Below are positions 1-64,000 of a stretch of 64,000 nt of DNA, piece by piece. The stretch is taken from positions 6,219 to 70,218 of the forward strand of contig CAZSWT010000003.1 of assembly GCA_964611035.1 (NCBI GenBank). The letters run 5' to 3'. Positions within the stretch are counted from its first letter, which is position 1. Every line of letters starts with the position of its first letter. This stretch comes from an uncultured Desulfobacteraceae bacterium (GTDB lineage: Bacteria; Desulfobacterota; DSM-4660; Desulfatiglandales; B25-G16). The position numbers and the translations under genes are program-made. The notes under the pieces are model-generated. The model was given only the letters and a program-made list of their open reading frames with translations. It searched no databases and was not told the origin of the DNA.

Positions 1-8
1 ATTCCCAT

Positions 9-200
9 GTTAAACAAAAGCACAAAGGCATTCCACCCCAGTTGAATCCCCTTTGGGGTGCTCTTGGTGGAGCAATTCACCCCGGTGAAATACGCTGCGC
101 CAAGTTAAATACGCTTCGCTCAGACTTTGTCTATTTCACCCGGCAAGCTGTTGCTATTGCAAATTTCACAGGGCACAGCGGGGTAAAGATTGCGGATTGA
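9..200. repeat. dispersed intergenic repeat, family A, copy 1 (at window edge)
   Basis: 9-32 gttaaacaaaagcacaaaggcatt matches 62492-62515 at 22/24. 34-80 caccccagttgaatcccc..ggagcaattca matches 1845-1891 with about 5 mismatches. 182-191 ggtaaagatt is identical to 62532-62541. Confidence 0.7.
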
Positions 201-280
201 AAAACTACAAAGACAGGAAACGATGGATTGGCCAATTCTTTCGATGGTATTTCATTGAGCCAACTGCTTTGCTTCCTCAA

Positions 281-634
281 TTACCTTAAAAATTGAAGGT
301 TCCTCAGCAAAACCACTTTATTCGGAAGGTGTTTGTGATGGGGAAAACTCTTAACCCCTGGAAAATGCGGAGTATTGTCGTAGCGAAAGACAAGATTGTT
401 TTATCTATCCTGGAGGTGATAGCGATAGCCAAGATGCCCGATTTGGCTTGTTTGAACAATAGCCGCATCATTCAATTCCAACAGATATCCGCTCGGAAAA
501 TGAACTCGAATACGCAAGTTCACACGATTAGTTGCCAGAATCTCCTCTTCGTAATGCTCGACATAGACGCCTTCTAACTTGCGAATCGCAGCCTCAACAT
601 TTTTAAGGTATTTAGCCAGTAAATTAAGCAACAT
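281..634 (-). pseudogene. TumE/DUF6516-like TA component interrupted by an in-frame TAA
   Basis: The 77-aa ORF 401..634 ends ..YRYHLQDR at TAA (401-403). The same frame continues NNLVFRYDNTPHFPGVKSFPHHKHLPNKVV to TAA at 281-283. The YRYH..FRYDNxPH..FPHHKH pattern is what I recall for DUF6516/TumE. Its ATG overlaps the stop of the upstream small ORF (ATGTTGCTTAA). Confidence 0.5.
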
Positions 635-854
635 GTTGCAGGTGTCTTTCTATTTCAAGCCTGATAGCCATATAATGCTGATAGTCGTTCGCCCATTCGG
701 TACAATCAACAGAGTCTTCCATTTTTCCCTTGCGAAATTTATCGAAAAATGCCTCCGACTCCATACGGTATCGATCTTCATAGACACTGAGACGCTTAGC
801 AACAGCTACAAGTGCGTCTACAGTTTAATCATACTCAATTCTTTGTTTGCGCAT
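624..854 (-). pseudogene. small antitoxin-like partner ORF with an in-frame TAA after codon 9
   Basis: ATG at 854 reads MRKQRIEYD, then TAA (825-827), then in the same frame TVDALVAVAKRLSVYEDRYRMESEAFFDKFRKGKMEDSVDCTEWANDYQHYMAIRLEIERHLQHVA to a stop at 624-626. It is translationally coupled to the downstream TumE-like ORF. Family assignment is by context only. Confidence 0.35.
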
Positions 855-947
855 ATTTCCTCCGAAAGATAATGAACACCATTAGCATAGTATCTTCATT
901 CCTCATCTTGGTCAAATAATAAATGTCTTTGGCTTGGACATGCCTTT

Positions 948-1343
948 TTAATAGGTATTCAGACCGACGACAGCAGCCATAGCATTAAAGTCATTATCGT
1001 TATGGAGGAGGAATAAATTATGCTCTAAAGCAGTCTGAGCGATAAGGCAATCGATGGTACTGCGAATTGTAATGCCCTTTTTTTGGCAATCAAAATAGAT
1101 TCGGGCAGCCTTGGCAAATGAATCAACTGGATCATTGAGATGATAAAAGCGTTGAGTCTCCAGATATTTTTTTAACGTTCTATATTCCTTGTCTGATTTG
1201 GCCCCTTGAAGAACTTCCTGAAATATGAATGAGTTTATCCCAAACGGTATGCCTTGGTTTAAAATCAGTTCGAATTTCTGGCATGAATTGTTTTTCTGCC
1301 CCTTAAAAAAGTCGATCAAGACAGACGTATCAACCAGAATCAT
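948..1343 (-). CDS. vapC: PIN-domain toxin VapC
   Basis: 131 aa. N-terminal MILVDTSVLIDFF has the acidic PIN motif, with later conserved Asp residues. It overlaps the upstream antitoxin by 4 nt. Confidence 0.85.
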   Translation of the reverse strand: MILVDTSVLIDFFKGQKNNSCQKFELILNQGIPFGINSFIFQEVLQGAKSDKEYRTLKKYLETQRFYHLNDPVDSFAKAARIYFDCQKKGITIRSTIDCLIAQTALEHNLFLLHNDNDFNAMAAVVGLNTY

Positions 1344-1546
1344 TGCCTTTTACCCTCGCGCAGGGATTTATAGTCATATCCTTCGGCAAACTCGATCTTT
1401 CCTGCCAGATCGAGGAGGTTACGACGGCGACGGTTTTTAACAAACTCCTCTAACGCCTGATGAATAAGCTCTTTCTTGGTCTTTGCCCCGCTATACTTTA
1501 ATGCCTCTTTAACCAAACTGTCTTCAAGAACGATATTTGTTCGCAT
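1340..1546 (-). CDS. vapB: VapB-family antitoxin
   Basis: 68 aa. MRTNIVLEDSLVKEALKYSG.. is typical of small VapB/DUF2191-type antitoxins. 4-nt overlap with vapC. Confidence 0.7.
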   Translation of the reverse strand: MRTNIVLEDSLVKEALKYSGAKTKKELIHQALEEFVKNRRRRNLLDLAGKIEFAEGYDYKSLREGKRQ

Positions 1547-1619
1547 TTTGACACCTCCTTATACACAAAATTATACACATCTTGTCTCCTTTGTCAATGG
1601 AGAGAAAAATATATAGGCT

Positions 1620-1990
1620 TTGCCCCAGGGAAATAAGCCCCAGTTAAACCCCGATGAAATACGTCCCAGTTAAACCCCGATGAAACAAAAGAAAAAAAGG
1701 TTTCATGGGGCAGGCAGAAAAGACAGATAGGTTTCACCCCGATGAAATAGGCTCCGCATTTCATTGGGCAGGCGGGGTAAGCTTTGCTTTGACCCCGAGT
1801 GGCGGGATCTACGCCCCAGTTAAAAAGAAAAAACAGATAGGTTTCACCCCAGTTGAATCCCCATTGGGGTGCTCCTGAGGGAGCAATTCAACGGGCACCG
1901 CAAGGCGGCATCTTCGACGGGCGGGGTAAACTTCGCTTCGACACACGGGGCAAATAGGGCATGCACTGTTCGGCTCTTTGATTTGTGGGG
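1620..1990. repeat. dispersed intergenic repeat, family A, composite copy 2
   Basis: Tandem cccagttaaaccccgatgaaa units at 1638-1664 and 1665-1686. agaaaagacagataggtttcacccc (about 1716-1740) recurs at about 1826-1850. 1845-1891 matches 34-80. Confidence 0.7.
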
Positions 1991-1995
1991 CTAAT

Positions 1996-2763
1996 CTATA
2001 CACAAGCACGAGCTTGTTTTGCATGGAAGGGTTCGAGAATTTCGAGAACTTCCCCTGAAAGAATAGAGGCAGGCAAATCATTAACCATACTGTATGCCTC
2101 CTCATAGCTTCCAAGAATTTCTGCTGCGGCATAAACCGCATGTGATAGTATCGGCGGACGCCTATCTGCGGAGTGGGCATCGCTGGCAATCACATGGACC
2201 AGCCGGTATCGTAGCAGGCTCTCAGCGCACTGCATGACCACCCCTCCAAAATTTCCTGTAATGCTCATGGCAGTCACCTGAATCAGTGCTCCCATCGAAA
2301 CGAGATCATGCAGGAAATCCAAATTGTGCTGTATAACGGTATTTCGTTCAGAATGGGTGATAATGGGCGTAATGCCATTCAACTTTAGCCAAAAGACTTC
2401 ATCTCTTAGTGCTTCAGGGATCACTTGTGTAGGAAATTCCAGCAATAGATATTTTCTTCGATTATCAATAGTACACGCATCACCACTTTCAATCCGTTCC
2501 AGTAACCGGGGACACAGATGTACATTAGCGCCTGCATATACCTTGAGCTCAATGTGATTTTCTAATAGGACGTTTTGGAGGGTGGCCACCTTTGAAATGA
2601 CTTCCTCGACACGGTTTAGGTATATGCCATTCAGGGTGTGAGGTGTGGCCACAACGGAGTGGATCCCGTCGCTGACAGCTGCCCGTGCCATGGAAAGGCT
2701 CTCTTCCAGGGACTGGGGTCCATCATCCACCCCATGGAGAATATGGCAATGAAGGTCGATCAA
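1996..2763 (-). CDS. CpsB/CapC-type PHP-family protein-tyrosine phosphatase
   Basis: 255 aa. N-terminal MIDLHCHILHGVDDGP and later ATPH, HSER, ASDAHS metal-binding motifs. Adjacent to the wzc-like kinase. Confidence 0.8.
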   Translation of the reverse strand: MIDLHCHILHGVDDGPQSLEESLSMARAAVSDGIHSVVATPHTLNGIYLNRVEEVISKVATLQNVLLENHIELKVYAGANVHLCPRLLERIESGDACTIDNRRKYLLLEFPTQVIPEALRDEVFWLKLNGITPIITHSERNTVIQHNLDFLHDLVSMGALIQVTAMSITGNFGGVVMQCAESLLRYRLVHVIASDAHSADRRPPILSHAVYAAAEILGSYEEAYSMVNDLPASILSGEVLEILEPFHAKQARACV

Positions 2764-3019
2764 TGATACGTTCCTTTACACGGTTGAAGATTTGAGGAGC
2801 ACTTTGATTTAGGTTAGAGGCAAAAGAGGTTTGATTTCCACTTGCCTTGTTGCCTCCTTAATACAAATCTTAATGATAATGAGCACTCCTCAAATCATTA
2901 CCTTCAGTGGAACATTGACGGAAACCCGGGCGAAAAGCAGGGATAGTGCACAAAAAAATGACAATGAGTGTACGCTTATAGTTGAGCATGGGTATGATAT
3001 AGAATGTGTGACTATAGTG

Positions 3020-5467
3020 TTAAGTATGCAAATGTTTCTTTTTTAGGCGCTTTTTTCTGAGATGTTTTTTCTTTTTTCCAACGCCCTGGTCTTGATCATC
3101 GTAGCTGTAATAGTACTGATAGTAATATCGGTAGTAATATCCATCTCTTTGAATGTTTATGTTATTCAGGGTTAGACCAAGTATCTTCTCGTCAGGAACC
3201 ATCTCCAGTGCCTGTTTGAGTGCATTTTTTTCGGTTTTTTCGGACTGGACAACAAAAATTATACCATCAAGTTTATTTGTCAACACAACTGAGTCACTCA
3301 CTGACAGGACTGGAGATCCGTCAAAGAGGATGTAGTCATATTTTTTTGATATTAGATCGATTATATGCTTCATTTTCTGTGAACCGAGCAGTTCATTGGG
3401 ATTGTGCGGTATATCGCCGGCATAGATTACATCTATCCCCTGTTCCGGAAGTGTTCTGATAACACCGTCTACAGCATTTTCAACATCTTTCGCCATAATG
3501 AGATTTGAAAGCCCCGGTGTTCGTTTCTGGTTGAATACCCTGTGAAGGCGGGGACGTCGCATGTCAGCGTCTACAAGGAGCACCTTTTTTTCCGCCTGCG
3601 CAATGGAAACGGCCAGATTGGCCACAAAGAATGTCTTTCCTTCCCCGGGCAGGGCACTGGTTACGCCTATTATTTTTTTTGGTGTATCAACGGAGGCAAA
3701 AAACATGTTCGTTCTAATGGTCCTGAATGCCTCGGATATGTTGGCCTTCGGCATTGTATGCGTGATAACCTCTCCACCGTTCTTGCCTGCCTGTGTATCA
3801 AATTTTGCTATAGAACCCAGAAGAGGGCGTTCCGTAACCTGTTTCAAGTCATCAGGGCTCTTGACGGTATTATCAAGGTATTCCAGAAAAAAGGCTAACC
3901 CGATTCCCATACCCAGACCGACAATAAGGGCAAGCATGATATTCCTTTTTGGTGTGGGTTTGGTTCTTTTGCCCGGTGTTGCTGAATCGACTACCCAGAC
4001 ATTCCCGATTTCGCTTGCCTTCATTATTTCAAACTCCTGCTTCTTCTCGAGAAGAGAGGAATAGGCGCTCTGTTGAACACCGGTCTCTCTGGTAAGCTCA
4101 GCCAACCTCTTTTCGGCATCAGGGAGATCTTTGATTCGTTTTTCATAGTAGCTGATGTTATCCCTGATAGATTTTTCCCTTACTTTGAGGGATTGGATAA
4201 CGGACGAGATTTCAGCCTTTACCTCTCTTTTTGTCTCCTCAATCTGTTCAAGAGTCTCCACAACAAGAGGATGTTTCTTTTTGTAGTTGATTTTCAGGGT
4301 AATCATGCGCGACTGGAGATTTGACAGACTTCCGGCAAGCTCATTCAACCTCGGATTTTCTATGCCGGTGACAAATGCAACAAACCCTTTACTCAGTATA
4401 TCACCGTTTTTTACAATATTTTCTGCGACAAGCTCCGCCTGCTTTCTGAGGCCTTCAGTCTTTTTAAGCTCTGTGTCAAAATTCATAAGCTGTTGTAATG
4501 TTGCAGTTGCAGCCTCACTCAAAGAAACCAACTGTTCCTTTTCCTTAAACGACATCAGCCTGTCCTCGGAAAACTTGAGACTTTTTTCCAGTATCATGAT
4601 CTGTTTATCAATAAACACAAGGGCCCTGGCGGCATTTTCCGTATCTTTCGAAATAATGAGGTCCTTGTATTCCGAGACAATGGCGTTGACTTTTGCTGTA
4701 GCCACAGATGGGTGTAGATCGGTGGCTGATATGGTAATCAGGTCGGTATTTCTGATGGGCGAGATATCCAGACTCCCTTGCAGGATAGCAAGGGCGGAAC
4801 CAGGGGCAAGGATGTGAAATTTTATTTGCCTGCCCTTCCGGGCGGAATCACCCTCAACCAGGATGGAGAAGTTCGGCCCGAAGAAGGGTGTATTCAATGT
4901 TCCTTTTCCTATGAGAACTTCATTCGTATCCTCCATGATTTTATATGAATCGAAACCGTCAAACGTAAGGATATAACTGTTCCCCTGGACAACCGGCCAG
5001 ATGCTCAGTAGTTTGATAGAAACCGGGTTACTCAGTTTTTTATTCGCAAGGCTTTCTTTGGAAGAGAAGAAATCCTTCACCCTTGTTTGTAACCGATTGA
5101 TAAGAATGCCGGCCATCCTGTGCTCCGGCTTTACCTGGAACTGGTAGTTGATTGCTTGTGCTGCTTTTCCAGAGACGGTGCGGCTTTTTAGAATCTCCAC
5201 CTGGGTCTGGATCATGGTCATAGGCAAGCTCCCCCCGGCAAAAAAACTCTCTTCAAGAAGAGACTTTAAATTGCTTGAGCTCCCCCCTTTTTTACAGATC
5301 TGGATAACCGATTGTGAACGGTAGACAGGCGCGCTCCTGAGAGTTTTTACTATAACAGTTAGCAACACCACACCTGCAACGATACTGATCAGCCACCTTC
5401 TCCTGAGTATAACACTCAGGTAACTGCGAAAATCGACTTGTTTCTCACTATATTTTGTATCGTTCAT
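3020..5467 (-). CDS. wzc: polysaccharide co-polymerase / BY-kinase (Wzc/EpsG-like tyrosine autokinase)
   Basis: 815 aa. N-terminal TM segment and a long coiled periplasmic region. Walker A SALPGEGKT, Walker A-prime LLVDADMRRP, Walker B ILFDGSP. C-terminal Tyr cluster YYYRYYYQYYYSY followed by a Lys-rich tail. Confidence 0.9.
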   Translation of the reverse strand: MNDTKYSEKQVDFRSYLSVILRRRWLISIVAGVVLLTVIVKTLRSAPVYRSQSVIQICKKGGSSSNLKSLLEESFFAGGSLPMTMIQTQVEILKSRTVSGKAAQAINYQFQVKPEHRMAGILINRLQTRVKDFFSSKESLANKKLSNPVSIKLLSIWPVVQGNSYILTFDGFDSYKIMEDTNEVLIGKGTLNTPFFGPNFSILVEGDSARKGRQIKFHILAPGSALAILQGSLDISPIRNTDLITISATDLHPSVATAKVNAIVSEYKDLIISKDTENAARALVFIDKQIMILEKSLKFSEDRLMSFKEKEQLVSLSEAATATLQQLMNFDTELKKTEGLRKQAELVAENIVKNGDILSKGFVAFVTGIENPRLNELAGSLSNLQSRMITLKINYKKKHPLVVETLEQIEETKREVKAEISSVIQSLKVREKSIRDNISYYEKRIKDLPDAEKRLAELTRETGVQQSAYSSLLEKKQEFEIMKASEIGNVWVVDSATPGKRTKPTPKRNIMLALIVGLGMGIGLAFFLEYLDNTVKSPDDLKQVTERPLLGSIAKFDTQAGKNGGEVITHTMPKANISEAFRTIRTNMFFASVDTPKKIIGVTSALPGEGKTFFVANLAVSIAQAEKKVLLVDADMRRPRLHRVFNQKRTPGLSNLIMAKDVENAVDGVIRTLPEQGIDVIYAGDIPHNPNELLGSQKMKHIIDLISKKYDYILFDGSPVLSVSDSVVLTNKLDGIIFVVQSEKTEKNALKQALEMVPDEKILGLTLNNINIQRDGYYYRYYYQYYYSYDDQDQGVGKKKKHLRKKRLKKKHLHT

Positions 5468-5492
5468 ATGATAATAGCCCCGCGGGTAACGT

Positions 5493-6902
5493 TTACGGTT
5501 TCCACCTTTCGTTAAGAATGCTCTGTATGACCTTTGTTGTTGTTATGGTCGGGAGAATCTTGCTTAAGAAAACATTCCAGTTTGCGATGGCAGTCCTTGC
5601 AACATAGACGGTATCACCCTTTTCAAGATAGAATCTTTCCAAGCTTTTTCCCTTCATCATTTCGAGAACATTTACGGCGTACACATCAGGTTTCCGTAGA
5701 TCCCCCCGAACCACAACAACCTGAGACCGGTTGGCACTTGTCTGAAATCCCCCGGAGGAGCTTATCGCCTCCATTAGATCCATCGGATCGGTAAAATACC
5801 TGACCCCCGGCGCATTCACCTCACCAATCACAAAAACCTTGTTTTCATTGATGTTCGGTATGTAGATAACATCGCCGTTGTTCAGGAGTATATTCTGACT
5901 CATGTTGCCATAGTCGAGAAGCCTCTTGAAGTTTATCGGAAGTATGTCATTATCTCTAGCCAGATACGCCATATAAAGGTTTGCGGTTGTTGAGTTGATG
6001 CCGCCTGCCAGCGACAGTGCATCAAGAATAGTCGAATTTCTGTTTGTCTTATACCTTCCCGGTTTTGTAACCTCACCAAGAAGAATAATCTCTTTGAGGG
6101 GTTCCGATATTACCAGGGTATCGTGCGGATGGAGTATTACATTCTGGCTCGTATCGCCATCCTCAAGGAGGACCTTCAGATTTACAGGAATGATAGTATC
6201 GCTTCGAATAATATACGATTCCTCAAGGTCGGCATTTGGCTTTATCGATACTACAGACAGGATCGATAGAAGGGTACGGTCACCCCTGAGGGTATATGTC
6301 ATCGTGGCAGGCCCTATATACGTTTCAGGTTTTCCGACAGCTCCAACTACCGACACCTGCAGGCTGTTGGGCACTTTACACGTTATCGTAATCTGAGGAT
6401 CTTTTATGTACTCATCGTACTTTTTTTCTATAATAGCCTTGAATTCCGGGATTTCCAACCCTGCTGCATAGATATCTCCTATCAATGGAAGTGATACATT
6501 GCCATCCGACCGAACAGGAACATCTCTGGAAAGATCAACATGTTTCCATATGTAGATGTTGAGAATATCATCGATGCCGATCGTATATTTTATCTCTATC
6601 TTCCCGTTTTTCGGCAGATCTTCCGGTAAGACAATCTCCTTCCCCTTGAATTTAGCCCGAAGATATCCCTCTTTGGTCAGCACTCGCTTTTGCAATTCAA
6701 TGAGCCTGCGCGCTCCCTTCTTCGAAGGAGGGGTGGAAATCGGCTGTGCGAAGGATGGAAGTCTGGATTCCCGAAGCGCCTTCCGGGCAGCGGGTTCTGC
6801 TTTTTTAGCCTGCGGCGAGATATCCCTTATTACCGGATGGGCACATGCAAAGATAATGCCCATAGAAATACACGCACACATAAGGCAAAAATACTTTTTC
6901 AT
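5493..6902 (-). CDS. wza: polysaccharide export protein (Wza-like, Poly_export plus SLBB repeats)
   Basis: The track ORF runs to 6968. The probable start is 6902 (MKKYFCLMCACISMGIIFAC, a lipoprotein-like signal), which removes the overlap with the upstream gene. Repeated SLBB-like G-x-V-x-x-PG segments. Confidence 0.85.
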   Translation of the reverse strand: MKKYFCLMCACISMGIIFACAHPVIRDISPQAKKAEPAARKALRESRLPSFAQPISTPPSKKGARRLIELQKRVLTKEGYLRAKFKGKEIVLPEDLPKNGKIEIKYTIGIDDILNIYIWKHVDLSRDVPVRSDGNVSLPLIGDIYAAGLEIPEFKAIIEKKYDEYIKDPQITITCKVPNSLQVSVVGAVGKPETYIGPATMTYTLRGDRTLLSILSVVSIKPNADLEESYIIRSDTIIPVNLKVLLEDGDTSQNVILHPHDTLVISEPLKEIILLGEVTKPGRYKTNRNSTILDALSLAGGINSTTANLYMAYLARDNDILPINFKRLLDYGNMSQNILLNNGDVIYIPNINENKVFVIGEVNAPGVRYFTDPMDLMEAISSSGGFQTSANRSQVVVVRGDLRKPDVYAVNVLEMMKGKSLERFYLEKGDTVYVARTAIANWNVFLSKILPTITTTKVIQSILNERWKP

Positions 6903-6928
6903 CGTGATGACGTATAGCTCCTTTGTTG

Positions 6929-7777
6929 TTAGTTGTGGGAATTTGTAGGTGATAGTTTGCCGCGCCATTCATTAATCGGGCTCGTTCGCAAGACTTTTGA
7001 TATAAATACGTGCATCTTCCCGCTGGATTTTTTCCTTAGTGGTATGGGAAATTCCACCTCGATATCCTCTCCATTCAATATTTTTTCAGGGATTGTCTCT
7101 ATCATGTCCATGGCAGCTTTTTCACCAACGACCTCCTTTAGCCTTTTTAGTCCTTTTGAAAGGGTAGGGCGTCTTTGTTTGCTCGAGTGTGCATCTGTTG
7201 CCAGCATGTGCGCCAGTTTATGTTCAAGAAGAAGGGCGGAAAATTTTTCAATTCTGCTCCCCACACGCCCGGTAAGGCTGGATGCTGTCAGTTGGGCCAA
7301 TGCCCCCAATTGCACTAATTGATAGAGAATTTCCGGATCATTCTGTATGGCGTGATTTCTTTCCGGATGACAGACGATAGGGATAATACCGGAAAAAATG
7401 AGGGATGAAATAATTTCTTCTATGTTTGTTGGAAGGGCTTCATTGGGTAATTCCAGGATAATGTACCGCCCGGAATCATTCATTGTCAGAAGTTTACCCG
7501 TTTTTATATCTTCAACCAGGTTGGGGTCAAGACGTATCTCACAACCCGGGTACAAGATGAGGGGAATATGTTTGCTGTTTATGGATGCCTGTAATTCGGC
7601 TACACAGCTTAGGATCTTTTCACGGGTATTAGCATATTTCCCAACCACATGATGGGGTGTGCAGACCAGCTTTGATATGCCATCATTGGCCGCTATCCTG
7701 CACATTTCAATAGATTCATCCAGTAATTCAGGTCCGTCATCAATGCCTGGAAGAATGTGGCAGTGAAGGTCAATCAT
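6929..7777 (-). CDS. second CpsB/CapC-type PHP-family protein-tyrosine phosphatase
   Basis: 282 aa. MIDLHCHILPGIDDGP, CTPH, CHPER and ATDAHS motifs. Paralog of 1996..2763. Confidence 0.8.
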   Translation of the reverse strand: MIDLHCHILPGIDDGPELLDESIEMCRIAANDGISKLVCTPHHVVGKYANTREKILSCVAELQASINSKHIPLILYPGCEIRLDPNLVEDIKTGKLLTMNDSGRYIILELPNEALPTNIEEIISSLIFSGIIPIVCHPERNHAIQNDPEILYQLVQLGALAQLTASSLTGRVGSRIEKFSALLLEHKLAHMLATDAHSSKQRRPTLSKGLKRLKEVVGEKAAMDMIETIPEKILNGEDIEVEFPIPLRKKSSGKMHVFISKVLRTSPINEWRGKLSPTNSHN

Positions 7778-7888
7778 TTTCCGTCCCCGAAGGACTCTTA
7801 GTGCATAAGTACATTAATATTCCGACTAATAGTGTTGTTCTCATAAAAACTCATTTTATTCGCTCATGATGCCCATTTTGGGATTCAT

Positions 7889-8188
7889 GAAATGCTTCGC
7901 TAAATTCCAAAAACTCGGTCTAAGGACCTGAAAAGGAGCATGTGTATGTCTTTTTTTGTCAAATGGCCAAAACAAGGGCCCGTTCAGGGGCCTTTCAAAA
8001 AGGTGCACGTGTACGGAGCAATAGAAGACAGGGGCATGTTGCTTTGCACCATTTTGAAACGGCCCACTACTGTGAATTTATAGGGCATTACAAAAAAAGA
8101 CATACATATGCTCCTTAAACCCGCCCGGCATCGCGAGGCCTCAGCCGAGGCGGACGGGCAGTTTGGAATTTTTAACGCTCAGCATTTT
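7889..8188. repeat. about 300-bp imperfect palindrome (MITE-like or large hairpin element)
   Basis: Core arms 7933-7959 and 8090-8116 are reverse complements at 26/27. Outer arms (7889-7915 vs 8159-8188) and inner arms (7987-8007 vs 8045-8065) also pair. The right arm carries an extra GC-rich hairpin at 8117-8160. Confidence 0.6.
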
Positions 8189-8269
8189 ATAAATCTTTTT
8201 CCAAAAGTGGCCAAAATCGCTCATAAAACGCTTTTTACGAATTTGTCAATAGTGAGATTACGAAATTTT

Positions 8270-9811
8270 CTAAAACCGAAACCTCAACTCTGTTCCTATA
8301 AAATGGTTTTTCTCTTTTCTATCCTTCACATTTTCAACATTATTGATTTCTTCAAAACAATACCCGAACGTAATAGTTGACCATTTCTTGAAATTATATC
8401 CTGCTTCCAGGGAATATTGATATTTTTCTTGGGTACTTTTCTTGCTTATTCCGTTTTTTTCATTGTCGAAACCTATTGTGTAGAAAAAACTATCTTTTAT
8501 TGTATGTGCCAATTCAATAAAAAGGTCGTGTGAGTCGGTGCCGGCGTGATGCCCAAACACCCTTCCATAGTTTTTCATTGGCCAATAAGAATGTTCATAC
8601 CAGGCGCCTGGACAACTTTTTGGAGAAAGATCGGCGTATTCGGCTCTCAATTTTAATCCTTGCGCCAGAAAGATATCGTTGAAAACCATTCCTAGCAGGT
8701 AAGCCTTTTTGTATGGTAGAGTTGCCTCGTCTTCTCCGCCCCATTCTGCATATAATTTTAAGGAATGAGCTACTGGTAAAATGGTAGCGAGGTTTGGTAT
8801 TGTGAGAGCGGCATCTACAGCAAATTCCTTGTTGCTGTCGCGGTTGTCGCCAGCTCTGTTCCCACTACTGAATAGTATGTAGAGATAATCTGATAGATCA
8901 AGATTCTCAATGCCCGGTCTATCACCACCAAAATGGGCGAGATAGGACATTCCAAACTCAAAAAAGGGGTGAGGTTTAAAATCAAACCTTAGACCAAAAA
9001 GTTCGGAGTTGGGCGGATGTTCGGAAATTGCTTTATCGTCTAATGTTGAATAGAGCAGAGTATATCGAAAGGGTCCTAAGTATCTAAAAATCCAAGGCAG
9101 AAGTGTGGCTCGTGGATTGGATATCTTGATCATTTCAAAAGGACGGGCATTGTTTGAAATAAGAAGTGCGCCATGATAGCCAGGGCCCCACCAAAGAGAG
9201 TCTTTTCCCCATTCGATCTCGAAATTATCAACGGTAAACTTCACATACCCTTTGTGAATTGTGAATTCGGTTTCGTCATTCCCTTCAATGCTTTGATATT
9301 TTTGATTATAGATATACAGAGGTTGAATATAAAAAGAAAAGACTTTCCATAGTCGGGCCCTTGATTGAAACTGAATTATCGCATTGCTTCCATCAAAGGA
9401 GTGTATACCTTCATTATTAAACATTGAGAACGGACCATTGAGGAAGTTGTAGTGCATGGAGAATTCATCCAAAGGTTTGATAAAGGTTCCCGGGGCACTT
9501 CCCCGAATTCTGGCCTCGGAGATTTCCTCATCATAGTCTTCTACCATTCTTTTAAGGACTTTGGAGAATGAAGATGGAATATTGTCGATCTCAGAATAAT
9601 CGACTGCTTCAGCCAATAATCTCCCTGCTTCATCCCGGGTAAAGGGTTGTGTTGATGAAATGCTGCTTTTAATTAGTCCTTGAGAAATCAGGGTATCTAT
9701 GTCCGTGTAAAACGAAGAATCCAGAGGAATGTTTACAGAGGCGTATGATAAGCTAAAGATGCTTAAGGTGAAAAAAACAATGAGTGCTATTCTTAGCTTT
9801 GGAATTCGCAT
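8270..9811 (-). CDS. wzi: Wzi-like capsule assembly outer-membrane protein
   Basis: The track ORF starts at 9910. The likely start is 9811 (MRIPKLRIALIVFFTLSIFSLSYA signal peptide). The N-terminal LDSSFYTDIDTLISQGLI..TRDEAGRLLAEA pattern and an aromatic-rich beta-barrel-like remainder resemble Wzi. Confidence 0.6.
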   Translation of the reverse strand: MRIPKLRIALIVFFTLSIFSLSYASVNIPLDSSFYTDIDTLISQGLIKSSISSTQPFTRDEAGRLLAEAVDYSEIDNIPSSFSKVLKRMVEDYDEEISEARIRGSAPGTFIKPLDEFSMHYNFLNGPFSMFNNEGIHSFDGSNAIIQFQSRARLWKVFSFYIQPLYIYNQKYQSIEGNDETEFTIHKGYVKFTVDNFEIEWGKDSLWWGPGYHGALLISNNARPFEMIKISNPRATLLPWIFRYLGPFRYTLLYSTLDDKAISEHPPNSELFGLRFDFKPHPFFEFGMSYLAHFGGDRPGIENLDLSDYLYILFSSGNRAGDNRDSNKEFAVDAALTIPNLATILPVAHSLKLYAEWGGEDEATLPYKKAYLLGMVFNDIFLAQGLKLRAEYADLSPKSCPGAWYEHSYWPMKNYGRVFGHHAGTDSHDLFIELAHTIKDSFFYTIGFDNEKNGISKKSTQEKYQYSLEAGYNFKKWSTITFGYCFEEINNVENVKDRKEKNHFIGTELRFRF

Positions 9812-10083
9812 ATTTCTATCAAAAATCCCACCTGCGGCGAATGATACTATTCCACGAAGCATTGGCTGCCGCTCACGGGATGGGGAGAACGGACCGAAGG
9901 GGTTCCGCAAAGTGGGAATTCTACAGGGTGAATTAGGTTTTGCAAAGGTTTTGCTTGAGTCTATCTTTATACAGCTCCGCCCCTTGAGTTACATTACTAA
10001 CTCAATAGGAATGTTGTTTCAGTGTCTCTTTTGTGCATTTTTTATGCCAGTTTTTGCTTTTTATTATTTCCCCTTGATTTACT

Positions 10084-10311
10084 ACGGAGAGCACATAATT
10101 GTTTGCATTGAACATAAAAAAGAGAGGTGCACAAGGCTTATGAGGTCTTTTCTTCTGTTCCCTCAGGAACGTAGGCCCTATGGGCCGGAGGCCAAGCCTT
10201 TCGGCTTCGAGCTCTAGGCCGAGAGCCTCGTCGCAGGCCGCTAGTCACATCAGAAAAGGCCTCAAGAGGCTTATCCGAAGCTTGTTTTGCAAACTATTTA
10301 ATGCTCTCCGT
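10084..10311. repeat. MITE-like element bounded by 24-nt terminal inverted repeats
   Basis: 10084-10107 acggagagcacataattgtttgca pairs with the reverse complement of 10288-10311 at 20/24. Internal arms (about 10134-10153 vs 10252-10274) also pair. GC-rich centre. Confidence 0.45.
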
Positions 10312-10990
10312 TATGATTGATATTAATCGTTAAAATTGAAAGGGTAGGATGATTTAAAAGACGGATATGGATTGATTTCTATGGAACTTCCACACCTACT
10401 ATAAGGAATTGATTCCATAAATGAGAGGTATCGCTGGTGAGTTGTTAAAAGAATCCGGTTGTCAATGATCAATACCTTCTGGATGAAGTCTTTGTCAGGG
10501 TAATATTTTCATATGTCTTTAAGGGATATATCCGATACTAAGCAATCCATCTGTCCCATTCATTAGCCTTTTTACCCCGACCGCAGAAAGCCACGGCTTT
10601 AGTCCCGACCTTTTGTGGTCGGGATTACGGTCGGGATGTCGTGCCACTAAGTCCCGCCGTTCGCGAAGCGAATCGGCGAAACTAAGTGATGCCACTGGCA
10701 AGCCCGTGGGGCTCCACCTCTTTGAGAGGTGGGTTTTGGTATCTGTTCAAGGTAGAGTTGGTGCAACATCCTGGCGATTTTTGGTGACGACCGTTTGACA
10801 AAATAGTGATCAATGACAGCTTACACCATTTCGTGGGTGAGGATTACAAGGGAAAGGTCTTCAACCTGCTGATAGATGGTGTTGAGGCTGAAATCCATAA
10901 TCGTTTCACTATCCTTGTGGATATGGCACAATAATTGCTTTTATAAAAGATAATAACTTTTTCCTCTTTTCTCATTAACACCTCCTCGTT

Positions 10991-11023
10991 GCCCTGTTAG
11001 CATACCCGCTAACAGGGCTTTTT
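10991..11023 (+). terminator. Rho-independent terminator
   Basis: Perfect 11-bp stem, gccctgttagc (10991-11001) with gctaacagggc (11008-11018), 6-nt loop, then TTTTT. It follows a 42-codon GTG-started ORF (10806-10934) of unknown identity. Confidence 0.55.
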
Positions 11024-11518
11024 CATCTGTGCTTAACTTTCTACTATTAGGACCTCTAAAAGTGGGTAAATGGCGGCACAATATGTAATACAATCCTGAT
11101 AATTAGGTAATTCAATCCATGACCATCTTTCCATATATTTTAGACGATTTCTCCTTTCCGTTACGCTAACTATTGTGAATTCAAGGCGATATTCCTAATC
11201 TAAAACTATGGCATGATTTTAGCAGATTAAAAATAATATTAAGTGCCACTCAACTTCAACACCTATATAATTAACCATGTGATGTCCAAGGGACTCCAAA
11301 GGTTATATTTTAAGAAAGGGAGTGTGTAGAGACACTGAAATAAGCTTCTTAGATGTGCGTGCATCTTCTCTGCGGGGCATCTCACAGCTATATTTGAACA
11401 GGAAAGTTGCGCCGCTAAGAATAACGGCATTGCGGGAAGCATTAGAAATGATGGTTGGGGTGTATTATATTAGCCCTAATCCTTTATGATATATTATAAA
11501 AGAGGGTGAGTGATTGTG

Positions 11519-11665
11519 ATGGGGGCAGCCATTAGACATTTTCTGAATCCTTTGCATATTTACTGCCGCCTGCGGGATATAGGAATTGCAAAGGGTATAG
11601 CTTTGTTTTTATGCTGGAATTATGAGCGCTCTATATTTCGATTTCTGTTAATGAAAAAACTATAA
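11519..11665 (+). CDS. small hypothetical protein (48 aa)
   Basis: MGAAIRHFLNPLHIYCRLRDIGIAKGIALFLCWNYERSIFRFLLMKKL, with AGAGGG upstream. Below the ORF-track size cutoff. No family recognised. Confidence 0.3.
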   Translation: MGAAIRHFLNPLHIYCRLRDIGIAKGIALFLCWNYERSIFRFLLMKKL

Positions 11666-11693
11666 TCGGGATGAAAATTATTGGAGATATACT

Positions 11694-11819
11694 ATGCATT
11701 GGCATATCATTTTAATCGCGGTATTAGCTATCATCATCATTGCATGTATTAGGTTGGTCAAAAAAATCATTCGACCGATTGATGACGAGGATTTGGAATA
11801 CTACAGCAAATGGCGATGA
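11694..11819 (+). CDS. small single-TM peptide (41 aa)
   Basis: MHWHIILIAVLAIIIIACIRLVKKIIRPIDDEDLEYYSKWR: hydrophobic helix then a charged tail. GGAG lies 8 nt upstream. It starts 28 nt after the previous small ORF. Confidence 0.3.
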   Translation: MHWHIILIAVLAIIIIACIRLVKKIIRPIDDEDLEYYSKWR

Positions 11820-12551
11820 ATTTCACCTTTTATCAGCTTTTTAGCAATCGGTGTTAAATAAAGTGAAATTAAGACTTACTCTGCCGTGAATCCACGCAGT
11901 AATCAATTACTCAGCTTCCAGAGAATCTCAGAGTCCTTTACAAAAAGTTTTGATTTCGGTTTGGAACTTTGAAAAAAGTGATGTAGAATTTGGATAACAA
12001 ATCTGGCACGAGATATTCATAGGCCTTGGAAAGAGCCAGTATGGCCTTGTGGATTTCGTTTATGTCAAGGCTGTAATTGGTCTTCCATTCTTCCATATGC
12101 GTTTTTATAACGCTTCTGGAAAGAGGCCTTCTTTACCTTCACTATGTTGCCACCTCTGTTTATCTCATTTTCAAAGATCGCTGTCTCGCATCCTCTACAT
12201 CTAAATCTCTTTTTTGGTTTAACCGTTTGGATCATTCCTTGGTTTTGTTGAAAATCATCATCTGTTAATTATTCAGTCTCTCTTGATCATCATTTATTAA
12301 ATAATCTTTACATCCTGATGCTTTGATCTAACCTCATTTAATCAATGCCTCACATCAGCTGTTGATCATCTCAGGAGTTCCCCCTATCCCTACGATGCAA
12401 AACCTTACCTTGAAAAGGCAAGAATTATACTAAAGGACATCATGGAAATGCTTAAGGAAACGAAAGCATTAGAGGAAAAGCTTATCAGGTTGACTAAGGT
12501 TGAAAGGAAATTCTTAAAAAAAGAGCGGGAAAATACAGAGGGAATATTTAA

Positions 12552-12740
12552 TTGATTTTAGGTGGAGTAGTGTGGCTCCTGGCTGAAGTGCCAAAAGATA
12601 TGCAGGTCACGAAGGGAGGCAGGGTAAAGCAGTATGCACTTTTTAGCAACAGCCACAATGGTTCATATGACATTGATTTCAGGTTGACCACGGTACGCGT
12701 TGTTTGCAAGAATACCTTATTTTCAGCCCTGAAGTCATGA
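12552..12740 (+). pseudogene. DUF932-family fragment (mobile-element remnant)
   Basis: The 62-aa ORF has ..LFSNSHNGSYDIDFRLTTVRVVCKNTL.., which resembles the conserved core of DUF932 proteins of ICEs/phages (normally about 300 aa). The flanks lack the rest of the gene. Confidence 0.5.
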
Positions 12741-12887
12741 TAAAAAACCTTTTTTAGGCGTGCCTCCCAGGGTGAGTATCCAATATATACGAAAAGAAGG
12801 ATTGGTTAGACCCATGAAGCTTCCAAACAGATCAGGGATCCAGGCAGCCATAAAGAATCTGGATCTTCAATAGAATGATTTAAGAGG

Positions 12888-13511
12888 ATGAAAAAGGAGG
12901 AATATTTTCTGATGAAGGCTACCATTAGAAGGAATGAGTTTATCTCACACCAAAAACATCTTTTAAACGCGAAACCCTCAAAAAAATTGGCTGAAACCGC
13001 GCAGGTAACAATTACTGCCTCAGAACAATTTTCAGTTACCTGGACTGGCTTTCGTCATGATATGGATTGCACAGCAGTACAGTGGGGAACAGTCAGATTG
13101 CCCTATAAACTCTGGCAACAAATTATCGAAAACCTGGTACCCATTATAAAAGACAAAGAGATTTCCATTAATGCAGAAAACTATCAGATCGAGGTTGGTA
13201 AAACAAAAATAGAAAACCCCAGAATTGTAGTCACACATCTGGATAGATTATCTCTTGAAATATCAGGTGATGCAAAACCGATTGAGATAGTTGCATTTGC
13301 TCTTAGGTATGATATCAGAACATTGAAGAATACCTCGGTGTGGAAAACAGTCACAATGGCGATAGATGAGGTTCGAAAGCAGATTGAAAGAGCCTCAACT
13401 CCTTTAAGGAAATATGGCGTTACCCGAGAAGAACTTGCAATATTAGTAGCCCAGAAACGTAGCATTAAGGAACACGGGCGTTTTATCGATATTCTTTTTA
13501 TTGATCACTGA
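12888..13511 (+). CDS. hypothetical protein
   Basis: 207-aa ORF with no recognised motif. An alternative start at 12912 (MKATIRR) has GGAGG upstream. Confidence 0.5.
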   Translation: MKKEEYFLMKATIRRNEFISHQKHLLNAKPSKKLAETAQVTITASEQFSVTWTGFRHDMDCTAVQWGTVRLPYKLWQQIIENLVPIIKDKEISINAENYQIEVGKTKIENPRIVVTHLDRLSLEISGDAKPIEIVAFALRYDIRTLKNTSVWKTVTMAIDEVRKQIERASTPLRKYGVTREELAILVAQKRSIKEHGRFIDILFIDH

Positions 13512-13540
13512 AAAAGATCTATTTCAAGAGGAGGTAAACG

Positions 13541-13792
13541 ATGAGAAATATACTGATAATAGTACTGTTTTTAGGGATGATGCTGTTTAATGGTGCTGTC
13601 TTGCAAAAGGATTGTATCTTTAAGGGCAGGACCAACATCAAGAGTAAAACTGGCGAGCTGAAAGGGTGGATGAAGAAGGATTTACTTCTGCCAAACCGGA
13701 TTAATGTCTATGACAAATATGGGAATAAGAAAGGTTTTTTAGTGAAAGATACCCTCAGTCAGGACACCTGGTCTTTCAAGAAGGGCCGGTAA
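13541..13792 (+). CDS. small secreted/exported hypothetical protein
   Basis: 83 aa. Strong SD (GGAGG 7 nt upstream). N-terminal hydrophobic signal-like segment MRNILIIVLFLGMMLFNGAV. Lys-rich mature part. Confidence 0.5.
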   Translation: MRNILIIVLFLGMMLFNGAVLQKDCIFKGRTNIKSKTGELKGWMKKDLLLPNRINVYDKYGNKKGFLVKDTLSQDTWSFKKGR

Positions 13793-13835
13793 TGGATAAG
13801 AGGGAGTGGAGCTTGTCGAATAGCACCCTCGAACC

Positions 13836-13885
13836 ATGATTTCAAATCATGATTTCTTGACATATCAGTAAGGTAAGAGTAATTT
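13836..13885 (+). promoter_or_regulatory. candidate sigma70-type promoter with adjacent operator-like palindrome upstream of BREX
   Basis: TTGACA (13857-13862), 17-nt spacer, TAATTT (13880-13885). A 15-bp palindrome ATGATTTcAAATCAT (13836-13850) and a direct repeat catgatttc (13835-13843, 13848-13856) abut the -35. Confidence 0.35.
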
Positions 13886-13929
13886 TACTCATACTTGAGC
13901 GCTTTCTTTGACCTATTGGGGAGGATGGA

Positions 13930-14001
13930 ATGGTCGGTTATTCTTTAAGCAGGCATTGCATAAAGCTCCATCAACTTAAAAGAAGGATGGAGTTTTTTTA
14001 G
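13930..14001 (+). CDS. 23-codon upstream ORF (candidate leader peptide)
   Basis: GGAGG (13920-13924) lies 5 nt before the ATG. It encodes MVGYSLSRHCIKLHQLKRRMEFF. Its 3-prime end lies inside the terminator-like hairpin. Confidence 0.2.
   Translation: MVGYSLSRHCIKLHQLKRRMEFF
13966..13999 (+). terminator. terminator-like hairpin with T7 run, 90 nt before brxA
   Basis: ctccatc (13966-13972) pairs with gatggag (13986-13992), 13-nt loop, then TTTTTTT (13993-13999). Confidence 0.4.
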
Positions 14002-14088
14002 TTCAAGCTATTGGATTTTAGCTTTGATTTATAATCAATCATTGACCAAAAGAATAGCCCCAAATCAACCATCTATCTGGGATAATTT

Positions 14089-14814
14089 ATGAGTGCAGAT
14101 AAAAATACATCAAAGAATCTTCGAAAGCCAAAGTTGAAAACTACCCTTGCATCGTCGGGCCTACTCCTCCCCGAACTCTCTGTTCTCGTATCTGATTCAG
14201 AAAGAGATGCCGCCTATGACCGCTTAAGGGAACTGGCAGTTGATGACAATATTCTTTCCAAACCCTCTATTCAATCCCGGAAAAAAATATGGACAAAACT
14301 ACTTGATCGATACAAATTTGACGCCAAAGATCAGTCCTTTCAACTTTGGTGGAGCTTAATTCCTGAAAGCGAGAGTTATGATTTAGCACAACTCGCCATC
14401 TTACGCTGGGCTCAATCTGACCTCCTGCTCAGATTTTTGTGGAGAGAAATTTACCTTCCAAGAAAAAACATGGATTCTTCTATTCAATCTGAAGATATAA
14501 TAGGTTTTATTCATGAAATGAAGGGAACGCTTATACCTAAACAGTTCTTTTTGGGGCGTTCTCGTGAAGTTCAAGTAAGTATTGCCCAGCATTTCCTGTT
14601 GGTCCTGAGGGAATGTGGAGCAGCTAAAGGAAAAAAGAATAAGGTGTTTGTCACCATTCCGGTTGGAGAAAATGCATCTCGTTATGCAGTTCATCTCGCC
14701 AGACAAGAATGTCCTGGCTCTCATGAGATTCTTAACCATTGGGCTTTGAGATGGTGGGGAGGCTATTCTTCGAAAGCTGATGAGATTCTCAGACAGATTG
14801 AATCTTATCGTTAA
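14089..14814 (+). CDS. brxA: BREX protein BrxA (DUF1819-like)
   Basis: 241 aa, first gene of the canonical type 1 BREX order. ..DNILSKPSIQSRKKIWTKLLDRY.. resembles the BrxA helical core. Confidence 0.8.
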   Translation: MSADKNTSKNLRKPKLKTTLASSGLLLPELSVLVSDSERDAAYDRLRELAVDDNILSKPSIQSRKKIWTKLLDRYKFDAKDQSFQLWWSLIPESESYDLAQLAILRWAQSDLLLRFLWREIYLPRKNMDSSIQSEDIIGFIHEMKGTLIPKQFFLGRSREVQVSIAQHFLLVLRECGAAKGKKNKVFVTIPVGENASRYAVHLARQECPGSHEILNHWALRWWGGYSSKADEILRQIESYR

Positions 14815-14848
14815 GTCACACTCTTTGAGATTTTGCTAAAGGTGATTT

Positions 14849-15394
14849 ATGTCCGAAAGGTCCCTTCAAGAATTGGTAAATGACACGGTGAATGCTTGCC
14901 GAAACCCTGTCAGTTCCGATTTCGATCCTTCAGCTGTTGTTGTATGCCCCCCCAATTGGATTCACGTACTCGAACAAAGGGTGTTGGCAGAGCTTCAGCC
15001 CGAGATACATAATGAAGATTGTGTTGTCATTTCTGCCGAAGGCTTGATGCTTCAGTTCTGGGAAGATGCCGCATCCAAAGGAGATAAGATTGAAGATCTG
15101 TCCCCACGAAATATGCGTCGTTTTATGGATTATGAAGAGCATGAATACCTTGGACGGCTTTTTACGGCTATTTTAAATGCCTTCGAAAAGCATCCTAATC
15201 TTAAAACCTGTCTCATAACCGGCCTTTGGATATTCTATCCATCCGTCCATACATCCACAATTCTTTCTGACCTAAAAAACCGCAATTTAAAAGGTCAGGT
15301 CATTTTCCTTTACCCCGGGGTTGATCAGGATGGTATCTATCTAAAACTATTGGGACTTGATGAAGGTTTCGGCTACAAGGCACGGAGGATTTAA
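14849..15394 (+). CDS. brxB: BREX protein BrxB (DUF1788-like)
   Basis: 181 aa, second position in the operon. The C-terminal ..FLYPGVDQDG..LKLLGL....GYKARRI matches the remembered BrxB ending (..YPG..G..L.LFG...YRA). Confidence 0.8.
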   Translation: MSERSLQELVNDTVNACRNPVSSDFDPSAVVVCPPNWIHVLEQRVLAELQPEIHNEDCVVISAEGLMLQFWEDAASKGDKIEDLSPRNMRRFMDYEEHEYLGRLFTAILNAFEKHPNLKTCLITGLWIFYPSVHTSTILSDLKNRNLKGQVIFLYPGVDQDGIYLKLLGLDEGFGYKARRI

Positions 15395-15395
15395 T

Positions 15396-18300
15396 ATGTC
15401 CACCAAATTAAAGGAAGTACTCAAAAAAGATCTTGTCCGGGATAAGGTTGATCCGACCGTCAAAGTGGATGATAACAAACGCCTGTATATAGACATACGG
15501 GAGTTTGTGATAACCGAAGAGATTGCCGTTGATGCCCTAAAACTGGTACGTGCCATATCAGGTCAGCTGCAAGAGCTTCAACGAGGCTCCATCCCTCAGG
15601 CGGTTGTGGATGCATGCTGGCTTTCAGGCTTTTTCGGAACGGGGAAAAGTCACTTAGCCAAGCTTATTGCCGCGTTGATTCAAAATCCGGTCCTGACACA
15701 TAAGGAAATTTCTTTATCGGCACTTGAGCTTTTCTATCAAACCCACGAACCGATTAACCAGGTTGAGAAGGACCTAGAGGCCGAACTCAAAACGCTTTCC
15801 CGCCTTGCTAATCCGGTACTTATCGTGTTTGAAATTACTGCGGCCAAAAAAGGGGTTCATGATTCCTTATCGGAAATTTTCTTGAGAAAATTCTTTGAAG
15901 GCCTTGGGTATGCCTCCAGCCTGTGGATTGCACGTATTGAAAGGGATCTTGATGAACGGGGCCTCTATGATGAGTTCAAGAAGGCCGTTTCTGATAAAGG
16001 AATGGGTAACTGGGAAGAAGAGCGCCGGGCGTCCCAAAGGGTCCCTGCAATATTAATGCAGGTGCTGCCAGAGGTGGACTCCACATACTACCGCAACGAG
16101 GCCGATGTGGAGGCAGGGATCGAAAAGGCAGAAGATGAGGATGAGGCCTCCCCTGAAGGGCTTGTAGAAGAGATAAACAGATATCTTGAGCGTAAGGCGC
16201 AGGGAGGAGATGGGAGAATACCGCTGGCTTTTTTCGTGGTTGATGAAGTCGGTCAGTTTATTGCAGCAAATAGCGAGCGTATTGAAGAAATCCGAAGCAT
16301 CGTGGAAAGGGGCGCAATGGTTGGAAACGGTCGGATATTCACTGTCATGACATCCCAGGAAGATCTGGCTGCCGCCATAGGAGGGGTTGTCAAGGGAGAT
16401 CAGATGAACAAACTCAATGCTCGTTTTGGGGTAAAAATTGACCTCAAAAGCCAGAATGTGGCTAAAATTGTGCAGGAAAGACTGCTTATTAAGACTCCAA
16501 CAGGTGCTACCCAGCTTACAGAGTCTTTTCGTGATTGGGAAGGGCCGATTAGCGAGATTGAAAACCTCCAGCTACGAGGTGTTTCCTATCCCACAAGCGA
16601 CCCGGCATCATTTACCGCCCACTACCCGCTGCTGTCCTATCAGGTGCAATTAGCACAGGATATACTGGCCACTTTACGAGGGCCTCGCCTTAGCGGCACG
16701 GAACGTAGCATGATCCAGATTGTCCAGGAGGCAGTGGCCGCTCGCTCTGAAGATGATCTGGGTGTACTGATTCCATTCGATGCCGTATTCGAGGCCAATG
16801 AAAGCGAGCTTTCAAGTATTCACCACCTGGGGACTCATGGTGTCAGGGAGATCAATGGGTCAGATAAAAAATTAGGGTGGAGCGATACTACGGATTTCGC
16901 ACAACCGTCCAGGATACTTAAGGTCCTCTACCTCATCCAACGTTTGGAGGAAAAAAGATGGATACCCCAAAAAGCGGATACAATTACAAAGCTGATGGCG
17001 GATCATGTAGAGATTAACCTCTCAGCCCTCAGGGAGAAAGTCACAAAAGGTCTGGAAAAGCTTGTTTCAGCCAGCATGGTCTCCTTCGATGGTGAGTCCT
17101 ATCATTTTCTGAGTCAGGAAGAGAGAGAGATTGAGCAATATTTTCTGGATAGAAAAGGGAAAGTCAGGATACCTGATCTTGAAAGAGATATTAAAGATCG
17201 TGGCAGGGCGATCCTGGCCGCAAACAAGATTACAGATGGGACTCAACAGTACCAGCTAAGATACGGTTCATCGGGTCAGGGCCTATTCGGCTTTGAGACC
17301 AAGTTAGATGGGGAGGTTATCTCACCTTCGGGTGGTGGTCCGCTACAGCTTGAGATCTACACCCCGCTTTCAGGTGTAAAGCTTGAACAGATTCGCACAC
17401 TCAATCTGGCTGACGGCCCTCAGGGGAAAACCGTCTATTGGATTGCTGATGAATCCCAAAAGGCTGACTTGGCTGAAACCCTTCGCCAGATTCGCGCACT
17501 GGAAGAGACGATCAATCATTACCAGCCTAAAGCAGATAGGGATGAAATTTCAGCGGCTGCCAAAGATGCGGTTCGAAAGAAAAATACTGATCTAACCCGC
17601 GCGCAAAAGAAAGCAGATGACTTTATCTCTCAAACTTTTATGAAGGGTCGCTTGCTATTCTCAGGTGAAGAACACACCCTGCCTGCCCCGGAAGCCGATT
17701 CACTGAAGAAGGTTCTTGCTATTGCCGGAAATGTTGTTATCCTAAACCTTTTTGACCGGTTTCATCTTGCAGACAAGGCTTACGATGACAAAGATTCTGT
17801 TTATAAGGCCATTTTTAATCCTGCAGGCAACCTCGCCACTTTGGAAGGTATTCGCAATTTCAACTTAGTAGACACTCAAGGCCACATAAAAGCACAAACC
17901 GGAATAGTCAGTGAAATGCAGGGAGTTCTAACTGCCCTTGAAAATACTCAGGCGGTTGTAAAGGCCCAGGATATCAGACATAAGCTGCAGGATATACCCT
18001 ATGGCTGGCCCCGGGGAGCGATCCAATTAGGATCAGCAGCTCTATTTCGGTGCGGCCAGATAGAGATTACGCATAAAGGAAATCCTGTTTATGATTTCCG
18101 TCAACTGCAGGACGCTTACAAGGTCTTTTCAAAGATCAGCTCGTTTGATGCCCTTGAGATAAGAAGTGTTACGGATATCCTTACCCCTGAAGAGATTCAG
18201 ACAACTTATCTCTTTTGCAAGAATACCCTCCAAATGGAGGACGTCACTGAAAGCGTTAACGACATTTTTCTTCATTTCAGGGACTATCGAACGGGGCTGG

Positions 18301-19160
18301 AACATTTTAAGACAACACTCGCAGATTTTGTGGCCCAAGGATTGCCTCTGCCCAATCCGATCCAGGAAAAAGCCACCTTGCTTGAAGCTTCAAAAACTAA
18401 AAACAAACCCCAGGAGCTGGTTAAATGGATACTGGATAATCAGGACGACCTGAAAAAACTTCATGAGCAAGTAAGCCAGGTAAAGGATTTTGTTGAGAGC
18501 AATAAACTCGCGCTTCAAAACGCGTTACCTCTTATTAAAAGAGCCGAGGCCTCCCAGGTACTGAAGCAGAAAGATAAGGACGGCTCAATCCCGGAAGCGA
18601 TCAACCAGCTCAAACACCTCATCGAAAACCGTGAGGTGGTGTCCAAATGGGCCGATTTTCAGACCTATCGTGCAGTAGTGGAAAACGCTTATCGTTCAGC
18701 CTATGAAGAGTATAGGAAGGCATTTGGAAAAGAGGTGCAAGCACTTGAACAAAGTGTCAAAACACGGCCTAAATTTGCGTCCCTGCAGTCTGATAAACAG
18801 GAAACCGTCTTTACAAAATGGTTTGGCAGTCATGGGCTTGTAAGGGCCGGAATCTCACAACATCCTGTTGGCACTCTCAAAGAGCTGTTAGATGCGGATC
18901 AAGCCACTTCCCTCGATGCCCTGGCAGGTCGTGTCGGGACTGTTCCAGGGCTGTTAGCCGATATCCTTGTGGACATTCAAGAATTAGGCAGAAAACCAGA
19001 AGAAGAGGAGAGAGAACCAAGGATGCGCACGTGGCGGCCAAAGGCTATCACAAAGGGCATGGTCATCCGAAAAGATGAAGCGATGGAAATCGCCGATGAA
19101 TTTAGACAGGAATTGGAAGAGCAGTTTGAAGAAGGCGTGGAGGAAGTCATTATCCAATGA
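15396..19160 (+). CDS. brxC: BREX P-loop ATPase BrxC/PglY
   Basis: The track ORF starts at 15357. The likely ATG is 15396 (GGAGGA upstream, just after the brxB stop). About 1254 aa. Walker A GFFGTGKSH, Walker B FFVVDEVGQF, long helical C-terminus. Confidence 0.9.
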   Translation: MSTKLKEVLKKDLVRDKVDPTVKVDDNKRLYIDIREFVITEEIAVDALKLVRAISGQLQELQRGSIPQAVVDACWLSGFFGTGKSHLAKLIAALIQNPVLTHKEISLSALELFYQTHEPINQVEKDLEAELKTLSRLANPVLIVFEITAAKKGVHDSLSEIFLRKFFEGLGYASSLWIARIERDLDERGLYDEFKKAVSDKGMGNWEEERRASQRVPAILMQVLPEVDSTYYRNEADVEAGIEKAEDEDEASPEGLVEEINRYLERKAQGGDGRIPLAFFVVDEVGQFIAANSERIEEIRSIVERGAMVGNGRIFTVMTSQEDLAAAIGGVVKGDQMNKLNARFGVKIDLKSQNVAKIVQERLLIKTPTGATQLTESFRDWEGPISEIENLQLRGVSYPTSDPASFTAHYPLLSYQVQLAQDILATLRGPRLSGTERSMIQIVQEAVAARSEDDLGVLIPFDAVFEANESELSSIHHLGTHGVREINGSDKKLGWSDTTDFAQPSRILKVLYLIQRLEEKRWIPQKADTITKLMADHVEINLSALREKVTKGLEKLVSASMVSFDGESYHFLSQEEREIEQYFLDRKGKVRIPDLERDIKDRGRAILAANKITDGTQQYQLRYGSSGQGLFGFETKLDGEVISPSGGGPLQLEIYTPLSGVKLEQIRTLNLADGPQGKTVYWIADESQKADLAETLRQIRALEETINHYQPKADRDEISAAAKDAVRKKNTDLTRAQKKADDFISQTFMKGRLLFSGEEHTLPAPEADSLKKVLAIAGNVVILNLFDRFHLADKAYDDKDSVYKAIFNPAGNLATLEGIRNFNLVDTQGHIKAQTGIVSEMQGVLTALENTQAVVKAQDIRHKLQDIPYGWPRGAIQLGSAALFRCGQIEITHKGNPVYDFRQLQDAYKVFSKISSFDALEIRSVTDILTPEEIQTTYLFCKNTLQMEDVTESVNDIFLHFRDYRTGLEHFKTTLADFVAQGLPLPNPIQEKATLLEASKTKNKPQELVKWILDNQDDLKKLHEQVSQVKDFVESNKLALQNALPLIKRAEASQVLKQKDKDGSIPEAINQLKHLIENREVVSKWADFQTYRAVVENAYRSAYEEYRKAFGKEVQALEQSVKTRPKFASLQSDKQETVFTKWFGSHGLVRAGISQHPVGTLKELLDADQATSLDALAGRVGTVPGLLADILVDIQELGRKPEEEEREPRMRTWRPKAITKGMVIRKDEAMEIADEFRQELEEQFEEGVEEVIIQ

Positions 19161-22100
19161 GCAGCTACGGTCTCAGTTCGGAAACCAAGAAGTCGGTCAA
19201 ATCAACGGTCCTCGCTTTAAGGAAGTTATTAGAAGGCGAGTTTGATCCTGATACCGGTGAGCCTATTCCGCCCGGCGGTGACGTCGCGAGGCAAATCTCA
19301 CGATATGGCATTTTAGTGAATAAGCCTGAGTCGCTCAAAAACGAAAATGCTCCAGATTATCTGACTGATGAAGAAAAGAAGAAACGAGAACGCATCTCTG
19401 CAGCCATAAAGCGTGAGGTCGCTATTTTTGGAAAGCTCTCTGATAAGGCCGCTTTGAGACGAGGCATGCGGGCATTTATTCGCCAAACCAGCTATACCTG
19501 GGTAAACCGTCTCTTGGGCCTTCGGTGCATGGAGGCACGGGGGTTGCTCAAGGATGATCGTGGTGAGCTTGATTTTGTGGTTACTCCTTCGGATGATTAT
19601 GGAGGACTGCCTCGAAGGGCGTGGCGAATCAAAGGGGAAGATCCTGCAAAGTGGCAGACTGCCAAGCTATATGATCTTCAGTGCGAAGCCATCGCTGACG
19701 CCTGTCGCCAGCTTACTCAAGAAATCAAAGTCTTATTTGATCCTGAACATGACTACGGCCTCATCTGGCCGTCGCCCCCGGCCTTAAATACTCTCCTTCA
19801 AAAGATTCAAGAATTGGATAAGATTGCAACCCCCAGCCCTTTTACATCACCAGATTTCTTAGGATGGGTCTACCAATATTTCCAGACCATAGACAAAGAT
19901 CTGGTATTTAAAGCCGCTTCTAAAAAGAAAAAGAAGATAGAAAAAGACGATATTATCCCTGCGACACAAATCTATACCGAACACTACATGGTGGAATATC
20001 TGGTCCAGAATACCTTAGGCAGGTTCTGGTTGGAGATGCACCCCGACTCCAAATTATCGGCAAAATGGGCTTATTACGTAAAACCTCCTGAAGAAAACCC
20101 ACCAATTGAAAGAGAACTCAAAAAAGCGATTGAGATCAAGCTGATGGACCCTGCCCTGGGAAGCGGGCATTTCCACTTGGTTGCCTTTGATCTGCTTTTG
20201 GATATGTATGAAGAGGAAATTGAAAATGCTGGTCAACCCGGATGGCCGGACACTCCTTCAGTCGAAGACAAAAAGGATATTCCTGCCGCCATATTGGAGC
20301 ATAACCTGTTCGGAATTGACATAGATGCCCGCTCCATTCAGCTTTCCTCTTTGGTACTTGTGATGAAGACTCGTGAGTCCGGTTATGATGGACCAATTGA
20401 CCATCTCAATTTGGTAGTGGCCAATAGCGCCCCATTTGAATCTGAGGCATGGTATCAATTCCTCCACAGCTTGGAAAAAGAGGGAAAGCATAGTGTAGCC
20501 AGGGTTCTGGCTGCCCTGGGTATCCAGCTAAAAAACCTGGATGAATTCGGATCGCTCCTTCGCATCGAAGATGAGATGCAAAAGATTATTCAAGACGAGA
20601 AGAAGCAATGGATAGTTCAGGCTAAGATGGGTCCAGAACAAGATTACCTTTTCCCTGAAATGGCCAAGCCCAGGCAAGAAAAACTACCCTTTGAGACTGC
20701 AATTACGGACGAAACTTTTTTTGATCGCCTGGGGTCTGCGGTTGCAATAGAACTTGATAGCTTTTATCAAAAGGCGCGACAGGAAGGTTTTGCAGAAGAG
20801 GCTATTATGGTTGCCGATGCAGAGCGAGGATTTGACTTTGCTAAACTGACTCTTCAGCGATATGATGTAGTTTATACGAACCCTCCTTATATGGGTAGTG
20901 GTAATATGGGGGATCTTCTGAAGCAGTTCATAAATGCTTATTACAAACCTGGAAAAAGAGATCTTTATGCTGCTTTTATTCTGCGTTGCTGCGCTCTTAC
21001 CAGTGAGAATGGCTATGTTGGGATGGTAACCCAACATGGCTGGATGTTTTTAAGAAGCTTCGAGGATTTACGCGCTGTCCCCGAAAAAAAGCTCATAAAG
21101 GGCAATTTCGCAGGTCTTTTGCGCGAGGGACGTTTTGAAACACTGGCTCACCTTGGACCAGGAGCATTTTCCGAAATCAGTGGTGAAGTAGTGAACACTG
21201 CACTCTTTTCCTTCAAAAATATACCACCTATTCCTGAACACAGGCTAACAGCATTCCGAGTCCTCGCAGCAAAGCACCCTGAGCAAAAGGCAGAGTTTTT
21301 ACGTGAAGCAGTGGGAGTACTACCATAGTACTTCTGGCGAGCGAATCATACACTTAAAAGTTACACAAGGAGTAACAGAGTGATCAAGACATCTTCTATT
21401 CATCCAGCTGTTTTTCAGCCTCGTCAGAGCCGCTTTATAGACATCCCACAGGCACCATTTTCTTATTGGTTGAGAGATCGTTTTTTGGAGCTATTGTCAG
21501 GTCTGACGCTCGACAAGGTGTCAAAGGTGTGCCAAGGCCTTGTTACTGCGGACGATACTCGATTTGTTCGTTTCTTTTGGGAGGTTTCTTCCAAGATCTG
21601 GTTAAAACCTCTTGACGCACGACACTGGGTAGGCTTCGTAAAAGGGGGTGGGTATGGTAGATGGTACGGCCAGCAATATTGGGTAGTGGACTGGGAAAGA
21701 AATGGAGAAAGAATTAAGGCGTCATCAAATCCTCGAGTTCAAAACGAGAGTTACTATTTTAAAGAGGGGTGGACCTATAGCTATATGGCTAGAGGATCAC
21801 TTGGGGTACGACAGCTCCCAAAGGATATTATCTTCTGTGACCTATCTGCGGGTGTATTTCCCAACAGACAATTGCCCGGACTCTCCATTTGTCTAAATTC
21901 TCGGTTATCATCGTTCATTATTCGGGCAATTAGCCCTAGAATTCAACTGCGTGAAAGCTATGTTCAAAGGATCCCTCTTCCCAAGAAAATACCTAACTCA
22001 TTTTCATTGGTTGAGAATATTCTTGTTGGTTTGAAAAAGCGTTTGGTCGAAAGAGACGTGATCGAAATGACTTTTACAAACTGGAAAATTGGAAATATGA

Positions 22101-23452
22101 CGCTGAGGAGCTGCTATTTTTCTAAAATACAGGATTCCGAGGTCATTGCAACAGCCTTGCATACAATAGAAGCTGTTTGCGAAAAATTGTTGATAAATGC
22201 TTACAGCCTCGACGAGGAAGATACTGCTGCGGTTATGGCCGAAACTGGAGAACCCTCAGGGTGGTTTCCATTGATTAGAGGTTACGATACTATACCAGAA
22301 GTCCCGCAGGGGATTTTCAATTTACCCGAGGAGATAATGAACCATTTTGAGAGTCAAAAAAGAGAGAATCTCTCCCATGATGAACTGGATACGATTAAAC
22401 TGCGTCTAAAGGTTCTATATGAAGCAGGGCCAGGTTCAAAAGCTGAAGATGAAAAGAATTTGGAATCCTTTGGAGATGATGATAAAAAAAACTTTGATAA
22501 AGGAGCACGTATACCTATCCCTGCTGATACCTTTATTGAAGAGCTTTCCCATAAGCTCAAAATACACCCGATATCTATCTATTGGCTCCTTAAAGAAATG
22601 CGTGAAAAAGAAGATCTTGTATGTCCGTCGGAATTAAAACTGTATGCTGAGGACTATGTAAGCGTCATGATTATCCATATGCTGGGTTACCAGTGGCCAA
22701 AGCAAGTTGAAGCAGGTGAACCTCTGCCCGATTGGGCCGATGACGACGGGATTATTCCGCTTACCGATGGATTGGGAGAAACAACTTTATTGGATCGGAT
22801 AAGAAAACGTTTTGGTGCGGATTTTAGGGAAGAAAAAGAAGCATCCATAGAGTCTGAGTTTTATAATATTGTTGGGAAATCTCTGGAACGGTGGCTGGAG
22901 GAAGACTTGTTTGCTCGGCATGTGAAGCAGTTTAAGAATCGGCCCATTGCCTGGCATATTGTTAGTGATCCTTCTGTGGTTAACCATGAGACAGGGCAAA
23001 GCGGAAAGGGGAAAAGGAAAGGTGGCAAGAAAAAACATAAACCCGCTTTTTCTGTGATGATTCATTATCACCGTTTTGTGGATGGAGATAAAGGATATGG
23101 GAAGCTGTTGCGCCTGAAAAACAAATACCTTGAAAAACTTATGTCCCAGACACGATCAGAATTGGAATCCCTACGCGGCAGAGGAGATGACCCTAAAACC
23201 TTTGATCGTATAGCTGAATTAGATCGAAAATTGGTTGAATTAGAGGATTTCAGGGAGAGATTGGAGCGGATTCAGGAGGGTAAGGACCCTGAATCAAGTA
23301 TATTTGTACGGTGGAAAAGCACTGAGGAACAGCCCCAGGGCTGGAGGCCGGACATAAACGATGGTGTAAAAATAAATATCGCACCATGGGAACGCCTTGG
23401 GATGTTTCCTGTTAAAAAAATTGTCGGAGAAGTCGAAAGGGCGCCTGTGTAA
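19157..23452 (+). pseudogene. pglX: BREX N6-adenine DNA methyltransferase PglX, split by one in-frame TAG
   Basis: ORFs 19157..21328 (723 aa, with LMDPALGSGHF and YTNPPYMG methyltransferase motifs) and 21380..23452 (690 aa, with IPQAPFSYWL and DINDGVKINIAPW PglX-type motifs) are in the same frame. They are separated only by TAG (21326-21328) plus 17 sense codons. ATGA overlap with brxC. Confidence 0.85.
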
Positions 23453-23465
23453 TATAGGACATAGA

Positions 23466-23531
23466 TTTACACAGATTTGCACAGATAACAAAAAAGAAAA
23501 ATCCGTGTTCATCTGTGTTTCATCAGTGTCC
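23466..23531. repeat. cacagat/atctgtg repeat element in the pglX-pglZ spacer
   Basis: tttacacagatttgcacagata (23466-23487) and atccgtgttcatctgtgtttcatcagtgtcc (23501-23531). acacagat (23470-23477) is the reverse complement of atctgtgt (23511-23518). From memory this resembles an extragenic motif (translating as ICVNLC) seen in other bacteria. Confidence 0.4.
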
Positions 23532-23548
23532 TCAAAAACCTAAATCAT

Positions 23549-26212
23549 ATGAATAAATCAGCCATAGAAAAATGGTTAATAGATGAATTTTCTAAACGTT
23601 TTCAGTACAAGGTAAGCGAATACCTTGCTACGCTCATCTGGTTTGACCCGAATCGGTATTGGCTCTCATCAATACCATGGCTGGTAGGCAGGTCGGCCAA
23701 TTGGACATTTTCATTGGAAGAAGAGAACAAAGTAGCGATGAAGTTGGTTGCAGTCGGTTCTGATATACCTGAGGGAAAAGGCCAAAGTCCCCTTAAAATC
23801 CGTCTTTCTATCCTCACAGATCGAAACTCTTATACTGATCAGAACGGTTTGGTAGATTTTAAACAGATTTCGCGTTGGATTATTTATTACCCTTATCCAG
23901 TTGAATGGCTCAATGAAGAGACCCGGCCTAAAAAGAAGCCTGCCATGTCATGGCTAATGCCTTTTTGCGAGGCGGGCCTGGAATGGGGTCGAAGAGGGGG
24001 CGACGAAGAGAAATTGCCTGCCTTTTTGCGCGCCCACAGCCTGGATCTCACCAAAGACAAAAAGCAACTGACGGAATTATACCACCTCACCAAGACCGAC
24101 CGTTCGGCATCCCCTATTTCTCGTCTTGTTGTCCAAAACCTGGATAAGCCAGTTGAGTTCTGGGAGGGGAAGTCATGGGATTTGAATAAAGTCCGGAATG
24201 AACTGGTGGGGGATCTGGGCAGACAAACAGAGGAGTTATTGGTAGATCCTGAAGCCACTGTAACGTTGTTACACGAGCGAGGTGTTTTGGATGATTTCTT
24301 TGCTCGGTTGGAGAGCTATCTTGGAAAGACATGGTATTCTGACAGCGTAATAGCAAACCCCGCAGGTTTCAGCCGGGATCTTGTAAGGCATGTGGCATTA
24401 TCCACAACATGGAAGCTTACAGGCTATGATACAGCGTTCCCTTTCAGCCCGGAGCTACCACCCCAATATAAGACTGACCATTGTAAGGAAACCATTCTTG
24501 ACTGGCTGAAAATACCGGAAGTTGGTGAGGCATATGTTAAAAAATGCCAAAGCCTGGAAAAGGAAGGTCTCAATCTTATCGGAAATGTAGATACCAAGAT
24601 AAATGGACATGTCTTTCCACATATTATCTTGAAACAATGGCATGAGGTAAAGCAGAGACTTGAAAGTGCTGCCGGTACCTCAGTGAATAATATTCGATCT
24701 GTCCTGAAAGATATCCATATTGAAGACTATGACAAGGTGTGGGATCGGCTCATGCCAGGAGAGCTGGGCTGGCATTGGCTTTCTTCACTTAAGGGGATAG
24801 AAAAAAGGATTGTTGACGGAGAGTCCTGGTTGATCAAGTCTGATGCTGATGATCTGGAAGGGTGCATTACACACTTTACCGATTCAGAGAATGGATGGTG
24901 GAGGATTGATGAAATTTTCAGAAAGCTCCTGGTCCTTGCAGTGGATGATCCCGATAGTGATTTAATAAAATCTCTGGCTTTTCCATTGTACAATTCTTGG
25001 ATTGCGGCAGCCGGGCAGCATTTTACAAAAGCGCTCATTAAAAAAACCGACCTGCAATCGCTGAAGAAAATTCCCTTCATTACAAAGGCCGCTGAAACAG
25101 TCTGGTCACTGCCTGATGGAAATAAACGGAAGGCTATAATCATTACGGACGCCTTACGCTATGATTTAGCCATGGACGTTAGCAACTACTTGGAAAAGTC
25201 GGGATTTAAGGTAGATATGAAACCCTGGCTTGCGGATCTCCCCTCAAAAACCGAGGTAGGAATGAGCAGGTTGCTTCCCGATTGCGATCTCGCAATGCGA
25301 CTTAAGAGCAAGAAAATTGAGATTATCCATAATGGGAAAAATTTTGGGGTGAAGGGCAACCGGGTCGAATTTATAAAGGAAAAATTAGGGGAGGATTTAA
25401 CTACACTTGAGATGAAAGATGTAAGCAAAGCCAATCTCAAAGACATAAAATCAAAGGTCCTGGCGGTATTTAGCCGTGATATAGATGCTGAGGGAGAGGC
25501 CAAGGGACTGGGCTTTTTTAAGGACATTGAAAAGGAAATAACTGAAATTGTCCAAAAGGTTCAAGTGCTTGCCCGATGCGGATACCAGGAAGTGCATATC
25601 ATAACTGACCATGGCTTTTTGCTTTCTTCGTCGGATGGGCTGGTAAAGTGGGAAAGCCCCCAAGGTTCGGATGCATGCGGGCGCCGTTTTGCCATGATTC
25701 CCAAGAATATCGGGACTGATTTACCGGCAATCCCCTCCCCATGGAATGATGACCATTGGCTGGCATTGCCGCCTGCTGGTACAGTATTTAAGGCCAGTGG
25801 TCAGACTGAATACCTCCATGGCGGAGCATCATTTCAGGAAATCGTTATTCCTCAAATCTGTGCTGAGGTGCAGGAGCAAGCTGTTCGTGTTACACTGACC
25901 ATGATAGTGGAGAAGGACGTTATTGAGTCCGGCATAGTAAAGATTGATTTAAAAGGCGAAAGCCCAGTCGATCAATTACCGCTCTCCTTCATGCCCACAG
26001 TGGTGTTGTCCAGATCCGGTTATTTAGTAGCAGAGCGGAAAGGTAAGGTTGTTTCTAAAACCAAGAATTTTGAGTTAGGGGTAGGAGATCAACTGAAATT
26101 AACCCTCTTTCTGGATCGAGGCCTTAAACAGGGGGAGGATGTAGATATAATTGCGAGAGATGATAAGGAATTACTAACAACCAAAACATTAAAGGTGGTC
26201 CGAGATGTCTAA
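23549..26212 (+). CDS. pglZ: BREX alkaline-phosphatase-superfamily protein PglZ
   Basis: 887 aa, fifth position in the operon. PglZ-domain core ..AIIITDALRYDL.. and ..IITDHGF... Confidence 0.9.
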   Translation: MNKSAIEKWLIDEFSKRFQYKVSEYLATLIWFDPNRYWLSSIPWLVGRSANWTFSLEEENKVAMKLVAVGSDIPEGKGQSPLKIRLSILTDRNSYTDQNGLVDFKQISRWIIYYPYPVEWLNEETRPKKKPAMSWLMPFCEAGLEWGRRGGDEEKLPAFLRAHSLDLTKDKKQLTELYHLTKTDRSASPISRLVVQNLDKPVEFWEGKSWDLNKVRNELVGDLGRQTEELLVDPEATVTLLHERGVLDDFFARLESYLGKTWYSDSVIANPAGFSRDLVRHVALSTTWKLTGYDTAFPFSPELPPQYKTDHCKETILDWLKIPEVGEAYVKKCQSLEKEGLNLIGNVDTKINGHVFPHIILKQWHEVKQRLESAAGTSVNNIRSVLKDIHIEDYDKVWDRLMPGELGWHWLSSLKGIEKRIVDGESWLIKSDADDLEGCITHFTDSENGWWRIDEIFRKLLVLAVDDPDSDLIKSLAFPLYNSWIAAAGQHFTKALIKKTDLQSLKKIPFITKAAETVWSLPDGNKRKAIIITDALRYDLAMDVSNYLEKSGFKVDMKPWLADLPSKTEVGMSRLLPDCDLAMRLKSKKIEIIHNGKNFGVKGNRVEFIKEKLGEDLTTLEMKDVSKANLKDIKSKVLAVFSRDIDAEGEAKGLGFFKDIEKEITEIVQKVQVLARCGYQEVHIITDHGFLLSSSDGLVKWESPQGSDACGRRFAMIPKNIGTDLPAIPSPWNDDHWLALPPAGTVFKASGQTEYLHGGASFQEIVIPQICAEVQEQAVRVTLTMIVEKDVIESGIVKIDLKGESPVDQLPLSFMPTVVLSRSGYLVAERKGKVVSKTKNFELGVGDQLKLTLFLDRGLKQGEDVDIIARDDKELLTTKTLKVVRDV

Positions 26213-28292
26213 CGAGGAAAAAGAAAACACATCTTTTCTTTCAATTCCTGACTCGCAACCAGATGAATTGGACAGCAAAGTTAGTGAACTCTTCCCGGGA
26301 GTTACGGTGCGAAAGGACCTTGTCAGGAGGATGCGCAGCGCCTACAGTGTGCCTACTTTTGTGATTGAGTTTTTACTCGGAAGGTACTGTTCTGATCCTG
26401 ATGATGATGTCGTGCGCGAGGGAATGGAATATGTGAGGCAAACTCTTTCTCATAAATATGCCAAGCCTGATGAGAGAGAATTGATCAAAGCGCGGATTGA
26501 GCAGCAGCGCCGATATGAACTCATTGAAAAGGTGGGCGTTCGGTTGGTTGAAGAAGATAACCAGTATTGGGCTGAACTAAAAAACATCGACATAAAATAC
26601 GTCAGGATTGACTCATCTGAGATCAGAAAACATGAAAGGCTGCTAACTGGAGGTCTCTGGGCGGAAGTTGAAATTGAGTATGATGATAGCTTTCAATTCA
26701 AGGGCAAAACGCGCCCTTTTATAATCCGAGAGCTACGCCCCATCCAGGTTTCGAACCTTGAATTGGATAATTTCCGTCAAAATCGCACAAAGTTTACAAC
26801 GGAGGAATGGCTTAACTTTCTCATACGAAGCCTCGGCTTTAGAGAAGACCATCCTTATTTCACACAAAGACGAAAATTGCTTCATGTGGCCCGGTTGATA
26901 CCCTTAGTGGAAAAAAACTACAACCTGGTTGAATTGGGGCCAAGGGGCACGGGCAAGAGTTTTGTTTACCAACAGGTCAGTCCCTATTCGCATCTTATTT
27001 CAGGTGGACAGACTACAGCAGCGCAGATGTTCGTTAATCTGAACACAGGCCAAAAAGGACTTGTTGCCCTTTGGGATGTTGTGGCTTTTGATGAGATGCC
27101 AAGGGGAGGATTTGAAGATAAGAAGGTCGTAGATATCTGTAAAAACTATATGGAGGATGGGCAGTTTAGCCGTGGAAGAGAGATCATAGCAGCTGAAGGG
27201 TCAGTGGTGTTTGTGGGGAATATAGATGGTGAAATTGAAACCATTGTTCGGACCAGCCATCTTTTTTATCCCATGCCAAAGCAGATGGACCTTGCTTTCT
27301 TTGATCGTATCCACTCTTACCTTCCGGGGTGGGAGTTCGAAAAGACTGGGGATGAATATTACACGTCTCACTTAGGATTGGTATCGGATTTTCTTGCAGA
27401 GGTATTAACCAAATTACGAAAAGATAGCTATACACATCGGCCTGAAGAACTGTTCCGTTTTGGGAGCCACCTTTCTGGTAGGGACCAAAAGGCGGTTCGA
27501 AAGACCGTTTCAGGCCTGATCAAACTGCTGCACCCTTATGGCGAAGTATCCAAAGATGAACTTTCAGGATACATTGAATTTGCCATGGAGATGAGACGAA
27601 GGGTAAAAGAACAGCTCAAGAAAATGGGTGGCATGGAATACTGGGATGTGAATTTTTCTTACATAGACAAAGAAACAGTTCAGGAGAGTTTTGTCCAGTT
27701 ACCTGAAACTGGCGGCGGGCAGATTATTCCCGCAGAAACCATGTCACCTGGAACCGTTTATAGCATTGGACTCGATGCGGAGGATAAAAAGATTGCCCTT
27801 TTCCTCATACAAACTCAGGCAAACAAAGGGTCAGGTCGTATCATCCCCCTCGGCAGTTTGAGTTCACGCATGAAAGAGGCAATCAAGGTAGCAGATGCCT
27901 ACTTGAAAGCAAATATCAAGAATTTTGGAATTGAAAAGGACTTAAAGAGCTACGACTTTTCAATTCAAGCCTTAAATCTGAGCCAGGCAAAAGAGGGCAC
28001 GGAGACTGCTGTGGCCTTTTATGTTTCTATGGTATCAGCTATCTTGGAAAAACCTGTAAAGGAACAGACGGTTATATTAGGGGAAATGAGTGTCGGGGGC
28101 ATCTTAATGAGGGTGAGCAATTTAGTTGAGCGAATGCAACTGGCATTGGATTCCGGTGCCAAAAGAATCCTTTTGCCGTCTGAGAACAAACGTGATCTTC
28201 CTGATGTGCCTGATACCCTGCTCAACAAAATTCAGCCTGTATTCTATACGGACCCTACTAATGCAGCCATCAGGGCTATGGGTTTGGAATAG
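26205..28292 (+). CDS. brxL: BREX Lon-like protease BrxL
   Basis: 695 aa. 8-nt overlap with pglZ. P-loop GPRGTGKS and a C-terminal Lon-protease-like domain. Last gene of the type 1 order. Confidence 0.9.
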   Translation: MSNEEKENTSFLSIPDSQPDELDSKVSELFPGVTVRKDLVRRMRSAYSVPTFVIEFLLGRYCSDPDDDVVREGMEYVRQTLSHKYAKPDERELIKARIEQQRRYELIEKVGVRLVEEDNQYWAELKNIDIKYVRIDSSEIRKHERLLTGGLWAEVEIEYDDSFQFKGKTRPFIIRELRPIQVSNLELDNFRQNRTKFTTEEWLNFLIRSLGFREDHPYFTQRRKLLHVARLIPLVEKNYNLVELGPRGTGKSFVYQQVSPYSHLISGGQTTAAQMFVNLNTGQKGLVALWDVVAFDEMPRGGFEDKKVVDICKNYMEDGQFSRGREIIAAEGSVVFVGNIDGEIETIVRTSHLFYPMPKQMDLAFFDRIHSYLPGWEFEKTGDEYYTSHLGLVSDFLAEVLTKLRKDSYTHRPEELFRFGSHLSGRDQKAVRKTVSGLIKLLHPYGEVSKDELSGYIEFAMEMRRRVKEQLKKMGGMEYWDVNFSYIDKETVQESFVQLPETGGGQIIPAETMSPGTVYSIGLDAEDKKIALFLIQTQANKGSGRIIPLGSLSSRMKEAIKVADAYLKANIKNFGIEKDLKSYDFSIQALNLSQAKEGTETAVAFYVSMVSAILEKPVKEQTVILGEMSVGGILMRVSNLVERMQLALDSGAKRILLPSENKRDLPDVPDTLLNKIQPVFYTDPTNAAIRAMGLE

Positions 28293-28404
28293 TGTGATTT
28301 GTATAGCCCCCGGCCAATTGCCTAAGCTGTTTCGGCAAGGGTGCCGAAAGGAAAGATGATGTAAAAGAATAACAAGTTCGGATGAATGATATAAGGAGAG
28401 AAAT

Positions 28405-29463
28405 ATGAAGAAAAGAGTGGCTAGGTCAAATGTGAAGTTTAACCCGGTCTTAAGCTCTGATTCGGCAAAAAAGGCTAGATTGGATTCATTTGCAAGCCCA
28501 AAGCATCCCAAATCGATTTGTGTCGTTAATTATAAAGGGGGAGTAGGCAAAACGACGATTACGTGTTTATTGGGCTATTATATTAGCCAACTTGGTGTAA
28601 GAGTGAAAAGGGGAAAAGGAAGTTTAAAAAGAGGTAGAAAGGTTCTTCTGCTCGATATTGACCCGCAATGTAGCTTGTCTTTGGCTGTTGGTTTCGATCC
28701 TGAACAGGTTAATAAGACGGATTTTACTATGTATAATTTGGTTAGGCCTTCGAAGTGGTCAAAAATTACCAAAACCAAATTCAGTCAGTACATTCAGAAG
28801 GTTCCCGATTCGCTAGCTCCAAAGGATTTATATATTATTCCCGGTTCATTTGATGTTGATGATCTTGACATGGAGATTGCAAAAAGCATCGCAATTGATG
28901 GAGAAAGAAGGAAGGATGAGTTATTTCTATACTGCAAGCAAATGCTTAACGGATTTCAAGATTATGATTTTGTGATTGTTGATTGCCCTCCAAACAAAAT
29001 GTTCCTTACGCAAGCAATGCTTAGGGCGTCTACTTATTATCTGCCTGTAACTATCCCCGACCAAATATCTATCTATGGGATGCCGCGATTACTGAGATGG
29101 GTTAGAAACATCCCAAAAGGTGAAAGACCACTTATGCTTGGCTATGTCATGAATGCCATAAATCGCACTGGCGGCCCACCAGGTGGTAAAGTATATAGCC
29201 AACAAATAGGGGAAAGAGATTTAGAAAAGAGTATAAGAAATGATCTAATGCCGATTGAAAGGAAAATTTTCGGCACAAATCCGATTGTGGGACAAATACC
29301 CAGATTGGATAGAATTGCGAAATTTCTTTCAGAAAGGGGAAGTAAGTTTACCAGATTTGAATTTTCTGAGAGAACTTCTGGGCAAGCTACAATTGAGGAA
29401 TGCGTTACCGAAATAGTCAAAACAATTTTTGAAAGGATAAAAAAGTACAATGCCGAAACATGA
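28405..29463 (+). CDS. ParA/Soj-family ATPase with atypical insertions
   Basis: 352 aa. AAGGAG SD. Deviant Walker A KGGVGKTT (aa 44-51) and Walker B VIVDCPP. It has a basic N-terminal extension of about 37 aa and a 14-aa VRVKRGKGSLKRGR insert before LLLDIDPQ. Confidence 0.8.
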   Translation: MKKRVARSNVKFNPVLSSDSAKKARLDSFASPKHPKSICVVNYKGGVGKTTITCLLGYYISQLGVRVKRGKGSLKRGRKVLLLDIDPQCSLSLAVGFDPEQVNKTDFTMYNLVRPSKWSKITKTKFSQYIQKVPDSLAPKDLYIIPGSFDVDDLDMEIAKSIAIDGERRKDELFLYCKQMLNGFQDYDFVIVDCPPNKMFLTQAMLRASTYYLPVTIPDQISIYGMPRLLRWVRNIPKGERPLMLGYVMNAINRTGGPPGGKVYSQQIGERDLEKSIRNDLMPIERKIFGTNPIVGQIPRLDRIAKFLSERGSKFTRFEFSERTSGQATIEECVTEIVKTIFERIKKYNAET

Positions 29464-29854
29464 AATAATACATAAGGCCGGTCAACCTATTACCGAGGAA
29501 ATAAGGTGGATAGTTGATAGATATTTTTATTTAAAAGAGATCGAAAAGCTCGAAAGATTAGGAGGTCGAATTTTGATTTCTATTGCAACACCTTATAAGA
29601 GTAAGAAGCCTAAAGGAATTACTATCGACGAAACATTTGTCGACAATCTTAAATCGAATAGAAATGATGTTGTTGAATTGAGAAATATTTTGGATGGATT
29701 AACAATAAAACAGTTAAAAGAGGCTTGCAGCTTAATTAAGCACCCGGTGCGATCGAATGCCACATCCGAAGAAATTAAAAGAGAACTTATTAGGAGCCTG
29801 CAAGCAGAGGATTTTTGGAGTCGAATTTCTCACAATAATAAAGAAAAATTATAA
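29450..29854 (+). CDS. small hypothetical protein with HeH/SAP-like C-terminal motif
   Basis: 134 aa. Overlaps the ParA-like gene by 14 nt. LDGLTIKQLKEACSLIK...SEEIKRELIRSL weakly resembles helix-extended-helix DNA-binding motifs. Confidence 0.5.
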   Translation: MPKHEIIHKAGQPITEEIRWIVDRYFYLKEIEKLERLGGRILISIATPYKSKKPKGITIDETFVDNLKSNRNDVVELRNILDGLTIKQLKEACSLIKHPVRSNATSEEIKRELIRSLQAEDFWSRISHNNKEKL

Positions 29855-30049
29855 TAATGTGTTTCAGATTGCCAAATCTTTCATTTAGACAAATTATAAA
29901 ATAAACGAGGAGGCCCTTAAAATTTTAAATAACTTAACATAGCGAGTCATAATCCGCTAAAAAGGGTATCTATATTACCCCTTATAAGTGTTATGGGTTC
30001 TGAAAGAATTTAAAAGTGGGCGCTATTACCAAAGAAAGGAGCAAGGAAC

Positions 30050-30319
30050 ATGAACAAAAGGGATTTAGTTAACGAGGTAGCAAAGGTCGTAAATACAAAA
30101 AAAGAGGCCAAGGTAGCAGTGGATTGTATTTTTTCAACCATTACCAAAGCATTAAAAAAGAAGGATCCGGTTACACTGATTGGTTTCGGAACCTTTAAAG
30201 TGGCACAAAGGAATGCCAGGAAAGGAAGAAATCCACAGACAGGACAAGAAATGACGATCAAGGCAAAGAAGGTCCCCAAGTTTGTAGCTGGGAAAGCCTT
30301 AAAGGATGCTGTAAGTTAA
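30050..30319 (+). CDS. hup: DNA-binding protein HU
   Basis: 89 aa. MNKRDLVNEVA..., the GFGTF..R.AR.GRNPQTG arm and a ..KAGKALKDAV end are a classic HU signature. GGAG SD. Confidence 0.9.
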   Translation: MNKRDLVNEVAKVVNTKKEAKVAVDCIFSTITKALKKKDPVTLIGFGTFKVAQRNARKGRNPQTGQEMTIKAKKVPKFVAGKALKDAVS

Positions 30320-30607
30320 TCATTATTAAAGGAGGATTGTAGTAATCAGGAAGGGAACATGGCCTCATATGGGCTTTGATATTTCTATCATATCCAAACT
30401 CTTGTAGTGTTGCACTTGTGAGTTGAATTCAGTCCTCATTAGTTGAAGATGCTGAGGTAACTATTCCCAAAATTTTGTCTTTGGCTTAAACTTGTGTTTA
30501 GTATAATATATCATCATTAGCCACAGATTTAGAATTGATATTAAATTAAAGCATGTAGCACGCTTCCCGTGGTTTGAAATGGTCATATAAGAATTCGACA
30601 GGTTCCT

Positions 30608-33325
30608 ATGACATCGATACCTGAATTTCAAAAAGCCCTAAAAAAGAATACCACTACGTTGGGAGCTCGGTGGGTGAAGGCTGACTTCCACGTTCATTAC
30701 CCAGGTTCGTCGGATTATGAGTACAAAGAATTGGACGCCGTGGAACGTCTAGGCAAGGAACTCGATACTGAAAATTATCGCTTTGTGGTGATTCTGAAGC
30801 ATCAAGAGTTTCCAACCAGAGCCGAGCTATATGAATTAGGCAAATACTGCCCTAAGACTATTTTAATCCCGGGAGCTGAAATAAACGTCTTTGTGGAAGC
30901 CATGTTCATGAAGGTTTCCAAGGATCACTATTTCCATTGCGTACTGGCGGTTAATCCTGACTCAGATGGAGACTACGGCTATATCCTTCATCTAGCTCAA
31001 GATAAATTTTCCTATAAATCAGGTGACTACCCATCGGGTTTTCATTCGAGCATTCTTGATCTCGGCAAGTTCTTCCGAGATCAGGGCGCCCTTTTTCTCC
31101 CCGCTCACCTTCATCAAGCGAAGGGTCCCCACAAATCAAAAAGTATCGATGACATATATGACGATGATGCCTTTCTCAGTTTTATCGAGGACGGGGCGTT
31201 TTCCGCCCTTGAAGTTAGACAGAGGTCAACTGCAGCATTCTTCGCTGGGGGTCGGCAGACTGAAAATGGACGGGCCATTCCAAAGGCTGTATGCGTACAG
31301 TCAAGCGATGCCCACAGTTACATGCATATCAAAGAGCGACAACGATGCTCATGGATTCAAGTCGAGCGTCCAACGTTTAGTGAATTTGAAGCATCTCTGG
31401 TATTCCCGCATCGTCTTTCCCTGGACCAACCATCCGAGCCTAAGCAGCGTATACTCGGTCTTCATATCATAGGAGCTTTTTTCCCTGAGTTATGGATCAG
31501 CTTCAACCCTTGCATGAATTCCTTGATTGGATGCAAAGGCACAGGCAAGACCTCAGTATTAGAGTGCCTTCGATTTTTGTTCGGCACCGCGGTGCCGAAG
31601 GAACGCTTCGAGGGGGTAGCGCGTCATATAGAGCATATTCTAGGACCTAGCGGCATAGTTGAGTGTCTTGTACAACGTGAGGATGAGAAGCGCTTTGTCT
31701 TGTCACGCCGAGCAGATTCTCCACAGCGTTTGAATGTTACCAGCGAGGGCGGTCTATCCCAAGACGCGACCAAAATGGAAACTTATTTTGACGTGTCGAT
31801 ACTGGGATGGCATGAGATTGAGGCCGTTGCTGATGATGCGTCCGCTCGAATACAACTTATCGACGGTATAAAGGGTGCCCAAATAATCCGTCAGCACTAT
31901 TCTGCTATTGAAAAATACATTCAACAAGCGCGAGATGATCTCCCAGTTTTACAGCAACGCCTCCGACGCTTGGATGAGGCACTGAAGGAGCTGTGGGAGC
32001 TACGCAGGAAGCGTGAGACGCTTACGAAACTGGAAAAGGCTGAGCTAGTAGCACTGCAGAATCAGTATGAGTGGTATCTCAAAGCTGAGGAAAAGTTACG
32101 AGGCCACTCAAAAAGACTTCAAAAACATCGGAAAAATGTGATTAATCTCCTACCCTTTGACCTCGGTGGTTCACTAATTGAAGATCTAGGAAGCCCGATA
32201 CCACCGGAAGTCCAACCCGGAATCGACAGGGCCACGAATGCTCTCATCGAATTGGCGAAAAGCGACACCGAACAAAGCGAGACCTTACAAGAAAGAGGTT
32301 CCGGGGTCAACGCTACTATCGAAAGTGCGATCGGTGAGGTTGTGCAACATTTCACGGTATTTCGAGATGAGGTCTACAACCCAAAAGTTCAGCAATTGCC
32401 TCCCGAGGAACGAGACATTTTAACTCGTCAAATCCAAATACTGGAGGAGACACGATCCCTCCCCCAGATGGAGGAAGATTGCAATAGCTTGCACTCAGAG
32501 GTTGTGAAACTTGCCTCAGTGATTGAAGCGATTTGTACAAACGTTTGCAAAGAACGTGATGAAATATGCCTTATCAGGGAGAAAGTAATCGCCGAACTGA
32601 ATGAGGATCTGGACAGTGTACACCTTACTTTCCAACGTTGCGGTAACAAATTACGGTTGGATTTGTACCGGAGCAAGTATGCAAAAGAGAGTGGAGAATT
32701 CATCAACTTCTTGCAAGGGTACGGACGCTCGGAATCATACGAGAATTTTCGTGAGGTTTTCAGGAGTCTTCGCGATATGGACGTCGACGCAAAGGCATGG
32801 GAGGTGAACGAAGTGATGTGGGATGTAAAGTTCGTGGAATTCCTTGACATTGTGGACGATGACGATGTCGAGATTTCACTTGAAGTCGGGAGTGCGGGCT
32901 TCGTCCCAATCCAGAACCTGTCGGCGGGACAACGATGCACCGCAGTGTTTCCACTATTGCTACGTAATGCTCGCGGGCCTTTGGTGATCGATCAACCCGA
33001 GGATAATCTCGACAATCGGCACATTGCGGATACGATCTCGGTCGACCTCCTGAACCGTAAATTACGGCAGCAGTATATTCTCACGTCCCACAACGCGAAT
33101 CTTGTGGTACTTACGGACGCCAATTTGATATTCCACATGGATTCGGATGGTCAGCGCGGGTGGATCGAAACTGCAGGATTCCTTGCGTGTCCTGAAAGTG
33201 ACATCCGAGGCCCAGTGCTTGAAGTTCTAGATGGAGGTGAGGCTGCGCTTGAAGCTCGACGGCGGAAGTACGGTTCGGTTGATACCACCAAACGCTCGGG
33301 TGATTATGTATCGATAAAAAGTTAA
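30608..33325 (+). CDS. PHP phosphoesterase domain fused to Rad50/SbcC-like ABC ATPase (Ppl-like)
   Basis: 905 aa. PHP His/Asp motifs ADFHVHYPGSSD (aa 25-36), LPAHLH (164-169), SSDAHS (232-237). Walker A GCKGTGKTS (308-316). Helical stretch of about 250 aa with a Pro/Gly loop (514-538). ABC signature LSAGQR (771-776), Walker B LVIDQPEDNLD (792-802), H-loop TSHN (826-829). Confidence 0.8.
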   Translation: MTSIPEFQKALKKNTTTLGARWVKADFHVHYPGSSDYEYKELDAVERLGKELDTENYRFVVILKHQEFPTRAELYELGKYCPKTILIPGAEINVFVEAMFMKVSKDHYFHCVLAVNPDSDGDYGYILHLAQDKFSYKSGDYPSGFHSSILDLGKFFRDQGALFLPAHLHQAKGPHKSKSIDDIYDDDAFLSFIEDGAFSALEVRQRSTAAFFAGGRQTENGRAIPKAVCVQSSDAHSYMHIKERQRCSWIQVERPTFSEFEASLVFPHRLSLDQPSEPKQRILGLHIIGAFFPELWISFNPCMNSLIGCKGTGKTSVLECLRFLFGTAVPKERFEGVARHIEHILGPSGIVECLVQREDEKRFVLSRRADSPQRLNVTSEGGLSQDATKMETYFDVSILGWHEIEAVADDASARIQLIDGIKGAQIIRQHYSAIEKYIQQARDDLPVLQQRLRRLDEALKELWELRRKRETLTKLEKAELVALQNQYEWYLKAEEKLRGHSKRLQKHRKNVINLLPFDLGGSLIEDLGSPIPPEVQPGIDRATNALIELAKSDTEQSETLQERGSGVNATIESAIGEVVQHFTVFRDEVYNPKVQQLPPEERDILTRQIQILEETRSLPQMEEDCNSLHSEVVKLASVIEAICTNVCKERDEICLIREKVIAELNEDLDSVHLTFQRCGNKLRLDLYRSKYAKESGEFINFLQGYGRSESYENFREVFRSLRDMDVDAKAWEVNEVMWDVKFVEFLDIVDDDDVEISLEVGSAGFVPIQNLSAGQRCTAVFPLLLRNARGPLVIDQPEDNLDNRHIADTISVDLLNRKLRQQYILTSHNANLVVLTDANLIFHMDSDGQRGWIETAGFLACPESDIRGPVLEVLDGGEAALEARRRKYGSVDTTKRSGDYVSIKS

Positions 33326-33711
33326 CTACTGAAGGCGTCAGCCAATAAGGGATGTTATAGCTGCTGAACAGGGCGTGAATAACCAACTCGTAATTTAGGT
33401 AACACTGTTGACTATCGTGACTAATGTTTAATGACATATGAAAATTCTGATATAACTACCTGCGCTACTGCTATATATCCCTAATTATTACAATCTTAAG
33501 AATCCTTTGATATTCACTCCAAATCCCAAATTTAGAGTTTAGGCTTTTCACGAAAACGGCCTCCAACAAGGTAGATATTCAGATCGAATCCAAACAACAA
33601 GGAATCGCATGTCAGTCTTATTCCTGATTATCCCATATTCTCTGTGAAAATATCCCAATCCGTAAATCCACTTTCTCGATACCTGCTATCCTCTGCATTC
33701 GCCTTAATACC

Positions 33712-33740
33712 TTGACAAAATGATGTGCTGAAAGTAATTT
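33712..33740 (+). promoter_or_regulatory. candidate sigma70-type promoter for the IHF-like gene
   Basis: TTGACA (33712-33717), 17-nt spacer, TAATTT (33735-33740), 48 nt before the ATG. Confidence 0.3.
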
Positions 33741-33787
33741 GGCTCAGTGATAACAACTTGAAAACTTACCCCATAGAATAACCAGCC

Positions 33788-34072
33788 ATGACCCTCACCA
33801 AAGCAGATATTGTCGATACTATTTACAACCAATTAGATGTCCCTAAAACCAGATCCACACAGGTGATTGAATCCCTTATAGAAATTATCAAAGAAACCCT
33901 GGAGAATGGTGAGGATGTCTTGATCAGTGGATTTGGAAAATTCTGTGTCAAAGAAAAGATGAAAAGGAAAGGGAGAGATCCTCAGACCGGGAATGATTTG
34001 ATGCTGGGTGAGAGAAAGGTGGTAACTTTCAAGTGTTCTGGAAGATTAAAGAATAAGATCAATGGAGTTTAG
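33788..34072 (+). CDS. ihfA: integration host factor alpha-like (HU/IHF family)
   Basis: 94 aa. MTLTKADIVDTIY.., ..ISGFGKF.VKEK..R.GRDPQTG.., the IHF-alpha style N-terminus and beta-arm. Confidence 0.75.
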   Translation: MTLTKADIVDTIYNQLDVPKTRSTQVIESLIEIIKETLENGEDVLISGFGKFCVKEKMKRKGRDPQTGNDLMLGERKVVTFKCSGRLKNKINGV

Positions 34073-34102
34073 GGCAGGTTTGGCCTTAATCAGAGAAATA
34101 TA

Positions 34103-34441
34103 ATGAGTTTGTCAGAAAAAGACTTAAACCTCGGAGATCACATCTATGTAAGACGCCGAGTCTATTCTCATCATGGAATATACGCCAGAGATGGAAATGT
34201 TATTCATTATACCGGGGAAGAAAAAGAGAAAAAAGACCCGCTGATCAGGGAAACAGACATAGAAGATTTTCTCAAAGGCGGAAAGCTGAGAAGGCGTGAT
34301 TATAAAAAGCGTTTGCCTCCTTCTGAGTCCCTCAGCCTTGCAAAAAAGCATTTGTCTAGTAAGGGTCTTTCTCTTTTGACGCTTGGATTTGGACCTCTTT
34401 GGGAACTTCAGACGTCTGAAGAATTTCCCTCGTGGGTTTAG
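34103..34441 (+). pseudogene. NC-domain (LRAT/NlpC-P60-like) gene, 3-prime truncated
   Basis: The N-terminal GDHIYVRRRVYSHHGIYARDGNVIHY matches the His-containing half of NC/LRAT domains. The ORF contains no Cys at all, so the NCEHF-type catalytic motif is absent. The family-like sequence stops where the convergent parB stop lies (34356-34358). Confidence 0.5.
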
Positions 34442-34985
34442 TCAGCCTGTCCAGCCCCAGGATTTGGCTAATATAACTTTGTGATTTATTCAATAATTTT
34501 GCTATGTTTACTTGAGAGTAACCTAATCTTTCTATTAAAGCTTTGATTCCGGCGGACTCCTCAAGAGGTGTGATATCTTCTCTCTGAAGATTTAAAATGA
34601 GCTGCAAGAGGAGTCTTTTCTTATCGTCTACCTCTTTTATGATGCACGGGAGCCTCTCCATACCCACCATTTTGGCTGCCTTGTATCTTCTTTCCCCACT
34701 TATGATCTTGAAAGAATCTTCCTTCTCGTCATACTCAACTGTAAGGGGATCTATAATCCCCCCAACTTCTTTTATTGACTCAGCCAGAGATTCCAATGTT
34801 TCCTTTACAAATATCTTCCTTGGCTGGTTGGGATCAGGATTAATCCTTTCAATATCGATGAACTTGGCTTCTCGTAGAGGACTTGTATTAACTCTCTCAC
34901 CCTTTTTGTCCTTTTCTCCATCAACTGCGATTGGGCTGAGAAAAATAGACCTTTCCTCTGCATTCTGCAAATAATCTTTAGACAT
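34356..34985 (-). CDS. parB: ParB/Spo0J-like partition protein (short form)
   Basis: The track ORF starts at 35042. The likely ATG is 34985 (GGGAGG upstream; ATGTCTAA overlap with the parA stop). ParB N-terminal box ..IISGERRYKAAK.. and an HTH ..IAKLLNKSQSYISQ... Confidence 0.8.
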   Translation of the reverse strand: MSKDYLQNAEERSIFLSPIAVDGEKDKKGERVNTSPLREAKFIDIERINPDPNQPRKIFVKETLESLAESIKEVGGIIDPLTVEYDEKEDSFKIISGERRYKAAKMVGMERLPCIIKEVDDKKRLLLQLILNLQREDITPLEESAGIKALIERLGYSQVNIAKLLNKSQSYISQILGLDRLTKPTREILQTSEVPKEVQIQASKEKDPY

Positions 34986-35737
34986 TGAGAACCTCCCTGC
35001 CGATTTGTCTGAAGGTTTGAGCTTGCTCGCTCTTCGGAGCAAGGTATGTAATCGGTTTCCCCAGTGTCACTGCTTCCACATACCTAACTGAATCTTTCAA
35101 GACCTGCTTAAAGATCCTCTCTCCAAGATGTCCTTCAATCATAGCCCTAAAGTCCTGTTCGATTCTTCTTCTCCCGTCATAGCGATTGATGATGTAGCCA
35201 AGAATGGTAAGGTTGGGATTGGCCCTTTTTCTTGCCTTCTCGATAACTCCGCGCACATAACCGTGTACCTTTTACGTTGTAATCCTGAGCTTCCAGGGGG
35301 ATGATTACTCCTTCCGAGGCGGTGAGCACAGACCATGTAGCAAGTCCCAGGTTAGGAGGTGCATCCAGCAAGATCATGTCGTATTCTCCCTGGATGTCTT
35401 TAAGCCTGTCTGCAAGGTAGTGATGGGAGTCCCGCTCGGAGAGAAGCTCGGTCTCTATTTTTCCAAGACTGGGGTTGGCTGGAACTATATCGATGTTTTC
35501 AAATTCCGTCTTTACGATCGCCTCCTTAATTGACTTTTTATCATTCAGGAGGGCATCTGTAATCACACATGGAAGGTCGTGGATGTTGGGAAGAAAGGAA
35601 GAGCTCAAGGAGCCCTGCTGATCCATATCCACAAGCAATATTTTTTTACCCATCTCGGCCAATGCCCCTCCAAGGCAGAAGCAAATTGTAGTTTTCCCCA
35701 CTCCTCCTTTATTGTTGCAAATTCCTATCCTTTTCAT
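34978..35737 (-). pseudogene. parA: ParA/Soj ATPase disrupted by a frameshift
   Basis: The N-part 35177..35737 (KGGVGKTT, LLVDMDQQ, ILLDAPP) loses homology after ..EAQDYNVKG. The C-part 34978..35256 (..NLTILGYIINRYDGRR..) continues in another frame. The shift maps to about 35257-35276 (gtaaaagg run). Confidence 0.8.
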
Positions 35738-35802
35738 TTGATTCTCCTAAAATTGATAGGTCTTAATCTCATGAGTATGCTTTTATTGGTCCTATGGACA
35801 GA

Positions 35803-37906
35803 TTAAGCTACCTTAAAGACCCTTCTCATGCTAAATTCGGCTTGCTTGCCGTTATTCCACTGTTTTATGGGTCTCAAGTAGCCAACAACCCTTGAATAGA
35901 TTTCGGTCTCTTTATTGCAAACAGGGCACCTCTCCTGTCCGCCATTCAGGTAGCCGTGGGAGCCACACGCTAAAGGTTGGAGTGAGCGTGAAATACGGGA
36001 GCCGGTAATTGATCACCACCTTCTTGATAAGCCCCTTTATGGCCTCAATGTTACCAAGCTGTTCTCCCAGGTACATGTGGAGGACTGTCCCGCCTGTATA
36101 TCTTGTTTGCAGGTCATCTTGGAGATCTAGTGCTTCAAAGAGATCATCTGTGAAGCTTACAGGGAGCTGGGTGGAGTTGGTATAGAAGGGGGCTGCACCT
36201 TTCCGGTATTCATTTTCGTTGGCACAGAGGATTTTTGGAAATCTTTCTTTGTCAAGGATGGCAAGGCGGTATGAGGTGCCTTCTGCCGGTGTTGCCTCCA
36301 GGTTGAAGATATCCCCTGTTTCCTCCTGTATTTCTGCAATGATGTCACGGATACAATCCATGACTTTTAATGAAAACTCTATACCTGTTTCACTTCCAAT
36401 ATTTGTGCCCAGGAAATTTAGGCAGGCCTCGTTCATGCCGATAATGCCGATGGTGGAGAAATGATTCACCCAGTAAAATCCTTTACCCTGTTTGATTTTT
36501 TTTAGATAAAACCTTGAGTAGGGATAAAGACCCTTGTCTGTGAATCTTTCAAGCACTTTCCTTTTTATGGAGAGGCTCTCCTTTGCAAGAAGTACCATCT
36601 TTTTGAGGCGTTCAAAGAAGTCATTCTCATTTTCAGAAAGATACCCTATCCGTGGCAGGTTTATGGTTACCACCCCAATTGATCCTGTCAGGGGATATGC
36701 CCCAAATAGGCCACCTCCCCTTTTAAAAAGTTCCCTGTTGTCAAGACGCAGCCGGCAACACATGGATCTTGCGTCTTCAGGGGACATGTCAGAGTTGACA
36801 AAATTGGAAAAATAGGGGATCCCATACTTGCCTGTCATCTTCCAGATCATTTCAAGATTTGGGTTTTCCCAGTCAAATCCAGCCATGATGTTATATGTCG
36901 GTATGGGAAACGTAAAAACTCTCCCTTTTGCATCGCCTTCCATCATGACCTCGGCAAATGCCTTGTTGATCATATCAATCTCTGGCTGAAAATCGGCATA
37001 GGACTCTTTGCGTTCAGCACCCCCTATGATCACCGGATAGTCTTTCAAGATGGAGGGTGCACAAAGGTCCAGGGTTATATTGGTAAATGGTGTCTGGAAG
37101 CCGACCCGGGTCGGGATATTTATGTTGAAGACAAATTCCTGGAGGGCTTGCTTTACCTCAATGTAGTCCAGGTTATCATAGCGCACAAAGGGCGCAAGGA
37201 GCGTGTCAAAGTTGGAGATTGCCTGTGCACCGGCTGCCTCACCCTGAAGTGTATAGAAAAAATTGACGATCTGCCCCAGAGCCGATCTGAGATGTTTTGG
37301 TGGTGCACTTTCTACCTTTCCTTCAACTCCCTTGAAACCATGCTTGAGTAGATCTCTTAAGTCCCATCCGACGCAGTAGACCGAAAGAAGGCTGAGGTCG
37401 TGTATATGAAGATCCCCATTTTTATGTGCATGCCTGATTTCAGGGGGGTAGATACGATTCAGCCAATACTCTGAAGTAACATCTGATGATATGTAATTAT
37501 TGAGTCCTTGAAGGGAGTAGGACATGTTGCTGTTTTCCTTGATTTTCCAGTCCAGGTTCAGGAGGTAGTTTTCAACCAAATCAGCCTTTGCCTTAGTTGC
37601 AATATTCCTTATCTGGGTATGCTGCTGCCTATATAGGATATATGCCTTGGCAGTCTCAAAAAAGGGAGATTCAAAAAGTACCCTTTCTACAATGTCCTGT
37701 ATCTCTTCCACTTCTGGAATGGAGCCAAGACAGAATTCATGGGCCAAGGTTAAAACCCTGAGTGTGAGTCTTTTCGCTTCACTTTCCCCAAATTCACAGG
37801 TTGCCTTTGCTGCCTTGGCAATCGCCGATGTGATCTTTGATGAATCGAACTCAACGGCCCTTCCGTCACGCTTCTTAATGTTTTCAAACATGTATGTAAC
37901 CCCCAC
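35803..37906 (-). pseudogene. nrdD: anaerobic ribonucleoside-triphosphate reductase NrdD with an apparent frameshift before the C-terminal Zn/glycyl-radical region
   Basis: 664-aa ORF 35912..37906 (ATP-cone N-terminus, class III RNR core) ends ..TPTFSVWLPRLPEW... The +1 frame from 35970 reads ACGSHGYLNGGQERCPVCNKETEIYSRVVGYLRPIKQWNNGKQAEF.. to TAA at 35803-35805, which is the canonical Cys cluster and RxxGY glycyl-radical motif. The shift is at gcgtgtgg (35963-35970). Confidence 0.85.
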
Positions 37907-38577
37907 AGGATTAAAACTTCACTTCATCTAAAGGTTTCATTGACTCATTAGCGGCAGAATGGAGGTTGCTGTTTCAGCAAATGGGAGATTGTTGAACCGA
38001 ATACGGGGATATGAAGTATCAGCACCTTGAATTCGTGGCTGCTCAAATTACCCTGGAAGAGTTGCCGAATTCACGGAAGTTTAAAATTTTTCGTGGATTT
38101 TTGGTTTTGGTTATGTAGCAAATTACAAGAGAGGGGGCCGTATATATTTCCCAAATTTGGCGGGAGAAAGAGTTGGTAGCCTAATGAAGTTTGGGGCTGA
38201 GAATGCCGGTATATTTTGGTGCAGATGGCAATGAGGTTTTTTACGTTCAAGAGGAGGCATACCACTGCGAGGGAAGATGTTCAGGGGTTCGGAGGTCCAA
38301 ATCTGCCAGAGATAACAGTTAAGTAAAGGGATTTTACCATACCGCTCTCAAAATTCATCCCATAACCATAACCATTGTACAGGATAAGTTGCTATCTGTT
38401 TGCATTTAATATTATTGAATTGTGCCCAAAATTGTGCCTATTTTAAATGAAAAGTGGTGACTTTGAATGACGTTTAGTGACATCTGGCCTGGAAGTTACA
38501 ATGGTGGAAAAGCTAATTATTTCATAATCATAGATAATATTTTATCATTATTTATCATTGGTTGTCATGGCCTCTTT

Positions 38578-38606
38578 TGCGGGTTCAAGTCCCGCCTTCG
38601 GCACCA
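38578..38606 (+). other. tRNA 3-prime fragment (tRNA-Leu-like T-arm, acceptor and CCA), possible att remnant
   Basis: gcgggttcaagtcccgc cttcggc a cca is a T-stem/loop plus a 3-prime acceptor strand identical to the end I recall for E. coli tRNA-Leu (..CCTTCGGCACCA). No matching 5-prime half (gccgaag..) lies upstream. Confidence 0.5.
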
Positions 38607-38630
38607 TTTTAAAAGAAAAATATTTTTCAC

Positions 38631-38888
38631 TCACATCACGTTATAGACAGTCACTATTTCTTCCATATTAGAATTGACAACAACGGCCTTAGTTGTGCAC
38701 TTATCTAATAAATGGATTAAGTGCTTATATTGTTTGATAATTCGGTCTTTATCTTTTTTGTATAGCCTGTATTCTAACGCGTTACCTGGTTTTCTTATAG
38801 AGGTTCCATGTTCTAAAATTATATCGATATAATCTTTTGGAATACCTCTTTGTTGCAATCTTTCGCTTGCATGTCTTGATGTTTTCAT
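38631..38888 (-). CDS. DUF4258-like small protein (toxin-like)
   Basis: 85 aa. MKTSRHASERLQQRGIPKDYIDIILEHG.. fits the H-A-x-E-R-x3-R-x-I start of DUF4258. No partner ORF was seen. Confidence 0.55.
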   Translation of the reverse strand: MKTSRHASERLQQRGIPKDYIDIILEHGTSIRKPGNALEYRLYKKDKDRIIKQYKHLIHLLDKCTTKAVVVNSNMEEIVTVYNVM

Positions 38889-39199
38889 AAGGTATCTCCT
38901 TTCATTGATTATTTTTATTTAGATCTATCTTATTGAGAACTTATCCTCAAACTTTCCATCGGCATGAATCTCAGCCTTTTACACTAAATAAACCTCGCCA
39001 AAATTATTAAAATCCATGTGCCATGTTACTGAATCAGCTTTGAAATTATGTATAAAAGTATATGTAAGATTTTAATTATTTATAATAGTGCACTTATGAT
39101 TCTAATTATATACTAATATATATATAACAACCAATGTCAAGAAAAAATTTTATCAAGAGAAAAAATATTAAAAAATTACTAAATATATGGTAACTACCC

Positions 39200-39365
39200 G
39201 GGTTGCCAGGTTCAAGGTTCACAGTTCAGGGGTTCAATCCCGATTTTATCGGGAAACCATTGTCCATGCCAAGACTCCTCAACCGGCTCATGAAAAACCC
39301 GCATTTAACTGTTAATGGTTCAGCAAATAACCATTGAACCCCGATTTATCGGGGAACTTTGAACC
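39200..39365. repeat. dispersed hairpin repeat, family B (gttcaaggttca / cccgatNNNNatcggg)
   Basis: cccgattttatcggg (39239-39253) and ccccgatttatcgggg (39339-39354) hairpins. The flanking ggttcaaggttcacagttcaggggttcaa has an inverted partner ..ttgaacc..tttgaacctg. Confidence 0.6.
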
Positions 39366-39540
39366 TGTGTAGGATAGACATGTTGTAGACCAATAGATCA
39401 AAATTTGTGTGGAATCATATTGCAGGTGATAGTTTATATATAAAGAGAGATTTTTTTGCCTATCTCGCATTCTGAGTGTTGGGAGCCATATCTCTCTCGT
39501 GATTTGCATTTCTCTGACTTTTTAGGGTAAGAAAAAGCTT

Positions 39541-40293
39541 ATGAACAGGATAAAAGCTATAGGGTTTGACCTTTTTAATACCTTGGTCATTGCCAAGCCT
39601 CATATTTTAGATGAGGCCATGAGGAGGTTGATCAAAAGCCTTCGGCAAAGCGGTTTCAAACTTGAGAATGAACAATTTAAAGAAGCCTACCGGGATGCTG
39701 CTCTGGAGTTTGTTAAAAAAGCTCAAGAGGATGGTATAGAAACACACAACCGTTTTTGGATAAGCGCAGCACTAAAGAGCCAGGGATACAATATCTTGCC
39801 TGATGATCCCCAAATAGCTATAGCAGTTGACAACTATTTTTCAGACTTTTTTCTACACTGTCATCTTATTCCAGGCACAAAAGAGATGCTCAGTAGCCTG
39901 ATGGATGTATACCGTCTCGGGCTACTTACTAATTTCACTCATGGGCCTGCTGCCAGAGAGATCATTGCCAAGTTAGGTCTCAACCCTTTTTTTGATGTGG
40001 TGCTCATTTCTGGCGAGCTAGGCTTTCGCAAGCCACATCCTTTGGTTTTTCACAAGCTCATTGAGCGCCTGGGGGTTGAAAAGGATCAAATTCTTTATGT
40101 CGGAGATAACCCAGAGCCCGACATTACGGGTGCACAGAAGGCTGGGCTCCAGCCTGTTTTAACTACCTATGTGAGGGATCAAAATATACAGTCTGTACCG
40201 GGTATTTTTTTTCAGGGTGATGAAAAATTGGACTGCAAAGTACCTAAGATCTCTAAGTGGAAAGATTTGTTATCTCTCTTGGACAGGGAATGA
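39541..40293 (+). CDS. HAD-superfamily hydrolase
   Basis: 250 aa. Motif I GFDLFNTLV, and later LTN (motif II) and GDNPEPDI (motif IV). Confidence 0.8.
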   Translation: MNRIKAIGFDLFNTLVIAKPHILDEAMRRLIKSLRQSGFKLENEQFKEAYRDAALEFVKKAQEDGIETHNRFWISAALKSQGYNILPDDPQIAIAVDNYFSDFFLHCHLIPGTKEMLSSLMDVYRLGLLTNFTHGPAAREIIAKLGLNPFFDVVLISGELGFRKPHPLVFHKLIERLGVEKDQILYVGDNPEPDITGAQKAGLQPVLTTYVRDQNIQSVPGIFFQGDEKLDCKVPKISKWKDLLSLLDRE

Positions 40294-40320
40294 GCTTTAA
40301 GCAAAGAAGGAGAACCCAAT

Positions 40321-40815
40321 TCACTGTTTTCTACATCGCCTTTTTTTTGAAATTATTTGTGTGATTTCATCTGGATCTCCGAAATAGATGCAATGAGCCA
40401 AACACACATTGTCGGCGCAGGCTGGTATAAGTCCCTTATCCACCCTATGATGGCAAAGATTACACTTCTGTGCAATGCCTTTGTTCATGTCAAAGGCAAT
40501 GGCATCGTAAGGACATGATTCTATACAAGCCTGACATCCAGTACATTTCTCATAATCTATAACTACAATACCGTCTTCTCTCTTGCTAATAGCTTTCTCT
40601 GGGCAAACCTCTGCACAAGGAGGGTCATCACAGTGTCTGCAAACATTCACCTGAAAAGAGAAATCAAGTTTACCATCGATTATCTTGGGGCCAACTTCTG
40701 AAACAGAGATTAAATAAACACCATCAGTTGAATTGTTTTCTTGTTTGCATACAACTTCACAGGCCTTGCATCCCCAGCAGGACTCATGATCTATAACCAG
40801 TGCATATTTTTTCAT
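40321..40815 (-). CDS. 4Fe-4S ferredoxin-type subunit of the Mo-oxidoreductase
   Basis: 164 aa with four Cys clusters (CWGCKACEVVC, CRHCDDPPCAEVCP, CTGCQACIESCP, CNLCHHR). It lies 15 nt downstream of the catalytic subunit. Confidence 0.85.
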   Translation of the reverse strand: MKKYALVIDHESCWGCKACEVVCKQENNSTDGVYLISVSEVGPKIIDGKLDFSFQVNVCRHCDDPPCAEVCPEKAISKREDGIVVIDYEKCTGCQACIESCPYDAIAFDMNKGIAQKCNLCHHRVDKGLIPACADNVCLAHCIYFGDPDEITQIISKKRRCRKQ

Positions 40816-40830
40816 GAACTACCCCTTTAG

Positions 40831-42975
40831 TTACTGCTCAAGGTATATCTTGCATAAAAGTGTTCTAACGTTAGTTGCACCCACTGCAGGATCACAGCCC
40901 TCATAGGCATTATCTGTCAATATGTTAATGTTTGATTCATCCCACCCGTGTCCCGGGTCTTTTCTCTCTGGAAACCACCAGGCATGCTGTGCCCCAATAA
41001 CCCTTGGGTCAATGCCTGCAAATATTTTTGCTCGTTGCCTGACCTTGCCACGAGGGGATTCAATAATCACCCAATCTCCTTCACGTATGCCTTCTTTGCG
41101 TGCAGTTTCAGGGTGAATTTCCACAACTGGTTCCCTGTGAAGCTCTCTTAGCCAGGGCACCTGGCGATTTTCTGAATGAAAAAATCCGGGAGACCTCATC
41201 CCAGTAATAAGGATATATGGGTACTGTTTGTATAATTCTGGCGAGCTTAAAGGGCTTTCAGGGACTTCACGGTATTGAGGAAGGGGATCGTATCCCCATT
41301 TTTTAAGCAATGTTGAATATAGTTCAAACTTATTAGTTGGGGTAGAAAATCCTTTTTTCTTATATTTTTGATATTTTATTTCCCCTCTTATGTAATCCAT
41401 CTCGCTGAATTCCTGCCACGTTGTACCCATGGGTTCTAATATGTAATCTAAAGCTCCTTCAAAATTATCCCACCAGTATTCTCCCTGACCCACTCTGTGA
41501 GCAAGGTCATTGAGCATTTCATGATCTGATCGGCACTCTCCCATCTGGATGACCTTTCTCCTCGGCAGGATGTAGCCATGTCTCTTCCAAAAATCCCCAA
41601 TGTAGTCCATCTCAAGCCATGTAGCCGCTGGCAAAACAATATCTGCAAGTTCGGCTGTTGGTGTTAAGAAAAAATCAGAAACAGCCATGAACTCAACCTT
41701 TTCAAGTGCACGGTAAACCTCTTTTGCATTTGCACGAGTCATAACAGGATTTGAGCTGATTAAAAATAGCATTTTTACTGGATAGGGCTTCTTTGTAAGA
41801 ATAGCATCCCACACACATTTAGGATTAATAATTGCAAAATTTCCCGCAAGACGGAAACGATCTGCCCCTAAACGTTTTGCTGCCTGCTCTTTTGAAAGTT
41901 TCTTGTGGGCACCAAATTCTGCCACGGTTCTAACCTTAGGTGCTCTAAATAAGACCTGTCCTCCAGGTACGTCTATATTTCCAGTTATACCCATAAGGGC
42001 CATGAGAGAGCGGTTGTTGTCTGCGCAGTTTATCTGCTGTTCAATGGCCACTCCCCACTGGATTGCTGCAGGTTTAGTAGTTGCAAATAGTCGTGAAGCT
42101 TCCCTGATTTTTTCTTTTGGAACCCAGGTGATCTCTTCTACCTTGTTGAGTGGATATTCATTGATTCGTTTCACAAAGGGCTCCCATCCATGGACATAAT
42201 TTTCTACAAATTCCGTATCATAAAGCTCTTCATTGACGATGACATTGAGCATTCCCAGGGCGAGGGCTGTATCTGTTCCTGGTCGGAGCTGAAGCCAGAT
42301 ATCAGCACGGGCTGCAATACGTGTTAATCTTGGGTCAACGGCAATAAGTTTCGCCCCTTTATCAAGGCTCACTGAGAAAGATTCACCCTTATATTCATCA
42401 GAGTTACCTATCACCAAATTGTTCCCCCACACCATAATGCACTTTGGATTGTTTTCGTAGTCTACGATAGGATTTGATCCACAGGTAATGATACTGGTAG
42501 CAATACGAGGGCCGTAGCAGAAATGACCTGCTGTAAGAACATTTGGGGTACCAAGAAGATTGGCAAAGCGATAAATTACCCCTTCATTTTCCCTTCCTGT
42601 TCCATACCCCATTACAATTGATTCTGCCCCAAATTCTTTTTTATACTGCACTATCCGTTCTGCAATGGTATTCAGTGCTTCATCCCACGAAATACGCTCC
42701 CAATTTCCGCTTGCCTTTGCCCCAACTCTTTTGACAGGATACGTCAATCGATCTGGATGGTAGGCCAATTGAGTGGATGCAATTCCTTTGCTGCATAGAG
42801 TTCCATGATTTATGGGGCAGTCAGGATCACCAGCAATTTTGACCGCCTTACCATTTTTCGTATAGACCAAAACTCCGCAGCCACCATGGCACATTCGACA
42901 GTGGCTTTTGACTACAGAATCATACCCATAGGTCTCCATCTCCCTTTTTATATTGGAGTAAGTGAATTCAGTCAT
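40831..42975 (-). CDS. molybdopterin (DMSO-reductase family) oxidoreductase catalytic subunit, cytoplasmic type
   Basis: 714 aa. N-terminal Fe-S motif HCRMCHGGCGVLVY...C. Typical family length. No twin-arginine signal. Confidence 0.85.
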   Translation of the reverse strand: MTEFTYSNIKREMETYGYDSVVKSHCRMCHGGCGVLVYTKNGKAVKIAGDPDCPINHGTLCSKGIASTQLAYHPDRLTYPVKRVGAKASGNWERISWDEALNTIAERIVQYKKEFGAESIVMGYGTGRENEGVIYRFANLLGTPNVLTAGHFCYGPRIATSIITCGSNPIVDYENNPKCIMVWGNNLVIGNSDEYKGESFSVSLDKGAKLIAVDPRLTRIAARADIWLQLRPGTDTALALGMLNVIVNEELYDTEFVENYVHGWEPFVKRINEYPLNKVEEITWVPKEKIREASRLFATTKPAAIQWGVAIEQQINCADNNRSLMALMGITGNIDVPGGQVLFRAPKVRTVAEFGAHKKLSKEQAAKRLGADRFRLAGNFAIINPKCVWDAILTKKPYPVKMLFLISSNPVMTRANAKEVYRALEKVEFMAVSDFFLTPTAELADIVLPAATWLEMDYIGDFWKRHGYILPRRKVIQMGECRSDHEMLNDLAHRVGQGEYWWDNFEGALDYILEPMGTTWQEFSEMDYIRGEIKYQKYKKKGFSTPTNKFELYSTLLKKWGYDPLPQYREVPESPLSSPELYKQYPYILITGMRSPGFFHSENRQVPWLRELHREPVVEIHPETARKEGIREGDWVIIESPRGKVRQRAKIFAGIDPRVIGAQHAWWFPERKDPGHGWDESNINILTDNAYEGCDPAVGATNVRTLLCKIYLEQ

Positions 42976-43130
42976 ATACTGACTCCCTTTATCAAGGCTA
43001 CTTTAAAGTCCAGATGTCTATATAGCTCAAGATCTTAAAATTTTTGTCAAGCCCGCCTTGGCGCGATATGATCATAACAAGCTATTGTCACTTTATCACT
43101 AAGTGAACGGGAGCCATAAAATTTAACCCT

Positions 43131-43320
43131 TGCATGCCAGGCCTGCCCGCCGGACGGCAGGCGGGTCTGGGCCAGGGTTTTTGCAAAACACTCAGGTGCT
43201 AAATATGGGTAAATACTGGATACTGGTTTCCGGATTCTGGATTCTGGATAAAACCAGGAATACTCTTTTATCTATCCAGCATCAAGTATCCAGCATCCAG
43301 CATCGCTTCGGTTCAACAAA
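43131..43320. repeat. dispersed hairpin repeat, family B plus ctggat-rich inverted repeats
   Basis: gcctgcccgccggacggcaggcgggtctgggccaggg. 43159-43176 ggcgggtctgggccaggg is the exact reverse complement of 50797-50814. ggattctggattctggata is mirrored by tatccagcatccagcatc. Confidence 0.65.
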
Positions 43321-43648
43321 TGGAATATGACTATGCTAAACTCGTCGGTTTGAGGCGGAGCTTCGCTAGATAAATGCATAATTACTTATAATTCCAGGGT
43401 TTGTAGCCGATAGTATAGCAGGATTTATGCTATTAATTACAAGAAAAAATAGGGACGTCAAAAAGGGAAGGATAAGAGGACATTCGTGTAGAGCATGCAT
43501 TGCTCATATGTATCTTGGTTACATAATAAAATGCGTTTTCTCCTGATAGGCAGAGCAGAGATTTTTGAAAGCTCAGTTGATGCAATCTCTGCACGAACGT
43601 TTTCCGCTACTGTTTATTCTTTAAGAAGATTCCTGATCCAAAGGTTTT

Positions 43649-43933
43649 TTAGCGGGATCTTTTTGAGGCCTTCAGCGGATTTATCTTATTGGTTTCCTTT
43701 TTGGTGTTTATCTGTATGTGAGTAGCCATATTGCAGACCCCATTTTTCCATTTGATAGAAGGGTCTAGGAAACTCATACAGTATTTTCCGGTAGGATATT
43801 CAACGATTCTCTGGCAACCATCACACTGATCAACAATGGGGTGACAGTTACCTCCGTTAAACTGGCATCCTTTTTTGGTCATAAAGATGCACTCAAAGCC
43901 TGGCCTTAACGTTGTACAAACCATAATAACCAC
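43649..43933 (-). CDS. Cys-rich small protein (PxxKW-family-like)
   Basis: 94 aa. CTTLRPGFECIFMTKKGCQFNGGNCHPIVDQCDGC... and the PSIKW motif. Family name from memory. The start codon is uncertain. Confidence 0.5.
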   Translation of the reverse strand: MVIMVCTTLRPGFECIFMTKKGCQFNGGNCHPIVDQCDGCQRIVEYPTGKYCMSFLDPSIKWKNGVCNMATHIQINTKKETNKINPLKASKRSR

Positions 43934-44132
43934 ATCCTTTCTTTATAAATTTTAGATAAGAATTATTCTTATTTTAAAAAAATGACTTATAGTTCCTTTA
44001 AAAATTAATCGAACAACGAATTGTGCCTTATGCCTTAAGAAATTATTATTGTCAATAAAAAAAGTAAAAAAAGCAAAGTTCGATCAAACTCTAATCATGA
44101 TATTTAATATGTCTACCTTTTGTTTGATTTTT

Positions 44133-44840
44133 TTATTCAAACAGGCCCATCAATCTTTTTAGTCTCTTTATTGCCCTGGGGAGAATCTCACCAATCTCTT
44201 CATTAAATCTCAGGTTTGTGCGATGATCAAAGGGGGTGTCTCCTTTATTAATGATCACCAATTTTGCTCCAGAGCGAAGGGCCTCCAGAGGCATGTCTGC
44301 TGCTGGTGTTACTACCAAGCTTGATCCAACAACCAAAAAAAGGTCACTTTTTCGAGAATGCTCAAAGGAAAGCCTTAGATCTTTTTCAGGAAGGGACTGC
44401 CCAAAATCTACTACACTTGAGACCAATGTGCCTCCACACTGACACATAGTCATGCCAGTGGACTTGTTAACCTTTTTATCGCATCTCGTGCACCGAAGTT
44501 TGGTCATATTCCCATGAAGCTCAGCCAGCAGATCAGGATTTATCCCTGATTTTAAATGGAGATTATCTACATTTTGAGAGATAAGAAATTTTAATTTGCC
44601 CATTTTTTGGAGATCAACGATAGCAATGTGGCCGCTATTTGGCTCAACTGAATCCCAAGAGCGGTTCAAAGGTTTTGGAGCAAGTCCTTTATCTCTCCGG
44701 GTCCATAGACCGTCAGGACCTCTGAAATCAGGAAGTCCTGATTCAGTGCTGATTCCAGCGCCAGTAAAAACAACGAGATGTCTAGATTCATATAACCATT
44801 CAGAAAGGATTTGAATTCTTTTTTCAAGATCTTTTTCCAT
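44133..44840 (-). CDS. cobB: NAD-dependent protein deacylase (Sir2 family)
   Basis: 235 aa. GAGISTESGLPDFRG, QNVDNLH, a Zn ribbon CxxC..CxC and a VVGSSLVV Rossmann end. Confidence 0.85.
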   Translation of the reverse strand: MEKDLEKRIQILSEWLYESRHLVVFTGAGISTESGLPDFRGPDGLWTRRDKGLAPKPLNRSWDSVEPNSGHIAIVDLQKMGKLKFLISQNVDNLHLKSGINPDLLAELHGNMTKLRCTRCDKKVNKSTGMTMCQCGGTLVSSVVDFGQSLPEKDLRLSFEHSRKSDLFLVVGSSLVVTPAADMPLEALRSGAKLVIINKGDTPFDHRTNLRFNEEIGEILPRAIKRLKRLMGLFE

Positions 44841-44903
44841 GGCAAATATTTAGATATTTATATAATACTTCTTTTCTAATCCCTCCTTTTGAAATTTTGA
44901 GGC

Positions 44904-46154
44904 TTAAAAATCTAATGGCTTACAGATGATCTCTTTGACTTTCATGTCAAAGAAATTTTGGGTATGTGCTGGTTTAAGTAGAAGTGCTGTATCTACTCCA
45001 GTTGCTGTTCCACCAATAGAGATAACATCCTCATCTGTTCTGATTAGCCCAGCATCTGTGGCCATTAAGGCCATCTCAATTGCAACCTTTGTTCCATGAC
45101 CAAATGTTCGCAAGGTATAGGCAATAACCTCATCTATTTGATAGGTGCCAGTTTTGTTCCTAAATGCCCTTCCTACGCCACCAAATGCGTGTTGGGCTGT
45201 CAAAACAATAGCACCTTTTTCGAGAAGGAGTTTTCTATCTTTTTCTGCGAGTTCTTGATGGTCTGGTTTTTTAAAACCTGTTACATGCGTTACAATTATG
45301 AGAGAAAAATTATTACCGAATAGATCAAGGGCCTTGAAGGCGGTTTTTCCACTACAACTTGAGACCAAAATCTTATTGATCTTTAATATTTTGGCTCTTT
45401 CAAGAGCAGCTTCAAGGGTTGCCTTTGTGTTGCTTGGGCCAGGGTTTGTAAAATAGCGACAGTTTACAACCTCAAAGGCTTTATCTTTTTTTGACCCTTT
45501 TGATTCTTTTGGCTCATCTGTTTTATCCTCCTTAGTTAGAAGAGATTTAACAGCCTCCTGACCTTTTTCCACCAAAAGATGATTTATGTCCCTGAACTCT
45601 TTTGGTAATTTTACAATGTTGGCCTTTGGAAGAATTTCAAGGATCTTTTTTGCAGCCTGCTCACTGCCTTTGCTATTTTTGAAGCAGATTTTTGTGGTTA
45701 TATCGGAAAATAGTTGTAGTTGTTTGAATCCTGTCATGCTGGGCAGGGAAACACCTCCCAGATCTGTGCTTAATAGGTCAAGTATGCCAGACGTAATAAT
45801 TACATCTCTAAAATTTCTCTCAAGGTTAAAAAGCCCTGTTTCAAGGTCACTATCTTCATGAAAGTATTCTTGGCCCTCTTTTACTATTTGACCATTTATT
45901 TCGAGGGACTCTGTTGCCAGATACTGAATGCCTACAATCAGAAAACCGCGTACTAAAGGGAAGGCGAGCGCCTTTCTCTCTGGGGAGTAACCGACTATTT
46001 TTTTAGGGAGAAGTTCATTATAAATAATCCCTTTATTTATTTTTTTCTTATCATGTAAATAGCTGACAGCCTTTTCCGCAGCTTGTTTGTTTTGAAGCAT
46101 TGTATAAAAAAGTTGATCAAAGTTTTTTTTGACTTTAATTTTATTTGTTTCCAT
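44904..46154 (-). CDS. fusion protein: N-terminal Toprim-like region plus C-terminal pyruvate-kinase-C-like alpha/beta domain
   Basis: 416 aa. The C-terminal 190 aa or so (..NTKATLEAALERAKILKINKILVSSCSGKTA...SIGGTATGVDTALL..) resemble stand-alone PK C-terminal-like domain proteins. The N-terminal assignment is weak. Confidence 0.5.
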   Translation of the reverse strand: METNKIKVKKNFDQLFYTMLQNKQAAEKAVSYLHDKKKINKGIIYNELLPKKIVGYSPERKALAFPLVRGFLIVGIQYLATESLEINGQIVKEGQEYFHEDSDLETGLFNLERNFRDVIITSGILDLLSTDLGGVSLPSMTGFKQLQLFSDITTKICFKNSKGSEQAAKKILEILPKANIVKLPKEFRDINHLLVEKGQEAVKSLLTKEDKTDEPKESKGSKKDKAFEVVNCRYFTNPGPSNTKATLEAALERAKILKINKILVSSCSGKTAFKALDLFGNNFSLIIVTHVTGFKKPDHQELAEKDRKLLLEKGAIVLTAQHAFGGVGRAFRNKTGTYQIDEVIAYTLRTFGHGTKVAIEMALMATDAGLIRTDEDVISIGGTATGVDTALLLKPAHTQNFFDMKVKEIICKPLDF

Positions 46155-46182
46155 TATATTTTTCCTTAATTATACTAAAATA

Positions 46183-46599
46183 TTATTCGCCAATTATTTT
46201 TACCAAAACCCTTTTACGTCTGCGACCATCAAATTCACCATAGAATATCTGCTCCCAAGGGCCAAAGTCCATTTTACCGTTAGTTACGGCAATAACAACC
46301 TCTCTTCCCATAATCTGCCTTTTCATATGTGCATCTGCATTATCCTCACCAACATTATGCCTATATTGGGAGACAGGCTCATGGGGAGCAAGTTTCTCTA
46401 GCCATTTTTCATAGTCGTGATGTAGCCCGGATTCATCGTCATTAATAAATATGCTGGCTGTTATATGCATGGCGTTGCAGAGAATAAAACCCTCCTTAAT
46501 CCTGCTTTCTTTAAGACACTCTTCAACTTGGGGGGTGATGTTAACAAATGCCCTCCTCGTGGGCATCTCAAACCAGAGTTCTTTTCTATAGCTTTTCAT
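46183..46599 (-). CDS. yjbQ: YjbQ/UPF0047 family (secondary thiamine-phosphate synthase)
   Basis: 138 aa. ..ITPQVEE..., ..[18 protein letters not shown].., ..[12 protein letters not shown].. signature. Confidence 0.85.
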
Positions 46600-46946
46600 A
46601 GATAGCTCCTATGTAATGTCGCCGATATGTGACATTTTCTGTAATTTTAAATAAATTATTTGCCTTTTGTACGTAAATGGTCTCTTAATTGTTTTGTCAA
46701 ATGAAGACAATAATAAACACTTAAAGGGGAAAAATCTATGTTTTATTTTCCCTTGATTTCAGTGCAGAATGGTGATAAATGCCTATCGCGTGAGAAAAAA
46801 GAAATAGTGTTTTATCCAGATAAAAAAGTTTACGTAATGCCTATTTATAAAGAGAGGTACGATCAAGATAGGAAGCAAAGATAGCAATAGGCATTTGATC
46901 AAAGGGATCTGCAGAAAAGATTATCAATAAAGGAGGAAATCAAGAT

Positions 46947-47384
46947 ATGTCAGTGGATTTTGATAAAGCAATGGATGAAATGCAGGCGTCTATCATAGAA
47001 GATACCCAGAAGATATATTCAGAAAAAATGATTGAAAGATGGCTTAGTCCAACACGTATGGGAGAGATGGAACAACCTCAGGGATACGGAAAGGTTAAGG
47101 GGCCATGCGGGGATACCATAAAGATTTTTCTTAGGATTCATGATGAAAGGATTATTGATGCCAGGTTTGTTGCTGATGGGTGTGCAACGACTATGGCTGC
47201 AGGTTCTATGGCCTGTGAACTTGTGATAGGAAAAGACATCAAGGATGCATTTAAAATAAACAAAGAAGTGATTTTAGAAAGTTTAGGCGGTCTGCCAGAA
47301 GAAAGTTCGCACTGTGTGCTTTTGGCATCGAATACTCTAAAAGAGGCATTGACTGATTACCTTACATCCAAGGATGAACCATAG
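46947..47384 (+). CDS. NifU/IscU-like Fe-S cluster scaffold protein
   Basis: 145 aa. GPCGD..., ..DGCATT.., ..SHCVLLA.. conserved Cys ligands. Confidence 0.8.
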   Translation: MSVDFDKAMDEMQASIIEDTQKIYSEKMIERWLSPTRMGEMEQPQGYGKVKGPCGDTIKIFLRIHDERIIDARFVADGCATTMAAGSMACELVIGKDIKDAFKINKEVILESLGGLPEESSHCVLLASNTLKEALTDYLTSKDEP

Positions 47385-47697
47385 AGGAGGTTTTTCAAAA
47401 AACAGTAAGGAAATGGAAGGATATAGGACTCAATATAAGAATTCTGTCTTTTCCGGACAAAAGTTAGAACTTGATGGTAAATATTTTAATCATTGCAAGT
47501 TTAAGGATTGTATTATTGTTCTGGAGAAAGGGGAAACTAATATTGCCGGTTGTAGTTTTGAAAACTGTAAATTACTCCTTAAAGGCAATGCCTATACTGT
47601 TGGAAAAATAATAAAGCTATTTACTGGGAAAAGCCCTTTAAAGGTGTTGGACTTTGATGAGCCGTTGTTTAAGAATACTACGCCAAAAAAAGTTTAA
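47374..47697 (+). CDS. hypothetical protein
   Basis: 107-aa ORF overlapping the previous gene by 11 nt. No motif recognised. An internal start (MEGYR) is possible. Confidence 0.35.
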   Translation: MNHRGGFSKNSKEMEGYRTQYKNSVFSGQKLELDGKYFNHCKFKDCIIVLEKGETNIAGCSFENCKLLLKGNAYTVGKIIKLFTGKSPLKVLDFDEPLFKNTTPKKV

Positions 47698-49064
47698 GCC
47701 CCTATTGTTTTTCTATATCGTAAACAATTTGTATTATTGTTATTATGATCTAGCAAAGATATATACCCTATGTTCCTGTAAGCCTTTTCTTTAGCACCTT
47801 CCAGCGTTGCATCGCCGGCGATTATATGCAGTGCTCTTCCACCGTCTGTTACAAGGCCTCTTTCTGGATCTTCCCTTACGCCTGAAAAATAAACAGCAAT
47901 TCCCTTTTCTATAGTATCTAATCCTGCTATCACATGGCCCTTCCCATAACGGCCCGGATATCCCTTGTTCCAGCCCTTACTTGCCTTTGAGCGGCCTTCC
48001 ATAGCAACTATATCCACATAGTGCTGGTTATTCCAGACAGGATGAATTTGATCCAAATTCCCTTCCCATACTGCCATACCTATCTCGAAGAGATCCGTAC
48101 TTAGTTTTCTTGAAAGCACTTCCCACTCCGGATCGCCATGCCTTACATTAATTTCAAATACATCCAGTTGGTTATAAGGATCAAGATTCAGCCCAAAGTA
48201 TAAAACACCTTTATAATTCCATCCCAAACCTAAATCGCCCCTGTTGTAAATTGCATTAACTGTTGGGTTTACAATCTCTTTGATAATCCTGTTTACCAGC
48301 CATGGGGTCACAAGTTTATGGGGTGCATAACATCCTGTGCCACCTGTATTAAGGTTTCCACCAAACTCAGCAATTGATTGCTCATCATTCTGATCAAAGG
48401 CCTGTTTGTAGTCCTGAACAAACATTTTTAAAGGGAGCACATGTTCACCATCCAGGTAGACATAAAAGGAGATTTCAGTGCCATACTTTCTTTCTTCTAT
48501 AACAACCTTATCACCTGATTTTCCGAATATTTTTTCTACCATTATTTTGTCGATTGCTTTCTCGGCTTGTATGACATCATCGCACCCTATGGCACCTTTT
48601 CCTGCTGCAAGGCCATTTGCCTTTACAAAGACCTGATATCCAATATTCCTAACATATTTTTTTGCCTTTTCCGGGTTATCAAAAACCATATATTCTGGCT
48701 TACCTACCCCTATTTCCCTTAAGATATTATCAGTAAATGCCCTGTCACTCTCTAATCTAACATATTCTCTCTTTGGACCAATGGTTCTCACCCCTTTTTC
48801 ATTTAAGATATCAACCAAACCCTCCTCAAGAGGGTTTTCTGAACCTATATCGACCAAATCAACGTTGTTTTCCAGGCAAAATTTCACCACCTCATTAAAA
48901 TCTCTTATATCCATACATTCTATCAATTTTCTCTTTCCCTTCAATGTGTAGAGCACTCCAGCATTACCGGGAAAAAAATAGACCTTTTCAACATGCTGAC
49001 TGTCTCCATATTTATCAGCAAGTGAGTGGTCTCTGCCTCCGGTGCCATATACAAGAACTTTCAT
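47694..49064 (-). CDS. purD: phosphoribosylamine--glycine ligase
   Basis: 456 aa. MKVLVYGTGGRDHSLA start and an ATP-grasp core. Somewhat longer than typical PurD. Confidence 0.8.
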   Translation of the reverse strand: MKVLVYGTGGRDHSLADKYGDSQHVEKVYFFPGNAGVLYTLKGKRKLIECMDIRDFNEVVKFCLENNVDLVDIGSENPLEEGLVDILNEKGVRTIGPKREYVRLESDRAFTDNILREIGVGKPEYMVFDNPEKAKKYVRNIGYQVFVKANGLAAGKGAIGCDDVIQAEKAIDKIMVEKIFGKSGDKVVIEERKYGTEISFYVYLDGEHVLPLKMFVQDYKQAFDQNDEQSIAEFGGNLNTGGTGCYAPHKLVTPWLVNRIIKEIVNPTVNAIYNRGDLGLGWNYKGVLYFGLNLDPYNQLDVFEINVRHGDPEWEVLSRKLSTDLFEIGMAVWEGNLDQIHPVWNNQHYVDIVAMEGRSKASKGWNKGYPGRYGKGHVIAGLDTIEKGIAVYFSGVREDPERGLVTDGGRALHIIAGDATLEGAKEKAYRNIGYISLLDHNNNNTNCLRYRKTIGA

Positions 49065-49345
49065 ATTTTCCTCCCTAAACGGTGATGTTAAGACGTTGAC
49101 TTATATGTGGGCATGGGGTGGGTGCAAAAGTTTGATTGGCAGAGTATATTGAGATTGTTAGAGTATGTCAATATTAATTGAGTAATTACAGGATCGGTTT
49201 AGACTTGTCTTTTTTTTATATTTTGTTATACTTTTTCAAATTTTCAGGCAAACAATAGCTAACATTACTGTGACTACTGAGGTTCAAAGTTCCAGGGTTC
49301 TCCGACAACCTGAATAGTTGCATATTATTTACCAATTCTATTACA

Positions 49346-49822
49346 ATGAAGATTGGAGTCATTTCAGATACACACCTAAAAGAGGTGAATTCTCGCCTTA
49401 TTGATATATATAAGGATTATTTTTCTGATGTGGATATGATTATCCATACTGGAGATCTTATTTCTGAAGAAATAGTTGATTTATTAAGCCAGAAGCCACT
49501 CCATATAGTTCATGGAAATATGGACGATTTTGATATAAAAAAGAAATTTCCTAAAAAAAAGATATTAGAGGTAAGCGGTTTCCGTTTGGGATTAATACAT
49601 GGATGGGGCTCACCTTTTGGAATAGAAAAGAGGATAAGACCAGAGTTTAATGATGTCCATGCCATTATTTATGGCCATTCTCACAAATCGGCTAACCATA
49701 TTGATAATGGAGTTATTTTTTTTAATCCAGGAACTGCCACCGGTTTCAGCATGAGTGGATCCCATTCGATCGGAATTTTGGATGTAAATGACGAAATACA
49801 TTTTACTATAATCAAAGTTTGA
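49346..49822 (+). CDS. YfcE/MJ0936-family metallophosphoesterase
   Basis: 158 aa. MKIGVISDTH, HTGD, GNMD and GHSH motifs. Confidence 0.8.
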   Translation: MKIGVISDTHLKEVNSRLIDIYKDYFSDVDMIIHTGDLISEEIVDLLSQKPLHIVHGNMDDFDIKKKFPKKKILEVSGFRLGLIHGWGSPFGIEKRIRPEFNDVHAIIYGHSHKSANHIDNGVIFFNPGTATGFSMSGSHSIGILDVNDEIHFTIIKV

Positions 49823-49831
49823 GGGCATAAG

Positions 49832-50308
49832 ATGAAGGTTCTTTGGGCGCCCTGGAGAATGGAATATGTGAGCTCCGATAATAAGGGGGGGTGCATATTT
49901 TGTCCAGGCGAAGACAGAAGTTTAGATGAACAAAGGTTAATTTTATGTATTGGTAACCTAAGCATTATTCTGATGAACAGGTTTCCTTATATAAATGGAC
50001 ATCTTTTAATAGCCCCTTTGCGACACATTTCTACTTTGAATGCACTATCAGCGGAGGAAAAACTTGACCTAATCACACAAGTTGAAAAGTCTATTGGTGT
50101 TTTAAAAGAAGTGTTGAGGCCAGAAGGATTTAATGTAGGCTTAAATCTGGGAAAGGCAGCAGGGGCCGGTGTTGAGGATCATATCCATTTTCATATTGTT
50201 CCTCGATGGGGAGGAGATACTAATTACATGACTGTATTTGGAGAAGTGAGGGTAATTCCAGAGCATATTCAAGAGACATATCGAAAATTGTTACCTTTTT
50301 TCAAATAG
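49832..50308 (+). CDS. HIT-family nucleotide hydrolase/transferase
   Basis: 158 aa. Histidine triad HIHFHIVPRW. Confidence 0.8.
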   Translation: MKVLWAPWRMEYVSSDNKGGCIFCPGEDRSLDEQRLILCIGNLSIILMNRFPYINGHLLIAPLRHISTLNALSAEEKLDLITQVEKSIGVLKEVLRPEGFNVGLNLGKAAGAGVEDHIHFHIVPRWGGDTNYMTVFGEVRVIPEHIQETYRKLLPFFK

Positions 50309-50354
50309 TTTTAGATACTATAAAACATTCTTTAAAGCTTTAAAGGAGGATTTT

Positions 50355-50708
50355 ATGAAACATATAAAGGCTATTATAAGTATAGTATTAATGTTACTGG
50401 CCGTGGTACTTATTGTTGAAAATCTTGCGCAGTTATCCCAGAAATTGACACTTCAAGTTGACCTTTATTTTTGGGAATGGAAAACTGAGCCAATGTCATT
50501 TTATCTTGTTATTATAATTGTCTTTCTATTAGGAATCCTCATAGCTAGTTTATACGGTATACTTGAGCGCTTTAAATTGAAGAAGGAAATAAGGATAATT
50601 TCCAAGAAGAAAAGAGAAAAAGACAAAGAGCTGGATTCATTGAGAAACCTTCCTATTGTTGAAAGTAAGATAGAAGATATGGAGCTGTCAGAAAAAAATC
50701 AGGATTAG
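50355..50708 (+). CDS. LapA-like (DUF1049) inner-membrane protein
   Basis: 117 aa with two TM helices then a charged tail. Positioned upstream of lapB as in other diderms. Confidence 0.55.
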   Translation: MKHIKAIISIVLMLLAVVLIVENLAQLSQKLTLQVDLYFWEWKTEPMSFYLVIIIVFLLGILIASLYGILERFKLKKEIRIISKKKREKDKELDSLRNLPIVESKIEDMELSEKNQD

Positions 50709-50739
50709 AAGCTGAGTAGCGGGAGATTAGGATAATTTA

Positions 50740-51000
50740 ATATATCGGATTTCCCAGAACCCACGCCTGTAGGCCAGTGGGCATTATTCCAGTAATCCCT
50801 GGCCCAGACCCGCCTGTCCCGATATAATCGGGACGGGCGGGTCTGGCTAGCAATGCAGTAGTATTTAAAACGAGTCTGAGAAATAATACAGCGGCACCAC
50901 AATGCTCCAGAAAAGTCGCACCTCCCGATCCCGTCTCGGTCTCGGGACGGGGAGGGCAGGCCATTATTCTCCCGCAATCCTGCGGGATGGAGCGAAGCGG
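50740..51000. repeat. dispersed hairpin repeat, family B (nested perfect hairpins)
   Basis: ccagacccgcc tgtcccgatataatcgggac g ggcgggtctgg (about 50803-50847), with an 11-bp outer and 8-bp inner stem. Further hairpins cctcccg..cggggagg and cccgca atcc tgcggg. Confidence 0.65.
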
Positions 51001-51013
51001 AGCTAAGTTCTAA

Positions 51014-52246
51014 ATGTTGGAAGAAATTAAAAATTTATTTTTTAGCAATCTTGATATTAGACTTGGCGTCTGGTTAATCATTGCCTTTGTATGTGGTTTC
51101 CTTATAGATAGGTTTATTAGATCAAGACGTGCTGAAAAGCTTAGAAAAAAACTGGATAGGGGAGATAAGGCTTTCTTCCAGGGCATTCAGCATATACTTT
51201 CCAATGAGCCAGATCAGGCTATCGAACAGTTCACAAAGTCGGTTAAGATTAACTCAGATACTATCGAGACCTATGTCGCTTTGGGCCATCTCTATAGATC
51301 AAAAGGGGATATCGAGAGGGCTATCAGGATACGACAGGGAATAATTTTACGACCTAATCTGGACAAAGAGATAAGATTGAGGGCAATATTTGATCTGGGA
51401 TTAGATTACAGGAAGGGGGGTTTTTTGAATCGGGCTATATCGGCATTCCATGAGGTTCTTGAGGATGATCCAAACAATGTCGAAGCCCTTGAGCAGATTG
51501 AGCGAATTTATGAGGATATGTACGATTGGGAAAAGGCCTTTAAAACGAGAGAGTCTATCTCAAAACTCGTAAAGGGTGATCATCGGCATATACTTGCTCA
51601 CCAAAAAACAGAGCTTGGGAAGATACAGGAAAAGAATGGTGATAGAGCAAGGGCTGAGAAATCCTATAAAAAGGCTATCTCTATCTTTGACAAATGCGTT
51701 GATGTCTATCTTCATTTGGGTGATCTCTATTTTAGTCAACAAGAGCACAAGAAGGCCTTATTTACATGGAAGAGGGTAGTTGATGTCGCGCCTCAGTTTA
51801 CTTTTCTTGCCTACAAAAGGTTAGAAAAGGCCTATTCAACGATGAGGAATCTAAAGGGGGTAGAGGATTTTTTAAGAGATACTGCCCGAAAGAATTCTGA
51901 TAGCTTTACAAATTTAGCCTTAGCCAAGTATCTCTATAATAAGGGGGAGACAGATTCTGCTTTGAATGAACTGAATCAGAGCATTAAATCAGCCCCTTCC
52001 TTTTTAAATGCCAGAAAATTTATAGGGGAGATACTTTTAAAAGAAGGCAGAAATGAAGAGGCATTAGAAGCCTATAAAGATCTCCTATTAATATTAGATT
52101 TTCCTTATTTAAAGTTCCAATGTAGCAATTGTGGATACAGACCAGATGAACTTGTTTGGAAGTGCCCACAGTGCTTGAAATGGGATTCGATAGATATTAT
52201 AAAACCATCTTCTTCTGACTTATCTAATGGTAATGTATCTTCTTAA
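51014..52246 (+). CDS. lapB: LPS assembly regulator LapB/YciM (TPR plus rubredoxin-like C-terminus)
   Basis: 410 aa. N-terminal TM helix, TPR repeats, C-terminal CSNCGY..WKCPQC. Confidence 0.8.
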   Translation: MLEEIKNLFFSNLDIRLGVWLIIAFVCGFLIDRFIRSRRAEKLRKKLDRGDKAFFQGIQHILSNEPDQAIEQFTKSVKINSDTIETYVALGHLYRSKGDIERAIRIRQGIILRPNLDKEIRLRAIFDLGLDYRKGGFLNRAISAFHEVLEDDPNNVEALEQIERIYEDMYDWEKAFKTRESISKLVKGDHRHILAHQKTELGKIQEKNGDRARAEKSYKKAISIFDKCVDVYLHLGDLYFSQQEHKKALFTWKRVVDVAPQFTFLAYKRLEKAYSTMRNLKGVEDFLRDTARKNSDSFTNLALAKYLYNKGETDSALNELNQSIKSAPSFLNARKFIGEILLKEGRNEEALEAYKDLLLILDFPYLKFQCSNCGYRPDELVWKCPQCLKWDSIDIIKPSSSDLSNGNVSS

Positions 52247-52571
52247 ATTTCTACATTTCCATATTTAGGGCTTTGCCCCAATTGGAGTAGTGGAGCATTG
52301 GAGTGATGGGTCTAAAAAAAACAATAATTCTTCAGCTCTTCCTAACCATTACTCCAGTATTTTTACCCCGTTAAATATGAGTTTTTAAGCGCCCATATTG
52401 TAGGATAATCTGAGGAGCATAATAGTCGCCTATTTCAATAAAAGACACTATTTAATAGGGCAGGCACTCCATCATTGCAGGTGAATGCACTATATTGCAG
52501 CTAAACAATTTATTATTTTCTCGCCTACAGTGGGATAGAATTTCCTATACGTTAAATTATAAGGTTCTTAT

Positions 52572-54311
52572 ATGATACGCAGATTGCTACGTGGAAAATA
52601 TGTGCTGATATTTTTCTTTTTATCCCTATTCTTTACCCTGTTTTTCACCACCTCTCATCGAGTTACTATCGCAAAATCCAATTCTGCTAAAATTCTTTTC
52701 CACAAGGCAGAGGCGTGCACAAAAACACTTTATCAATCTAAAGCTAAAAAGAAATACAGACATAATTGGGAAAGATGCATCAAGGGATATGAAAAGACTT
52801 ATAAGACATTTCCAGGAACAGATGAGGCGGCGCGGGCTATGTTCGCTGCTTGTAAATTATGGACTAATCTCTATGGTTATTCAGGGAGGAATTCTGATAT
52901 TGACACGGCCGTATCACTCTATCGAGAACTGGTAGAGAAATACAAGACCCATAGATTGGCTGATGATGCCCAATACAGATTGGGGGAGATCTTTTATAGG
53001 TATAAAAAGGATTCAAAGCAGGCCTATGTTGAATTTTTAAAGGTAGAGATAAAGTTTCCAAATGGAGATGCAAAGGTCAAAGCATCTAAGATGATGGATA
53101 AGCTGGAACGTCTCTTAGGCAAGAAAAGATTGGCAAAAGCAAGTGTCAAGGAAATCAAGTCCAAGAAAAAGAAATTAATCGCAATAAAGGATATCAGGCA
53201 TTGGTCGACCCCAACTTACACAAGGGTGGTTGTCGACTTGGAGAACCCAGTCAAATACAAGAAACATCTGTTAAAGAAGGACCCGGACCTTAGTAAGCCA
53301 AGACGCCTTTTTTTAGATCTACAAAATTCATGCATTAGCAAGGAGATAGAAAGTTCTATACTCATTAAAGACGGACTGTTAAGAAGGGCACGGGCTGCTC
53401 AACACGACAAAAAAACTGTCAGGGTTGTCCTTGATATTGATAATATGGAAGGATATAGGATCTTTCACCTTTATGATCCCTTTCGGATTGTGATTGATGT
53501 GCAAGGCAAGGAGCAGAAGGCAAAGCCCGTAAAAACAGTAGTTGCTCAAAGGTCTCAGAAAGAAAAAGCAACAAATGAAAGCAAAAAAGAAGGCATATCT
53601 TTAGCTAAACAGTTAGGTTTGGGAGTAAAGAAGATTGTAATTGATGCAGGCCATGGCGGAAAAGATCCGGGTGCTATTGGAAGAAATGGCCTAAGAGAAA
53701 AAGATGTTGTGCTTAAGCTTGCAAAATTAGTGGCAGAAAGGGTGAGAAAAGATCTTCATTGTCAGGCTATTTTAACCCGAAGAAGTGATGTATTCTTACC
53801 TTTGGAAAAGAGAACTGCAATTGCCAATATGAAAAAGGCGGATCTATTTATCTCCCTTCATGCAAATGCGCATAAGAATAGTAAATTACAAGGCTTAGAG
53901 ACCTATATCTTGAATATAGCCTTAGATGAAGAAAGCATGAATGTGGCTGCAAGAGAAAATGCTACCTCTACAAAAAATATAAGCGACCTCCAGATGATTT
54001 TAAATGATCTTATGCTTAACACAAAGATAAATGAGTCGAGCAGACTGGCAAAATTTGTGCACAAAGGTTTGGTAAAGGAGCTGCGGAAAAGATACAAGAT
54101 AGTTAAGAACAGGGGTGTGCGGCAGGCACCATTTTATGTCTTGATTGGTGCTGAGATGCCCGCAATTCTGGTAGAGGTAGGTTACATTACAAATTCGATA
54201 GAAAATAGACGGCTTAAAAGCGTGTCATACCTCAAGAGGGCTGCTTCAGGTATAGTGAAGGGCATTGATTTATACATTAAGGATATGGAGTTGGCCTATA
54301 AAGGTGGATAA
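52572..54311 (+). CDS. N-acetylmuramoyl-L-alanine amidase (AmiC-type, with AMIN-like and TPR-like N-terminal regions)
   Basis: 579 aa. Amidase_3 core IVIDAGHGGKDPGA, ..SLHANA.., ..PAILVEVGYITN... Confidence 0.85.
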   Translation: MIRRLLRGKYVLIFFFLSLFFTLFFTTSHRVTIAKSNSAKILFHKAEACTKTLYQSKAKKKYRHNWERCIKGYEKTYKTFPGTDEAARAMFAACKLWTNLYGYSGRNSDIDTAVSLYRELVEKYKTHRLADDAQYRLGEIFYRYKKDSKQAYVEFLKVEIKFPNGDAKVKASKMMDKLERLLGKKRLAKASVKEIKSKKKKLIAIKDIRHWSTPTYTRVVVDLENPVKYKKHLLKKDPDLSKPRRLFLDLQNSCISKEIESSILIKDGLLRRARAAQHDKKTVRVVLDIDNMEGYRIFHLYDPFRIVIDVQGKEQKAKPVKTVVAQRSQKEKATNESKKEGISLAKQLGLGVKKIVIDAGHGGKDPGAIGRNGLREKDVVLKLAKLVAERVRKDLHCQAILTRRSDVFLPLEKRTAIANMKKADLFISLHANAHKNSKLQGLETYILNIALDEESMNVAARENATSTKNISDLQMILNDLMLNTKINESSRLAKFVHKGLVKELRKRYKIVKNRGVRQAPFYVLIGAEMPAILVEVGYITNSIENRRLKSVSYLKRAASGIVKGIDLYIKDMELAYKGG

Positions 54312-54315
54312 AATT

Positions 54316-55420
54316 TTAATTTTGCAGCCACTTAAGATAGGCATCTATAAACATATTAATGTCCCCATTCATCACCCTATCAACATCTCCAACTTCAAGG
54401 TTTGTCCTGTGATCCTTTACTAATCTGTAAGGATTGAATGTGTATGACCGTATTTGATTACCCCATGCTATCTCTTTCTGGGATTGGTGTCTGAGATCTT
54501 TTTCTTTGCTTTTTTTCTCTTTTTCCAATGCATAGAGGCGTGCTTTAAGAATTTTTAATGCGAGGTCTTTATTTCGATGCTGAGACTTTTCATTTTGACA
54601 CTGGACAGCTATATTGGTTGGTAAGTGGGTAATCCTTACGGCAGAGCTGGTCTTATTAACATGCTGTCCGCCTGGACCGCTAGCCCTGAAGGTTTCTATC
54701 CTCAGATCCTTCTCGTTAATATCTATTTTTATGTCATCTTCAATCTCTGGCAAGATAGATACCGATGCAAATGATGTATGTCTTCGACTACTGGCATCAA
54801 AAGGAGAGATCCGGACCATCCGGTGAATGCCATGTTCCGATTTTAGGTAACCGTATGCATGAGGGCCACTTACAGTGAAGGTAACATTTTTTATCCCTGC
54901 CTCATCGCCTGCCAGGTGATCAACAATTTTGGTCTGCATCTTTCTGGACTCTGCCCATTTGAGATAAAGCCTGAATAACATTTCAACCCAATCTTGAGCC
55001 TCTGTTCCTCCTGCGCCTGCATTTATGGCTACAATGGCATTTCTTTTATCATCTTTATCACTGAAGAGGGTCTGAAGCTCGTATCTATTTATCTCTTTTT
55101 CCAGCCCAGAAAGGTTGGTGCTTGCCTCTGAAATCATTTTCTCATCGTTTTCTTCCTGGGCTAACTTGGTCAGGATATCGAGCTCTTCTAACTCATTTTT
55201 GTATCTATGCCATTCCTCTAATTGGTTACTGAGCACCCCTCTTTCCTGGCTTAGTTCGGTGGCTTCATTCTGGTTGTTTTGCCAGATATCCGTTTTAGAT
55301 AATATTTTTTCTATTTTTTTTAGACTTTTTTCATCATCAGTTAAGTCAAAGATGCTCCCAAATATCATCTAATTTCCTATTCAGAGTATCTATTTTTTCG
55401 ATTATCTCTGCATAATTCAT
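54316..55420 (-). CDS. prfB: peptide chain release factor 2, with programmed +1 frameshift
   Basis: Frame 0 runs from ATG 55420 (MNYAEIIEKIDTLNRKLDDIWEHL) to TGA at 55346-55348. The +1 frame continues DLTDDEKSLKK.. to 54316, with SPF and GGQ motifs (..RASGPGGQHVNKT..). Confidence 0.9.
55345..55351 (-). promoter_or_regulatory. prfB +1 frameshift site CTT TGA C
   Basis: The reverse complement of 55345-55351 is ctttgac, preceded by the SD-like GGGAG 3 nt upstream, as at the classical RF2 autoregulatory site. Confidence 0.85.
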
Positions 55421-55561
55421 AATTTTATCTCCTTTTGTAATGTCAGTAGTGAGTTGTCAGTAGTCTGTTGTATTTACATTAATAAATACACTAAATTTAA
55501 TATTGAAATTGTTAGTATCACCGTTTCTATTTAGCTGAATTAATTGATTTTTTGGTTACTT

Positions 55562-57187
55562 TCAACGGACAACTGACAACGTTCGACGGACACTATTTTT
55601 TTTTATTACTATCCAAAGAAATTTAATAATTGTTGCGACTAATAATACTATAGCAAAAATATTCCCTAATTGTGAATAGAATGTTTTTTTGTGTGTTAAT
55701 TTTATCTTCTTTTGTAAAATTTCCCTCGCAAAGAGCTCACTTTTGTCTACTATCTTTCCATTTGCATGAATAAAGGCGCTTATCCCAGTGTTTGCAGCTC
55801 TTGCCATAGGTAAACTATTTTCTACGCACCTAAAAACAGCCATGCTCAGGTGTTGATAAGGGGCACTGGTGCGGCCAAACCATGCGTCATTGGTTAGGTT
55901 TACTAAAAGCTCAGCTCCTTGGGCAGCGAATTTTCGAGAGATATCAGGAAAGATAGTCTCAAAACAGATTAATGCCCCTATTTTAAGACTTGGAGAATGT
56001 ATAGGTTTAATTTTCTTACCAGTGGAGAAATCTCCTGCTGCTGGAACTAAGCGATGTACAAATGGGATGTATTTTTTAAGTGGAACATATTCACCAAAGG
56101 GGACAAGATGAACCTTGTCATAATAATCAAATACCCTGCTTTTAGATATCATATATGCCCTGTTGTAATAGAAAATGCTGTCTTTATCTTTTGCATATGC
56201 AGGAGAACCAAACAGAATATTTGCATTGGTTATTTTAGCAACCTCGAATACTGCCTTAGAAAGATGAGATGTATCTTGAAAAAAATATGGAAGCGCAGTT
56301 TCAGGCCAGATGATGAGCTGAGGTTTAAAATCTGCTGATTCTAAGGATAGCTTCTTATAAATAGACAGTGTCTCTTCTTGAAAATCTGAGTCCCATTTTA
56401 AAGACTGATCGATATTTCCCTGGACAATCACTGCCCTTAGTTCTTTTCCTTTTGAGTTACTATCTGCTTTTTCTTTCAAATTATTGTAGCCATATAAAAG
56501 TATAAATCCTATAAGCAAAGAGGTGAGAATTGTTTCTATTCCTATTATCCGCAAGACGTGTCCGTTTTGTTTGTTATGATCATAATCCGTAGATCCTGAA
56601 TCGTAACCTGTATTGAACCCCAAAAACTTTTTCTTAATCGTTAGAGAAGCGATGTTATATATGGAAAAATTTACCAGAACGATAACAAATGATATGCCAT
56701 AGACACCGGCAATATCTGATATCTGTATTAGTGGCAACCTGGAATATTGGCTGTATCCTAAAAGGCACCAGGGGAGACCAGTCATAATATAAGATCTTGC
56801 ATATTCAAGTGCGACCCAGATGCTCGCTCCCCAAAATGGTGATAGCCTATTGTTTTTAAAATTAGCCACGATAAGTGCAAAAAAGGCTATATAGAGAGCA
56901 AGATAGAACGAAAGAAGCAATAATGCTGCAAGGCTTAAGATAAGGCTAATATTGCCGTAACGGGAAAGTACATTAACTATCCAATAAATAAGGGTTAGGT
57001 AGTGGAAAAGACCAGCAAAAAGCCCTATCTTAAAAGCATCTGATAGGGATTTATCCTCAAGACTAATAAGAAGAGGGATGAGGGATATCCATGCTATCCA
57101 GTCCAAATTGATCGGGGCAAAGCTGGCAGTTAACATGAGACCTGAAAGTCCTGATAGCAGTACATTTTTTGCACTAATCTTAGTCAT
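55562..57187 (-). CDS. lnt: apolipoprotein N-acyltransferase
   Basis: 541 aa. Multi-TM N-terminal half and a C-terminal nitrilase-like domain (..IIWPETA.., ..KVHLVPFGEYVP.., ..ALICFE..). Confidence 0.85.
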   Translation of the reverse strand: MTKISAKNVLLSGLSGLMLTASFAPINLDWIAWISLIPLLISLEDKSLSDAFKIGLFAGLFHYLTLIYWIVNVLSRYGNISLILSLAALLLLSFYLALYIAFFALIVANFKNNRLSPFWGASIWVALEYARSYIMTGLPWCLLGYSQYSRLPLIQISDIAGVYGISFVIVLVNFSIYNIASLTIKKKFLGFNTGYDSGSTDYDHNKQNGHVLRIIGIETILTSLLIGFILLYGYNNLKEKADSNSKGKELRAVIVQGNIDQSLKWDSDFQEETLSIYKKLSLESADFKPQLIIWPETALPYFFQDTSHLSKAVFEVAKITNANILFGSPAYAKDKDSIFYYNRAYMISKSRVFDYYDKVHLVPFGEYVPLKKYIPFVHRLVPAAGDFSTGKKIKPIHSPSLKIGALICFETIFPDISRKFAAQGAELLVNLTNDAWFGRTSAPYQHLSMAVFRCVENSLPMARAANTGISAFIHANGKIVDKSELFAREILQKKIKLTHKKTFYSQLGNIFAIVLLVATIIKFLWIVIKKNSVRRTLSVVR

Positions 57188-57240
57188 TTCAGCGTTTCCT
57201 TGAAATTTTCCACAATATTAAGGATCTTATAAAGACTATA

Positions 57241-57360
57241 GGCACCCGTTCACAGGTTTCCCGATAAAATCGGGATTCAAAGCCTGCCATCCCTGCCCCC
57301 AGTACGGCAGGCGGGCGTCGGGCAGGGATGAACCTTTTTCAACCGTGAACGGTTATGACT
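57241..57360. repeat. dispersed hairpin repeat, family B
   Basis: tcccgataaaatcggga (57259-57275). gcctgcc..ggcaggc and atccctgccc..gggcagggat form nested stems. The outer inverted pair is ccgttcacagg..ccgtgaacgg. Confidence 0.6.
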
Positions 57361-57545
57361 ATAGTATATCTATGTTTTTTTTGTAAAAGACTTTCCTTAA
57401 AACACACTTAGATATTAATTTTTTCTTTAATGAAATAGAACCCCGAGTTGGGAAATAGATTTTATTATCAATATGCCTGGTTGATATTATAAATTATGCT
57501 TGACTATCTATAGATATTTTATTACAAGTTTAAATACTTAATTGA

Positions 57546-57621
57546 GCGGGCATAGCTCAGTTGGTAGAGTACAAGCTTCCCAAGCTTGGGGTCGCGGGTT
57601 CGATCCCCGTTGCCCGCTCCA
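57546..57621 (+). tRNA. tRNA-Gly (anticodon CCC)
   Basis: Cloverleaf by hand: acceptor GCGGGCA/TGCCCGC, D-arm GCTCAGTTGGTAGAG, anticodon stem CAAGC/GCTTG with loop TTCCCAA, T-arm GCGGGTTCGATCCCCGT, encoded CCA. Confidence 0.9.
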
Positions 57622-57760
57622 TGTTATTGTAAAGAGCGTTCTGTTCCCTTTTCGAGGTACGCAATTGTTGTTTGGGGAAGGCTGTTACTTTGAAAAGAGG
57701 ATGAGCCAGAAAGTTGTGTACTTTTTTTAACTCTGGCAACAATTGAGTTAGGTTTGAGGG

Positions 57761-57784
57761 AGCGGGCCTTTATGCCCGCTTTTT
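57761..57784 (+). terminator. Rho-independent terminator between tRNA-Gly and rimP
   Basis: agcgggc (57761-57767) pairs with gcccgct (57774-57780), 6-nt loop, then TTTT. Confidence 0.6.
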
Positions 57785-57806
57785 ATGTGCGAGGGATATT
57801 TTTTTT

Positions 57807-58298
57807 ATGTCAGAGCCTAAGAGAATTGTAAATGAGGTGTCCCTTTTAACTGAGTCTCTTTTGATTGAGTTTGGAATGGACCTGGTGGATGTTGAGTTTC
57901 AATTTGAAAGAGGTAGATGGATACTCAGGGTTCTTATAGATAAACAAGGAGGCGTTACGATAGACGACTGTGCCAGCATTAGTAGGGAGCTTGGTGATTT
58001 AATTGAGGCAGAGAATATCATTAATTTGTCCTATGTGCTGGAGGTTTCTTCTCCAGGTCTGAACAGGCCATTAACAAAAGAAGATGATTTTATACGTTCA
58101 ATCGGTAAGATGGTGCAATTAAAGATGTCCAGGCCTATCAACAAAAGAAGGAATTTTGCTGGGTGCCTCACTAATGTCAAGAAAGGGATGATAAGTCTCG
58201 TAATGGAGGATAATAATTTAGTTGAATTGCCCTTGAACGAGATAGATAAAGCGAGATTAAAGTATGAATTTGATAATTATTTTATGGGCAGGGAATAG
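57807..58298 (+). CDS. rimP: ribosome maturation factor RimP
   Basis: 163 aa. ..LEVSSPGLNRPL.. motif. Position upstream of nusA. Confidence 0.9.
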   Translation: MSEPKRIVNEVSLLTESLLIEFGMDLVDVEFQFERGRWILRVLIDKQGGVTIDDCASISRELGDLIEAENIINLSYVLEVSSPGLNRPLTKEDDFIRSIGKMVQLKMSRPINKRRNFAGCLTNVKKGMISLVMEDNNLVELPLNEIDKARLKYEFDNYFMGRE

Positions 58299-58301
58299 AA
58301 A

Positions 58302-59603
58302 ATGATTACAGATTTATTGAGAGCTATTGATCAGGTAAGTCGAGATAAAGGAATTGATTCTAAAACCCTTATAGAGGCTCTGGAAGAGGCAGTTAGCTCA
58401 GCTGTTAAAAAGAAATTTGGTTCTGAATATGAGTTAGAGGTGAGCTTTAATACGGAAATTGGAGAGATCGAGGTTTTTGAGTTCAAAGAGGTGGTAAAGG
58501 ATGTAACAGATGAGAGGCTTCAGGTATCCTTAAAAGAAGCAAGAAAGCTTGATCCAGAATCAGAGATAGGGGACAGCTTGGGTATGAAAACGGATATAGA
58601 TGCACTGGGAAGAATAGCGGCTCAGTCAGCTAAACAGGTAATAACGCAGAGGCTCAGAGAAGCAGAGAGGGATGCTGTGTATGATGACTTTAAGGATAGG
58701 AAAGGAGAAATAATTAACGGCATTGTGCAACGTTTTGATAAAGGCTCCATTATTGTTAACCTGGGTAAATCAGAAGCTGAACTTCCTGCTAAAGAACAAA
58801 TCCAGAAGGAGACATACATACGGGGTGATAGGATCAGAGCCTATATTTATGATGTCAAACAATTCAGCAGAGGTCCTCAAATAGTATTATCTCGGACGCA
58901 TCCTAACTTTCTATCAGCCCTATTCGAAAATGAAGTACCAGAAATTTCCGATGGCATTGTGACCATTATGCAGGTAGCCCGAGAACCTGGAGGCAGGGCG
59001 AAAATAGCAGTAGCTTCAAAGGATAGGGATGTTGATCCAGTAGGGGCCTGTGTTGGCATGAAGGGATCAAGGGTGCAGGCGGTAGTTCAGGAACTAAGAG
59101 GTGAGCGGATTGATATTATAACGTGGGACCCTGATCCAGCAAAATTTGTGTGTAATGCTTTGGCCCCCGCCGAAATTTTAAGGGTTATAGTTGATGAAGA
59201 GAACAGAAGCATGGAAGTCGTTGTACCGGATGATCAGCTTTCTCTTGCGATTGGAAAAAGGGGTCAAAATGTTAGGTTAGCATCTCGTGTTACAAACTGG
59301 AAATTAGATGCAATTAGCGATTCAGAGTATAATGAAAAATTAAAAGAAGATTATCAATCCTTGCTTAAGCTTCCTGGTGTCGGTAAAAAATTGGCAACCT
59401 CTCTAAATGAGATAGGTTTTAGATCAATAGAGGATATTGGAAAAGCAGATGAGGTTGATTTGGCAAGTATAAAGGGAATTAGTGAAAAAAAGGCCAAAGA
59501 ATTGATTCAGAACGCCCTGAATTATACGCAAACGGTAATTTCTGATAATGATAAAGCCTCGGATGAAGAAACGGAGGGATTGCCCGGAGGAGTCAATGGG
59601 TAA
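58302..59603 (+). CDS. nusA: transcription termination/antitermination factor NusA
   Basis: 433 aa with S1 and KH domains (..REPGGRAKIAV.., ..GACVGMKGSRVQ.., ..LAIGKRGQNVRLAS..). Confidence 0.95.
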   Translation: MITDLLRAIDQVSRDKGIDSKTLIEALEEAVSSAVKKKFGSEYELEVSFNTEIGEIEVFEFKEVVKDVTDERLQVSLKEARKLDPESEIGDSLGMKTDIDALGRIAAQSAKQVITQRLREAERDAVYDDFKDRKGEIINGIVQRFDKGSIIVNLGKSEAELPAKEQIQKETYIRGDRIRAYIYDVKQFSRGPQIVLSRTHPNFLSALFENEVPEISDGIVTIMQVAREPGGRAKIAVASKDRDVDPVGACVGMKGSRVQAVVQELRGERIDIITWDPDPAKFVCNALAPAEILRVIVDEENRSMEVVVPDDQLSLAIGKRGQNVRLASRVTNWKLDAISDSEYNEKLKEDYQSLLKLPGVGKKLATSLNEIGFRSIEDIGKADEVDLASIKGISEKKAKELIQNALNYTQTVISDNDKASDEETEGLPGGVNG

Positions 59604-62121
59604 GTTAAGGGTTTACGAGTTAGCCAAAGAAGTAAAAATGAGTTCTAACGAACTGGTTGAGCGATTAAAGAGCGCTGGTTTCTCTATTAACAACTATATG
59701 AGTTCTCTTGATATGGATGATGTAGGCAGAGCTAAAGATTATCTTTCAGGGGCAACCGATGAAATTCTCGAGGAAAAAAGGATAAAGCCGACCATTATCC
59801 GCAGACGAAAGAAAATCATTCCTAAAATAGAGGAAAAAGTCCAAGAAGAACAAATAGTTGAAGAGGAAGTTACACCACTTTCTGAAGAAGAAATTTCGGT
59901 GCCAGAGGAAAAAGTAGAGGAGGTTTTAGAAGAAGAAGTTGAGCAGGAAGTAAAAGAAATACCTATTCCTGAACAACCTATCAAAGAGGTCAAACCTAAA
60001 ATTGAGAAGAAGAAAAAAGAGAGACCCAAGACTATCCCTGCAAGGATAATAAAAAAGGCAGAAATTCAAGCACCTGTAACAAAGCTTAAGGAGCCGGTAA
60101 CTACGATACCGTTATCTGAAATTGCAATTTCTCCAAAGAAGGAAGTTAAAAAAGAAAAAGAAGCGATAAAGGAAAAAAAGGCAAAGAAATATAAAGAGGA
60201 AGAAATAACTCCTCGGAAGGATTATCACAGACGAAGGAAAGAAATTTTTGAGCGGAAGGATCTCTATGGGGACCGGGAACGGGGCTTTGAAGCAAGAAGT
60301 AGATTAAAAGCTAAAGGCAAACTCGACAAGAAGAAGTTAAAACAGACAGAGATAACTGTTCCCAAGGCTATAAAGAGGAGAATAAAGGTCCCGGATGTGA
60401 TAAGTGTAGTTGAGCTGGCAAGGCGGATGGGTATTAAGTCCACAGAGCTCATTAAGAAATTAATGGAAATAGACATAATAGTTACCATTAATCAGACAAT
60501 TGACTTTGACTCTGCTTCTCTTGTGGCAAGTGAGTTTGAATATGCATTAGAACCCTCGTCTTTTGAGGAGGAGGAGATAATTAAAGAAGAAGAGGAAAAA
60601 CCTGAAGATCTTCTCCCTCGACCACCAGTGGTTACAATAATGGGGCATGTCGATCATGGAAAAACATCTCTTCTTGATTATATTAGAAAATCAAAAGTTA
60701 TCGACAAAGAAGCTGGCGGAATAACCCAGCACATAGGGGCTTATTACGTCCACACATCCCATGGTGATTTAGTGTTTCTTGATACACCTGGGCATGAAGC
60801 CTTTACTGCAATGCGGGCAAGGGGTGCAAAGGCAACAGATTTGATTGTATTAGTTGTTGCTGCTGATGACGGAGTGATGGAGCAAACAATAGAGGCTATT
60901 GATCATGCGAAAGCAGCTAATATTCCAATCGTTGTTGCTGTTAATAAAATCGACAAAGCAAACGCAGATCCAGAAAAGGTGAGGAGAGAATTATCAAAAT
61001 ATGGATTCGTATCAGAGGAGTGGGGTGGTGATACCTTATTCAGTGAGATATCTGCTAAGACAGGACGCGGTGTGGATGAACTACTTGACAGCATACTTCT
61101 TCAATCAGAGATATTAGAGTCGAAGGCGAATTATAAAAAGCATGCAAGGGGGGTAATTATTGAAGCCAGACTTGACAAAAGCAGGGGTCCCTTTGCCACT
61201 GTTCTTATTCGTGATGGCACCCTTCATCAAGGTGACTTTTTTGTTTGTGGAGAGAATTACGGCAGGGTAAGGGCAATGCTTAATGATAGAGGTCAGAAGA
61301 TAAAATCGGTAACGCCTTCTATGCCGGTTGAAATATATGGTATTTCTGATGTACCTATGGCCGGAGATGACTTTATAGTAACTTCCGATGAAAAAAAGGC
61401 AAAATTAATTAGCGAGCATAGAAAAACCAAGGCTCGGTTAGATACAGTAACTACAAGAGATTCTGTGAGCCTCGATAATCTTTTTGATAGGATTAAAGAG
61501 GGCGAAGTGAAAGAATTAAACATTATAATCAGGGCCGATGTGCAAGGATCTGCAGAGGCTTTAATAGATTCTTTAACGAAACTAAGCACAGAAGACGTGA
61601 AATTAAAAGTTATACATGGCGGGACTGGAGCGGTAACAGAAAGTGATGTAATGCTGGCCTCAGCCTCAAAGGCTATAGTTATCTGCTTTAATGTGATGGC
61701 AAATCCAGTTGTTAAAGCCCTTGCAGCAAAAGAAAATGTAGATCTAAGATTTTACGATGTCATCTATAAGGTGATAGAAGATGTAAGGTCTGCCATGGCA
61801 GGACTCCTTGAGCCAGTTTACAATGAGAATATTATTGGAAGAGCAGATATCAAAGAGATATTTCACGTCTCCAAGGTAGGCACTATCGCCGGTTGTTATG
61901 TAACTGATGGTAAGATTGAAAGGGGTGCCAAGGTACGCCTGTTACGCGATGATGTAGTTATATTTGATGGGAACCTGTCTTCATTAAAGAGGTTTAAAGA
62001 TGATGCAAAGGATGTTTCCTCAGGCCTTGAATGTGGTGTGGGATTAGAAAATTATAATGACATAAAGCCTGGGGATGTCTTTGAATTTTATACCTTAGAA
62101 GAGATGAAGGTGGAGCTTTGA
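59596..62121 (+). CDS. infB: translation initiation factor IF-2
   Basis: The track ORF starts at 59548. The likely ATG is 59596 ([13 protein letters not shown]), overlapping the nusA stop. GTPase motifs [18 protein letters not shown]. Confidence 0.95.
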
Positions 62122-62122
62122 T

Positions 62123-62410
62123 GTGGTGGTCGGAACCCTCAAAATTTCCCTCTATATCCACAATCAGCACTCCCTTAAAGAGAAGAGAAAAGTTGTAAAA
62201 AGTATTGTAACCAAGGTGCACCACAAATTTAATGCATCTATAGGTGAGGTTGGTTCCAATGATAAATGGCAGCTGATAGAGCTGGGAATCGGCACTTTAG
62301 CCAATGATAGGCGATTTGTGAATTCAGCCCTTGATACTATTCTCTCGTATATTGATTCTCTTTACCTCGGGGAGATTATCGATTCTAAAATAGAAATATT
62401 TAATGTGTAA
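62123..62410 (+). CDS. DUF503 family protein (YlxP-like)
   Basis: 95 aa, GTG start 1 nt after the infB stop. ..SLKEKR.V.. motif and conserved position between infB and rbfA. Confidence 0.75.
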   Translation: MVVGTLKISLYIHNQHSLKEKRKVVKSIVTKVHHKFNASIGEVGSNDKWQLIELGIGTLANDRRFVNSALDTILSYIDSLYLGEIIDSKIEIFNV

Positions 62411-62467
62411 ATTTGTAAGCGGTCAGTGGTTAATAAATAGCCATCAGGAGAAGACAAAGAAAGAATT

Positions 62468-62551
62468 GTGGCCCCGGTTAAATACGCCCCAGTTAAATAA
62501 AAGCATAAAGGCATTTAACGGGGCAAAGTGAGGTAAAGATTAAGGAATTTG
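62468..62551. repeat. dispersed intergenic repeat, family A, copy 3
   Basis: ccccggttaaatacgccccagttaaat.. 62492-62515 matches 9-32 at 22/24. 62532-62541 is identical to 182-191. Confidence 0.7.
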
Positions 62552-62554
62552 TGA

Positions 62555-62608
62555 AATAAACACAACAAACCCAATAAACTCAATAAACACAACAAGCTCA
62601 ATAAACTC
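62555..62608 (+). repeat. 27-bp tandem duplication immediately upstream of rbfA
   Basis: aataaacacaacaaacccaataaactc (62555-62581) followed by aataaacacaacaagctcaataaactc (62582-62608), 25/27 identical. It ends 4 nt before the rbfA ATG. Confidence 0.8.
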
Positions 62609-62612
62609 AATC

Positions 62613-62963
62613 ATGCTTGCAGGTAATAGATCCCAAAGGGTCGGTGACCAGATTTTACGGGAAATATCTGATCTCCTTTTGAGAAAAGTGAAGGATCCAA
62701 GGTTAAAAGGAGTCACTTTAACTGAGGTTAAGGTGAGTAAAGATTTGAGAAATGCGTATATTTACTACAGTATTTTTAGCCAGGATGAACAGAAAAAGCA
62801 GGTTCAGAAAGGATTTGAAAGCGCAAAAGGATTTATACGCAAAGAGATAGGCGAGAGGATGCACCTGCGATACGTTCCAGCTATTCGCTTTATTTATGAT
62901 GTATCTCTTGAATATGGGGAAAAGATAGAAAATCTTTTAGAGAAAACAAGAGAGAGCAAGTGA
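62613..62963 (+). CDS. rbfA: ribosome-binding factor A
   Basis: 116 aa. ..RVGDQILREISDLL..KDPRL..VTLTEVKVS.DL..A.IY.. signature. Confidence 0.9.
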   Translation: MLAGNRSQRVGDQILREISDLLLRKVKDPRLKGVTLTEVKVSKDLRNAYIYYSIFSQDEQKKQVQKGFESAKGFIRKEIGERMHLRYVPAIRFIYDVSLEYGEKIENLLEKTRESK

Positions 62964-63931
62964 TTTTAGATGATATAGCTAATATTGTGAAAAGAGGTAA
63001 GAGATTTTTTTTGGCAAGCCATAAGGACCCCGATGGGGATGCTATTGGCTCCTTATTAGCCTTAGGGGAAGCACTTATACTTTCAGGGAAGGAGGTTGTG
63101 CTATTTAATGAGGGCCCTATACCAGATTCTATGGCCTTTCTTGTAGGTATTGAGGGAATAGGAGATAGATTTAATCCGGAATTAGAATCAGAATTTGATG
63201 CCCTCTTTGTTCTTGACTGTGGAACACTTGAAAGGTTGGGAGGGATTTCGTCCAATATATGTAATATAAAGCCTTTGATAAACATAGACCATCATGAAAA
63301 TAATTCTCAGTTTGGTGATGTAAACCTTGTTGATACTCATAGTTCCTCTGTTGGCGAGATTATTTATCGGTTGATACAGGTAGCGGATTTACCAATGAGT
63401 AAAAACATAGCGGAAAATTTATTTGTGGCTATACAGACAGATACAGGTTCATTTAGATATGGAAATACCACAAAAGAGGCATTTACTATTGCAGGTGAGA
63501 TGATGGGGTGGGGTATCAGTCCTTGGAAGATATCGCGAAGGGTTATGGATGGATATTCATTAAAAAAACTGAGACTTCTCGCCTTAACCTTAAAGACAAT
63601 AGAGATATTTCATGCAGGAAAAGTGGGATTGATCACTATTAATCAACAAATGCTCTCAATAGCAAAAGCTGATAATTTTGACAGTGAAAGATTTGTTGAT
63701 TATCCCAGATTTATTTCTGGGGTAGAGATAGGTGTTCTTATAAAAGAACTTGGAAAGGATTATTACAAATTTAGCCTGCGCTCTAATGATTGGGTAAATG
63801 TTGCAGATTTAGCATATCATTTTGGTGGAGGTGGTCATCCAAAGGCAGCAGCCTTTACAAGACATGGAAGCCTGGATTCGATAAAACAGGAATTCCTTGA
63901 TAAAGCACAGGAATTTGTCATTGGTCATTAG
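62960..63931 (+). CDS. nrnA: DHH/DHHA1 phosphoesterase (NrnA-like oligoribonuclease/pAp phosphatase)
   Basis: 323 aa. HKDPDGDAIGS, DHH (NIDHH) and GGGH motifs. 4-nt overlap with rbfA. Confidence 0.8.
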   Translation: MILDDIANIVKRGKRFFLASHKDPDGDAIGSLLALGEALILSGKEVVLFNEGPIPDSMAFLVGIEGIGDRFNPELESEFDALFVLDCGTLERLGGISSNICNIKPLINIDHHENNSQFGDVNLVDTHSSSVGEIIYRLIQVADLPMSKNIAENLFVAIQTDTGSFRYGNTTKEAFTIAGEMMGWGISPWKISRRVMDGYSLKKLRLLALTLKTIEIFHAGKVGLITINQQMLSIAKADNFDSERFVDYPRFISGVEIGVLIKELGKDYYKFSLRSNDWVNVADLAYHFGGGGHPKAAAFTRHGSLDSIKQEFLDKAQEFVIGH

Positions 63932-64000
63932 TCATTTGTCATTTGCAACCTGCAACAAGTTGCTAAGGAATTAGAAATAAAAATTGTAATACCAATTGAG

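Follow-up and report, generated by a model that had tools for sequence, protein, structure and literature searches.

An in-frame TAG codon interrupts pglX in a BREX operon of an uncultured Desulfobacteraceae bacterium, and it raises the question whether the gene is broken or is carried as two cistrons. The locus lies in a window of 64,000 nucleotides, by which we mean the whole stretch of contig that was analysed. An earlier note on this DNA, made from the letters alone, had taken the codon for a probable nonsense mutation switching BREX off, and had named a functional split PglX, translational read-through and a base-call error as alternatives.

The BREX operon and the two halves of PglX

The window contains the six core genes of a type 1 BREX system on one strand between 14089 and 28292, in the order brxA-brxB-brxC-pglX-pglZ-brxL (Table 1). 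They are separated by short gaps or overlaps, and each has Pfam and PADLOC matches, by which the genes besides pglX are all intact. The start of pglX-N overlaps the stop of brxC by 4 nt. The brxC coordinates are those of a mechanical open reading frame that begins with TTG; in the identical contig L001 the gene is called from window position 15396 and has 1254 aa.

Table 1 Features of the BREX operon and of the pglX junction (window positions)
Feature	Position	Strand	Evidence or remark
brxA	14089..14814	+	Pfam BrxA, PADLOC BrxA
brxB	14849..15394	+	Pfam BrxB, PADLOC BrxB
brxC (ATPase)	15357..19160	+	PADLOC BrxC 8e-126; Pfam BrxC domains
pglX-N, 723 aa	19157..21328	+	Pfam Eco57I 1.6e-20; NCBIfam NF033452 15-639, 416 bits; PDB 8C45 residues 70-636
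10-bp hairpin, two AGTACT palindromes, 3' arm opens with TAG	21313..21335	+	Region z-score -1.2
TAG stop of pglX-N	21326..21328	+	Stand-alone N halves from the split family end within the same range of the alignment
Intercistronic spacer, 51 nt, 39% G+C, without cargo gene	21329..21379	+	Contains Shine-Dalgarno AAGGAG 21367-21372
pglX-C, 690 aa, GTG start	21380..23452	+	PADLOC PglX 626-922; NF033452 654-952; PDB 8C45 647-938; AF2 model
pglZ	23549..26212	+	Pfam PglZ 9e-18
brxL (Lon-like), stop TAG	26205..28292	+	Pfam BrxL_N, BrxL_ATPase, Lon_C; PADLOC BrxL 6e-268

The product of pglX-N has an N-terminal helical domain and a gamma-class N6-adenine methyltransferase domain, and also matches Pfam N6_Mtase and PADLOC PglX. 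The catalytic motifs, sought as (D/E)PAxGxG for motif I and NPPY for motif IV, are intact (DPALGSGHF and, within TNPPYMG, NPPY) and align with the corresponding region of 8C45. [quoted passage not shown] Its AF2 model (pTM 0.72; first 28 residues of low confidence) matches 8C45, 8Q56 and 9EWZ with E values from 5e-12 to 4e-11 over 587-684 columns; taken with the sequence match to 8C45, this identifies the TRD, the helical spacer and the BrxX-specific CTD. Residues ~10-30 of the C half read FQPRQSRFIDIPQAPFSYWL, and the 690 codons downstream of the TAG are without decay. The interrupted gene is thus pglX inside a BREX operon, with the methyltransferase core on one side of the cut and the C-terminal recognition half on the other, as had been proposed.

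The BREX-1 adenine methyltransferase profile NF033452 has 1210 positions and a curated cutoff of 500 bits. The C half scores 201.5 bits in two stretches, the better of which is listed in Table 1. Each half alone falls below the cutoff, so neither passes as a PglX when judged as a single protein; the two scores sum to 618 bits and do not overlap.

In domain order (N-terminal helical domain, methyltransferase with GxG and NPPY, hinge, TRD, helical spacer, CTD), operon context and alignment of the two halves to 8C45 (the second continuing past residue 938), the locus resembles the single-chain type 1 proteins, Salmonella D23580 PglX (PDB 8C45/8Q56) and E. coli HS BrxX (PDB 9EWZ/8ZEK). Unlike these, the chain in the window is divided where the hinge begins and encoded by two cistrons, the second with a separate Shine-Dalgarno sequence and start. 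It also differs in length. The usual size of about 1200 aa given in the earlier note holds for the E. coli (1205 aa) and Salmonella (1225 aa) proteins, and for the canonical single-chain type (~1210 aa), but not for the window's own subfamily, of which fused members have ~1390-1450 aa.

The junction and its place in the PglX fold

The layout of the junction was found as previously described: 17 sense codons (YFWRANHTLKSYTRSNR) separate the TAG from the GTG, both open reading frames lie in the same frame, and read-through would give 723+1+17+690 = 1431 codons. Absent from that description was an AAGGAG placed 7 nt upstream of the GTG. The C half starts as MIKTSSIHPAVFQPRQSRFIDIPQAPFSYWL behind AAGGAG-N7-GTG, and the N half ends in ...EQKAEFLREAVGVLP*. 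We defined a split architecture by a C half starting a few residues before HPxVFRPxQxRFLxIPQxPxxYWL and an N half stopping 0-25 aa after EEKDxLLRxA. The window has a C-half start near the motif with its own Shine-Dalgarno sequence, an N-half stop after EEKDxLLRxA, and both halves within one BREX-1 operon.

The distance between conserved anchors in the two halves (N716 to C16) is 41 codons in the window. Of 42 fused loci, 41 have 10-17 codons there, and the remaining one, L009, has a long linker of 39 codons. A nonsense pseudogene was taken to be one in which the stop replaces a sense codon in a linker of normal length, without downstream translation signals. The locus does not have this form, because the junction is over-long and the stop has a Shine-Dalgarno sequence and a start downstream of it. 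The 41-codon junction cannot arise by point mutation from a linker of normal length. The shared frame of the two halves is not beyond chance, as by our own arithmetic the same frame without a stop is expected at 1/3 x ~0.4 (17 random codons) = ~0.13.

No terminator-like site was found between the halves. RNA structure in the spacer was also considered and rejected, as the region over the TAG folds no better than shuffled sequences. A phase-variable inversion shufflon, which would show inverted repeats, partial pglX copies and an adjacent recombinase, was rejected since a search of 12000-34000 for repeats of at least 22 nt (12-nt exact seed), direct or inverted, found none.

Residue N715 aligns to residue 636 of Salmonella PglX and C16 to residue 647. 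The hinge of the Salmonella protein has been placed at residues 654-659 (PMC11341690) and the hinge loops of E. coli BrxX at 638-675 (PMC11842806). By this alignment the cut maps to the start of the flexible hinge which joins the methyltransferase and TRD lobes (the 'jaws') of the solved PglX/BrxX structures. Went et al. could not express the CTD of Salmonella PglX by itself (PMC11341690), which shows that the C lobe on its own is not stable in every case.

Split PglX in other genomes

The C half occurs as a stand-alone protein in ~88 protein clusters from several phyla. The N-half sequence is absent from 99 of the best 120 C-half homologues, and ~88 of these start at most 70 residues from the TRD. 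Most stand-alone C halves begin 2-10 aa before HPxVFRPLQxRFLTIPQxPLCYWLRERFFELLAG with identities of 35-58%; their source names include Nitrospira, Acidobacteria, Rokubacteria, Deltaproteobacteria and Spirochaetales. In addition, ~40 stand-alone N halves of 640-700 aa stop 0-25 aa after FRLVGPKSPEEKDxLLRxAIxSL. The genome contigs were scanned with the single C-half protein, which gave 3 loci, and an alignment query would reach further.

Both halves are visible in 15 other split loci, each a single BREX-1 operon with a gap of 0.4-3.7 kb between the halves. In the complete genome of Nitrospira sp. Kam-Ns4a the order is brxA-B-C, pglX-N (672 aa), three MNT/HEPN pairs, pglX-C (676 aa), pglZ and brxL, with genes overlapping by 4 nt. 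The same split pattern is seen in L089, L090, L091, the P0042 contig, L005, L011, L013, L019, L022, L023, L034, L045, L049 and L072. The halves in the other split loci stand in any frame and kilobases apart. Of 27 split loci, 12 have a C-half start that shares 4 nt with the stop upstream of it, and a GGAGG-type Shine-Dalgarno sequence (GGAGG-N6-7-start) is common upstream of stand-alone C halves. Judged by these signals, the C half forms a cistron with translation initiation of its own across the split loci.

All 15 of the other split loci have accessory genes between the halves, usually defence genes: HEPN, MNT/HEPN, Schlafen, OLD/AAA-type, SIR2-HerA, ParA-ATPase pairs and others. The window has only its spacer there, and it was the sole locus seen with the halves directly adjacent. 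Cargo is a frequent accompaniment of the split rather than a necessary feature. BREX operons are known to carry embedded HEPN, MNT-HEPN, Schlafen and OLD/AAA-type auxiliary or 'backup' effectors (PMC12839542), the same gene classes as the cargo between PglX halves in other loci and, again, unlike the window. That paper describes BrxX as one protein of four regions, and its main text does not contain 'split' or 'fission'.

A PglX split at the methyltransferase/TRD hinge was not found in the literature searched. The only split PglX found there is that of Brevibacterium casei (NZ_CP068173.1), whose type 1 BREX locus likewise encodes PglX in two CDSs, read as functional by Milman et al. 2023 (PMC9881135). 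The boundary is different: the B. casei protein is split after the variable (TRD) region, N-terminal and middle parts versus C-terminus, and is tied to programmed inversions (PMC9881135), whereas the window protein is split before the TRD, at the hinge, and repeats of at least 22 nt are absent. Proteins of ~860-875 aa of the B. casei type were among the search matches.

Among relatives whose junction is visible, the nearest are P0002 and P0004 (57-70% identity), both of them fused, and identity along the window gene is uneven. Residues 1-690 of the N half are 67-89% identical to P0121 of the same lineage, but residues 691-723 only 38%, and this tail is 45-58% identical to the tails of the split family. 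Residues 1-250 of the C half find their best matches among stand-alone C halves (52-58%), while residues 421-690 are 81-87% identical to P0002-P0005. In a neighbour-joining tree the TRD falls inside a clade dominated by split forms. By sequence identity the gene is a mosaic. The tail of pglX-N (~30 residues), the junction and the TRD are split-like, and the remainder of pglX-N and the final 270 residues of pglX-C share 70-87% identity with close relatives. The pattern suggests an exchange in which the specificity module brought its split junction along. No close orthologue with the same TRD, by which the TAG could be dated, was found; L001 and L002 are from the same strain. P0240, which by eye shows ~93% identity to the N half, comes from a 1.4-kb contig that lacks the junction; the tail of P0122 is uninformative because its gene ends 10 nt before the contig end, and for P0003 the distance from the gene start to a contig end is 133 nt.

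Competing explanations and the probable two-subunit enzyme

The functional split PglX, listed in the earlier note as an alternative, is the best-supported reading, and on the sequence evidence pglX is here probably a genuine two-cistron gene and not a broken one. The nonsense mutation switching BREX off, which the note preferred, is not supported, given that a split PglX with the same boundary recurs in many genomes and that the junction is ~25 codons longer than the fused linker and contains a Shine-Dalgarno sequence and a start.

We regard it as unlikely, though the most serious of the rivals, that a long-linker fused pglX recently gained the TAG, leaving a methyltransferase lobe without TRD and BREX switched off. 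The adjacency of the halves, the same frame and the single stop would also fit a nonsense mutation in such a gene, as L009 has a linker of similar length; no other lesions are present, and the closest junction-visible relatives are fused. Goldfarb et al. 2015 reportedly found the gene to be a hotspot of disruption. Programmed inversions, too, have pglX among their enriched targets (PMC9881135). Against this, the 17 'linker' codons hold a near-consensus Shine-Dalgarno sequence at optimal spacing to a start, the GTG is in register with the starts of ~80 stand-alone C halves, and 41 of the 42 fused genes have junctions ~25 codons shorter. The N-half tail stops within the natural split range and is closer to split tails than to its own lineage, and the TRD belongs to the split-dominated clade. 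The 690 downstream codons show no decay.

Recoding, in which the TAG would be read through by suppression or as pyrrolysine to give a ~1431-aa PglX, alone or beside the separate products, is very improbable. The single TAG between in-frame halves, the hairpin overlapping the stop and the existence of fused relatives of comparable size would agree with it, but chance alone would give the in-frame relation in ~13% of cases and the hairpin region is not significantly structured. The arbitrary frames and distances of the halves elsewhere indicate that the family needs no read-through. Within the window, TAG ends 8 of 34 long open reading frames, brxL included, and so acts as an ordinary stop; on this stop usage, which shows no depletion within the window, reassignment of TAG is improbable, and the window contains no recognised Pyl genes.

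A sequencing or assembly error at 21326, for which no supporting points were found, can practically be dismissed, as assemblies of two separate public runs (SRR8556701 and SRR9700529) match the window with 100% identity across 12-14 kb, junction included, and the 723-aa and 690-aa products are listed as two distinct proteins by NCBI, JGI and Logan, on 10-13 contigs. The identical assemblies (L001, L002) represent the same strain; they confirm the sequence and are not independent evolutionary evidence.

If pglX is a two-cistron gene, the first cistron would supply the helical domain and the SAM-dependent N6-adenine methyltransferase domain, and the second would be initiated at the GTG by its own AAGGAG ribosome-binding site. 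The two products may assemble non-covalently around DNA in a manner like HsdM/HsdS, possibly aided by other BREX proteins. The pair would then provide methylation and recognition of BREX sites, and the system is predicted to be active. A two-subunit PglX resembling HsdM/HsdS is the likely function. Type IIB enzymes such as BcgI also have a separate S subunit. The likeness to HsdM/HsdS and BcgI is an analogy of mechanism and not family membership: by alignment to PglX, pglX-C has one TRD and not two as in HsdS, it has a BrxX-specific CTD, and neither Methylase_S (PF01420) nor any other Pfam family matches it.

In a wider sense, we give an even chance to the proposal that hinge-split PglX is a widespread, previously undescribed two-subunit form, the junction of which is a preferred insertion site for defence cassettes and the specificity module of which is horizontally exchanged, the window being a cargo-free exchange product in an otherwise fused lineage. 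A stop inside pglX is routinely taken as inactivation or phase variation of BREX, and each half lies below the NCBI PglX cutoff; recognising a conserved two-gene form would avoid scoring many environmental BREX systems as defective. The cargo in other loci suggests that the junction is a defined hotspot for gaining second-line BREX effectors. If PglX does occur naturally as a methyltransferase subunit and a specificity subunit, the covalent hinge would be dispensable and BREX nearer to the logic of Type I restriction-modification. Such a pair would also offer separable components for biochemistry, and subunit swaps could be used to re-engineer specificity.

Division of pglX in the window

The earlier note described a pglX cut by a TAG codon, followed after 17 sense codons (YFWRANHTLKSYTRSNR) by the GTG of a second ORF in the same frame, with a hypothetical read-through product of 1431 codons. 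This description was confirmed in the sequence. An SD sequence 7 nt 5' of the GTG was absent from that note. The type 1 BREX operon around the two pglX pieces is complete (brxA, brxB, brxC, pglX twice, pglZ, brxL). The spacer between the halves is 51 nt and holds no cargo (genes between split halves), which makes it the only such locus among the split loci seen.

Coordinates in the window and in the compared loci (L handles)
Feature	Locus	Position	Strand	Remark
brxA	window	14089-14814	+	BREX operon
brxB	window	14849-15394	+	BREX operon
brxC	window	15357-19160	+	BREX operon
pglX-N	window	19157-21328	+	ATG start, 723 aa, TAG at 21326-21328
Hairpin	window	21313-21335		10 bp, perfect
SD	window	21367-21372		AAGGAG
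pglX-C	window	21380-23452	+	GTG start, 690 aa, frame of pglX-N
pglZ	window	23549-26212	+	BREX operon
brxL	window	26205-28292	+	BREX operon
Genes directly 3' of brxL	window	28405-33325	+	ParA-like ATPase (352 aa), 134-aa ORF, SMC/AAA_21-type ATPase (905 aa)
Flanks	window	1996-9910; 35912-42975		chromosomal genes
Halves apart	L005	2734-5968		
Halves apart	L013	4173-4971		
Halves apart	L022	3778-4998		
Halves apart	L023	1387-4899		
Halves apart	L045	2669-4698		
Halves apart	L086	6442-9004		
Halves apart	L089	6102-6834		
Halves apart	L090	3417-6976		
Halves apart	L091	3770-7004		
Fragments between halves	L011	2704-3183		
Long fused junction	L009	4934-5001		39 codons
P0049 (C half, extra domain)	L021	2287-4986		
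P0049 (C half, extra domain)	L023	4992-7691		

The methyltransferase lies in the N half (Pfam Eco57I/N6_Mtase match; motifs DPALGSGHF and NPPY). The C half had no match in Pfam and matches the C-terminal part of the PADLOC and NCBIfam PglX models. With profile NF033452 the N half covers positions 15-639 with 416 bits and the C half scores 201.5 bits (whole protein, two matched stretches, the best at 654-952); each alone is under the cutoff of 500 bits, while the two sum to 618 bits. The proteins of 723 and 690 aa are separate products in NCBI, JGI and Logan.

The genes following brxL may have an accessory role in defence, with a location behind the operon instead of within pglX. The 905-aa ATPase shares 22 % identity over ~870 residues with a 1012-aa ORF of locus L015, where that ORF precedes a stand-alone PglX C half. 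The flanks encode capsule/exopolysaccharide export (Wzz-GNVR tyrosine kinase, Poly_export/SLBB, CpsB, Wzi) together with a molybdopterin oxidoreductase and the anaerobic ribonucleotide reductase NrdD, a gene content in keeping with an anaerobe. Deltaproteobacteria MAGs are the source of the closest PglX relatives.

Stand-alone halves and junction cargo in other genomes

A search of 5.8 billion proteins with the C half returned mostly stand-alone proteins of ~660-760 aa, 35-47 % identical and without a methyltransferase domain; no N-half sequence was present in 99 of the 120 matches listed. Their N-termini are in register, most starting 2-10 residues before the highly conserved HP(A/V)VFRPLQxRFLTIPQxPLCYWLRERFFELLAG, and the window C half starts MIKTSSIHPAVFQPRQSRFIDIPQAPFSYWLRDRFLELLSG. 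Similarly, ~40 N-half homologues (640-700 aa) stop 0-25 residues past FRLVGPKSPEEKDxLLRxAIxSL, and the window N half terminates with AFRVLAAKHPEQKAEFLREAVGVLP. The sources are named as Nitrospira, Acidobacteria, Rokubacteria, Deltaproteobacteria/Desulfobacteraceae, Spirochaetales and Chloroflexota. The same split boundary is therefore found in many genomes, the result that the earlier note had itself set against a nonsense mutation. The halves also match half-length PglX models of PADLOC-DB, e.g. PDLC02526 (640 positions), PDLC02539 (706) and PDLC02516 (593), and split genes are thus already databased under the PglX label.

Further variants were seen among the homologues. PglX proteins of ~860-875 aa (P0153, P0158, P0161, P0171, P0174, P0175 and others) consist of the N half and the first ~200-230 C-half residues; their sequences suggest that PglX is recurrently split at a second site, behind the TRD, as in Brevibacterium casei, and some may simply be truncated by contig ends. 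Stand-alone C halves with extra domains were P0052, P0055 and P0057; P0049; and P0036, P0054, P0058, P0059, P0062, P0066 and P0074. Some stand-alone C halves have DUF559 (PF04480) and PF18741 nuclease-like inserts, one has Lon_C/ChlI Pfam matches, and a group of ~905-928 aa has ~250 additional C-terminal residues.

Nitrospira sp. Kam-Ns4a, whose genome is complete, has brxA, brxB, brxC and pglX-N (672 aa), then a cargo of small ORFs and three MNT/HEPN pairs, then pglX-C (676 aa), followed by two small ORFs, pglZ and brxL, with 4-nt overlaps at several gene boundaries. Four further split loci share this layout, each with different cargo: two small ORFs; MNT+HEPN; SIR2+HerA+MNT; or a 148-aa ORF, a ParA-like protein and a 490-aa protein. 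Of 80 metagenome loci retrieved by the C-half profile, ~45 have a fused pglX. Both halves are visible, 0.4-3.7 kb apart, in L005, L011, L013, L019, L022, L023, L034, L045, L049 and L072; in eight further split loci no N half was found within 3.6-5 kb upstream of the C half.

All split loci with both halves visible, other than the window, have them separated, mostly by accessory defence-type genes, including one to three MNT/HEPN pairs, SIR2+HerA, a ParA-like protein with the 490-aa ATPase, and HTH-Peptidase_M78 with FRG. Where a C half has no visible N half, the genes upstream of it include Schlafen-HATPase, AAA_13, AAA_15/21 and RAMP genes. The Pfam matches of these genes were HEPN, SIR2 and HerA, ParA-like with AAA_16 ATPase, AAA_15/AAA_21, AAA_13, Schlafen AlbA_2 with HATPase_c_4, HTH with Peptidase_M78 plus FRG, and RAMPs. 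A 2026 survey counts most of these classes among the auxiliary or backup effectors that BREX loci contain (PMC12839542). It is possible that the pglX junction is an insertion hotspot for accessory defence genes, as its gene content makes it look. In L011 a stretch between the halves aligns with C-half residues 5-59 (56 % identity) and directly thereafter with N-half residues 601-719 (50 %), and may be a remnant of junction recombination or duplication.

Among 27 split loci, 12 have a C-half start that overlaps the upstream stop by 4 nt, and SD sequences of the GGAGG type often precede the C halves; therefore the C half is translated as its own cistron in the split family.

Origin of the amber codon

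The earlier note favoured a recent nonsense mutation in a fused pglX, with BREX switched off. The directly adjacent halves and their shared frame agree with this, and no close orthologue with the same TRD was found that could date the TAG. The shared frame carries little weight alone, because by our own arithmetic ~13 % is expected by chance. Against a mutation stands the length of the junction, counted in codons between conserved anchors at N-half residue 716 and C-half residue 16: it is 10-17 in 41 of 42 fused loci, 39 in L009 and 41 in the window, outside the usual fused range. The extra ~25 codons hold stop, SD and start, and SD and GTG show the pattern seen upstream of stand-alone C halves elsewhere, again arguing against a mutation. 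No fused pglX other than that of L009 has a long junction (SLRESGSGAEREAEGVGHSANRSERLHPIVSRPLQ); this junction looks like a split N tail joined to a C head, and the L009 gene may be a secondary re-fusion.

The mosaic composition of the window protein also argues against a mutated fused gene. N-half residues 1-690 are 67-89 % identical to the own-lineage relative P0121, whereas residues 691-723 are 38 % identical to it and 45-58 % to split-family tails. The TRD (C half 1-250) is 52-58 % identical to stand-alone C halves, with the own-lineage fused P0002 and P0004 not in the top matches, and C-half residues 421-690 are 81-87 % identical to P0002-P0005. P0002 and P0004, the lineage members with a visible junction, are fused and have TRDs different from that of the window. 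Because the segment identities differ, N-half tail, junction and TRD look like one module common with the split family, set in an otherwise fused lineage.

A neighbour-joining tree built on the TRD region (88 split, 44 fused, 4 unclear) places the window in a large, mostly split clade with scattered fused forms, a further point against the mutation; PglX proteins of the classical ~1200-aa type group apart, in clades that are entirely fused. Fused proteins of ~1390-1450 aa with short linkers are common among the 50 %-identity representatives of the same subfamily. Evidently pglX has undergone fusion as well as fission, and the two states are both maintained.

Given the conserved boundary, junction length, signals, mosaic and tree, BREX inactivation by a nonsense mutation is unsupported, and we consider such a mutation improbable. 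A functional split PglX, listed in the earlier note as an alternative, is the best-supported reading; as far as sequence comparison tells, the window probably encodes one, and its BREX locus is likely an ordinary, functioning one.

Read-through of the TAG to a single PglX chain is unlikely: TAG terminates 8 of 34 long window ORFs, brxL included, and read-through is plainly not needed by the split family. A sequencing artefact was ruled out, since Logan assemblies of two separate runs match the window at 100 % identity across 12-14 kb. Direct or inverted repeats of 22 nt or more (12-nt exact seed), as would point to an inversion shufflon, were absent from 12000-34000. No terminator-like site was found between the halves. 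The 3' arm of the hairpin (GGGAGTACTA / TAGTACTTCT, loop CCA, two AGTACT palindromes) begins at the TAG, no T-run follows, and the 121-nt region containing it showed no significantly stronger folding than shuffled sequences (z -1.2).

Cut site and a two-subunit PglX

In sequence alignment, N-half residue 715 and C-half residue 16 correspond to residues 636 and 647 of Salmonella PglX (8C45). The hinge between its N-terminal methyltransferase and C-terminal motif-recognition domains is at 654-659 (Went et al., PMC11341690), and E. coli BrxX consists of two 'jaws' (NTD+MTD; TRD+CTD) with flexible hinge loops at 638-675 (Drobiazko et al., PMC11842806). The split is thus at the start of the hinge, and the C half retains the conserved FxxIPxxPxxYW strand. 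For the C half, AlphaFold2 gave a model (pLDDT 69, pTM 0.72) that matched PglX/BrxX structures over 587-684 columns (E 5e-12 to 4e-11). Residues 1-28 are of low confidence in the model, as would be expected if a partner is needed.

Both cistrons are intact, each covering one lobe. By analogy with HsdM/HsdS, the N and C lobes could associate non-covalently on DNA, perhaps via the conserved N-terminal strand of the C half and other BREX proteins, and would together recognize and methylate the BREX site.

The systems that have been studied normally have PglX/BrxX as a single chain. In the literature text searched, a two-CDS PglX was reported solely for B. casei (PMC9881135), whose cut follows the variable region and is tied to programmed inversions, unlike the cut at the hinge start in the window. 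The 2026 survey treats BrxX as one four-region protein, the words 'split' and 'fission' being absent from its main text (PMC12839542), and no description of a hinge split of PglX or of junction cargo was found in the literature searched. The window points to an under-recognised two-subunit architecture of PglX, which is relevant to annotation.

What the first reader, a model, noticed from the sequence alone, without database searches (positions are those of the whole stretch)
30050..34072. HU and IHF-alpha-like genes bracket the PHP-ATPase gene
SEEN: hup (30050-30319), the PHP-ATPase and an ihfA-like gene (33788-34072) are all on the + strand. A sampled hup line is host-like in G+C (about 40% by hand count), while the middle gene is richer. 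A TTGACA-17-TAATTT promoter-like site precedes the ihfA-like gene. KNOWN: HU and IHF are DNA-bending nucleoid proteins, and IHF is a cofactor for several site-specific DNA transactions. INFERENCE, two readings. (a) The PHP-ATPase inserted between two neighbouring host nucleoid-protein genes, so this is an insertion hotspot. (b) The bending proteins are cargo or partners that shape the DNA substrate of an SMC-like nuclease, giving a three-gene module. I cannot distinguish these from the window.
Basis: inference. Interest (0 to 1): 0.55.

Follow-up and report, generated by a model that had tools for sequence, protein, structure and literature searches.

The report
Defence-gene hotspot anchored by HU and IHF
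The HU and IHF-like genes are conserved landmarks of a highly variable anti-phage defence island in an uncultured sulfate-reducer relative, and the PHP-ATPase between them is one interchangeable stand-alone defence gene, not their functional partner.

Summary
HU (30050-30319), a 905-aa PHP-ATPase (30608-33325) and an IHF-alpha-like gene (33788-34072) all lie on the + strand. G+C is 0.40, 0.48 and 0.39. A TTGACA-17-TAATTT site sits at 33712-33740.

The middle gene has a PHP-fold nuclease domain fused to an SMC/Rad50-like ATPase. It is a distant full-length relative of the single-gene defence proteins Ppl and TrlF, and it lies just downstream of a type 1 BREX system.

Reading (b), a three-gene module, is not supported. 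No HU-family gene lies near any of 23 other full-length PHP-ATPase loci, or near about 140 ATPase-only relatives.

Reading (a), an insertion hotspot, is supported and sharpened. In related metagenomic genomes (about 90% nt identity) the same HU and IHF-LRAT genes bracket different cargo: a DUF6946 gene, or a Vsr-Dcm-restriction cassette. Sequence left of HU also varies (Hma, kinase, PDC systems). One relative lacks the whole 21.8 kb from 11940 to 33704, HU included.

HU is therefore a recombination junction inside a defence island, and IHF-LRAT is the fixed point. This is an ordinary core-anchored defence hotspot in a new lineage. Paralogue counts in the full genome could not be obtained.

The parts
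11940..30030 (+). Variable slot A, left of HU. Contains orf207 (12888-13511); type 1 BREX, made up of brxA 14089-14814, brxB 14849-15394, brxC 15357-19160, pglX in two ORFs 19157-21328 and 21380-23452, pglZ 23549-26212 and brxL 26205-28292; a ParA-like ATPase (28405-29463); and orf134 (29450-29854).
   Evidence: Relative L185 matches window 2598-11939 and then jumps to 33705-34142, so this stretch is absent there. PADLOC hits to BrxA/B/C, PglX, PglZ and BrxL. Relatives carry other defence cargo in this position.
30031..30407 (+). HU anchor segment: ribosome-binding site, HU gene (30050-30319, 89 aa) and 87 nt downstream with a terminator-like hairpin (30361-30375).
   Evidence: This is the only sequence left of the cargo that is shared with L177/L178 (91%, 30031-30320), L187-194 (84%, 30031-30407) and L199 (90%, 30031-30320). 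Pfam Bac_DNA_binding. dN/dS 0.04-0.20. Hairpin.
30408..33475 (+). Variable slot B: the PHP-ATPase cassette, G+C 0.467, including its own upstream region with a perfect TATAAT at about 30502-30507.
   Evidence: The limits are set by where homology to L187-type relatives stops and resumes (alignments). The same slot holds DUF6946 in L177/L178 and Vsr-Dcm-REase_II in L187-193. TATAAT read.
30608..33325 (+). PHP-ATPase gene, 905 aa. N-terminal PHP nuclease/phosphoesterase domain (about residues 19-270); SMC/Rad50-type ABC ATPase head split by a coiled coil (about residues 424-667); Walker A GCKGTGKT 308-315; signature LSAGQR 771-776; Walker B/D-loop VIDQPEDNLD 793-802.
   Evidence: Pfam and PADLOC Ppl E=2.8e-30. 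NCBIfam TrlF 285 bits, Ppl 138 bits. AlphaFold models and Foldseek searches. Invariant residues.
33476..33787 (+). Conserved non-coding region upstream of the IHF-like gene, including the TTGACA-17-TAATTT site at 33712-33740.
   Evidence: 89-91% identical in L181/182 and L187-191, which have different genes upstream. L185 shares only 33705 onward. Pattern count is 2 against 0.04 expected. No Rfam match and no conserved ORF.
33788..34072 (+). IHF-alpha-like gene, 94 aa. It is the fixed point of the locus.
   Evidence: Present in all six lineages compared. A smooth series of homologues from 94% to 72% identity. dN/dS 0.10-0.28, like neighbouring core genes. NCBIfam IHF-alpha 101.9 bits against a cut-off of 111.
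34103..34441 (+). LRAT/NlpC-like gene that follows the IHF-like gene in four of the five other lineages (absent in L185 and L197). Here it is 3'-truncated to 112 aa, against 141 aa in relatives.
   Evidence: Homology to relatives ends at 34357-34375. The window copy lacks the NCEHF catalytic motif present in L177.
34356..35737 (-). Start of variable slot C: parB (34356-35042) and a frameshifted parA (35177-35737 plus 34978-35256). This is a decayed partition module that abuts the truncated LRAT gene.
   Evidence: Pfam ParB_N/HTH_ParB and AAA_31/CbiA in two overlapping frames. The same split appears in other assemblies. Only 33-39% identical to the intact parAB of relative L182.

Best explanation
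The window comes from an uncultured Desulfatiglandales-like bacterium (Desulfobacterota). The IHF-alpha-like gene, usually followed by an LRAT-like gene, is a conserved chromosomal gene of this lineage. The DNA around it is a hypervariable defence island.

HU is a second small conserved gene inside that island. HU and IHF-LRAT are kept under purifying selection, so they stay about 90% identical between relatives while everything between and beside them turns over. They therefore mark three variable slots: left of HU, between HU and IHF, and right of LRAT.

In this genome slot A holds a type 1 BREX system plus a ParA-like pair. Slot B holds a self-contained cassette (30408-33475) encoding a PHP-nuclease/SMC-like ATPase of the Ppl/TrlF superfamily. 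That kind of protein is a single-gene anti-phage system elsewhere.

Shown: the anatomy, the alternative cargoes, the mosaic pattern, and the lack of HU/IHF linkage in other PHP-ATPase loci. Inferred: cargo is exchanged by homologous recombination in the conserved anchors after transfer between related strains. Also inferred: the PHP-ATPase acts alone as a DNA-directed defence nuclease, with ATP-driven SMC-like DNA engagement and PHP-domain cleavage, and needs neither HU nor IHF as a dedicated partner.
For: **Same anchors, different cargo**
- L177/L178 (IHF 93% aa) have HU-DUF6946-IHF-LRAT.
- L187-193 (HU 90% aa) have HU-[Vsr, Dcm, HATPase_c_3/REase_II]-IHF-LRAT.
- In both, nucleotide homology to the window is limited to the HU segment and the IHF-LRAT segment.

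**Independent assortment of the blocks on either side of HU**
- L178 and L187 share kinase-56aa-HU (90.6%) but differ in slot B.
- L177 and L178 are 99% identical from 42 nt upstream of HU through HAD, but differ further left.
- HU and IHF give discordant synonymous distances between the window and L187: dS 0.74 against 0.24.

**An unoccupied relative**
- L185 shares the Wzc-Wzi flank at 90-95% nt, then goes almost directly (about 160 bp of its own sequence) to the IHF promoter.
- It lacks window 11940-33704.

**Cargo is defence**
- Window: BREX.
- Relatives: HmaC, a PD-T4-6-like kinase, REase_II, PDC-S06, PDC-M24B and a DruA-like protein.

**The PHP-ATPase is a stand-alone gene**
- There are 23 full-length loci from other organisms: 18, plus L167, L170, L195, L206 and L207.
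- These loci have no HU-family ORF and no recurrent neighbour.
- Ppl is described as a single-gene system (PMC11482910).

**Anchors are functional genes**
- dN/dS is 0.04-0.28, like neighbouring core genes at 0.19-0.23.

**The pattern is known**
- Defence hotspots between conserved core genes are described in P. aeruginosa (PMC10250203).
Against: - No genome with HU directly next to IHF (an empty slot B) was found.
- The outer right boundary of the variable zone was not found. Every lineage differs right of LRAT, so the locus is not a textbook two-core-flank hotspot.
- HU is absent at this locus in three lineages and present elsewhere in another. Its status as a 'host core gene' is not established.
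- No integrase, repeat or att-like site marks the slot boundaries, so the exchange mechanism is inferred only.
- All comparison genomes are metagenomic contigs. Only six lineages were sampled.
- Anti-phage activity of this PHP-ATPase is untested. It scores below the NCBIfam cut-offs for both TrlF and Ppl.
Confidence: 0.75

Rival explanations
1. Three-gene functional module. HU and the IHF-like protein bend or mark the DNA substrate of the SMC-like PHP nuclease. The three genes are selected to stay together.
For: All three genes lie on the same strand within 4 kb. SMC-like complexes and IHF/HU all act on DNA architecture (established knowledge). The arrangement is stable in this population, across 23 contigs.
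Against: There is no HU-family ORF within up to 10 kb of 23 other full-length PHP-ATPase genes, including relatives at 73%, 65% and 64% identity, or of about 140 ATPase-only relatives. The same HU and IHF genes bracket unrelated cargo in relatives. The genes are separated by 288-nt and 462-nt spacers. A terminator-like hairpin follows HU, and the other two genes have promoter-like sites of their own.
Confidence: 0.04
2. HU and IHF-LRAT are not passive landmarks. They are backbone genes of the island itself: accessory nucleoid-protein paralogues kept because they serve the island. Possible roles are organising or silencing acquired DNA, or promoting the recombination that swaps cassettes.
For: - Both are tiny islands of conservation while DNA on both sides of each changes in every lineage.
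- HU is missing with the island in L185.
- An 89%-identical HU lies at a lepA-hemN-rnd locus in contigs from four of the five samples that hold the window's population. This hints at two copies per genome.
- The IHF-like protein scores below the IHF-alpha equivalog cut-off and is not in the usual pheST context.
- A 310-nt non-coding region upstream of it is conserved about as well as the coding sequence.
Against: The IHF-like gene is present in every lineage examined, whether or not defence cargo is next to it; L185 and L197 are examples. It shows a smooth identity series, typical of vertical descent. No recombinase is linked to either gene. Copy number in one genome was not measured. The second HU may belong to a co-occurring relative.
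Confidence: 0.13
3. The stretch from the ParA-like gene to parA' (28405-35737) is the remnant of an integrated plasmid or conjugative element. That element brought its own partition genes, nucleoid proteins and the PHP-ATPase.
For: A ParA-like gene lies left of HU. parB and a frameshifted parA lie right of LRAT. Plasmids often encode HU-like proteins (established knowledge). Ppl and TrlF genes are frequent on plasmids, next to recombinases.
Against: IHF-LRAT and HU are found at about 90% identity in relatives without these par genes. The parB segment begins where the LRAT gene is truncated, so it arrived separately, after IHF-LRAT was in place. No replication, relaxase or integrase gene lies in 28-36 kb.
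Confidence: 0.05

Closest known systems
Ppl (single-gene anti-phage system; PHP domain plus ATPase) and the NCBIfam 'TrlF family AAA-like ATPase'
   Same: Same architecture over the full length: an N-terminal PHP domain and an SMC/ABC-type ATPase with a coiled-coil insert. tblastn covers 96% of the protein against annotated Ppl (Pantoea plasmid) and TrlF (Listeria and Staphylococcus plasmids). PADLOC Ppl E=2.8e-30. Stand-alone gene in defence or mobile contexts.
   Different: Only 21-22% identical. It scores below both curated cut-offs: TrlF 285 against 350 bits, Ppl 138 against 1000 bits. It belongs to a separate, well-populated clade of about 890-aa proteins found in Planctomycetota, Nitrospirota, Acidobacteriota and other phyla. 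Defence activity is untested.
SbcCD / Mre11-Rad50 and other SMC-like nuclease machines (Wadjet JetC, MukB, RecF)
   Same: The ATPase head and coiled coil match these by fold. An ATPase head is paired with a metal-dependent nuclease.
   Different: The nuclease is a PHP domain fused in the same chain, not a separate Mre11/SbcD or Toprim subunit. The coiled coil is short, about 240 residues. No partner genes are conserved.
Core defence hotspots flanked by conserved genes (P. aeruginosa cDHS1/2, PMC10250203; E. coli defence islands, PMC10121019)
   Same: Conserved marker genes have different defence systems between them in related genomes. Cargo is mixed and no single mobile-element type is present.
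   Different: The anchors are two very small nucleoid-protein genes. One of them (HU) lies inside the variable zone and is itself dispensable at the locus. The outer flanks also vary. Only six lineages from metagenomes were sampled.
Nucleoid-associated proteins carried by plasmids and genomic islands (HU-, H-NS- and IHF-like 'stealth' or backbone proteins; from general knowledge)
   Same: An HU-family gene embedded in horizontally acquired DNA, next to partition-like genes.
   Different: Here the HU and IHF-like genes are shared by relatives that have entirely different acquired DNA. They were therefore not brought in by the present cargo.

Membership tests
Ppl / TrlF-type PHP-ATPase defence proteins | N-terminal PHP (polymerase and histidinol phosphatase) fold with its metal-binding His/Asp/Glu set | tested here: met
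   The model of residues 1-285 (pLDDT 86) matches the PHP phosphoesterase TM0559, endonuclease Q, the RNase AM PHP domain and the Pol III alpha PHP domain. H28, H30, D36, H65, E91, H110, H167, H169, D234 and H236 are invariant or nearly invariant.
Ppl / TrlF-type PHP-ATPase defence proteins | C-terminal SMC/ABC-type ATPase with Walker A, signature motif, Walker B and a coiled-coil insert, in the same polypeptide | tested here: met
   Pfam SMC_N, AAA_23 and AAA_21. The full-length model (pLDDT 83) matches MukB, Smc, JetC, Rad50 and RecF heads. Motifs are invariant.
Ppl / TrlF-type PHP-ATPase defence proteins | Score above the curated family threshold (NCBIfam NF042955 Ppl, NF045780 TrlF) | tested here: not met
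   Ppl 138 bits against a cut-off of 1000. TrlF 285 bits against a cut-off of 350. It is therefore a relative in the same superfamily, not a member of either curated family.
Ppl / TrlF-type PHP-ATPase defence proteins | Acts as a single gene, with no conserved partner | tested here: met
   No recurrent neighbour among 23 full-length loci. Ppl is described as a single-gene system (PMC11482910).
Ppl / TrlF-type PHP-ATPase defence proteins | Protects against phage | not testable with these tools
   Only the context is known: adjacent to BREX here and in a retron/RM/AlbA_2 island for the 65% relative.
HU (hup) | Bac_DNA_binding fold of about 90 aa, with a beta-arm carrying R-x-G-R-N-P-x-T-G | tested here: met
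   Pfam E=1.6e-31 over residues 1-88. The sequence ARKGRNPQTG is present. The best NCBIfam models are HU-beta and HU-alpha, but below their enterobacterial equivalog cut-offs.
IHF alpha (ihfA/himA) | Scores as an IHF-alpha equivalog; has an IHF-beta partner; usual pheST-ihfA context | tested here: inconclusive
   IHF-alpha is the best model at 101.9 bits, but the cut-off is 111. No IHF-beta gene and no pheST lie in the window. The rest of the genome was not available.
Core-gene-anchored defence hotspot | Anchor genes are conserved between related genomes while the DNA between them differs | tested here: met
   Three different cargoes lie between HU and IHF-LRAT, and at least four lie left of HU.
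Core-gene-anchored defence hotspot | Cargo is enriched in defence systems | tested here: met
   BREX, a Ppl-like gene, REase_II with Dcm and Vsr, HmaC, a PD-T4-6-like kinase, PDC-S06, PDC-M24B and a DruA-like gene. DUF6946 has no PADLOC match.
Core-gene-anchored defence hotspot | Both anchors are core (present at the locus in all genomes) and the outer flanks are syntenic | tested here: not met
   HU is absent at the locus in L185, L181-184 and L197. The sequence right of LRAT differs in every lineage. Only the left flank (Wzc-Wzi) is shared, and only with L185.
   0 of 23 full-length loci and 0 of about 140 ATPase-only loci. An HU HMM was run over 2.16 Mb of flanks, over L167-L196 including the close-relative loci, and two annotated plasmid loci were read.

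The most novel reading that the evidence does not exclude
HU and IHF-LRAT may be dedicated backbone genes of a hypervariable defence island in Desulfatiglandales. On this reading they are accessory nucleoid-protein paralogues (a second HU copy and a non-canonical IHF-alpha-like protein). They persist through every cargo turnover because they organise, silence or help recombine the acquired cassettes. That would make this a nucleoid-protein-scaffolded cassette platform, not a passive hotspot.
Probability: 0.12. Interest if true: 0.6.

Novelty: new member of a known kind. Interest (0 to 1): 0.3.

Why it matters
The result removes a tempting but unsupported idea: that HU and IHF are partners of an SMC-like defence nuclease.

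It gives a practical handle instead. In this uncultured sulfate-reducer lineage, HU and IHF-LRAT can serve as search anchors to harvest defence cargo from metagenomes. The slots already hold BREX, Hma, RM, kinase systems, candidate PDC systems and uncharacterised genes such as DUF6946.

It also places a large, uncharacterised clade of about 890-aa PHP-ATPases, spread over many phyla, next to Ppl and TrlF as likely single-gene defence nucleases.

If the minority reading were true, with nucleoid proteins as island backbone, it would bear on how defence islands are kept together and exchanged.

Tried and rejected
- **Literature on 'TrlF':** the search returned only spectroscopy papers. The origin of the name remains unknown to me.
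- **Exact-protein look-up of the window's HU:** not on record, because the window differs from the JGI contig by two residues in HU.
- **Repeats around the cassette:** one 25-nt direct repeat (30374-30398 and 33505-33529, 72%) sits just outside both slot boundaries. Its exact core is 10 nt. By my own estimate about 7 such matches are expected by chance in this stretch, and the left copy is the T-tail of the HU terminator hairpin. I rejected it as an att site.
- **Junctions of the 21.8-kb island:** the longest shared word across the two junctions is 9 nt.
- **Non-coding RNA:** Rfam found only tRNA-Gly at 57546-57618 at gathering thresholds, and nothing at E<=1 in 29800-34500.
- **Small ORFs in the conserved IHF leader:** none convincing.
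- **Profile search of the whole protein against PDB sequences:** only the Rad50/SMC Walker A region matched. The PHP domain needed a separate domain model.
- **Most loci from the two collection scans:** these turned out to be about 600-aa ATPase-only relatives with different partners. The effective sample for the co-occurrence test is 23 loci, not 160.
- **HU and IHF on viral contigs:** only distant HU relatives (44-56%) and one 73% IHF-like hit. This gives no support for a phage origin.
- **G+C as evidence of foreignness:** rejected as weak. The PHP-ATPase (0.48) is barely above brxC (0.474) and nrdD (0.457).

Full report
**1. What is in the sequence**

- HU (30050-30319, 89 aa) is a clear Bac_DNA_binding protein (E=1.6e-31).
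- The downstream gene (33788-34072, 94 aa) is also in that family. It scores best against IHF-alpha, at 101.9 bits, just under the curated cut-off of 111.
- The middle gene (30608-33325) encodes 905 aa with SMC_N, AAA_23 and AAA_21 matches.

G+C is 0.400 for HU, 0.480 for the PHP-ATPase and 0.389 for the IHF-like gene, against 0.417 for the window. The contrast is weak, though, because BREX genes and nrdD reach 0.45-0.47.

The TTGACA-17-TAATTT site lies at 33712-33740. The exact pattern occurs twice in the window against 0.04 expected. The block is conserved in three relatives. Its second hexamer matches TATAAT at only 3 of 6 positions, and a consensus scan did not list it.

**2. The middle gene**

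PADLOC matches it to Ppl (E=2.8e-30). NCBIfam matches it along its whole length to the TrlF family (285 bits, cut-off 350) and to Ppl (138 bits, cut-off 1000). tblastn covers 96% of it, at 21-22% identity, against genes annotated 'anti-phage protein Ppl' and 'TrlF family AAA-like ATPase' on plasmids.

A full-length AlphaFold model (pLDDT 83) has an ATPase head and coiled coil resembling MukB, Smc, JetC, Rad50 and RecF. A separate model of residues 1-285 (pLDDT 86) matches PHP-family phosphoesterases, endonuclease Q and the RNase AM PHP domain. The PHP metal ligands and the Walker and signature motifs are invariant in 26 homologues.

It is therefore a PHP nuclease fused to an SMC-like ATPase. 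It is a distant relative of Ppl and TrlF but not a member of either curated family. Ppl is reported as an uncharacterised single-gene system (PMC11482910).

The protein belongs to a populous clade of about 890-aa proteins, 47-79% identical to it. Those that carry a source name come from Planctomycetota, Nitrospirales, Vicinamibacterales and Parvibaculaceae.

**3. Surroundings**

The window is a metagenomic contig (JGI Ga0307443_1000035 and near-identical assemblies). Proteins in the same 90% cluster as its PurD are labelled Desulfatiglandales or 'Deltaproteobacteria bacterium'.

Upstream lies a type 1 BREX system: brxA, brxB, brxC, pglX in two ORFs, pglZ and brxL, spanning 14089-28292. Then come a ParA-like ATPase and a 134-aa ORF, and then HU.

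Downstream of the IHF-like gene is an LRAT-like gene, then parB and a frameshifted parA on the other strand, then nrdD.

**4. Test of reading (b), a three-gene module**

I built an HU-family HMM and scanned all six frames of 160 loci (2.16 Mb) around relatives of the PHP-ATPase, taken from genome and metagenome collections. It found none.

Most of those loci turned out to hold about 600-aa ATPase-only relatives with other partners. Only 18 carry the full-length PHP-ATPase. To these I added:
- the closest relatives whose contigs could be read, at 73% (L195), 65% (L167) and 65% (L170) identity;
- the annotated Ppl and TrlF plasmid loci.

None of these 23 loci has an HU or IHF neighbour, and no other neighbour recurs.

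**5. Test of reading (a), a hotspot**

Both small proteins have dense series of homologues at 72-94% identity.

| Lineage | Arrangement at the locus | Homology to window |
|---|---|---|
| L177/L178 (IHF 93% aa) | HU - DUF6946 - IHF - LRAT - HAD | 30031-30320 and 33781-34375 only |
| L187-193 (HU 90% aa) | HU - [Vsr, Dcm, HATPase_c_3 = REase_II] - IHF - LRAT | 30031-30407 and 33476-34357 |
| L181-184 | integrase fragment - 181-aa ORF - IHF - LRAT; no HU | from 33476 |
| L185 | Wzc - Wzi flank (90-95% nt), then about 160 bp, then the IHF promoter; no LRAT, no HU | 2598-11939, then 33705-34142 |
| L197 (2.5-Mb genome CP070704.1) | IHF (76% aa) followed by HAD; no HU, no LRAT | IHF only |

The L187 comparison sets the cassette limits at 30408-33475. 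The L185 comparison shows that window 11940-33704 (21.8 kb, including BREX, HU and the PHP-ATPase) is absent there.

Left of HU the relatives carry HmaC with DUF1156, a PD-T4-6-like kinase, PDC-S06, PDC-M24B, a DruA-like gene and transposases.

**6. Mosaic structure**

- L178 and L187 share kinase-56aa-HU (90.6%) but differ in the slot between HU and IHF.
- L177 and L178 are 99% identical from 42 nt before HU through HAD, but differ further left.
- Between the window and L187, HU has dS 0.74 while IHF has dS 0.24.

HU is thus a recombination junction, and the blocks on its two sides assort independently. Both genes are under purifying selection (dN/dS 0.04-0.28), similar to the Wzc, export and Wzi genes at 0.19-0.23.

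No integrase, att-like repeat or target duplication marks the boundaries. Exchange by homologous recombination in the anchors is an inference.

**7. What does not fit a textbook hotspot**

- HU is not fixed at the locus.
- An HU that is 89% identical in protein (90.7% nt) lies in a different context: lepA, hemN, rnd, aminotransferase fragments, HU, glyoxalase, transposase. Again only the gene itself (30031-30320) is homologous.
- Those contigs come from four of the five JGI samples that hold the window's population. They may represent a second copy in the same genome or a co-occurring relative. I could not decide which.
- The sequence right of LRAT also differs in every lineage.
- In the window the LRAT gene is truncated before its NCEHF motif, exactly where the parB segment begins.
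- Paralogue counts in the full genome could not be obtained.

These points keep alive a minority reading in which HU and IHF-LRAT are backbone genes of the island rather than passive landmarks.

**8. Verdict**

Reading (b) is not supported. Reading (a) is supported with corrections.

The locus is a multi-slot defence island. Its fixed point is the IHF-like gene, in most lineages followed by an LRAT-like gene, and HU is a conserved junction within the island. The PHP-ATPase is one interchangeable, self-contained cassette of the Ppl/TrlF superfamily.

Defence hotspots between conserved genes are well described (PMC10250203; PMC10121019, listed by title and abstract). This is a new member of a known kind, in an uncultured lineage, with the minor curiosity that the anchors are nucleoid-protein genes.

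Noticed in passing
window 34103-34441 (LRAT-like gene); L177 6390-6815: The LRAT/NlpC-like gene that follows the IHF-like gene is 141 aa in relatives and carries the NCEHF catalytic motif. Here it is 112 aa and diverges before that motif, exactly where homology ends (34357-34375) and parB begins. It is probably a truncated pseudogene.
   Followed up: partly
window 34978-35737 (- strand): parA is split into two overlapping frames (186 aa plus 92 aa). The same split appears in independent assemblies of this population. Together with parB it looks like a decaying partition module, only 33-39% identical to the intact chromosomal-type parAB of relative L182.
   Followed up: partly
window 19157-23452: The BREX methyltransferase pglX is encoded as two ORFs in the same frame. 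They are separated by a TAG at 21326-21328, then 51 nt containing an AAGGAG ribosome-binding site, then a GTG start at 21380. It could be a natural split gene or a nonsense mutation.
   Followed up: no
window 13857-13885: A second exact TTGACA-17-TAATTT match lies about 200 nt upstream of brxA. Both matches end in AGTAATTT. Two matches against 0.04 expected suggests a real promoter form in this organism.
   Followed up: no
window 30244-30275, compared with L001: The window and the JGI contig are 99.855% identical over 22.7 kb, but the 33 differences are clustered. Four fall within 32 nt of the 3' part of HU and change two residues. None fall in 20608-30243 or 30276-39199. This suggests short recombination tracts or strain mixing in assembly at conserved segments.
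   Followed up: partly
L199-L205 (HU at L199 7806-8075): An HU 89% identical in protein lies between aminotransferase-IV fragments and a glyoxalase gene, near lepA, hemN and rnd. The contigs come from mostly the same samples as the window's population. It is either a second HU copy in the genome or a co-occurring relative.
   Followed up: partly
L178 6655-9108 and L187 5816-8269: A Ser/Thr kinase with TPR and FHA domains (PD-T4-6/mad6-like), a 56-aa ORF and HU form a block conserved at 90.6% in two relatives. This raises the question of whether HU has a link to that kinase system. The block is absent from the window.
   Followed up: no
window 10604-10717; L178 5720-5824; L179 3108-3197; L185 8360-8608: A stretch of about 100 nt is 84-88% identical to sequences at other positions in relatives. 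In L178 it lies next to a transposase gene. Overlapping short ORFs cover it. It may be a small mobile or repeated element.
   Followed up: no
window 12769-13527 (orf207); L179 3444-4201: The 207-aa ORF at the left end of the island is 90% identical at the nucleotide level, but inverted, to a gene that lies downstream of IHF-LRAT-HAD in relative L179. This is evidence of rearrangement across the IHF gene.
   Followed up: no
L014-L166 (most loci): About 140 relatives of the ATPase part are roughly 600-aa proteins without the PHP domain. In 91 loci they are followed by a conserved protein of about 374 aa, and in 41 loci by a response-regulator-like protein. This appears to be a different multi-gene system sharing the ATPase.
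   Followed up: no
L210 8001-8282 (IMG/VR contig UViG_3300037851_001249): An IHF-like protein 73% identical to the window's lies on a contig classed as viral, in a much more G+C-rich organism. The context was not examined.
   Followed up: no

What the first reader, a model, noticed from the sequence alone, without database searches (positions are those of the whole stretch)
30608..33325. Stand-alone PHP-domain / Rad50-SbcC-type ABC ATPase fusion on a G+C-richer insert at the centre of the defence region
SEEN: a single 905-codon ORF containing the window midpoint. It has PHP-type metal-ligand motifs (ADFHVHYPGSSD aa 25-36, LPAHLH 164-169, SSDAHS 232-237) and Walker A GCKGTGKTS (308-316). A Leu/Lys/Glu/Arg-rich helical stretch of about 250 aa is broken by a Pro/Gly loop (LLPFDLGGSLIEDLGSPIPPEVQPG, 514-538), with no CxxC hook. 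The C-terminus has the ABC signature LSAGQR (771-776), Walker B LVIDQPEDNLD (792-802) and H-loop TSHN (826-829). My hand counts of single 60-nt lines inside the gene give about 53-60% G+C, versus about 35-42% in flanking genes. The gene sits alone between 288-bp and 462-bp non-coding gaps. KNOWN: head/coiled-coil/head ABC ATPases (Rad50/SbcC, RecN, OLD, GajA, AriA) work with a nuclease partner. Here a PHP phosphoesterase is fused in cis in place of SbcD/Mre11 or Toprim. From memory, a PHP+ATPase single-gene antiphage candidate was listed as Ppl (Gao et al. 2020) with no mechanism. INFERENCE: a horizontally acquired, self-contained nuclease that senses DNA ends or DNA structure, next to BREX. 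Its mechanism is essentially undescribed.
Basis: partly seen in the sequence, partly recalled or inferred. Interest (0 to 1): 0.8.

Follow-up and report, generated by a model that had tools for sequence, protein, structure and literature searches.

The report
Stand-alone Ppl-like PHP nuclease–ATPase gene
This is an intact single gene that fuses a metal-dependent PHP nuclease domain to a Rad50/SMC-type ATPase; it is a distant, unnamed relative of the anti-phage protein Ppl and of TrlF, sits next to a BREX system, and most likely defends against phages, so it is a new branch of a known kind rather than something unprecedented.

Summary
An AlphaFold model (pLDDT 85.5) shows an N-terminal PHP barrel, which matches EndoQ, RNase AM and Pol III-alpha PHP domains. 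It also shows a Rad50/SMC-type ABC head split by a ~245-aa coiled coil with no zinc hook.

Only the G+C claim fails. The gene is 48.0% G+C, not 53-60%, and brxC is 47.4%.

The protein belongs to the PHP-ATPase superfamily that holds Ppl, TrlF and Spaf_1101, but it falls below all three curated cut-offs. It defines an unnamed clade (about 180 homologues, 47-79% identical, in several phyla) with these features:
- PHP metal ligands are canonical, as in Ppl. TrlF has QxN in place of HxH.
- The ATPase is more TrlF-like.
- The Q-loop position reads GWH instead of Gln.
- There is no conserved partner gene.

Of 12 contexts, 5 carry BREX, restriction-modification or other defence-type genes, and 3 others carry integrases, a transposase or a Rep gene.

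Most likely function: a single-gene, Ppl-like, nucleotide-gated 3'-5' exonuclease for defence. The Ppl mechanism was published in 2026, so "mechanism undescribed" is out of date. Verdict: new variant of a known kind, moderate interest.

The parts
30608..33325 (+). Complete gene for a 905-aa PHP / SMC-like ABC ATPase fusion protein. It belongs to an unnamed clade of the Ppl/TrlF/Spaf_1101 superfamily.
   Evidence: ORF. NCBIfam TrlF 285 bits, Spaf_1101 152, Ppl 138, all below cut-off. 183 homologues. AF2 model pLDDT 85.5, pTM 0.73.
30662..31432 (+). PHP (polymerase and histidinol phosphatase) domain, aa ~19-275. Candidate metal ligands: H28, H30, D36, H65, E91, H110, H167/H169, D234, H236.
   Evidence: Domain model pLDDT 91.9. 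Foldseek hits to EndoQ 5zb8 (E 8e-7), TM0559 2anu, RNase AM 7ug9/9etk and Pol III alpha PHP 3e0d/2hpi/4iqj. Ligand residues are invariant or >=90% conserved in 49 homologues. They align with the DFHNH...SDAH motifs of E. coli Ppl.
31448..31867 (+). ABC ATPase head, N-terminal lobe (aa ~281-420). Walker A is GCKGTGKT (K314). The Q-loop-equivalent segment ILGWHEIE (397-405) has W401/H402 where relatives have Gln.
   Evidence: Pfam SMC_N/AAA_23/AAA_15. Rad50 5dac aligned at 279-346. Foldseek hits to SMC/MukB/JetC/Rad50/RecF/RecN heads. GWH in 61/61 clade members against GQN in 20/23 TrlF.
31877..32608 (+). Antiparallel coiled-coil arm (aa 424-667). The ascending helices are 424-514 and the descending helices 536-667.
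   Evidence: DSSP on the AF2 model. Low sequence conservation, as expected for a coiled coil. A near-identical strain carries an in-frame 5-aa deletion here.
32150..32212 (+). Apex of the coiled coil (aa 515-535). It is a Pro/Gly-rich loop with no Cys, so it has no Rad50-type CxxC zinc hook.
   Evidence: Sequence and Cys positions. Break between helices 478-514 and 536-595, with pLDDT 63-78.
32609..33277 (+). ABC ATPase head, C-terminal lobe (aa ~668-890). It carries the signature LSAGQR (771-776), Walker B/D-loop VIDQPEDNLD (D795, Q796 at the usual catalytic-Glu position, E798, D802) and the H-loop SHN (H828).
   Evidence: Pfam AAA_21 727-833. Invariant columns. The Rad50 chain 5dac aligns as LDQPTTNLD. 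DQPEDNLD is shared by all classes of relatives.
30320..30607 (+). Upstream non-coding gap of 288 bp (35% G+C). It holds a terminator-like hairpin after the HU gene, so the target is probably transcribed on its own.
   Evidence: Terminator-like site 30361-30375(+). The consensus scan found no sigma-70-like site in the gap. No Rfam family. G+C value.
33326..33787 (+). Downstream non-coding gap of 462 bp (38% G+C), before the second HU/IHF-like gene.
   Evidence: No Rfam hit and no repeat pairing with the upstream gap beyond a 25-nt match at 72% identity.

Best explanation
The gene encodes a self-contained defence nuclease of the Ppl type. It is carried on the chromosome of an uncultured bacterium that looks like a Desulfobacterales member.

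Shown by computation:
- An N-terminal PHP domain keeps a complete canonical metal-ligand set.
- It is fused to a Rad50/SMC-type ABC ATPase head, whose two lobes are separated by a ~245-aa antiparallel coiled coil without a zinc hook.
- There is no conserved partner gene.
- The gene has a patchy, multi-phylum distribution, often beside restriction-modification or BREX systems or mobile-element genes.

Inferred from the family:
- Two protomers dimerise by sandwiching nucleotide between Walker A and the signature motif, as all Rad50/SMC/RecN heads do.
- The PHP domain is a metal-dependent 3'-5' exonuclease acting on DNA 3'-OH ends.
- At normal cellular NTP levels, nucleotide bound to the ATPase (and possibly to the PHP site) keeps the nuclease off.
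- Phage infection depletes nucleotides and creates free 3' ends. This releases the block, and the enzyme degrades replicating phage DNA. This mechanism is reported for E. coli Ppl.

Where this clade may differ:
- The ATPase has Gln at the usual catalytic-Glu position (D795-Q796), as does the whole superfamily.
- It has Trp-His where relatives have the Q-loop Gln.
- The ATPase may therefore act more as a nucleotide sensor or clamp than as a fast hydrolase.
For: - Fold and motifs: PHP fold and SMC/Rad50 head. The model is confident. Catalytic residues of both domains are invariant across 49 homologues at 47-79% identity.
- Homology to the experimentally characterised Ppl is collinear over the whole length, PHP domain included: hhalign probability 99.8%, E 1.4e-28, residues 18-887 against 2-887. 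Ppl shares the DFH.H / DH / GxE / H / AH / SDAH motifs.
- The Ppl mechanism (3'-5' ssDNA exonuclease, NTP inhibition, 3'-OH sensing) is taken from PMC12904381 and from ref. 51 of PMC13434339.
- Stand-alone status: clustering of flanking ORFs found no conserved neighbour in 12 loci of this clade. The same method recovers TrlG next to TrlF (15/23) and kinase/regulator or SpoIIE partners next to the ATPase-only relatives.
- Contexts: BREX-1 in the window; type IIG RM, an RT and an AAA_21 ATPase; type I RM, YgjP and PIN; GmrSD and type IIG RM; Mrr_cat, patatin and ParE/Phd; integrase/Rep/transposase.
- Horizontal spread: the host's NrdD is 82-83% identical to Thermodesulfobacteriota MAGs. The named homologues of the target are Planctomycetota, Nitrospirales, Vicinamibacterales and Parvibaculaceae, at about 50% identity.
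Against: - No experiment exists for any member of this clade.
- Identity to E. coli Ppl is only 19-23%. The protein fails the Ppl, TrlF and Spaf_1101 curated cut-offs. Its PADLOC Ppl score of 103 bits is no better than that of TrlF (122).
- Two of 12 contexts look purely housekeeping and two more are uninformative.
- No close homologue was found on recognised viral contigs or phage genomes.
- The Q-loop substitution and the D-Q Walker B raise the possibility that ATPase regulation differs from Ppl.
- Pfam's own PHP model does not reach E<=1.
- The primary Ppl paper could not be read, so the mechanistic details are second-hand.
Confidence: 0.6

Rival explanations
1. It is a TrlF-type module. 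TrlF is part of the 'temperature restricting locus' of Photorhabdus, which arrests growth together with TrlG (Schlafen/AlbA_2 + HATPase_c_4) and the small regulator TrlR.
For: The best-scoring named family is TrlF: 285 bits, matched end to end at 19-889 against 2-944/944. The ATPase half is closer to TrlF than to Ppl (hhalign E 1.8e-36 against 1.4e-28). The DQPEDNLDN, SHNAN and KYG motifs are shared. The TRL operon is described in bioRxiv 10.1101/2020.06.02.129163.
Against: The score is below the curated cut-off of 350, while true TrlF proteins score 488-581. No AlbA_2/HATPase_c_4 gene is adjacent in the window or in 11 other contexts; the only one in range, in L001, lies about 4.8 kb away, beyond an ATPase gene and an RM gene, and lacks HATPase_c_4. 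TrlF proteins have QxN and DV[AE] where this protein keeps HxH and DAH (23/23 against 61 clade members). hhalign to TrlF does not even align the PHP half.
Confidence: 0.1
2. It is a housekeeping factor for DNA repair or chromosome maintenance. One version is a one-polypeptide analogue of SbcCD/Mre11-Rad50 or RecN. Another links it functionally to the neighbouring ParA-like, HU, HU/IHF and ParB/ParA genes.
For: It has a Rad50/SMC/RecN-type head. In the window it lies between two HU-family genes and next to ParB/ParA and a ParA-like gene. Sources annotate homologues as 'RecN', 'RecF' or 'chromosome segregation protein'. One homologue lies near polA and fpg.
Against: The HU/ParAB neighbourhood appears only in the same strain (L009) and in none of the 11 other contexts, including the 73%-identical homologue. 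The distribution is patchy across phyla, with only about 73 cluster representatives at 50% identity for the PHP domain among 1.84 billion proteins. That is unlike a core repair gene. Frequent RM, BREX and integrase neighbours point the other way.
Confidence: 0.1
3. It is an accessory component of the adjacent BREX type 1 system, for example a nuclease effector recruited by BREX.
For: It lies 2.3 kb downstream of brxL on the same strand. BREX loci are known to carry variable accessory genes (general knowledge).
Against: Three unrelated genes (ParA-like, a 134-aa ORF, HU) and a terminator-like site separate it from brxL. None of the 11 other contexts of clade members contains BREX genes.
Confidence: 0.05

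Closest known systems
Ppl (Gao et al. 2020 single-gene anti-phage system; E. coli WP_240725016.1-type; NCBIfam NF042955, PADLOC PDLC02208; mechanism in Xu et al., Mol Cell 2026)
   Same: Ppl is also a single polypeptide of ~890 aa with an N-terminal PHP carrying canonical HxH...DxH ligands, an ABC ATPase head split by a coiled coil, and the DQPED(N/D)LD Walker B. It has no partner gene. The two are collinear by profile comparison from residue 18 to 887.
   Different: Identity is only 19-23%. The window protein scores 138 bits against a cut-off of 1000 (NCBIfam) and 103 against 1824 for real Ppl (PADLOC). Ppl keeps the Q-loop Gln (SQK), where this clade has GWH. This clade has a ~14-residue insertion between PHP ligands E91 and H110, and a TrlF-like C-terminal lobe (SHNAN, KYG). 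It is found in Thermodesulfobacteriota, Planctomycetota and other phyla rather than in Enterobacterales plasmids.
TrlF (Photorhabdus temperature restricting locus; NCBIfam NF045780)
   Same: TrlF is the best-scoring named family and matches end to end. Length and architecture are the same. The ATPase motifs are very similar: GxGKT/S...LS.GQ...DQPEDNLDN...HNAN...EGG..A...KYG.
   Different: The score is below the curated cut-off (285 against 350). TrlF's PHP has QxN and DV[AE] in place of HxH and DAH. TrlF is usually followed by TrlG (15/23 loci), which this gene lacks. TrlF's Q-loop reads GQN against GWH here.
Rad50/SbcC with Mre11/SbcD
   Same: Both have an ABC head with a long antiparallel coiled-coil insertion that works with a metal-dependent nuclease. 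The best PDB sequence and fold matches are to this group.
   Different: Here the nuclease is a PHP barrel fused in cis, not a separate calcineurin-fold Mre11/SbcD. There is no CxxC zinc hook, the coiled coil is much shorter, and there is no Q-loop Gln and no catalytic Glu after the Walker B Asp.
OLD-family / Gabija GajA and PARIS AriA-type ABC ATPase defence proteins
   Same: These are defence ATPases of the ABC/AAA_15/AAA_21 type coupled to a nuclease. GajA is likewise reported to be inhibited by nucleotides (general knowledge). They give weak PADLOC hits.
   Different: Their nuclease is Toprim, not PHP. Only the Walker A or the C-terminal lobe aligns (E 1e-4 to 2e-11). GajA works with GajB and AriA with AriB, whereas this gene has no partner.

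Membership tests
Ppl (strict: NCBIfam NF042955 equivalog / PADLOC PDLC02208) | Full-length match to the curated family model, above its cut-off | tested here: not met
   NCBIfam 138.1 bits against a cut-off of 1000. PADLOC Ppl 103 bits, best stretch only 750-885, where genuine E. coli Ppl scores 1824 bits over its full length and TrlF scores 122.
Ppl (strict) | Architecture: N-terminal PHP with canonical metal ligands plus an ABC ATPase with a coiled coil, in one polypeptide | tested here: met
Ppl (strict) | Single-gene system with no conserved partner | tested here: met
   No conserved neighbour in 12 clade loci. Twelve varied contexts.
Ppl (strict) | Anti-phage activity; NTP-inhibited 3'-5' ssDNA exonuclease that senses 3'-OH ends | not testable with these tools
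   Known only for E. coli Ppl, from PMC12904381 and ref. 51 of PMC13434339.
TrlF (NCBIfam NF045780 equivalog) | Score at or above the curated cut-off of 350 bits | tested here: not met
   285.2 bits. Close homologues score 285-292 and the DLHNH sister clade 306-322. True TrlF proteins score 488-581.
TrlF | Operon partner TrlG (SLFN_AlbA_2 + HATPase_c_4) directly downstream | tested here: not met
   The window neighbours are HU, LRAT and ParB. TrlG is present in 15/23 TrlF loci and adjacent to none of the 12 clade loci.
TrlF | Characteristic N-terminus FWKCALQVNP, with QxN in place of HxH | tested here: not met
   The window has ADFHVHYP. QN occurs in 23/23 TrlF, and HH in 12/12 clade loci and 45/49 aligned homologues.
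Spaf_1101 family (NCBIfam NF045781) | Score at or above the curated cut-off of 475 bits | tested here: not met
   152.4 bits, mainly from the C-terminal lobe at 762-890.
PHP superfamily (polymerase and histidinol phosphatase fold) | Distorted (beta/alpha)7 barrel with His/Asp/Glu metal ligands (HxH ... H ... E ... H ... H ... DxH) | tested here: met
   Foldseek gives 19 PDB hits at E<=1e-3. All are PHP-fold or related metal-dependent phosphoesterases and nucleases: EndoQ, TM0559, RNase AM, Pol III alpha, PolC and others. The ligands are conserved. Caveat: the Pfam PHP model gives no hit at E<=1, and NCBIfam CehA/McbA metallohydrolase gives only 21 bits.
Rad50/SbcC | CxxC zinc hook at the coiled-coil apex, and a separate Mre11/SbcD nuclease gene | tested here: not met
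   No Cys at 515-535. No Mre11/SbcD-type gene nearby. Rad50 NCBIfam models score <=20 bits against cut-offs of 700-1000.
Rad50/SMC-type ABC ATPase (superfamily level) | Walker A, signature motif, Walker B, D-loop and H-loop on a head split by a coiled coil | tested here: met
   Deviations: W401/H402 at the Q-loop position, and Q796 instead of Glu after the Walker B Asp.
BREX type 1 (as a component) | Recurrent co-occurrence with the brx/pgl genes | tested here: not met
   BREX is present only in the window and absent from the 11 other contexts.

The most novel reading that the evidence does not exclude
This clade may be a third, mechanistically distinct lineage of stand-alone PHP-SMC nucleases. 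Its ATPase head has Trp-His at the Q-loop position and Gln at the catalytic-Glu position. It may no longer hydrolyse ATP and may act purely as a nucleotide-level sensor or DNA clamp that gates a fully canonical PHP exonuclease. If so, it would have triggers or substrates different from E. coli Ppl. It would also be one arm of a modular family in which the same ATPase scaffold is wired to a cis nuclease (this clade and Ppl), to a Schlafen-like TrlG partner (TrlF), or to kinase/response-regulator or PP2C phosphatase partners (the ATPase-only relatives).
Probability: 0.15. Interest if true: 0.6.

Novelty: new variant of a known kind. Interest (0 to 1): 0.4.

Why it matters
Ppl is the only experimentally studied PHP-ATPase defence protein. 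This work shows that its architecture recurs in a separate, well-conserved clade. That clade fails the curated Ppl, TrlF and Spaf_1101 models of NCBIfam and scores no better than TrlF on the PADLOC Ppl model, so it may go unrecognised in uncultured anaerobes and planctomycetes.

The clade combines a Ppl-like catalytic PHP with a TrlF-like ATPase that has an altered Q-loop. That makes it a natural comparison for working out which features set nucleotide gating and DNA-end sensing.

It also helps place TrlF. TrlF's PHP site looks degenerate and depends on a TrlG partner, and it sits in the same family as a set of ATPase-only relatives that are linked to signalling genes.

For annotation, the practical result is modest. 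The gene should be called a Ppl/TrlF-superfamily PHP-ATPase and a putative defence nuclease, not 'RecN', 'RecF' or 'chromosome segregation protein'.

Tried and rejected
- **Pfam scan for PHP.** No PHP hit at E<=1. The fold had to be shown from a predicted structure.
- **PDB by sequence and by profile.** Only Rad50/SMC heads came up, with no Ppl or TrlF structure. The full-length Foldseek search was dominated by SMC heads, so a separate PHP-domain model was made.
- **Primary Ppl paper** (PMID 41344330). It is not held, and literature searches for it in the library failed. The mechanism is therefore taken from a review and a citing paper.
- **'G+C-rich insert'.** Rejected as evidence of transfer. 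The gene is 48.0% G+C against 47.4% for brxC, and there are no att-like repeats and no adjacent tRNA.
- **The two flanking HU genes as a recent duplication around an insertion.** Rejected, because they are only 28% identical.
- **RNA elements in the flanks.** No Rfam hit. The consensus scan found no promoter in the upstream gap.
- **ParA-like, 134-aa ORF, HU and LRAT as partners.** Rejected. They are not conserved next to homologues and give no PADLOC hits.
- **Phage or plasmid carriage.** Only distant relatives (<=27% identity) occur in the plasmid, phage and IMG/VR collections.
- **Comparison with the near-identical contig L009.** It added no information on the regulatory region.


Full report
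**1. Observation**

The ORF 30608..33325(+) exists, starts with ATG and encodes 905 aa. The flanking non-coding gaps are exactly 288 bp and 462 bp.

The composition claim is overstated:
- The gene is 48.0% G+C (GC3 48.2%). Only 24% of its 60-nt lines reach 53%.
- The window averages 41.7%. Immediate neighbours are 34-42%.
- brxC (47.4%), parA (46.9%) and nrdD (45.7%) are nearly as G+C-rich as the gene.

No att-like direct repeats flank the gene. The only tRNA is 24 kb away. The two flanking HU-family genes are only 28% identical, so they are not a recent duplication.

The window is chromosomal. It carries capsule export genes (2-10 kb), a BREX type 1 cluster (brxA 14089 to brxL 28292), then a ParA-like gene, a 134-aa ORF and HU. 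After the target come HU/IHF, an LRAT-family gene, ParB/ParA, NrdD and a molybdopterin oxidoreductase. Further on are purD, lapB, amiC, lnt and infB. NrdD is 82-83% identical to proteins of Thermodesulfobacteriota/Desulfobacterales MAGs, which identifies the host lineage.

**2. What the protein is**

*Family searches.*
- Pfam sees only the ATPase (AAA_21, SMC_N, AAA_23) and no PHP.
- NCBIfam matches three related curated families, all below their cut-offs: TrlF 285 bits (cut-off 350, end to end at 19-889 against 2-944/944), Spaf_1101 152 (cut-off 475) and Ppl 138 (cut-off 1000).
- The PADLOC Ppl model gives 103 bits. By calibration, genuine E. coli Ppl scores 1824 bits on that model, Photorhabdus TrlF 122, and an ATPase-only relative 74. 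The PADLOC hit therefore shows superfamily membership only.

*Structure.*
- An AlphaFold2 model built from 49 homologues is confident (pLDDT 85.5, pTM 0.73).
- It shows an alpha/beta barrel at 21-252 and an ATPase head made of residues 281-420 and 668-890.
- An antiparallel coiled coil (424-514 up, 536-667 down) has a Pro/Gly apex at 515-535 that contains no Cys.
- The full model matches SMC, MukB, JetC, Rad50, RecF and RecN heads (E 1e-13 to 1e-7).
- A separate model of residues 1-280 (pLDDT 91.9) matches PHP-fold enzymes: EndoQ (5zb8, E 8e-7, TM 0.56), TM0559, RNase AM, and the Pol III alpha and PolC PHP domains.

*Conservation across 49 homologues (47-79% identity).*
- Invariant in the PHP domain: H65, E91, H110, H167, H169, D234, H236.
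- At least 90% conserved in the PHP domain: D26, H28, H30, D36. Together these make a full canonical PHP ligand set.
- Invariant in the ATPase: K314 (Walker A), S772/G774/Q775 (signature), D795-Q796-P797-E798-D799-N800-L801-D802 (Walker B and D-loop) and H828 (H-loop).

**3. Relationship to named families**

A scan of species-representative genomes found at least 593 relatives. Among the 86 loci examined they fall into three architectures:
- **(A)** About 890 aa with a DxHxH N-terminus. This includes the window clade, at 44-47% identity in Planctomycetota MAGs. It also includes a 'DLHNH' sister clade at 33-35% in Gammaproteobacteria and Gemmatimonadota MAGs and in the cyanobacterium Phormidesmis.
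- **(B)** Genuine TrlF proteins, about 885 aa, with the N-terminus FWKCALQVNP.
- **(C)** ATPase-only proteins of about 625 aa.

In a direct alignment with E. coli Ppl (plasmid NZ_CP091655.1, annotated 'anti-phage protein Ppl') and with TrlF, the window protein shares the canonical PHP motifs of Ppl: DFH.H, DH, GxE, H, AH, SDAH. TrlF instead has QxN and DV[AE] at the first and last motifs, in 23/23 sequences.

Profile comparison agrees with this. The clade profile aligns with Ppl end to end (residues 18-887 against 2-887, probability 99.8%, E 1.4e-28). It aligns with Photorhabdus TrlF only from residue 232 onwards, but with a better score there (E 1.8e-36). The protein thus combines a Ppl-like catalytic PHP with a TrlF-like ATPase.

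Two ATPase peculiarities stand out:
- The residue after the Walker B Asp is Gln, not the usual catalytic Glu. This holds in all classes and in Ppl. The crystallised Rad50 chain 5dac aligns here as LDQPTTNLD.
- At the Q-loop position this clade has invariant G-W-H (61/61). TrlF has G-Q-N and Ppl has S-Q-K.

The PHP domain of this clade is rare. A full phmmer pass over 1.84 billion cluster representatives found 73 hits at E<=1e-3, many of them fragments.

**4. Genomic context of homologues**

Clustering the ORFs that flank 86 relatives gave these results:
- No conserved neighbour for class A (12 loci).
- The same method recovered TrlG (SLFN_AlbA_2 + HATPase_c_4) downstream of 15 of 23 TrlF genes.
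- It also recovered conserved kinase-like plus response-regulator genes (24 loci) or SpoIIE phosphatase genes (15 loci) downstream of the ATPase-only relatives.

Twelve Pfam-annotated contexts of the window clade are all different:

| Context | Neighbouring genes |
|---|---|
| Window | BREX-1 |
| L001 | RVT_1 reverse transcriptase + HTH, AAA_21 ATPase, MmeI-type RM, AlbA_2 |
| L092 | Type I RM + YgjP + PIN |
| L098 | GmrSD + type IIG RM |
| L008 | Patatin, Mrr_cat, ParE/Phd |
| L007 | Integrase + Rep |
| L006 | PDDEXK_3, with a transposase 7 kb away |
| L094 | DUF2971, small ORFs, integrase |
| L095 | Small unknown ORFs |
| L096 | Trypsin_2-TPR protein |
| L003, L093 | Housekeeping genes |

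The HU/ParB context of the window recurs only in a near-identical strain contig (L009). Only distant relatives occur in the plasmid, phage and IMG/VR collections.

**5. Mechanism**

The best-supported reading is a single-gene, Ppl-like defence nuclease.

Shown: the two folds, the intact catalytic residues, the absence of a partner gene, and the variable contexts, many of them of defence or mobile-element type.

Inferred from established knowledge of Rad50/SMC heads: nucleotide-dependent head dimerisation.

Inferred from published work on Ppl: a PHP 3'-5' exonuclease on ssDNA 3'-OH ends, held inactive by NTPs bound to the PHP and NTPase domains, and released by phage-induced nucleotide depletion together with 3' ends. 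The sources are a review (PMC12904381) and Xu et al., Mol Cell 2026;86:180, cited as ref. 51 in PMC13434339. The primary paper was not available.

The D-Q Walker B and the W-H Q-loop suggest slow or absent hydrolysis. That would fit a sensor or clamp role, but this is speculation.

Rival readings score lower for the reasons given in their entries. They are a TrlF-type TrlG-dependent module, a housekeeping repair or segregation factor, and a BREX accessory gene.

**6. Comparison and novelty**

The kind is known. A PHP plus SMC-like ATPase single-gene defence protein was named Ppl by Gao et al. 2020 (from my own knowledge), and its mechanism is now described. TrlF is the related operon-embedded form (bioRxiv 10.1101/2020.06.02.129163).

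The window protein fails the tested membership criteria of Ppl, TrlF and Spaf_1101. It belongs to an unnamed, conserved sister clade with its own signature: DxHxH, then GWHEIE, then LSAGQR, then DQPEDNLDNR. I rate it a new variant of a known kind, with moderate interest (0.4). A specialist would not be surprised by the architecture. The clade, its Q-loop change and its mosaic resemblance to Ppl and TrlF are new details worth an experiment.

Noticed in passing
window 19157-21328 and 21380-23452 (+): The BREX methyltransferase gene pglX is split into two ORFs of 723 aa and 690 aa, separated by 51 nt. They match positions ~54-453(+) and 626-922 of the same 1174-position PADLOC PglX model. It could be a natural split, a pseudogene or a phase-variable state.
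   Followed up: partly
L017:9749-14012, L021:9983-12950 and 44 other loci: ATPase-only relatives (~625 aa, no PHP domain) lie in conserved operons. 24 have a HisKA/HATPase_c kinase-like gene plus a response-regulator gene directly downstream. 15 have a SpoIIE/PP2C phosphatase gene. PADLOC gives only weak mad3 and Ppl hits. This may be an undescribed multi-gene system built on the same ATPase scaffold.
   Followed up: partly
L061:9749-12406 (Photorhabdus akhurstii), L055, L022 and 20 other TrlF loci: Genuine TrlF proteins have QxN in place of the PHP HxH motif and DV[A/E] in place of DxH (23/23). Their PHP site therefore looks degenerate. 15 of 23 are followed by TrlG (SLFN_AlbA_2 + HATPase_c_4). 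The Listeria plasmid proteins annotated 'TrlF family' keep HxH but have DCK at the last motif.
   Followed up: partly
window 28405-29463 and 29450-29854 (+): Directly after brxL lie a 352-aa ParA/AAA_31-like ATPase with a basic insert (…RVKRGKGSLKRGRK…) and an overlapping 134-aa ORF. The ParA-like protein has no PADLOC hit, and the 134-aa ORF has neither a Pfam nor a PADLOC hit. Their role (BREX accessory, partition or mobile-element remnant) is unknown. They recur only in the same-strain contig L009.
   Followed up: partly
window 32273-32287 (aa 556-560 of the target), compared with L009: A near-identical strain from JGI metagenome 3300031351 carries an in-frame 5-aa deletion (QSETL) and an adjacent E-to-K change in the coiled-coil arm. 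These are the only differences in 905 residues.
   Followed up: no
L093:2600-10679 (JGI 3300031351, 181-kb contig): The same metagenome holds a second organism with a 50%-identical homologue, located 2.7 kb from polA and fpg. The Photorhabdus TRL operon also lies next to polA. This is probably coincidence.
   Followed up: no
window 30050-30319 and 33788-34072 (+): Two divergent HU/IHF-family genes (28% identical) bracket the target. Together with the ParA-like gene and ParB/ParA, this makes an unusual concentration of nucleoid and partition genes around an SMC-like gene. It is not seen around any homologue from another organism.
   Followed up: yes
window 44133-44840 (-): A 235-aa Sir2-family protein lies 11 kb downstream. 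It has no PADLOC hit at E<=1e-5, so it is probably a housekeeping CobB-type deacetylase rather than a defence Sir2.
   Followed up: partly
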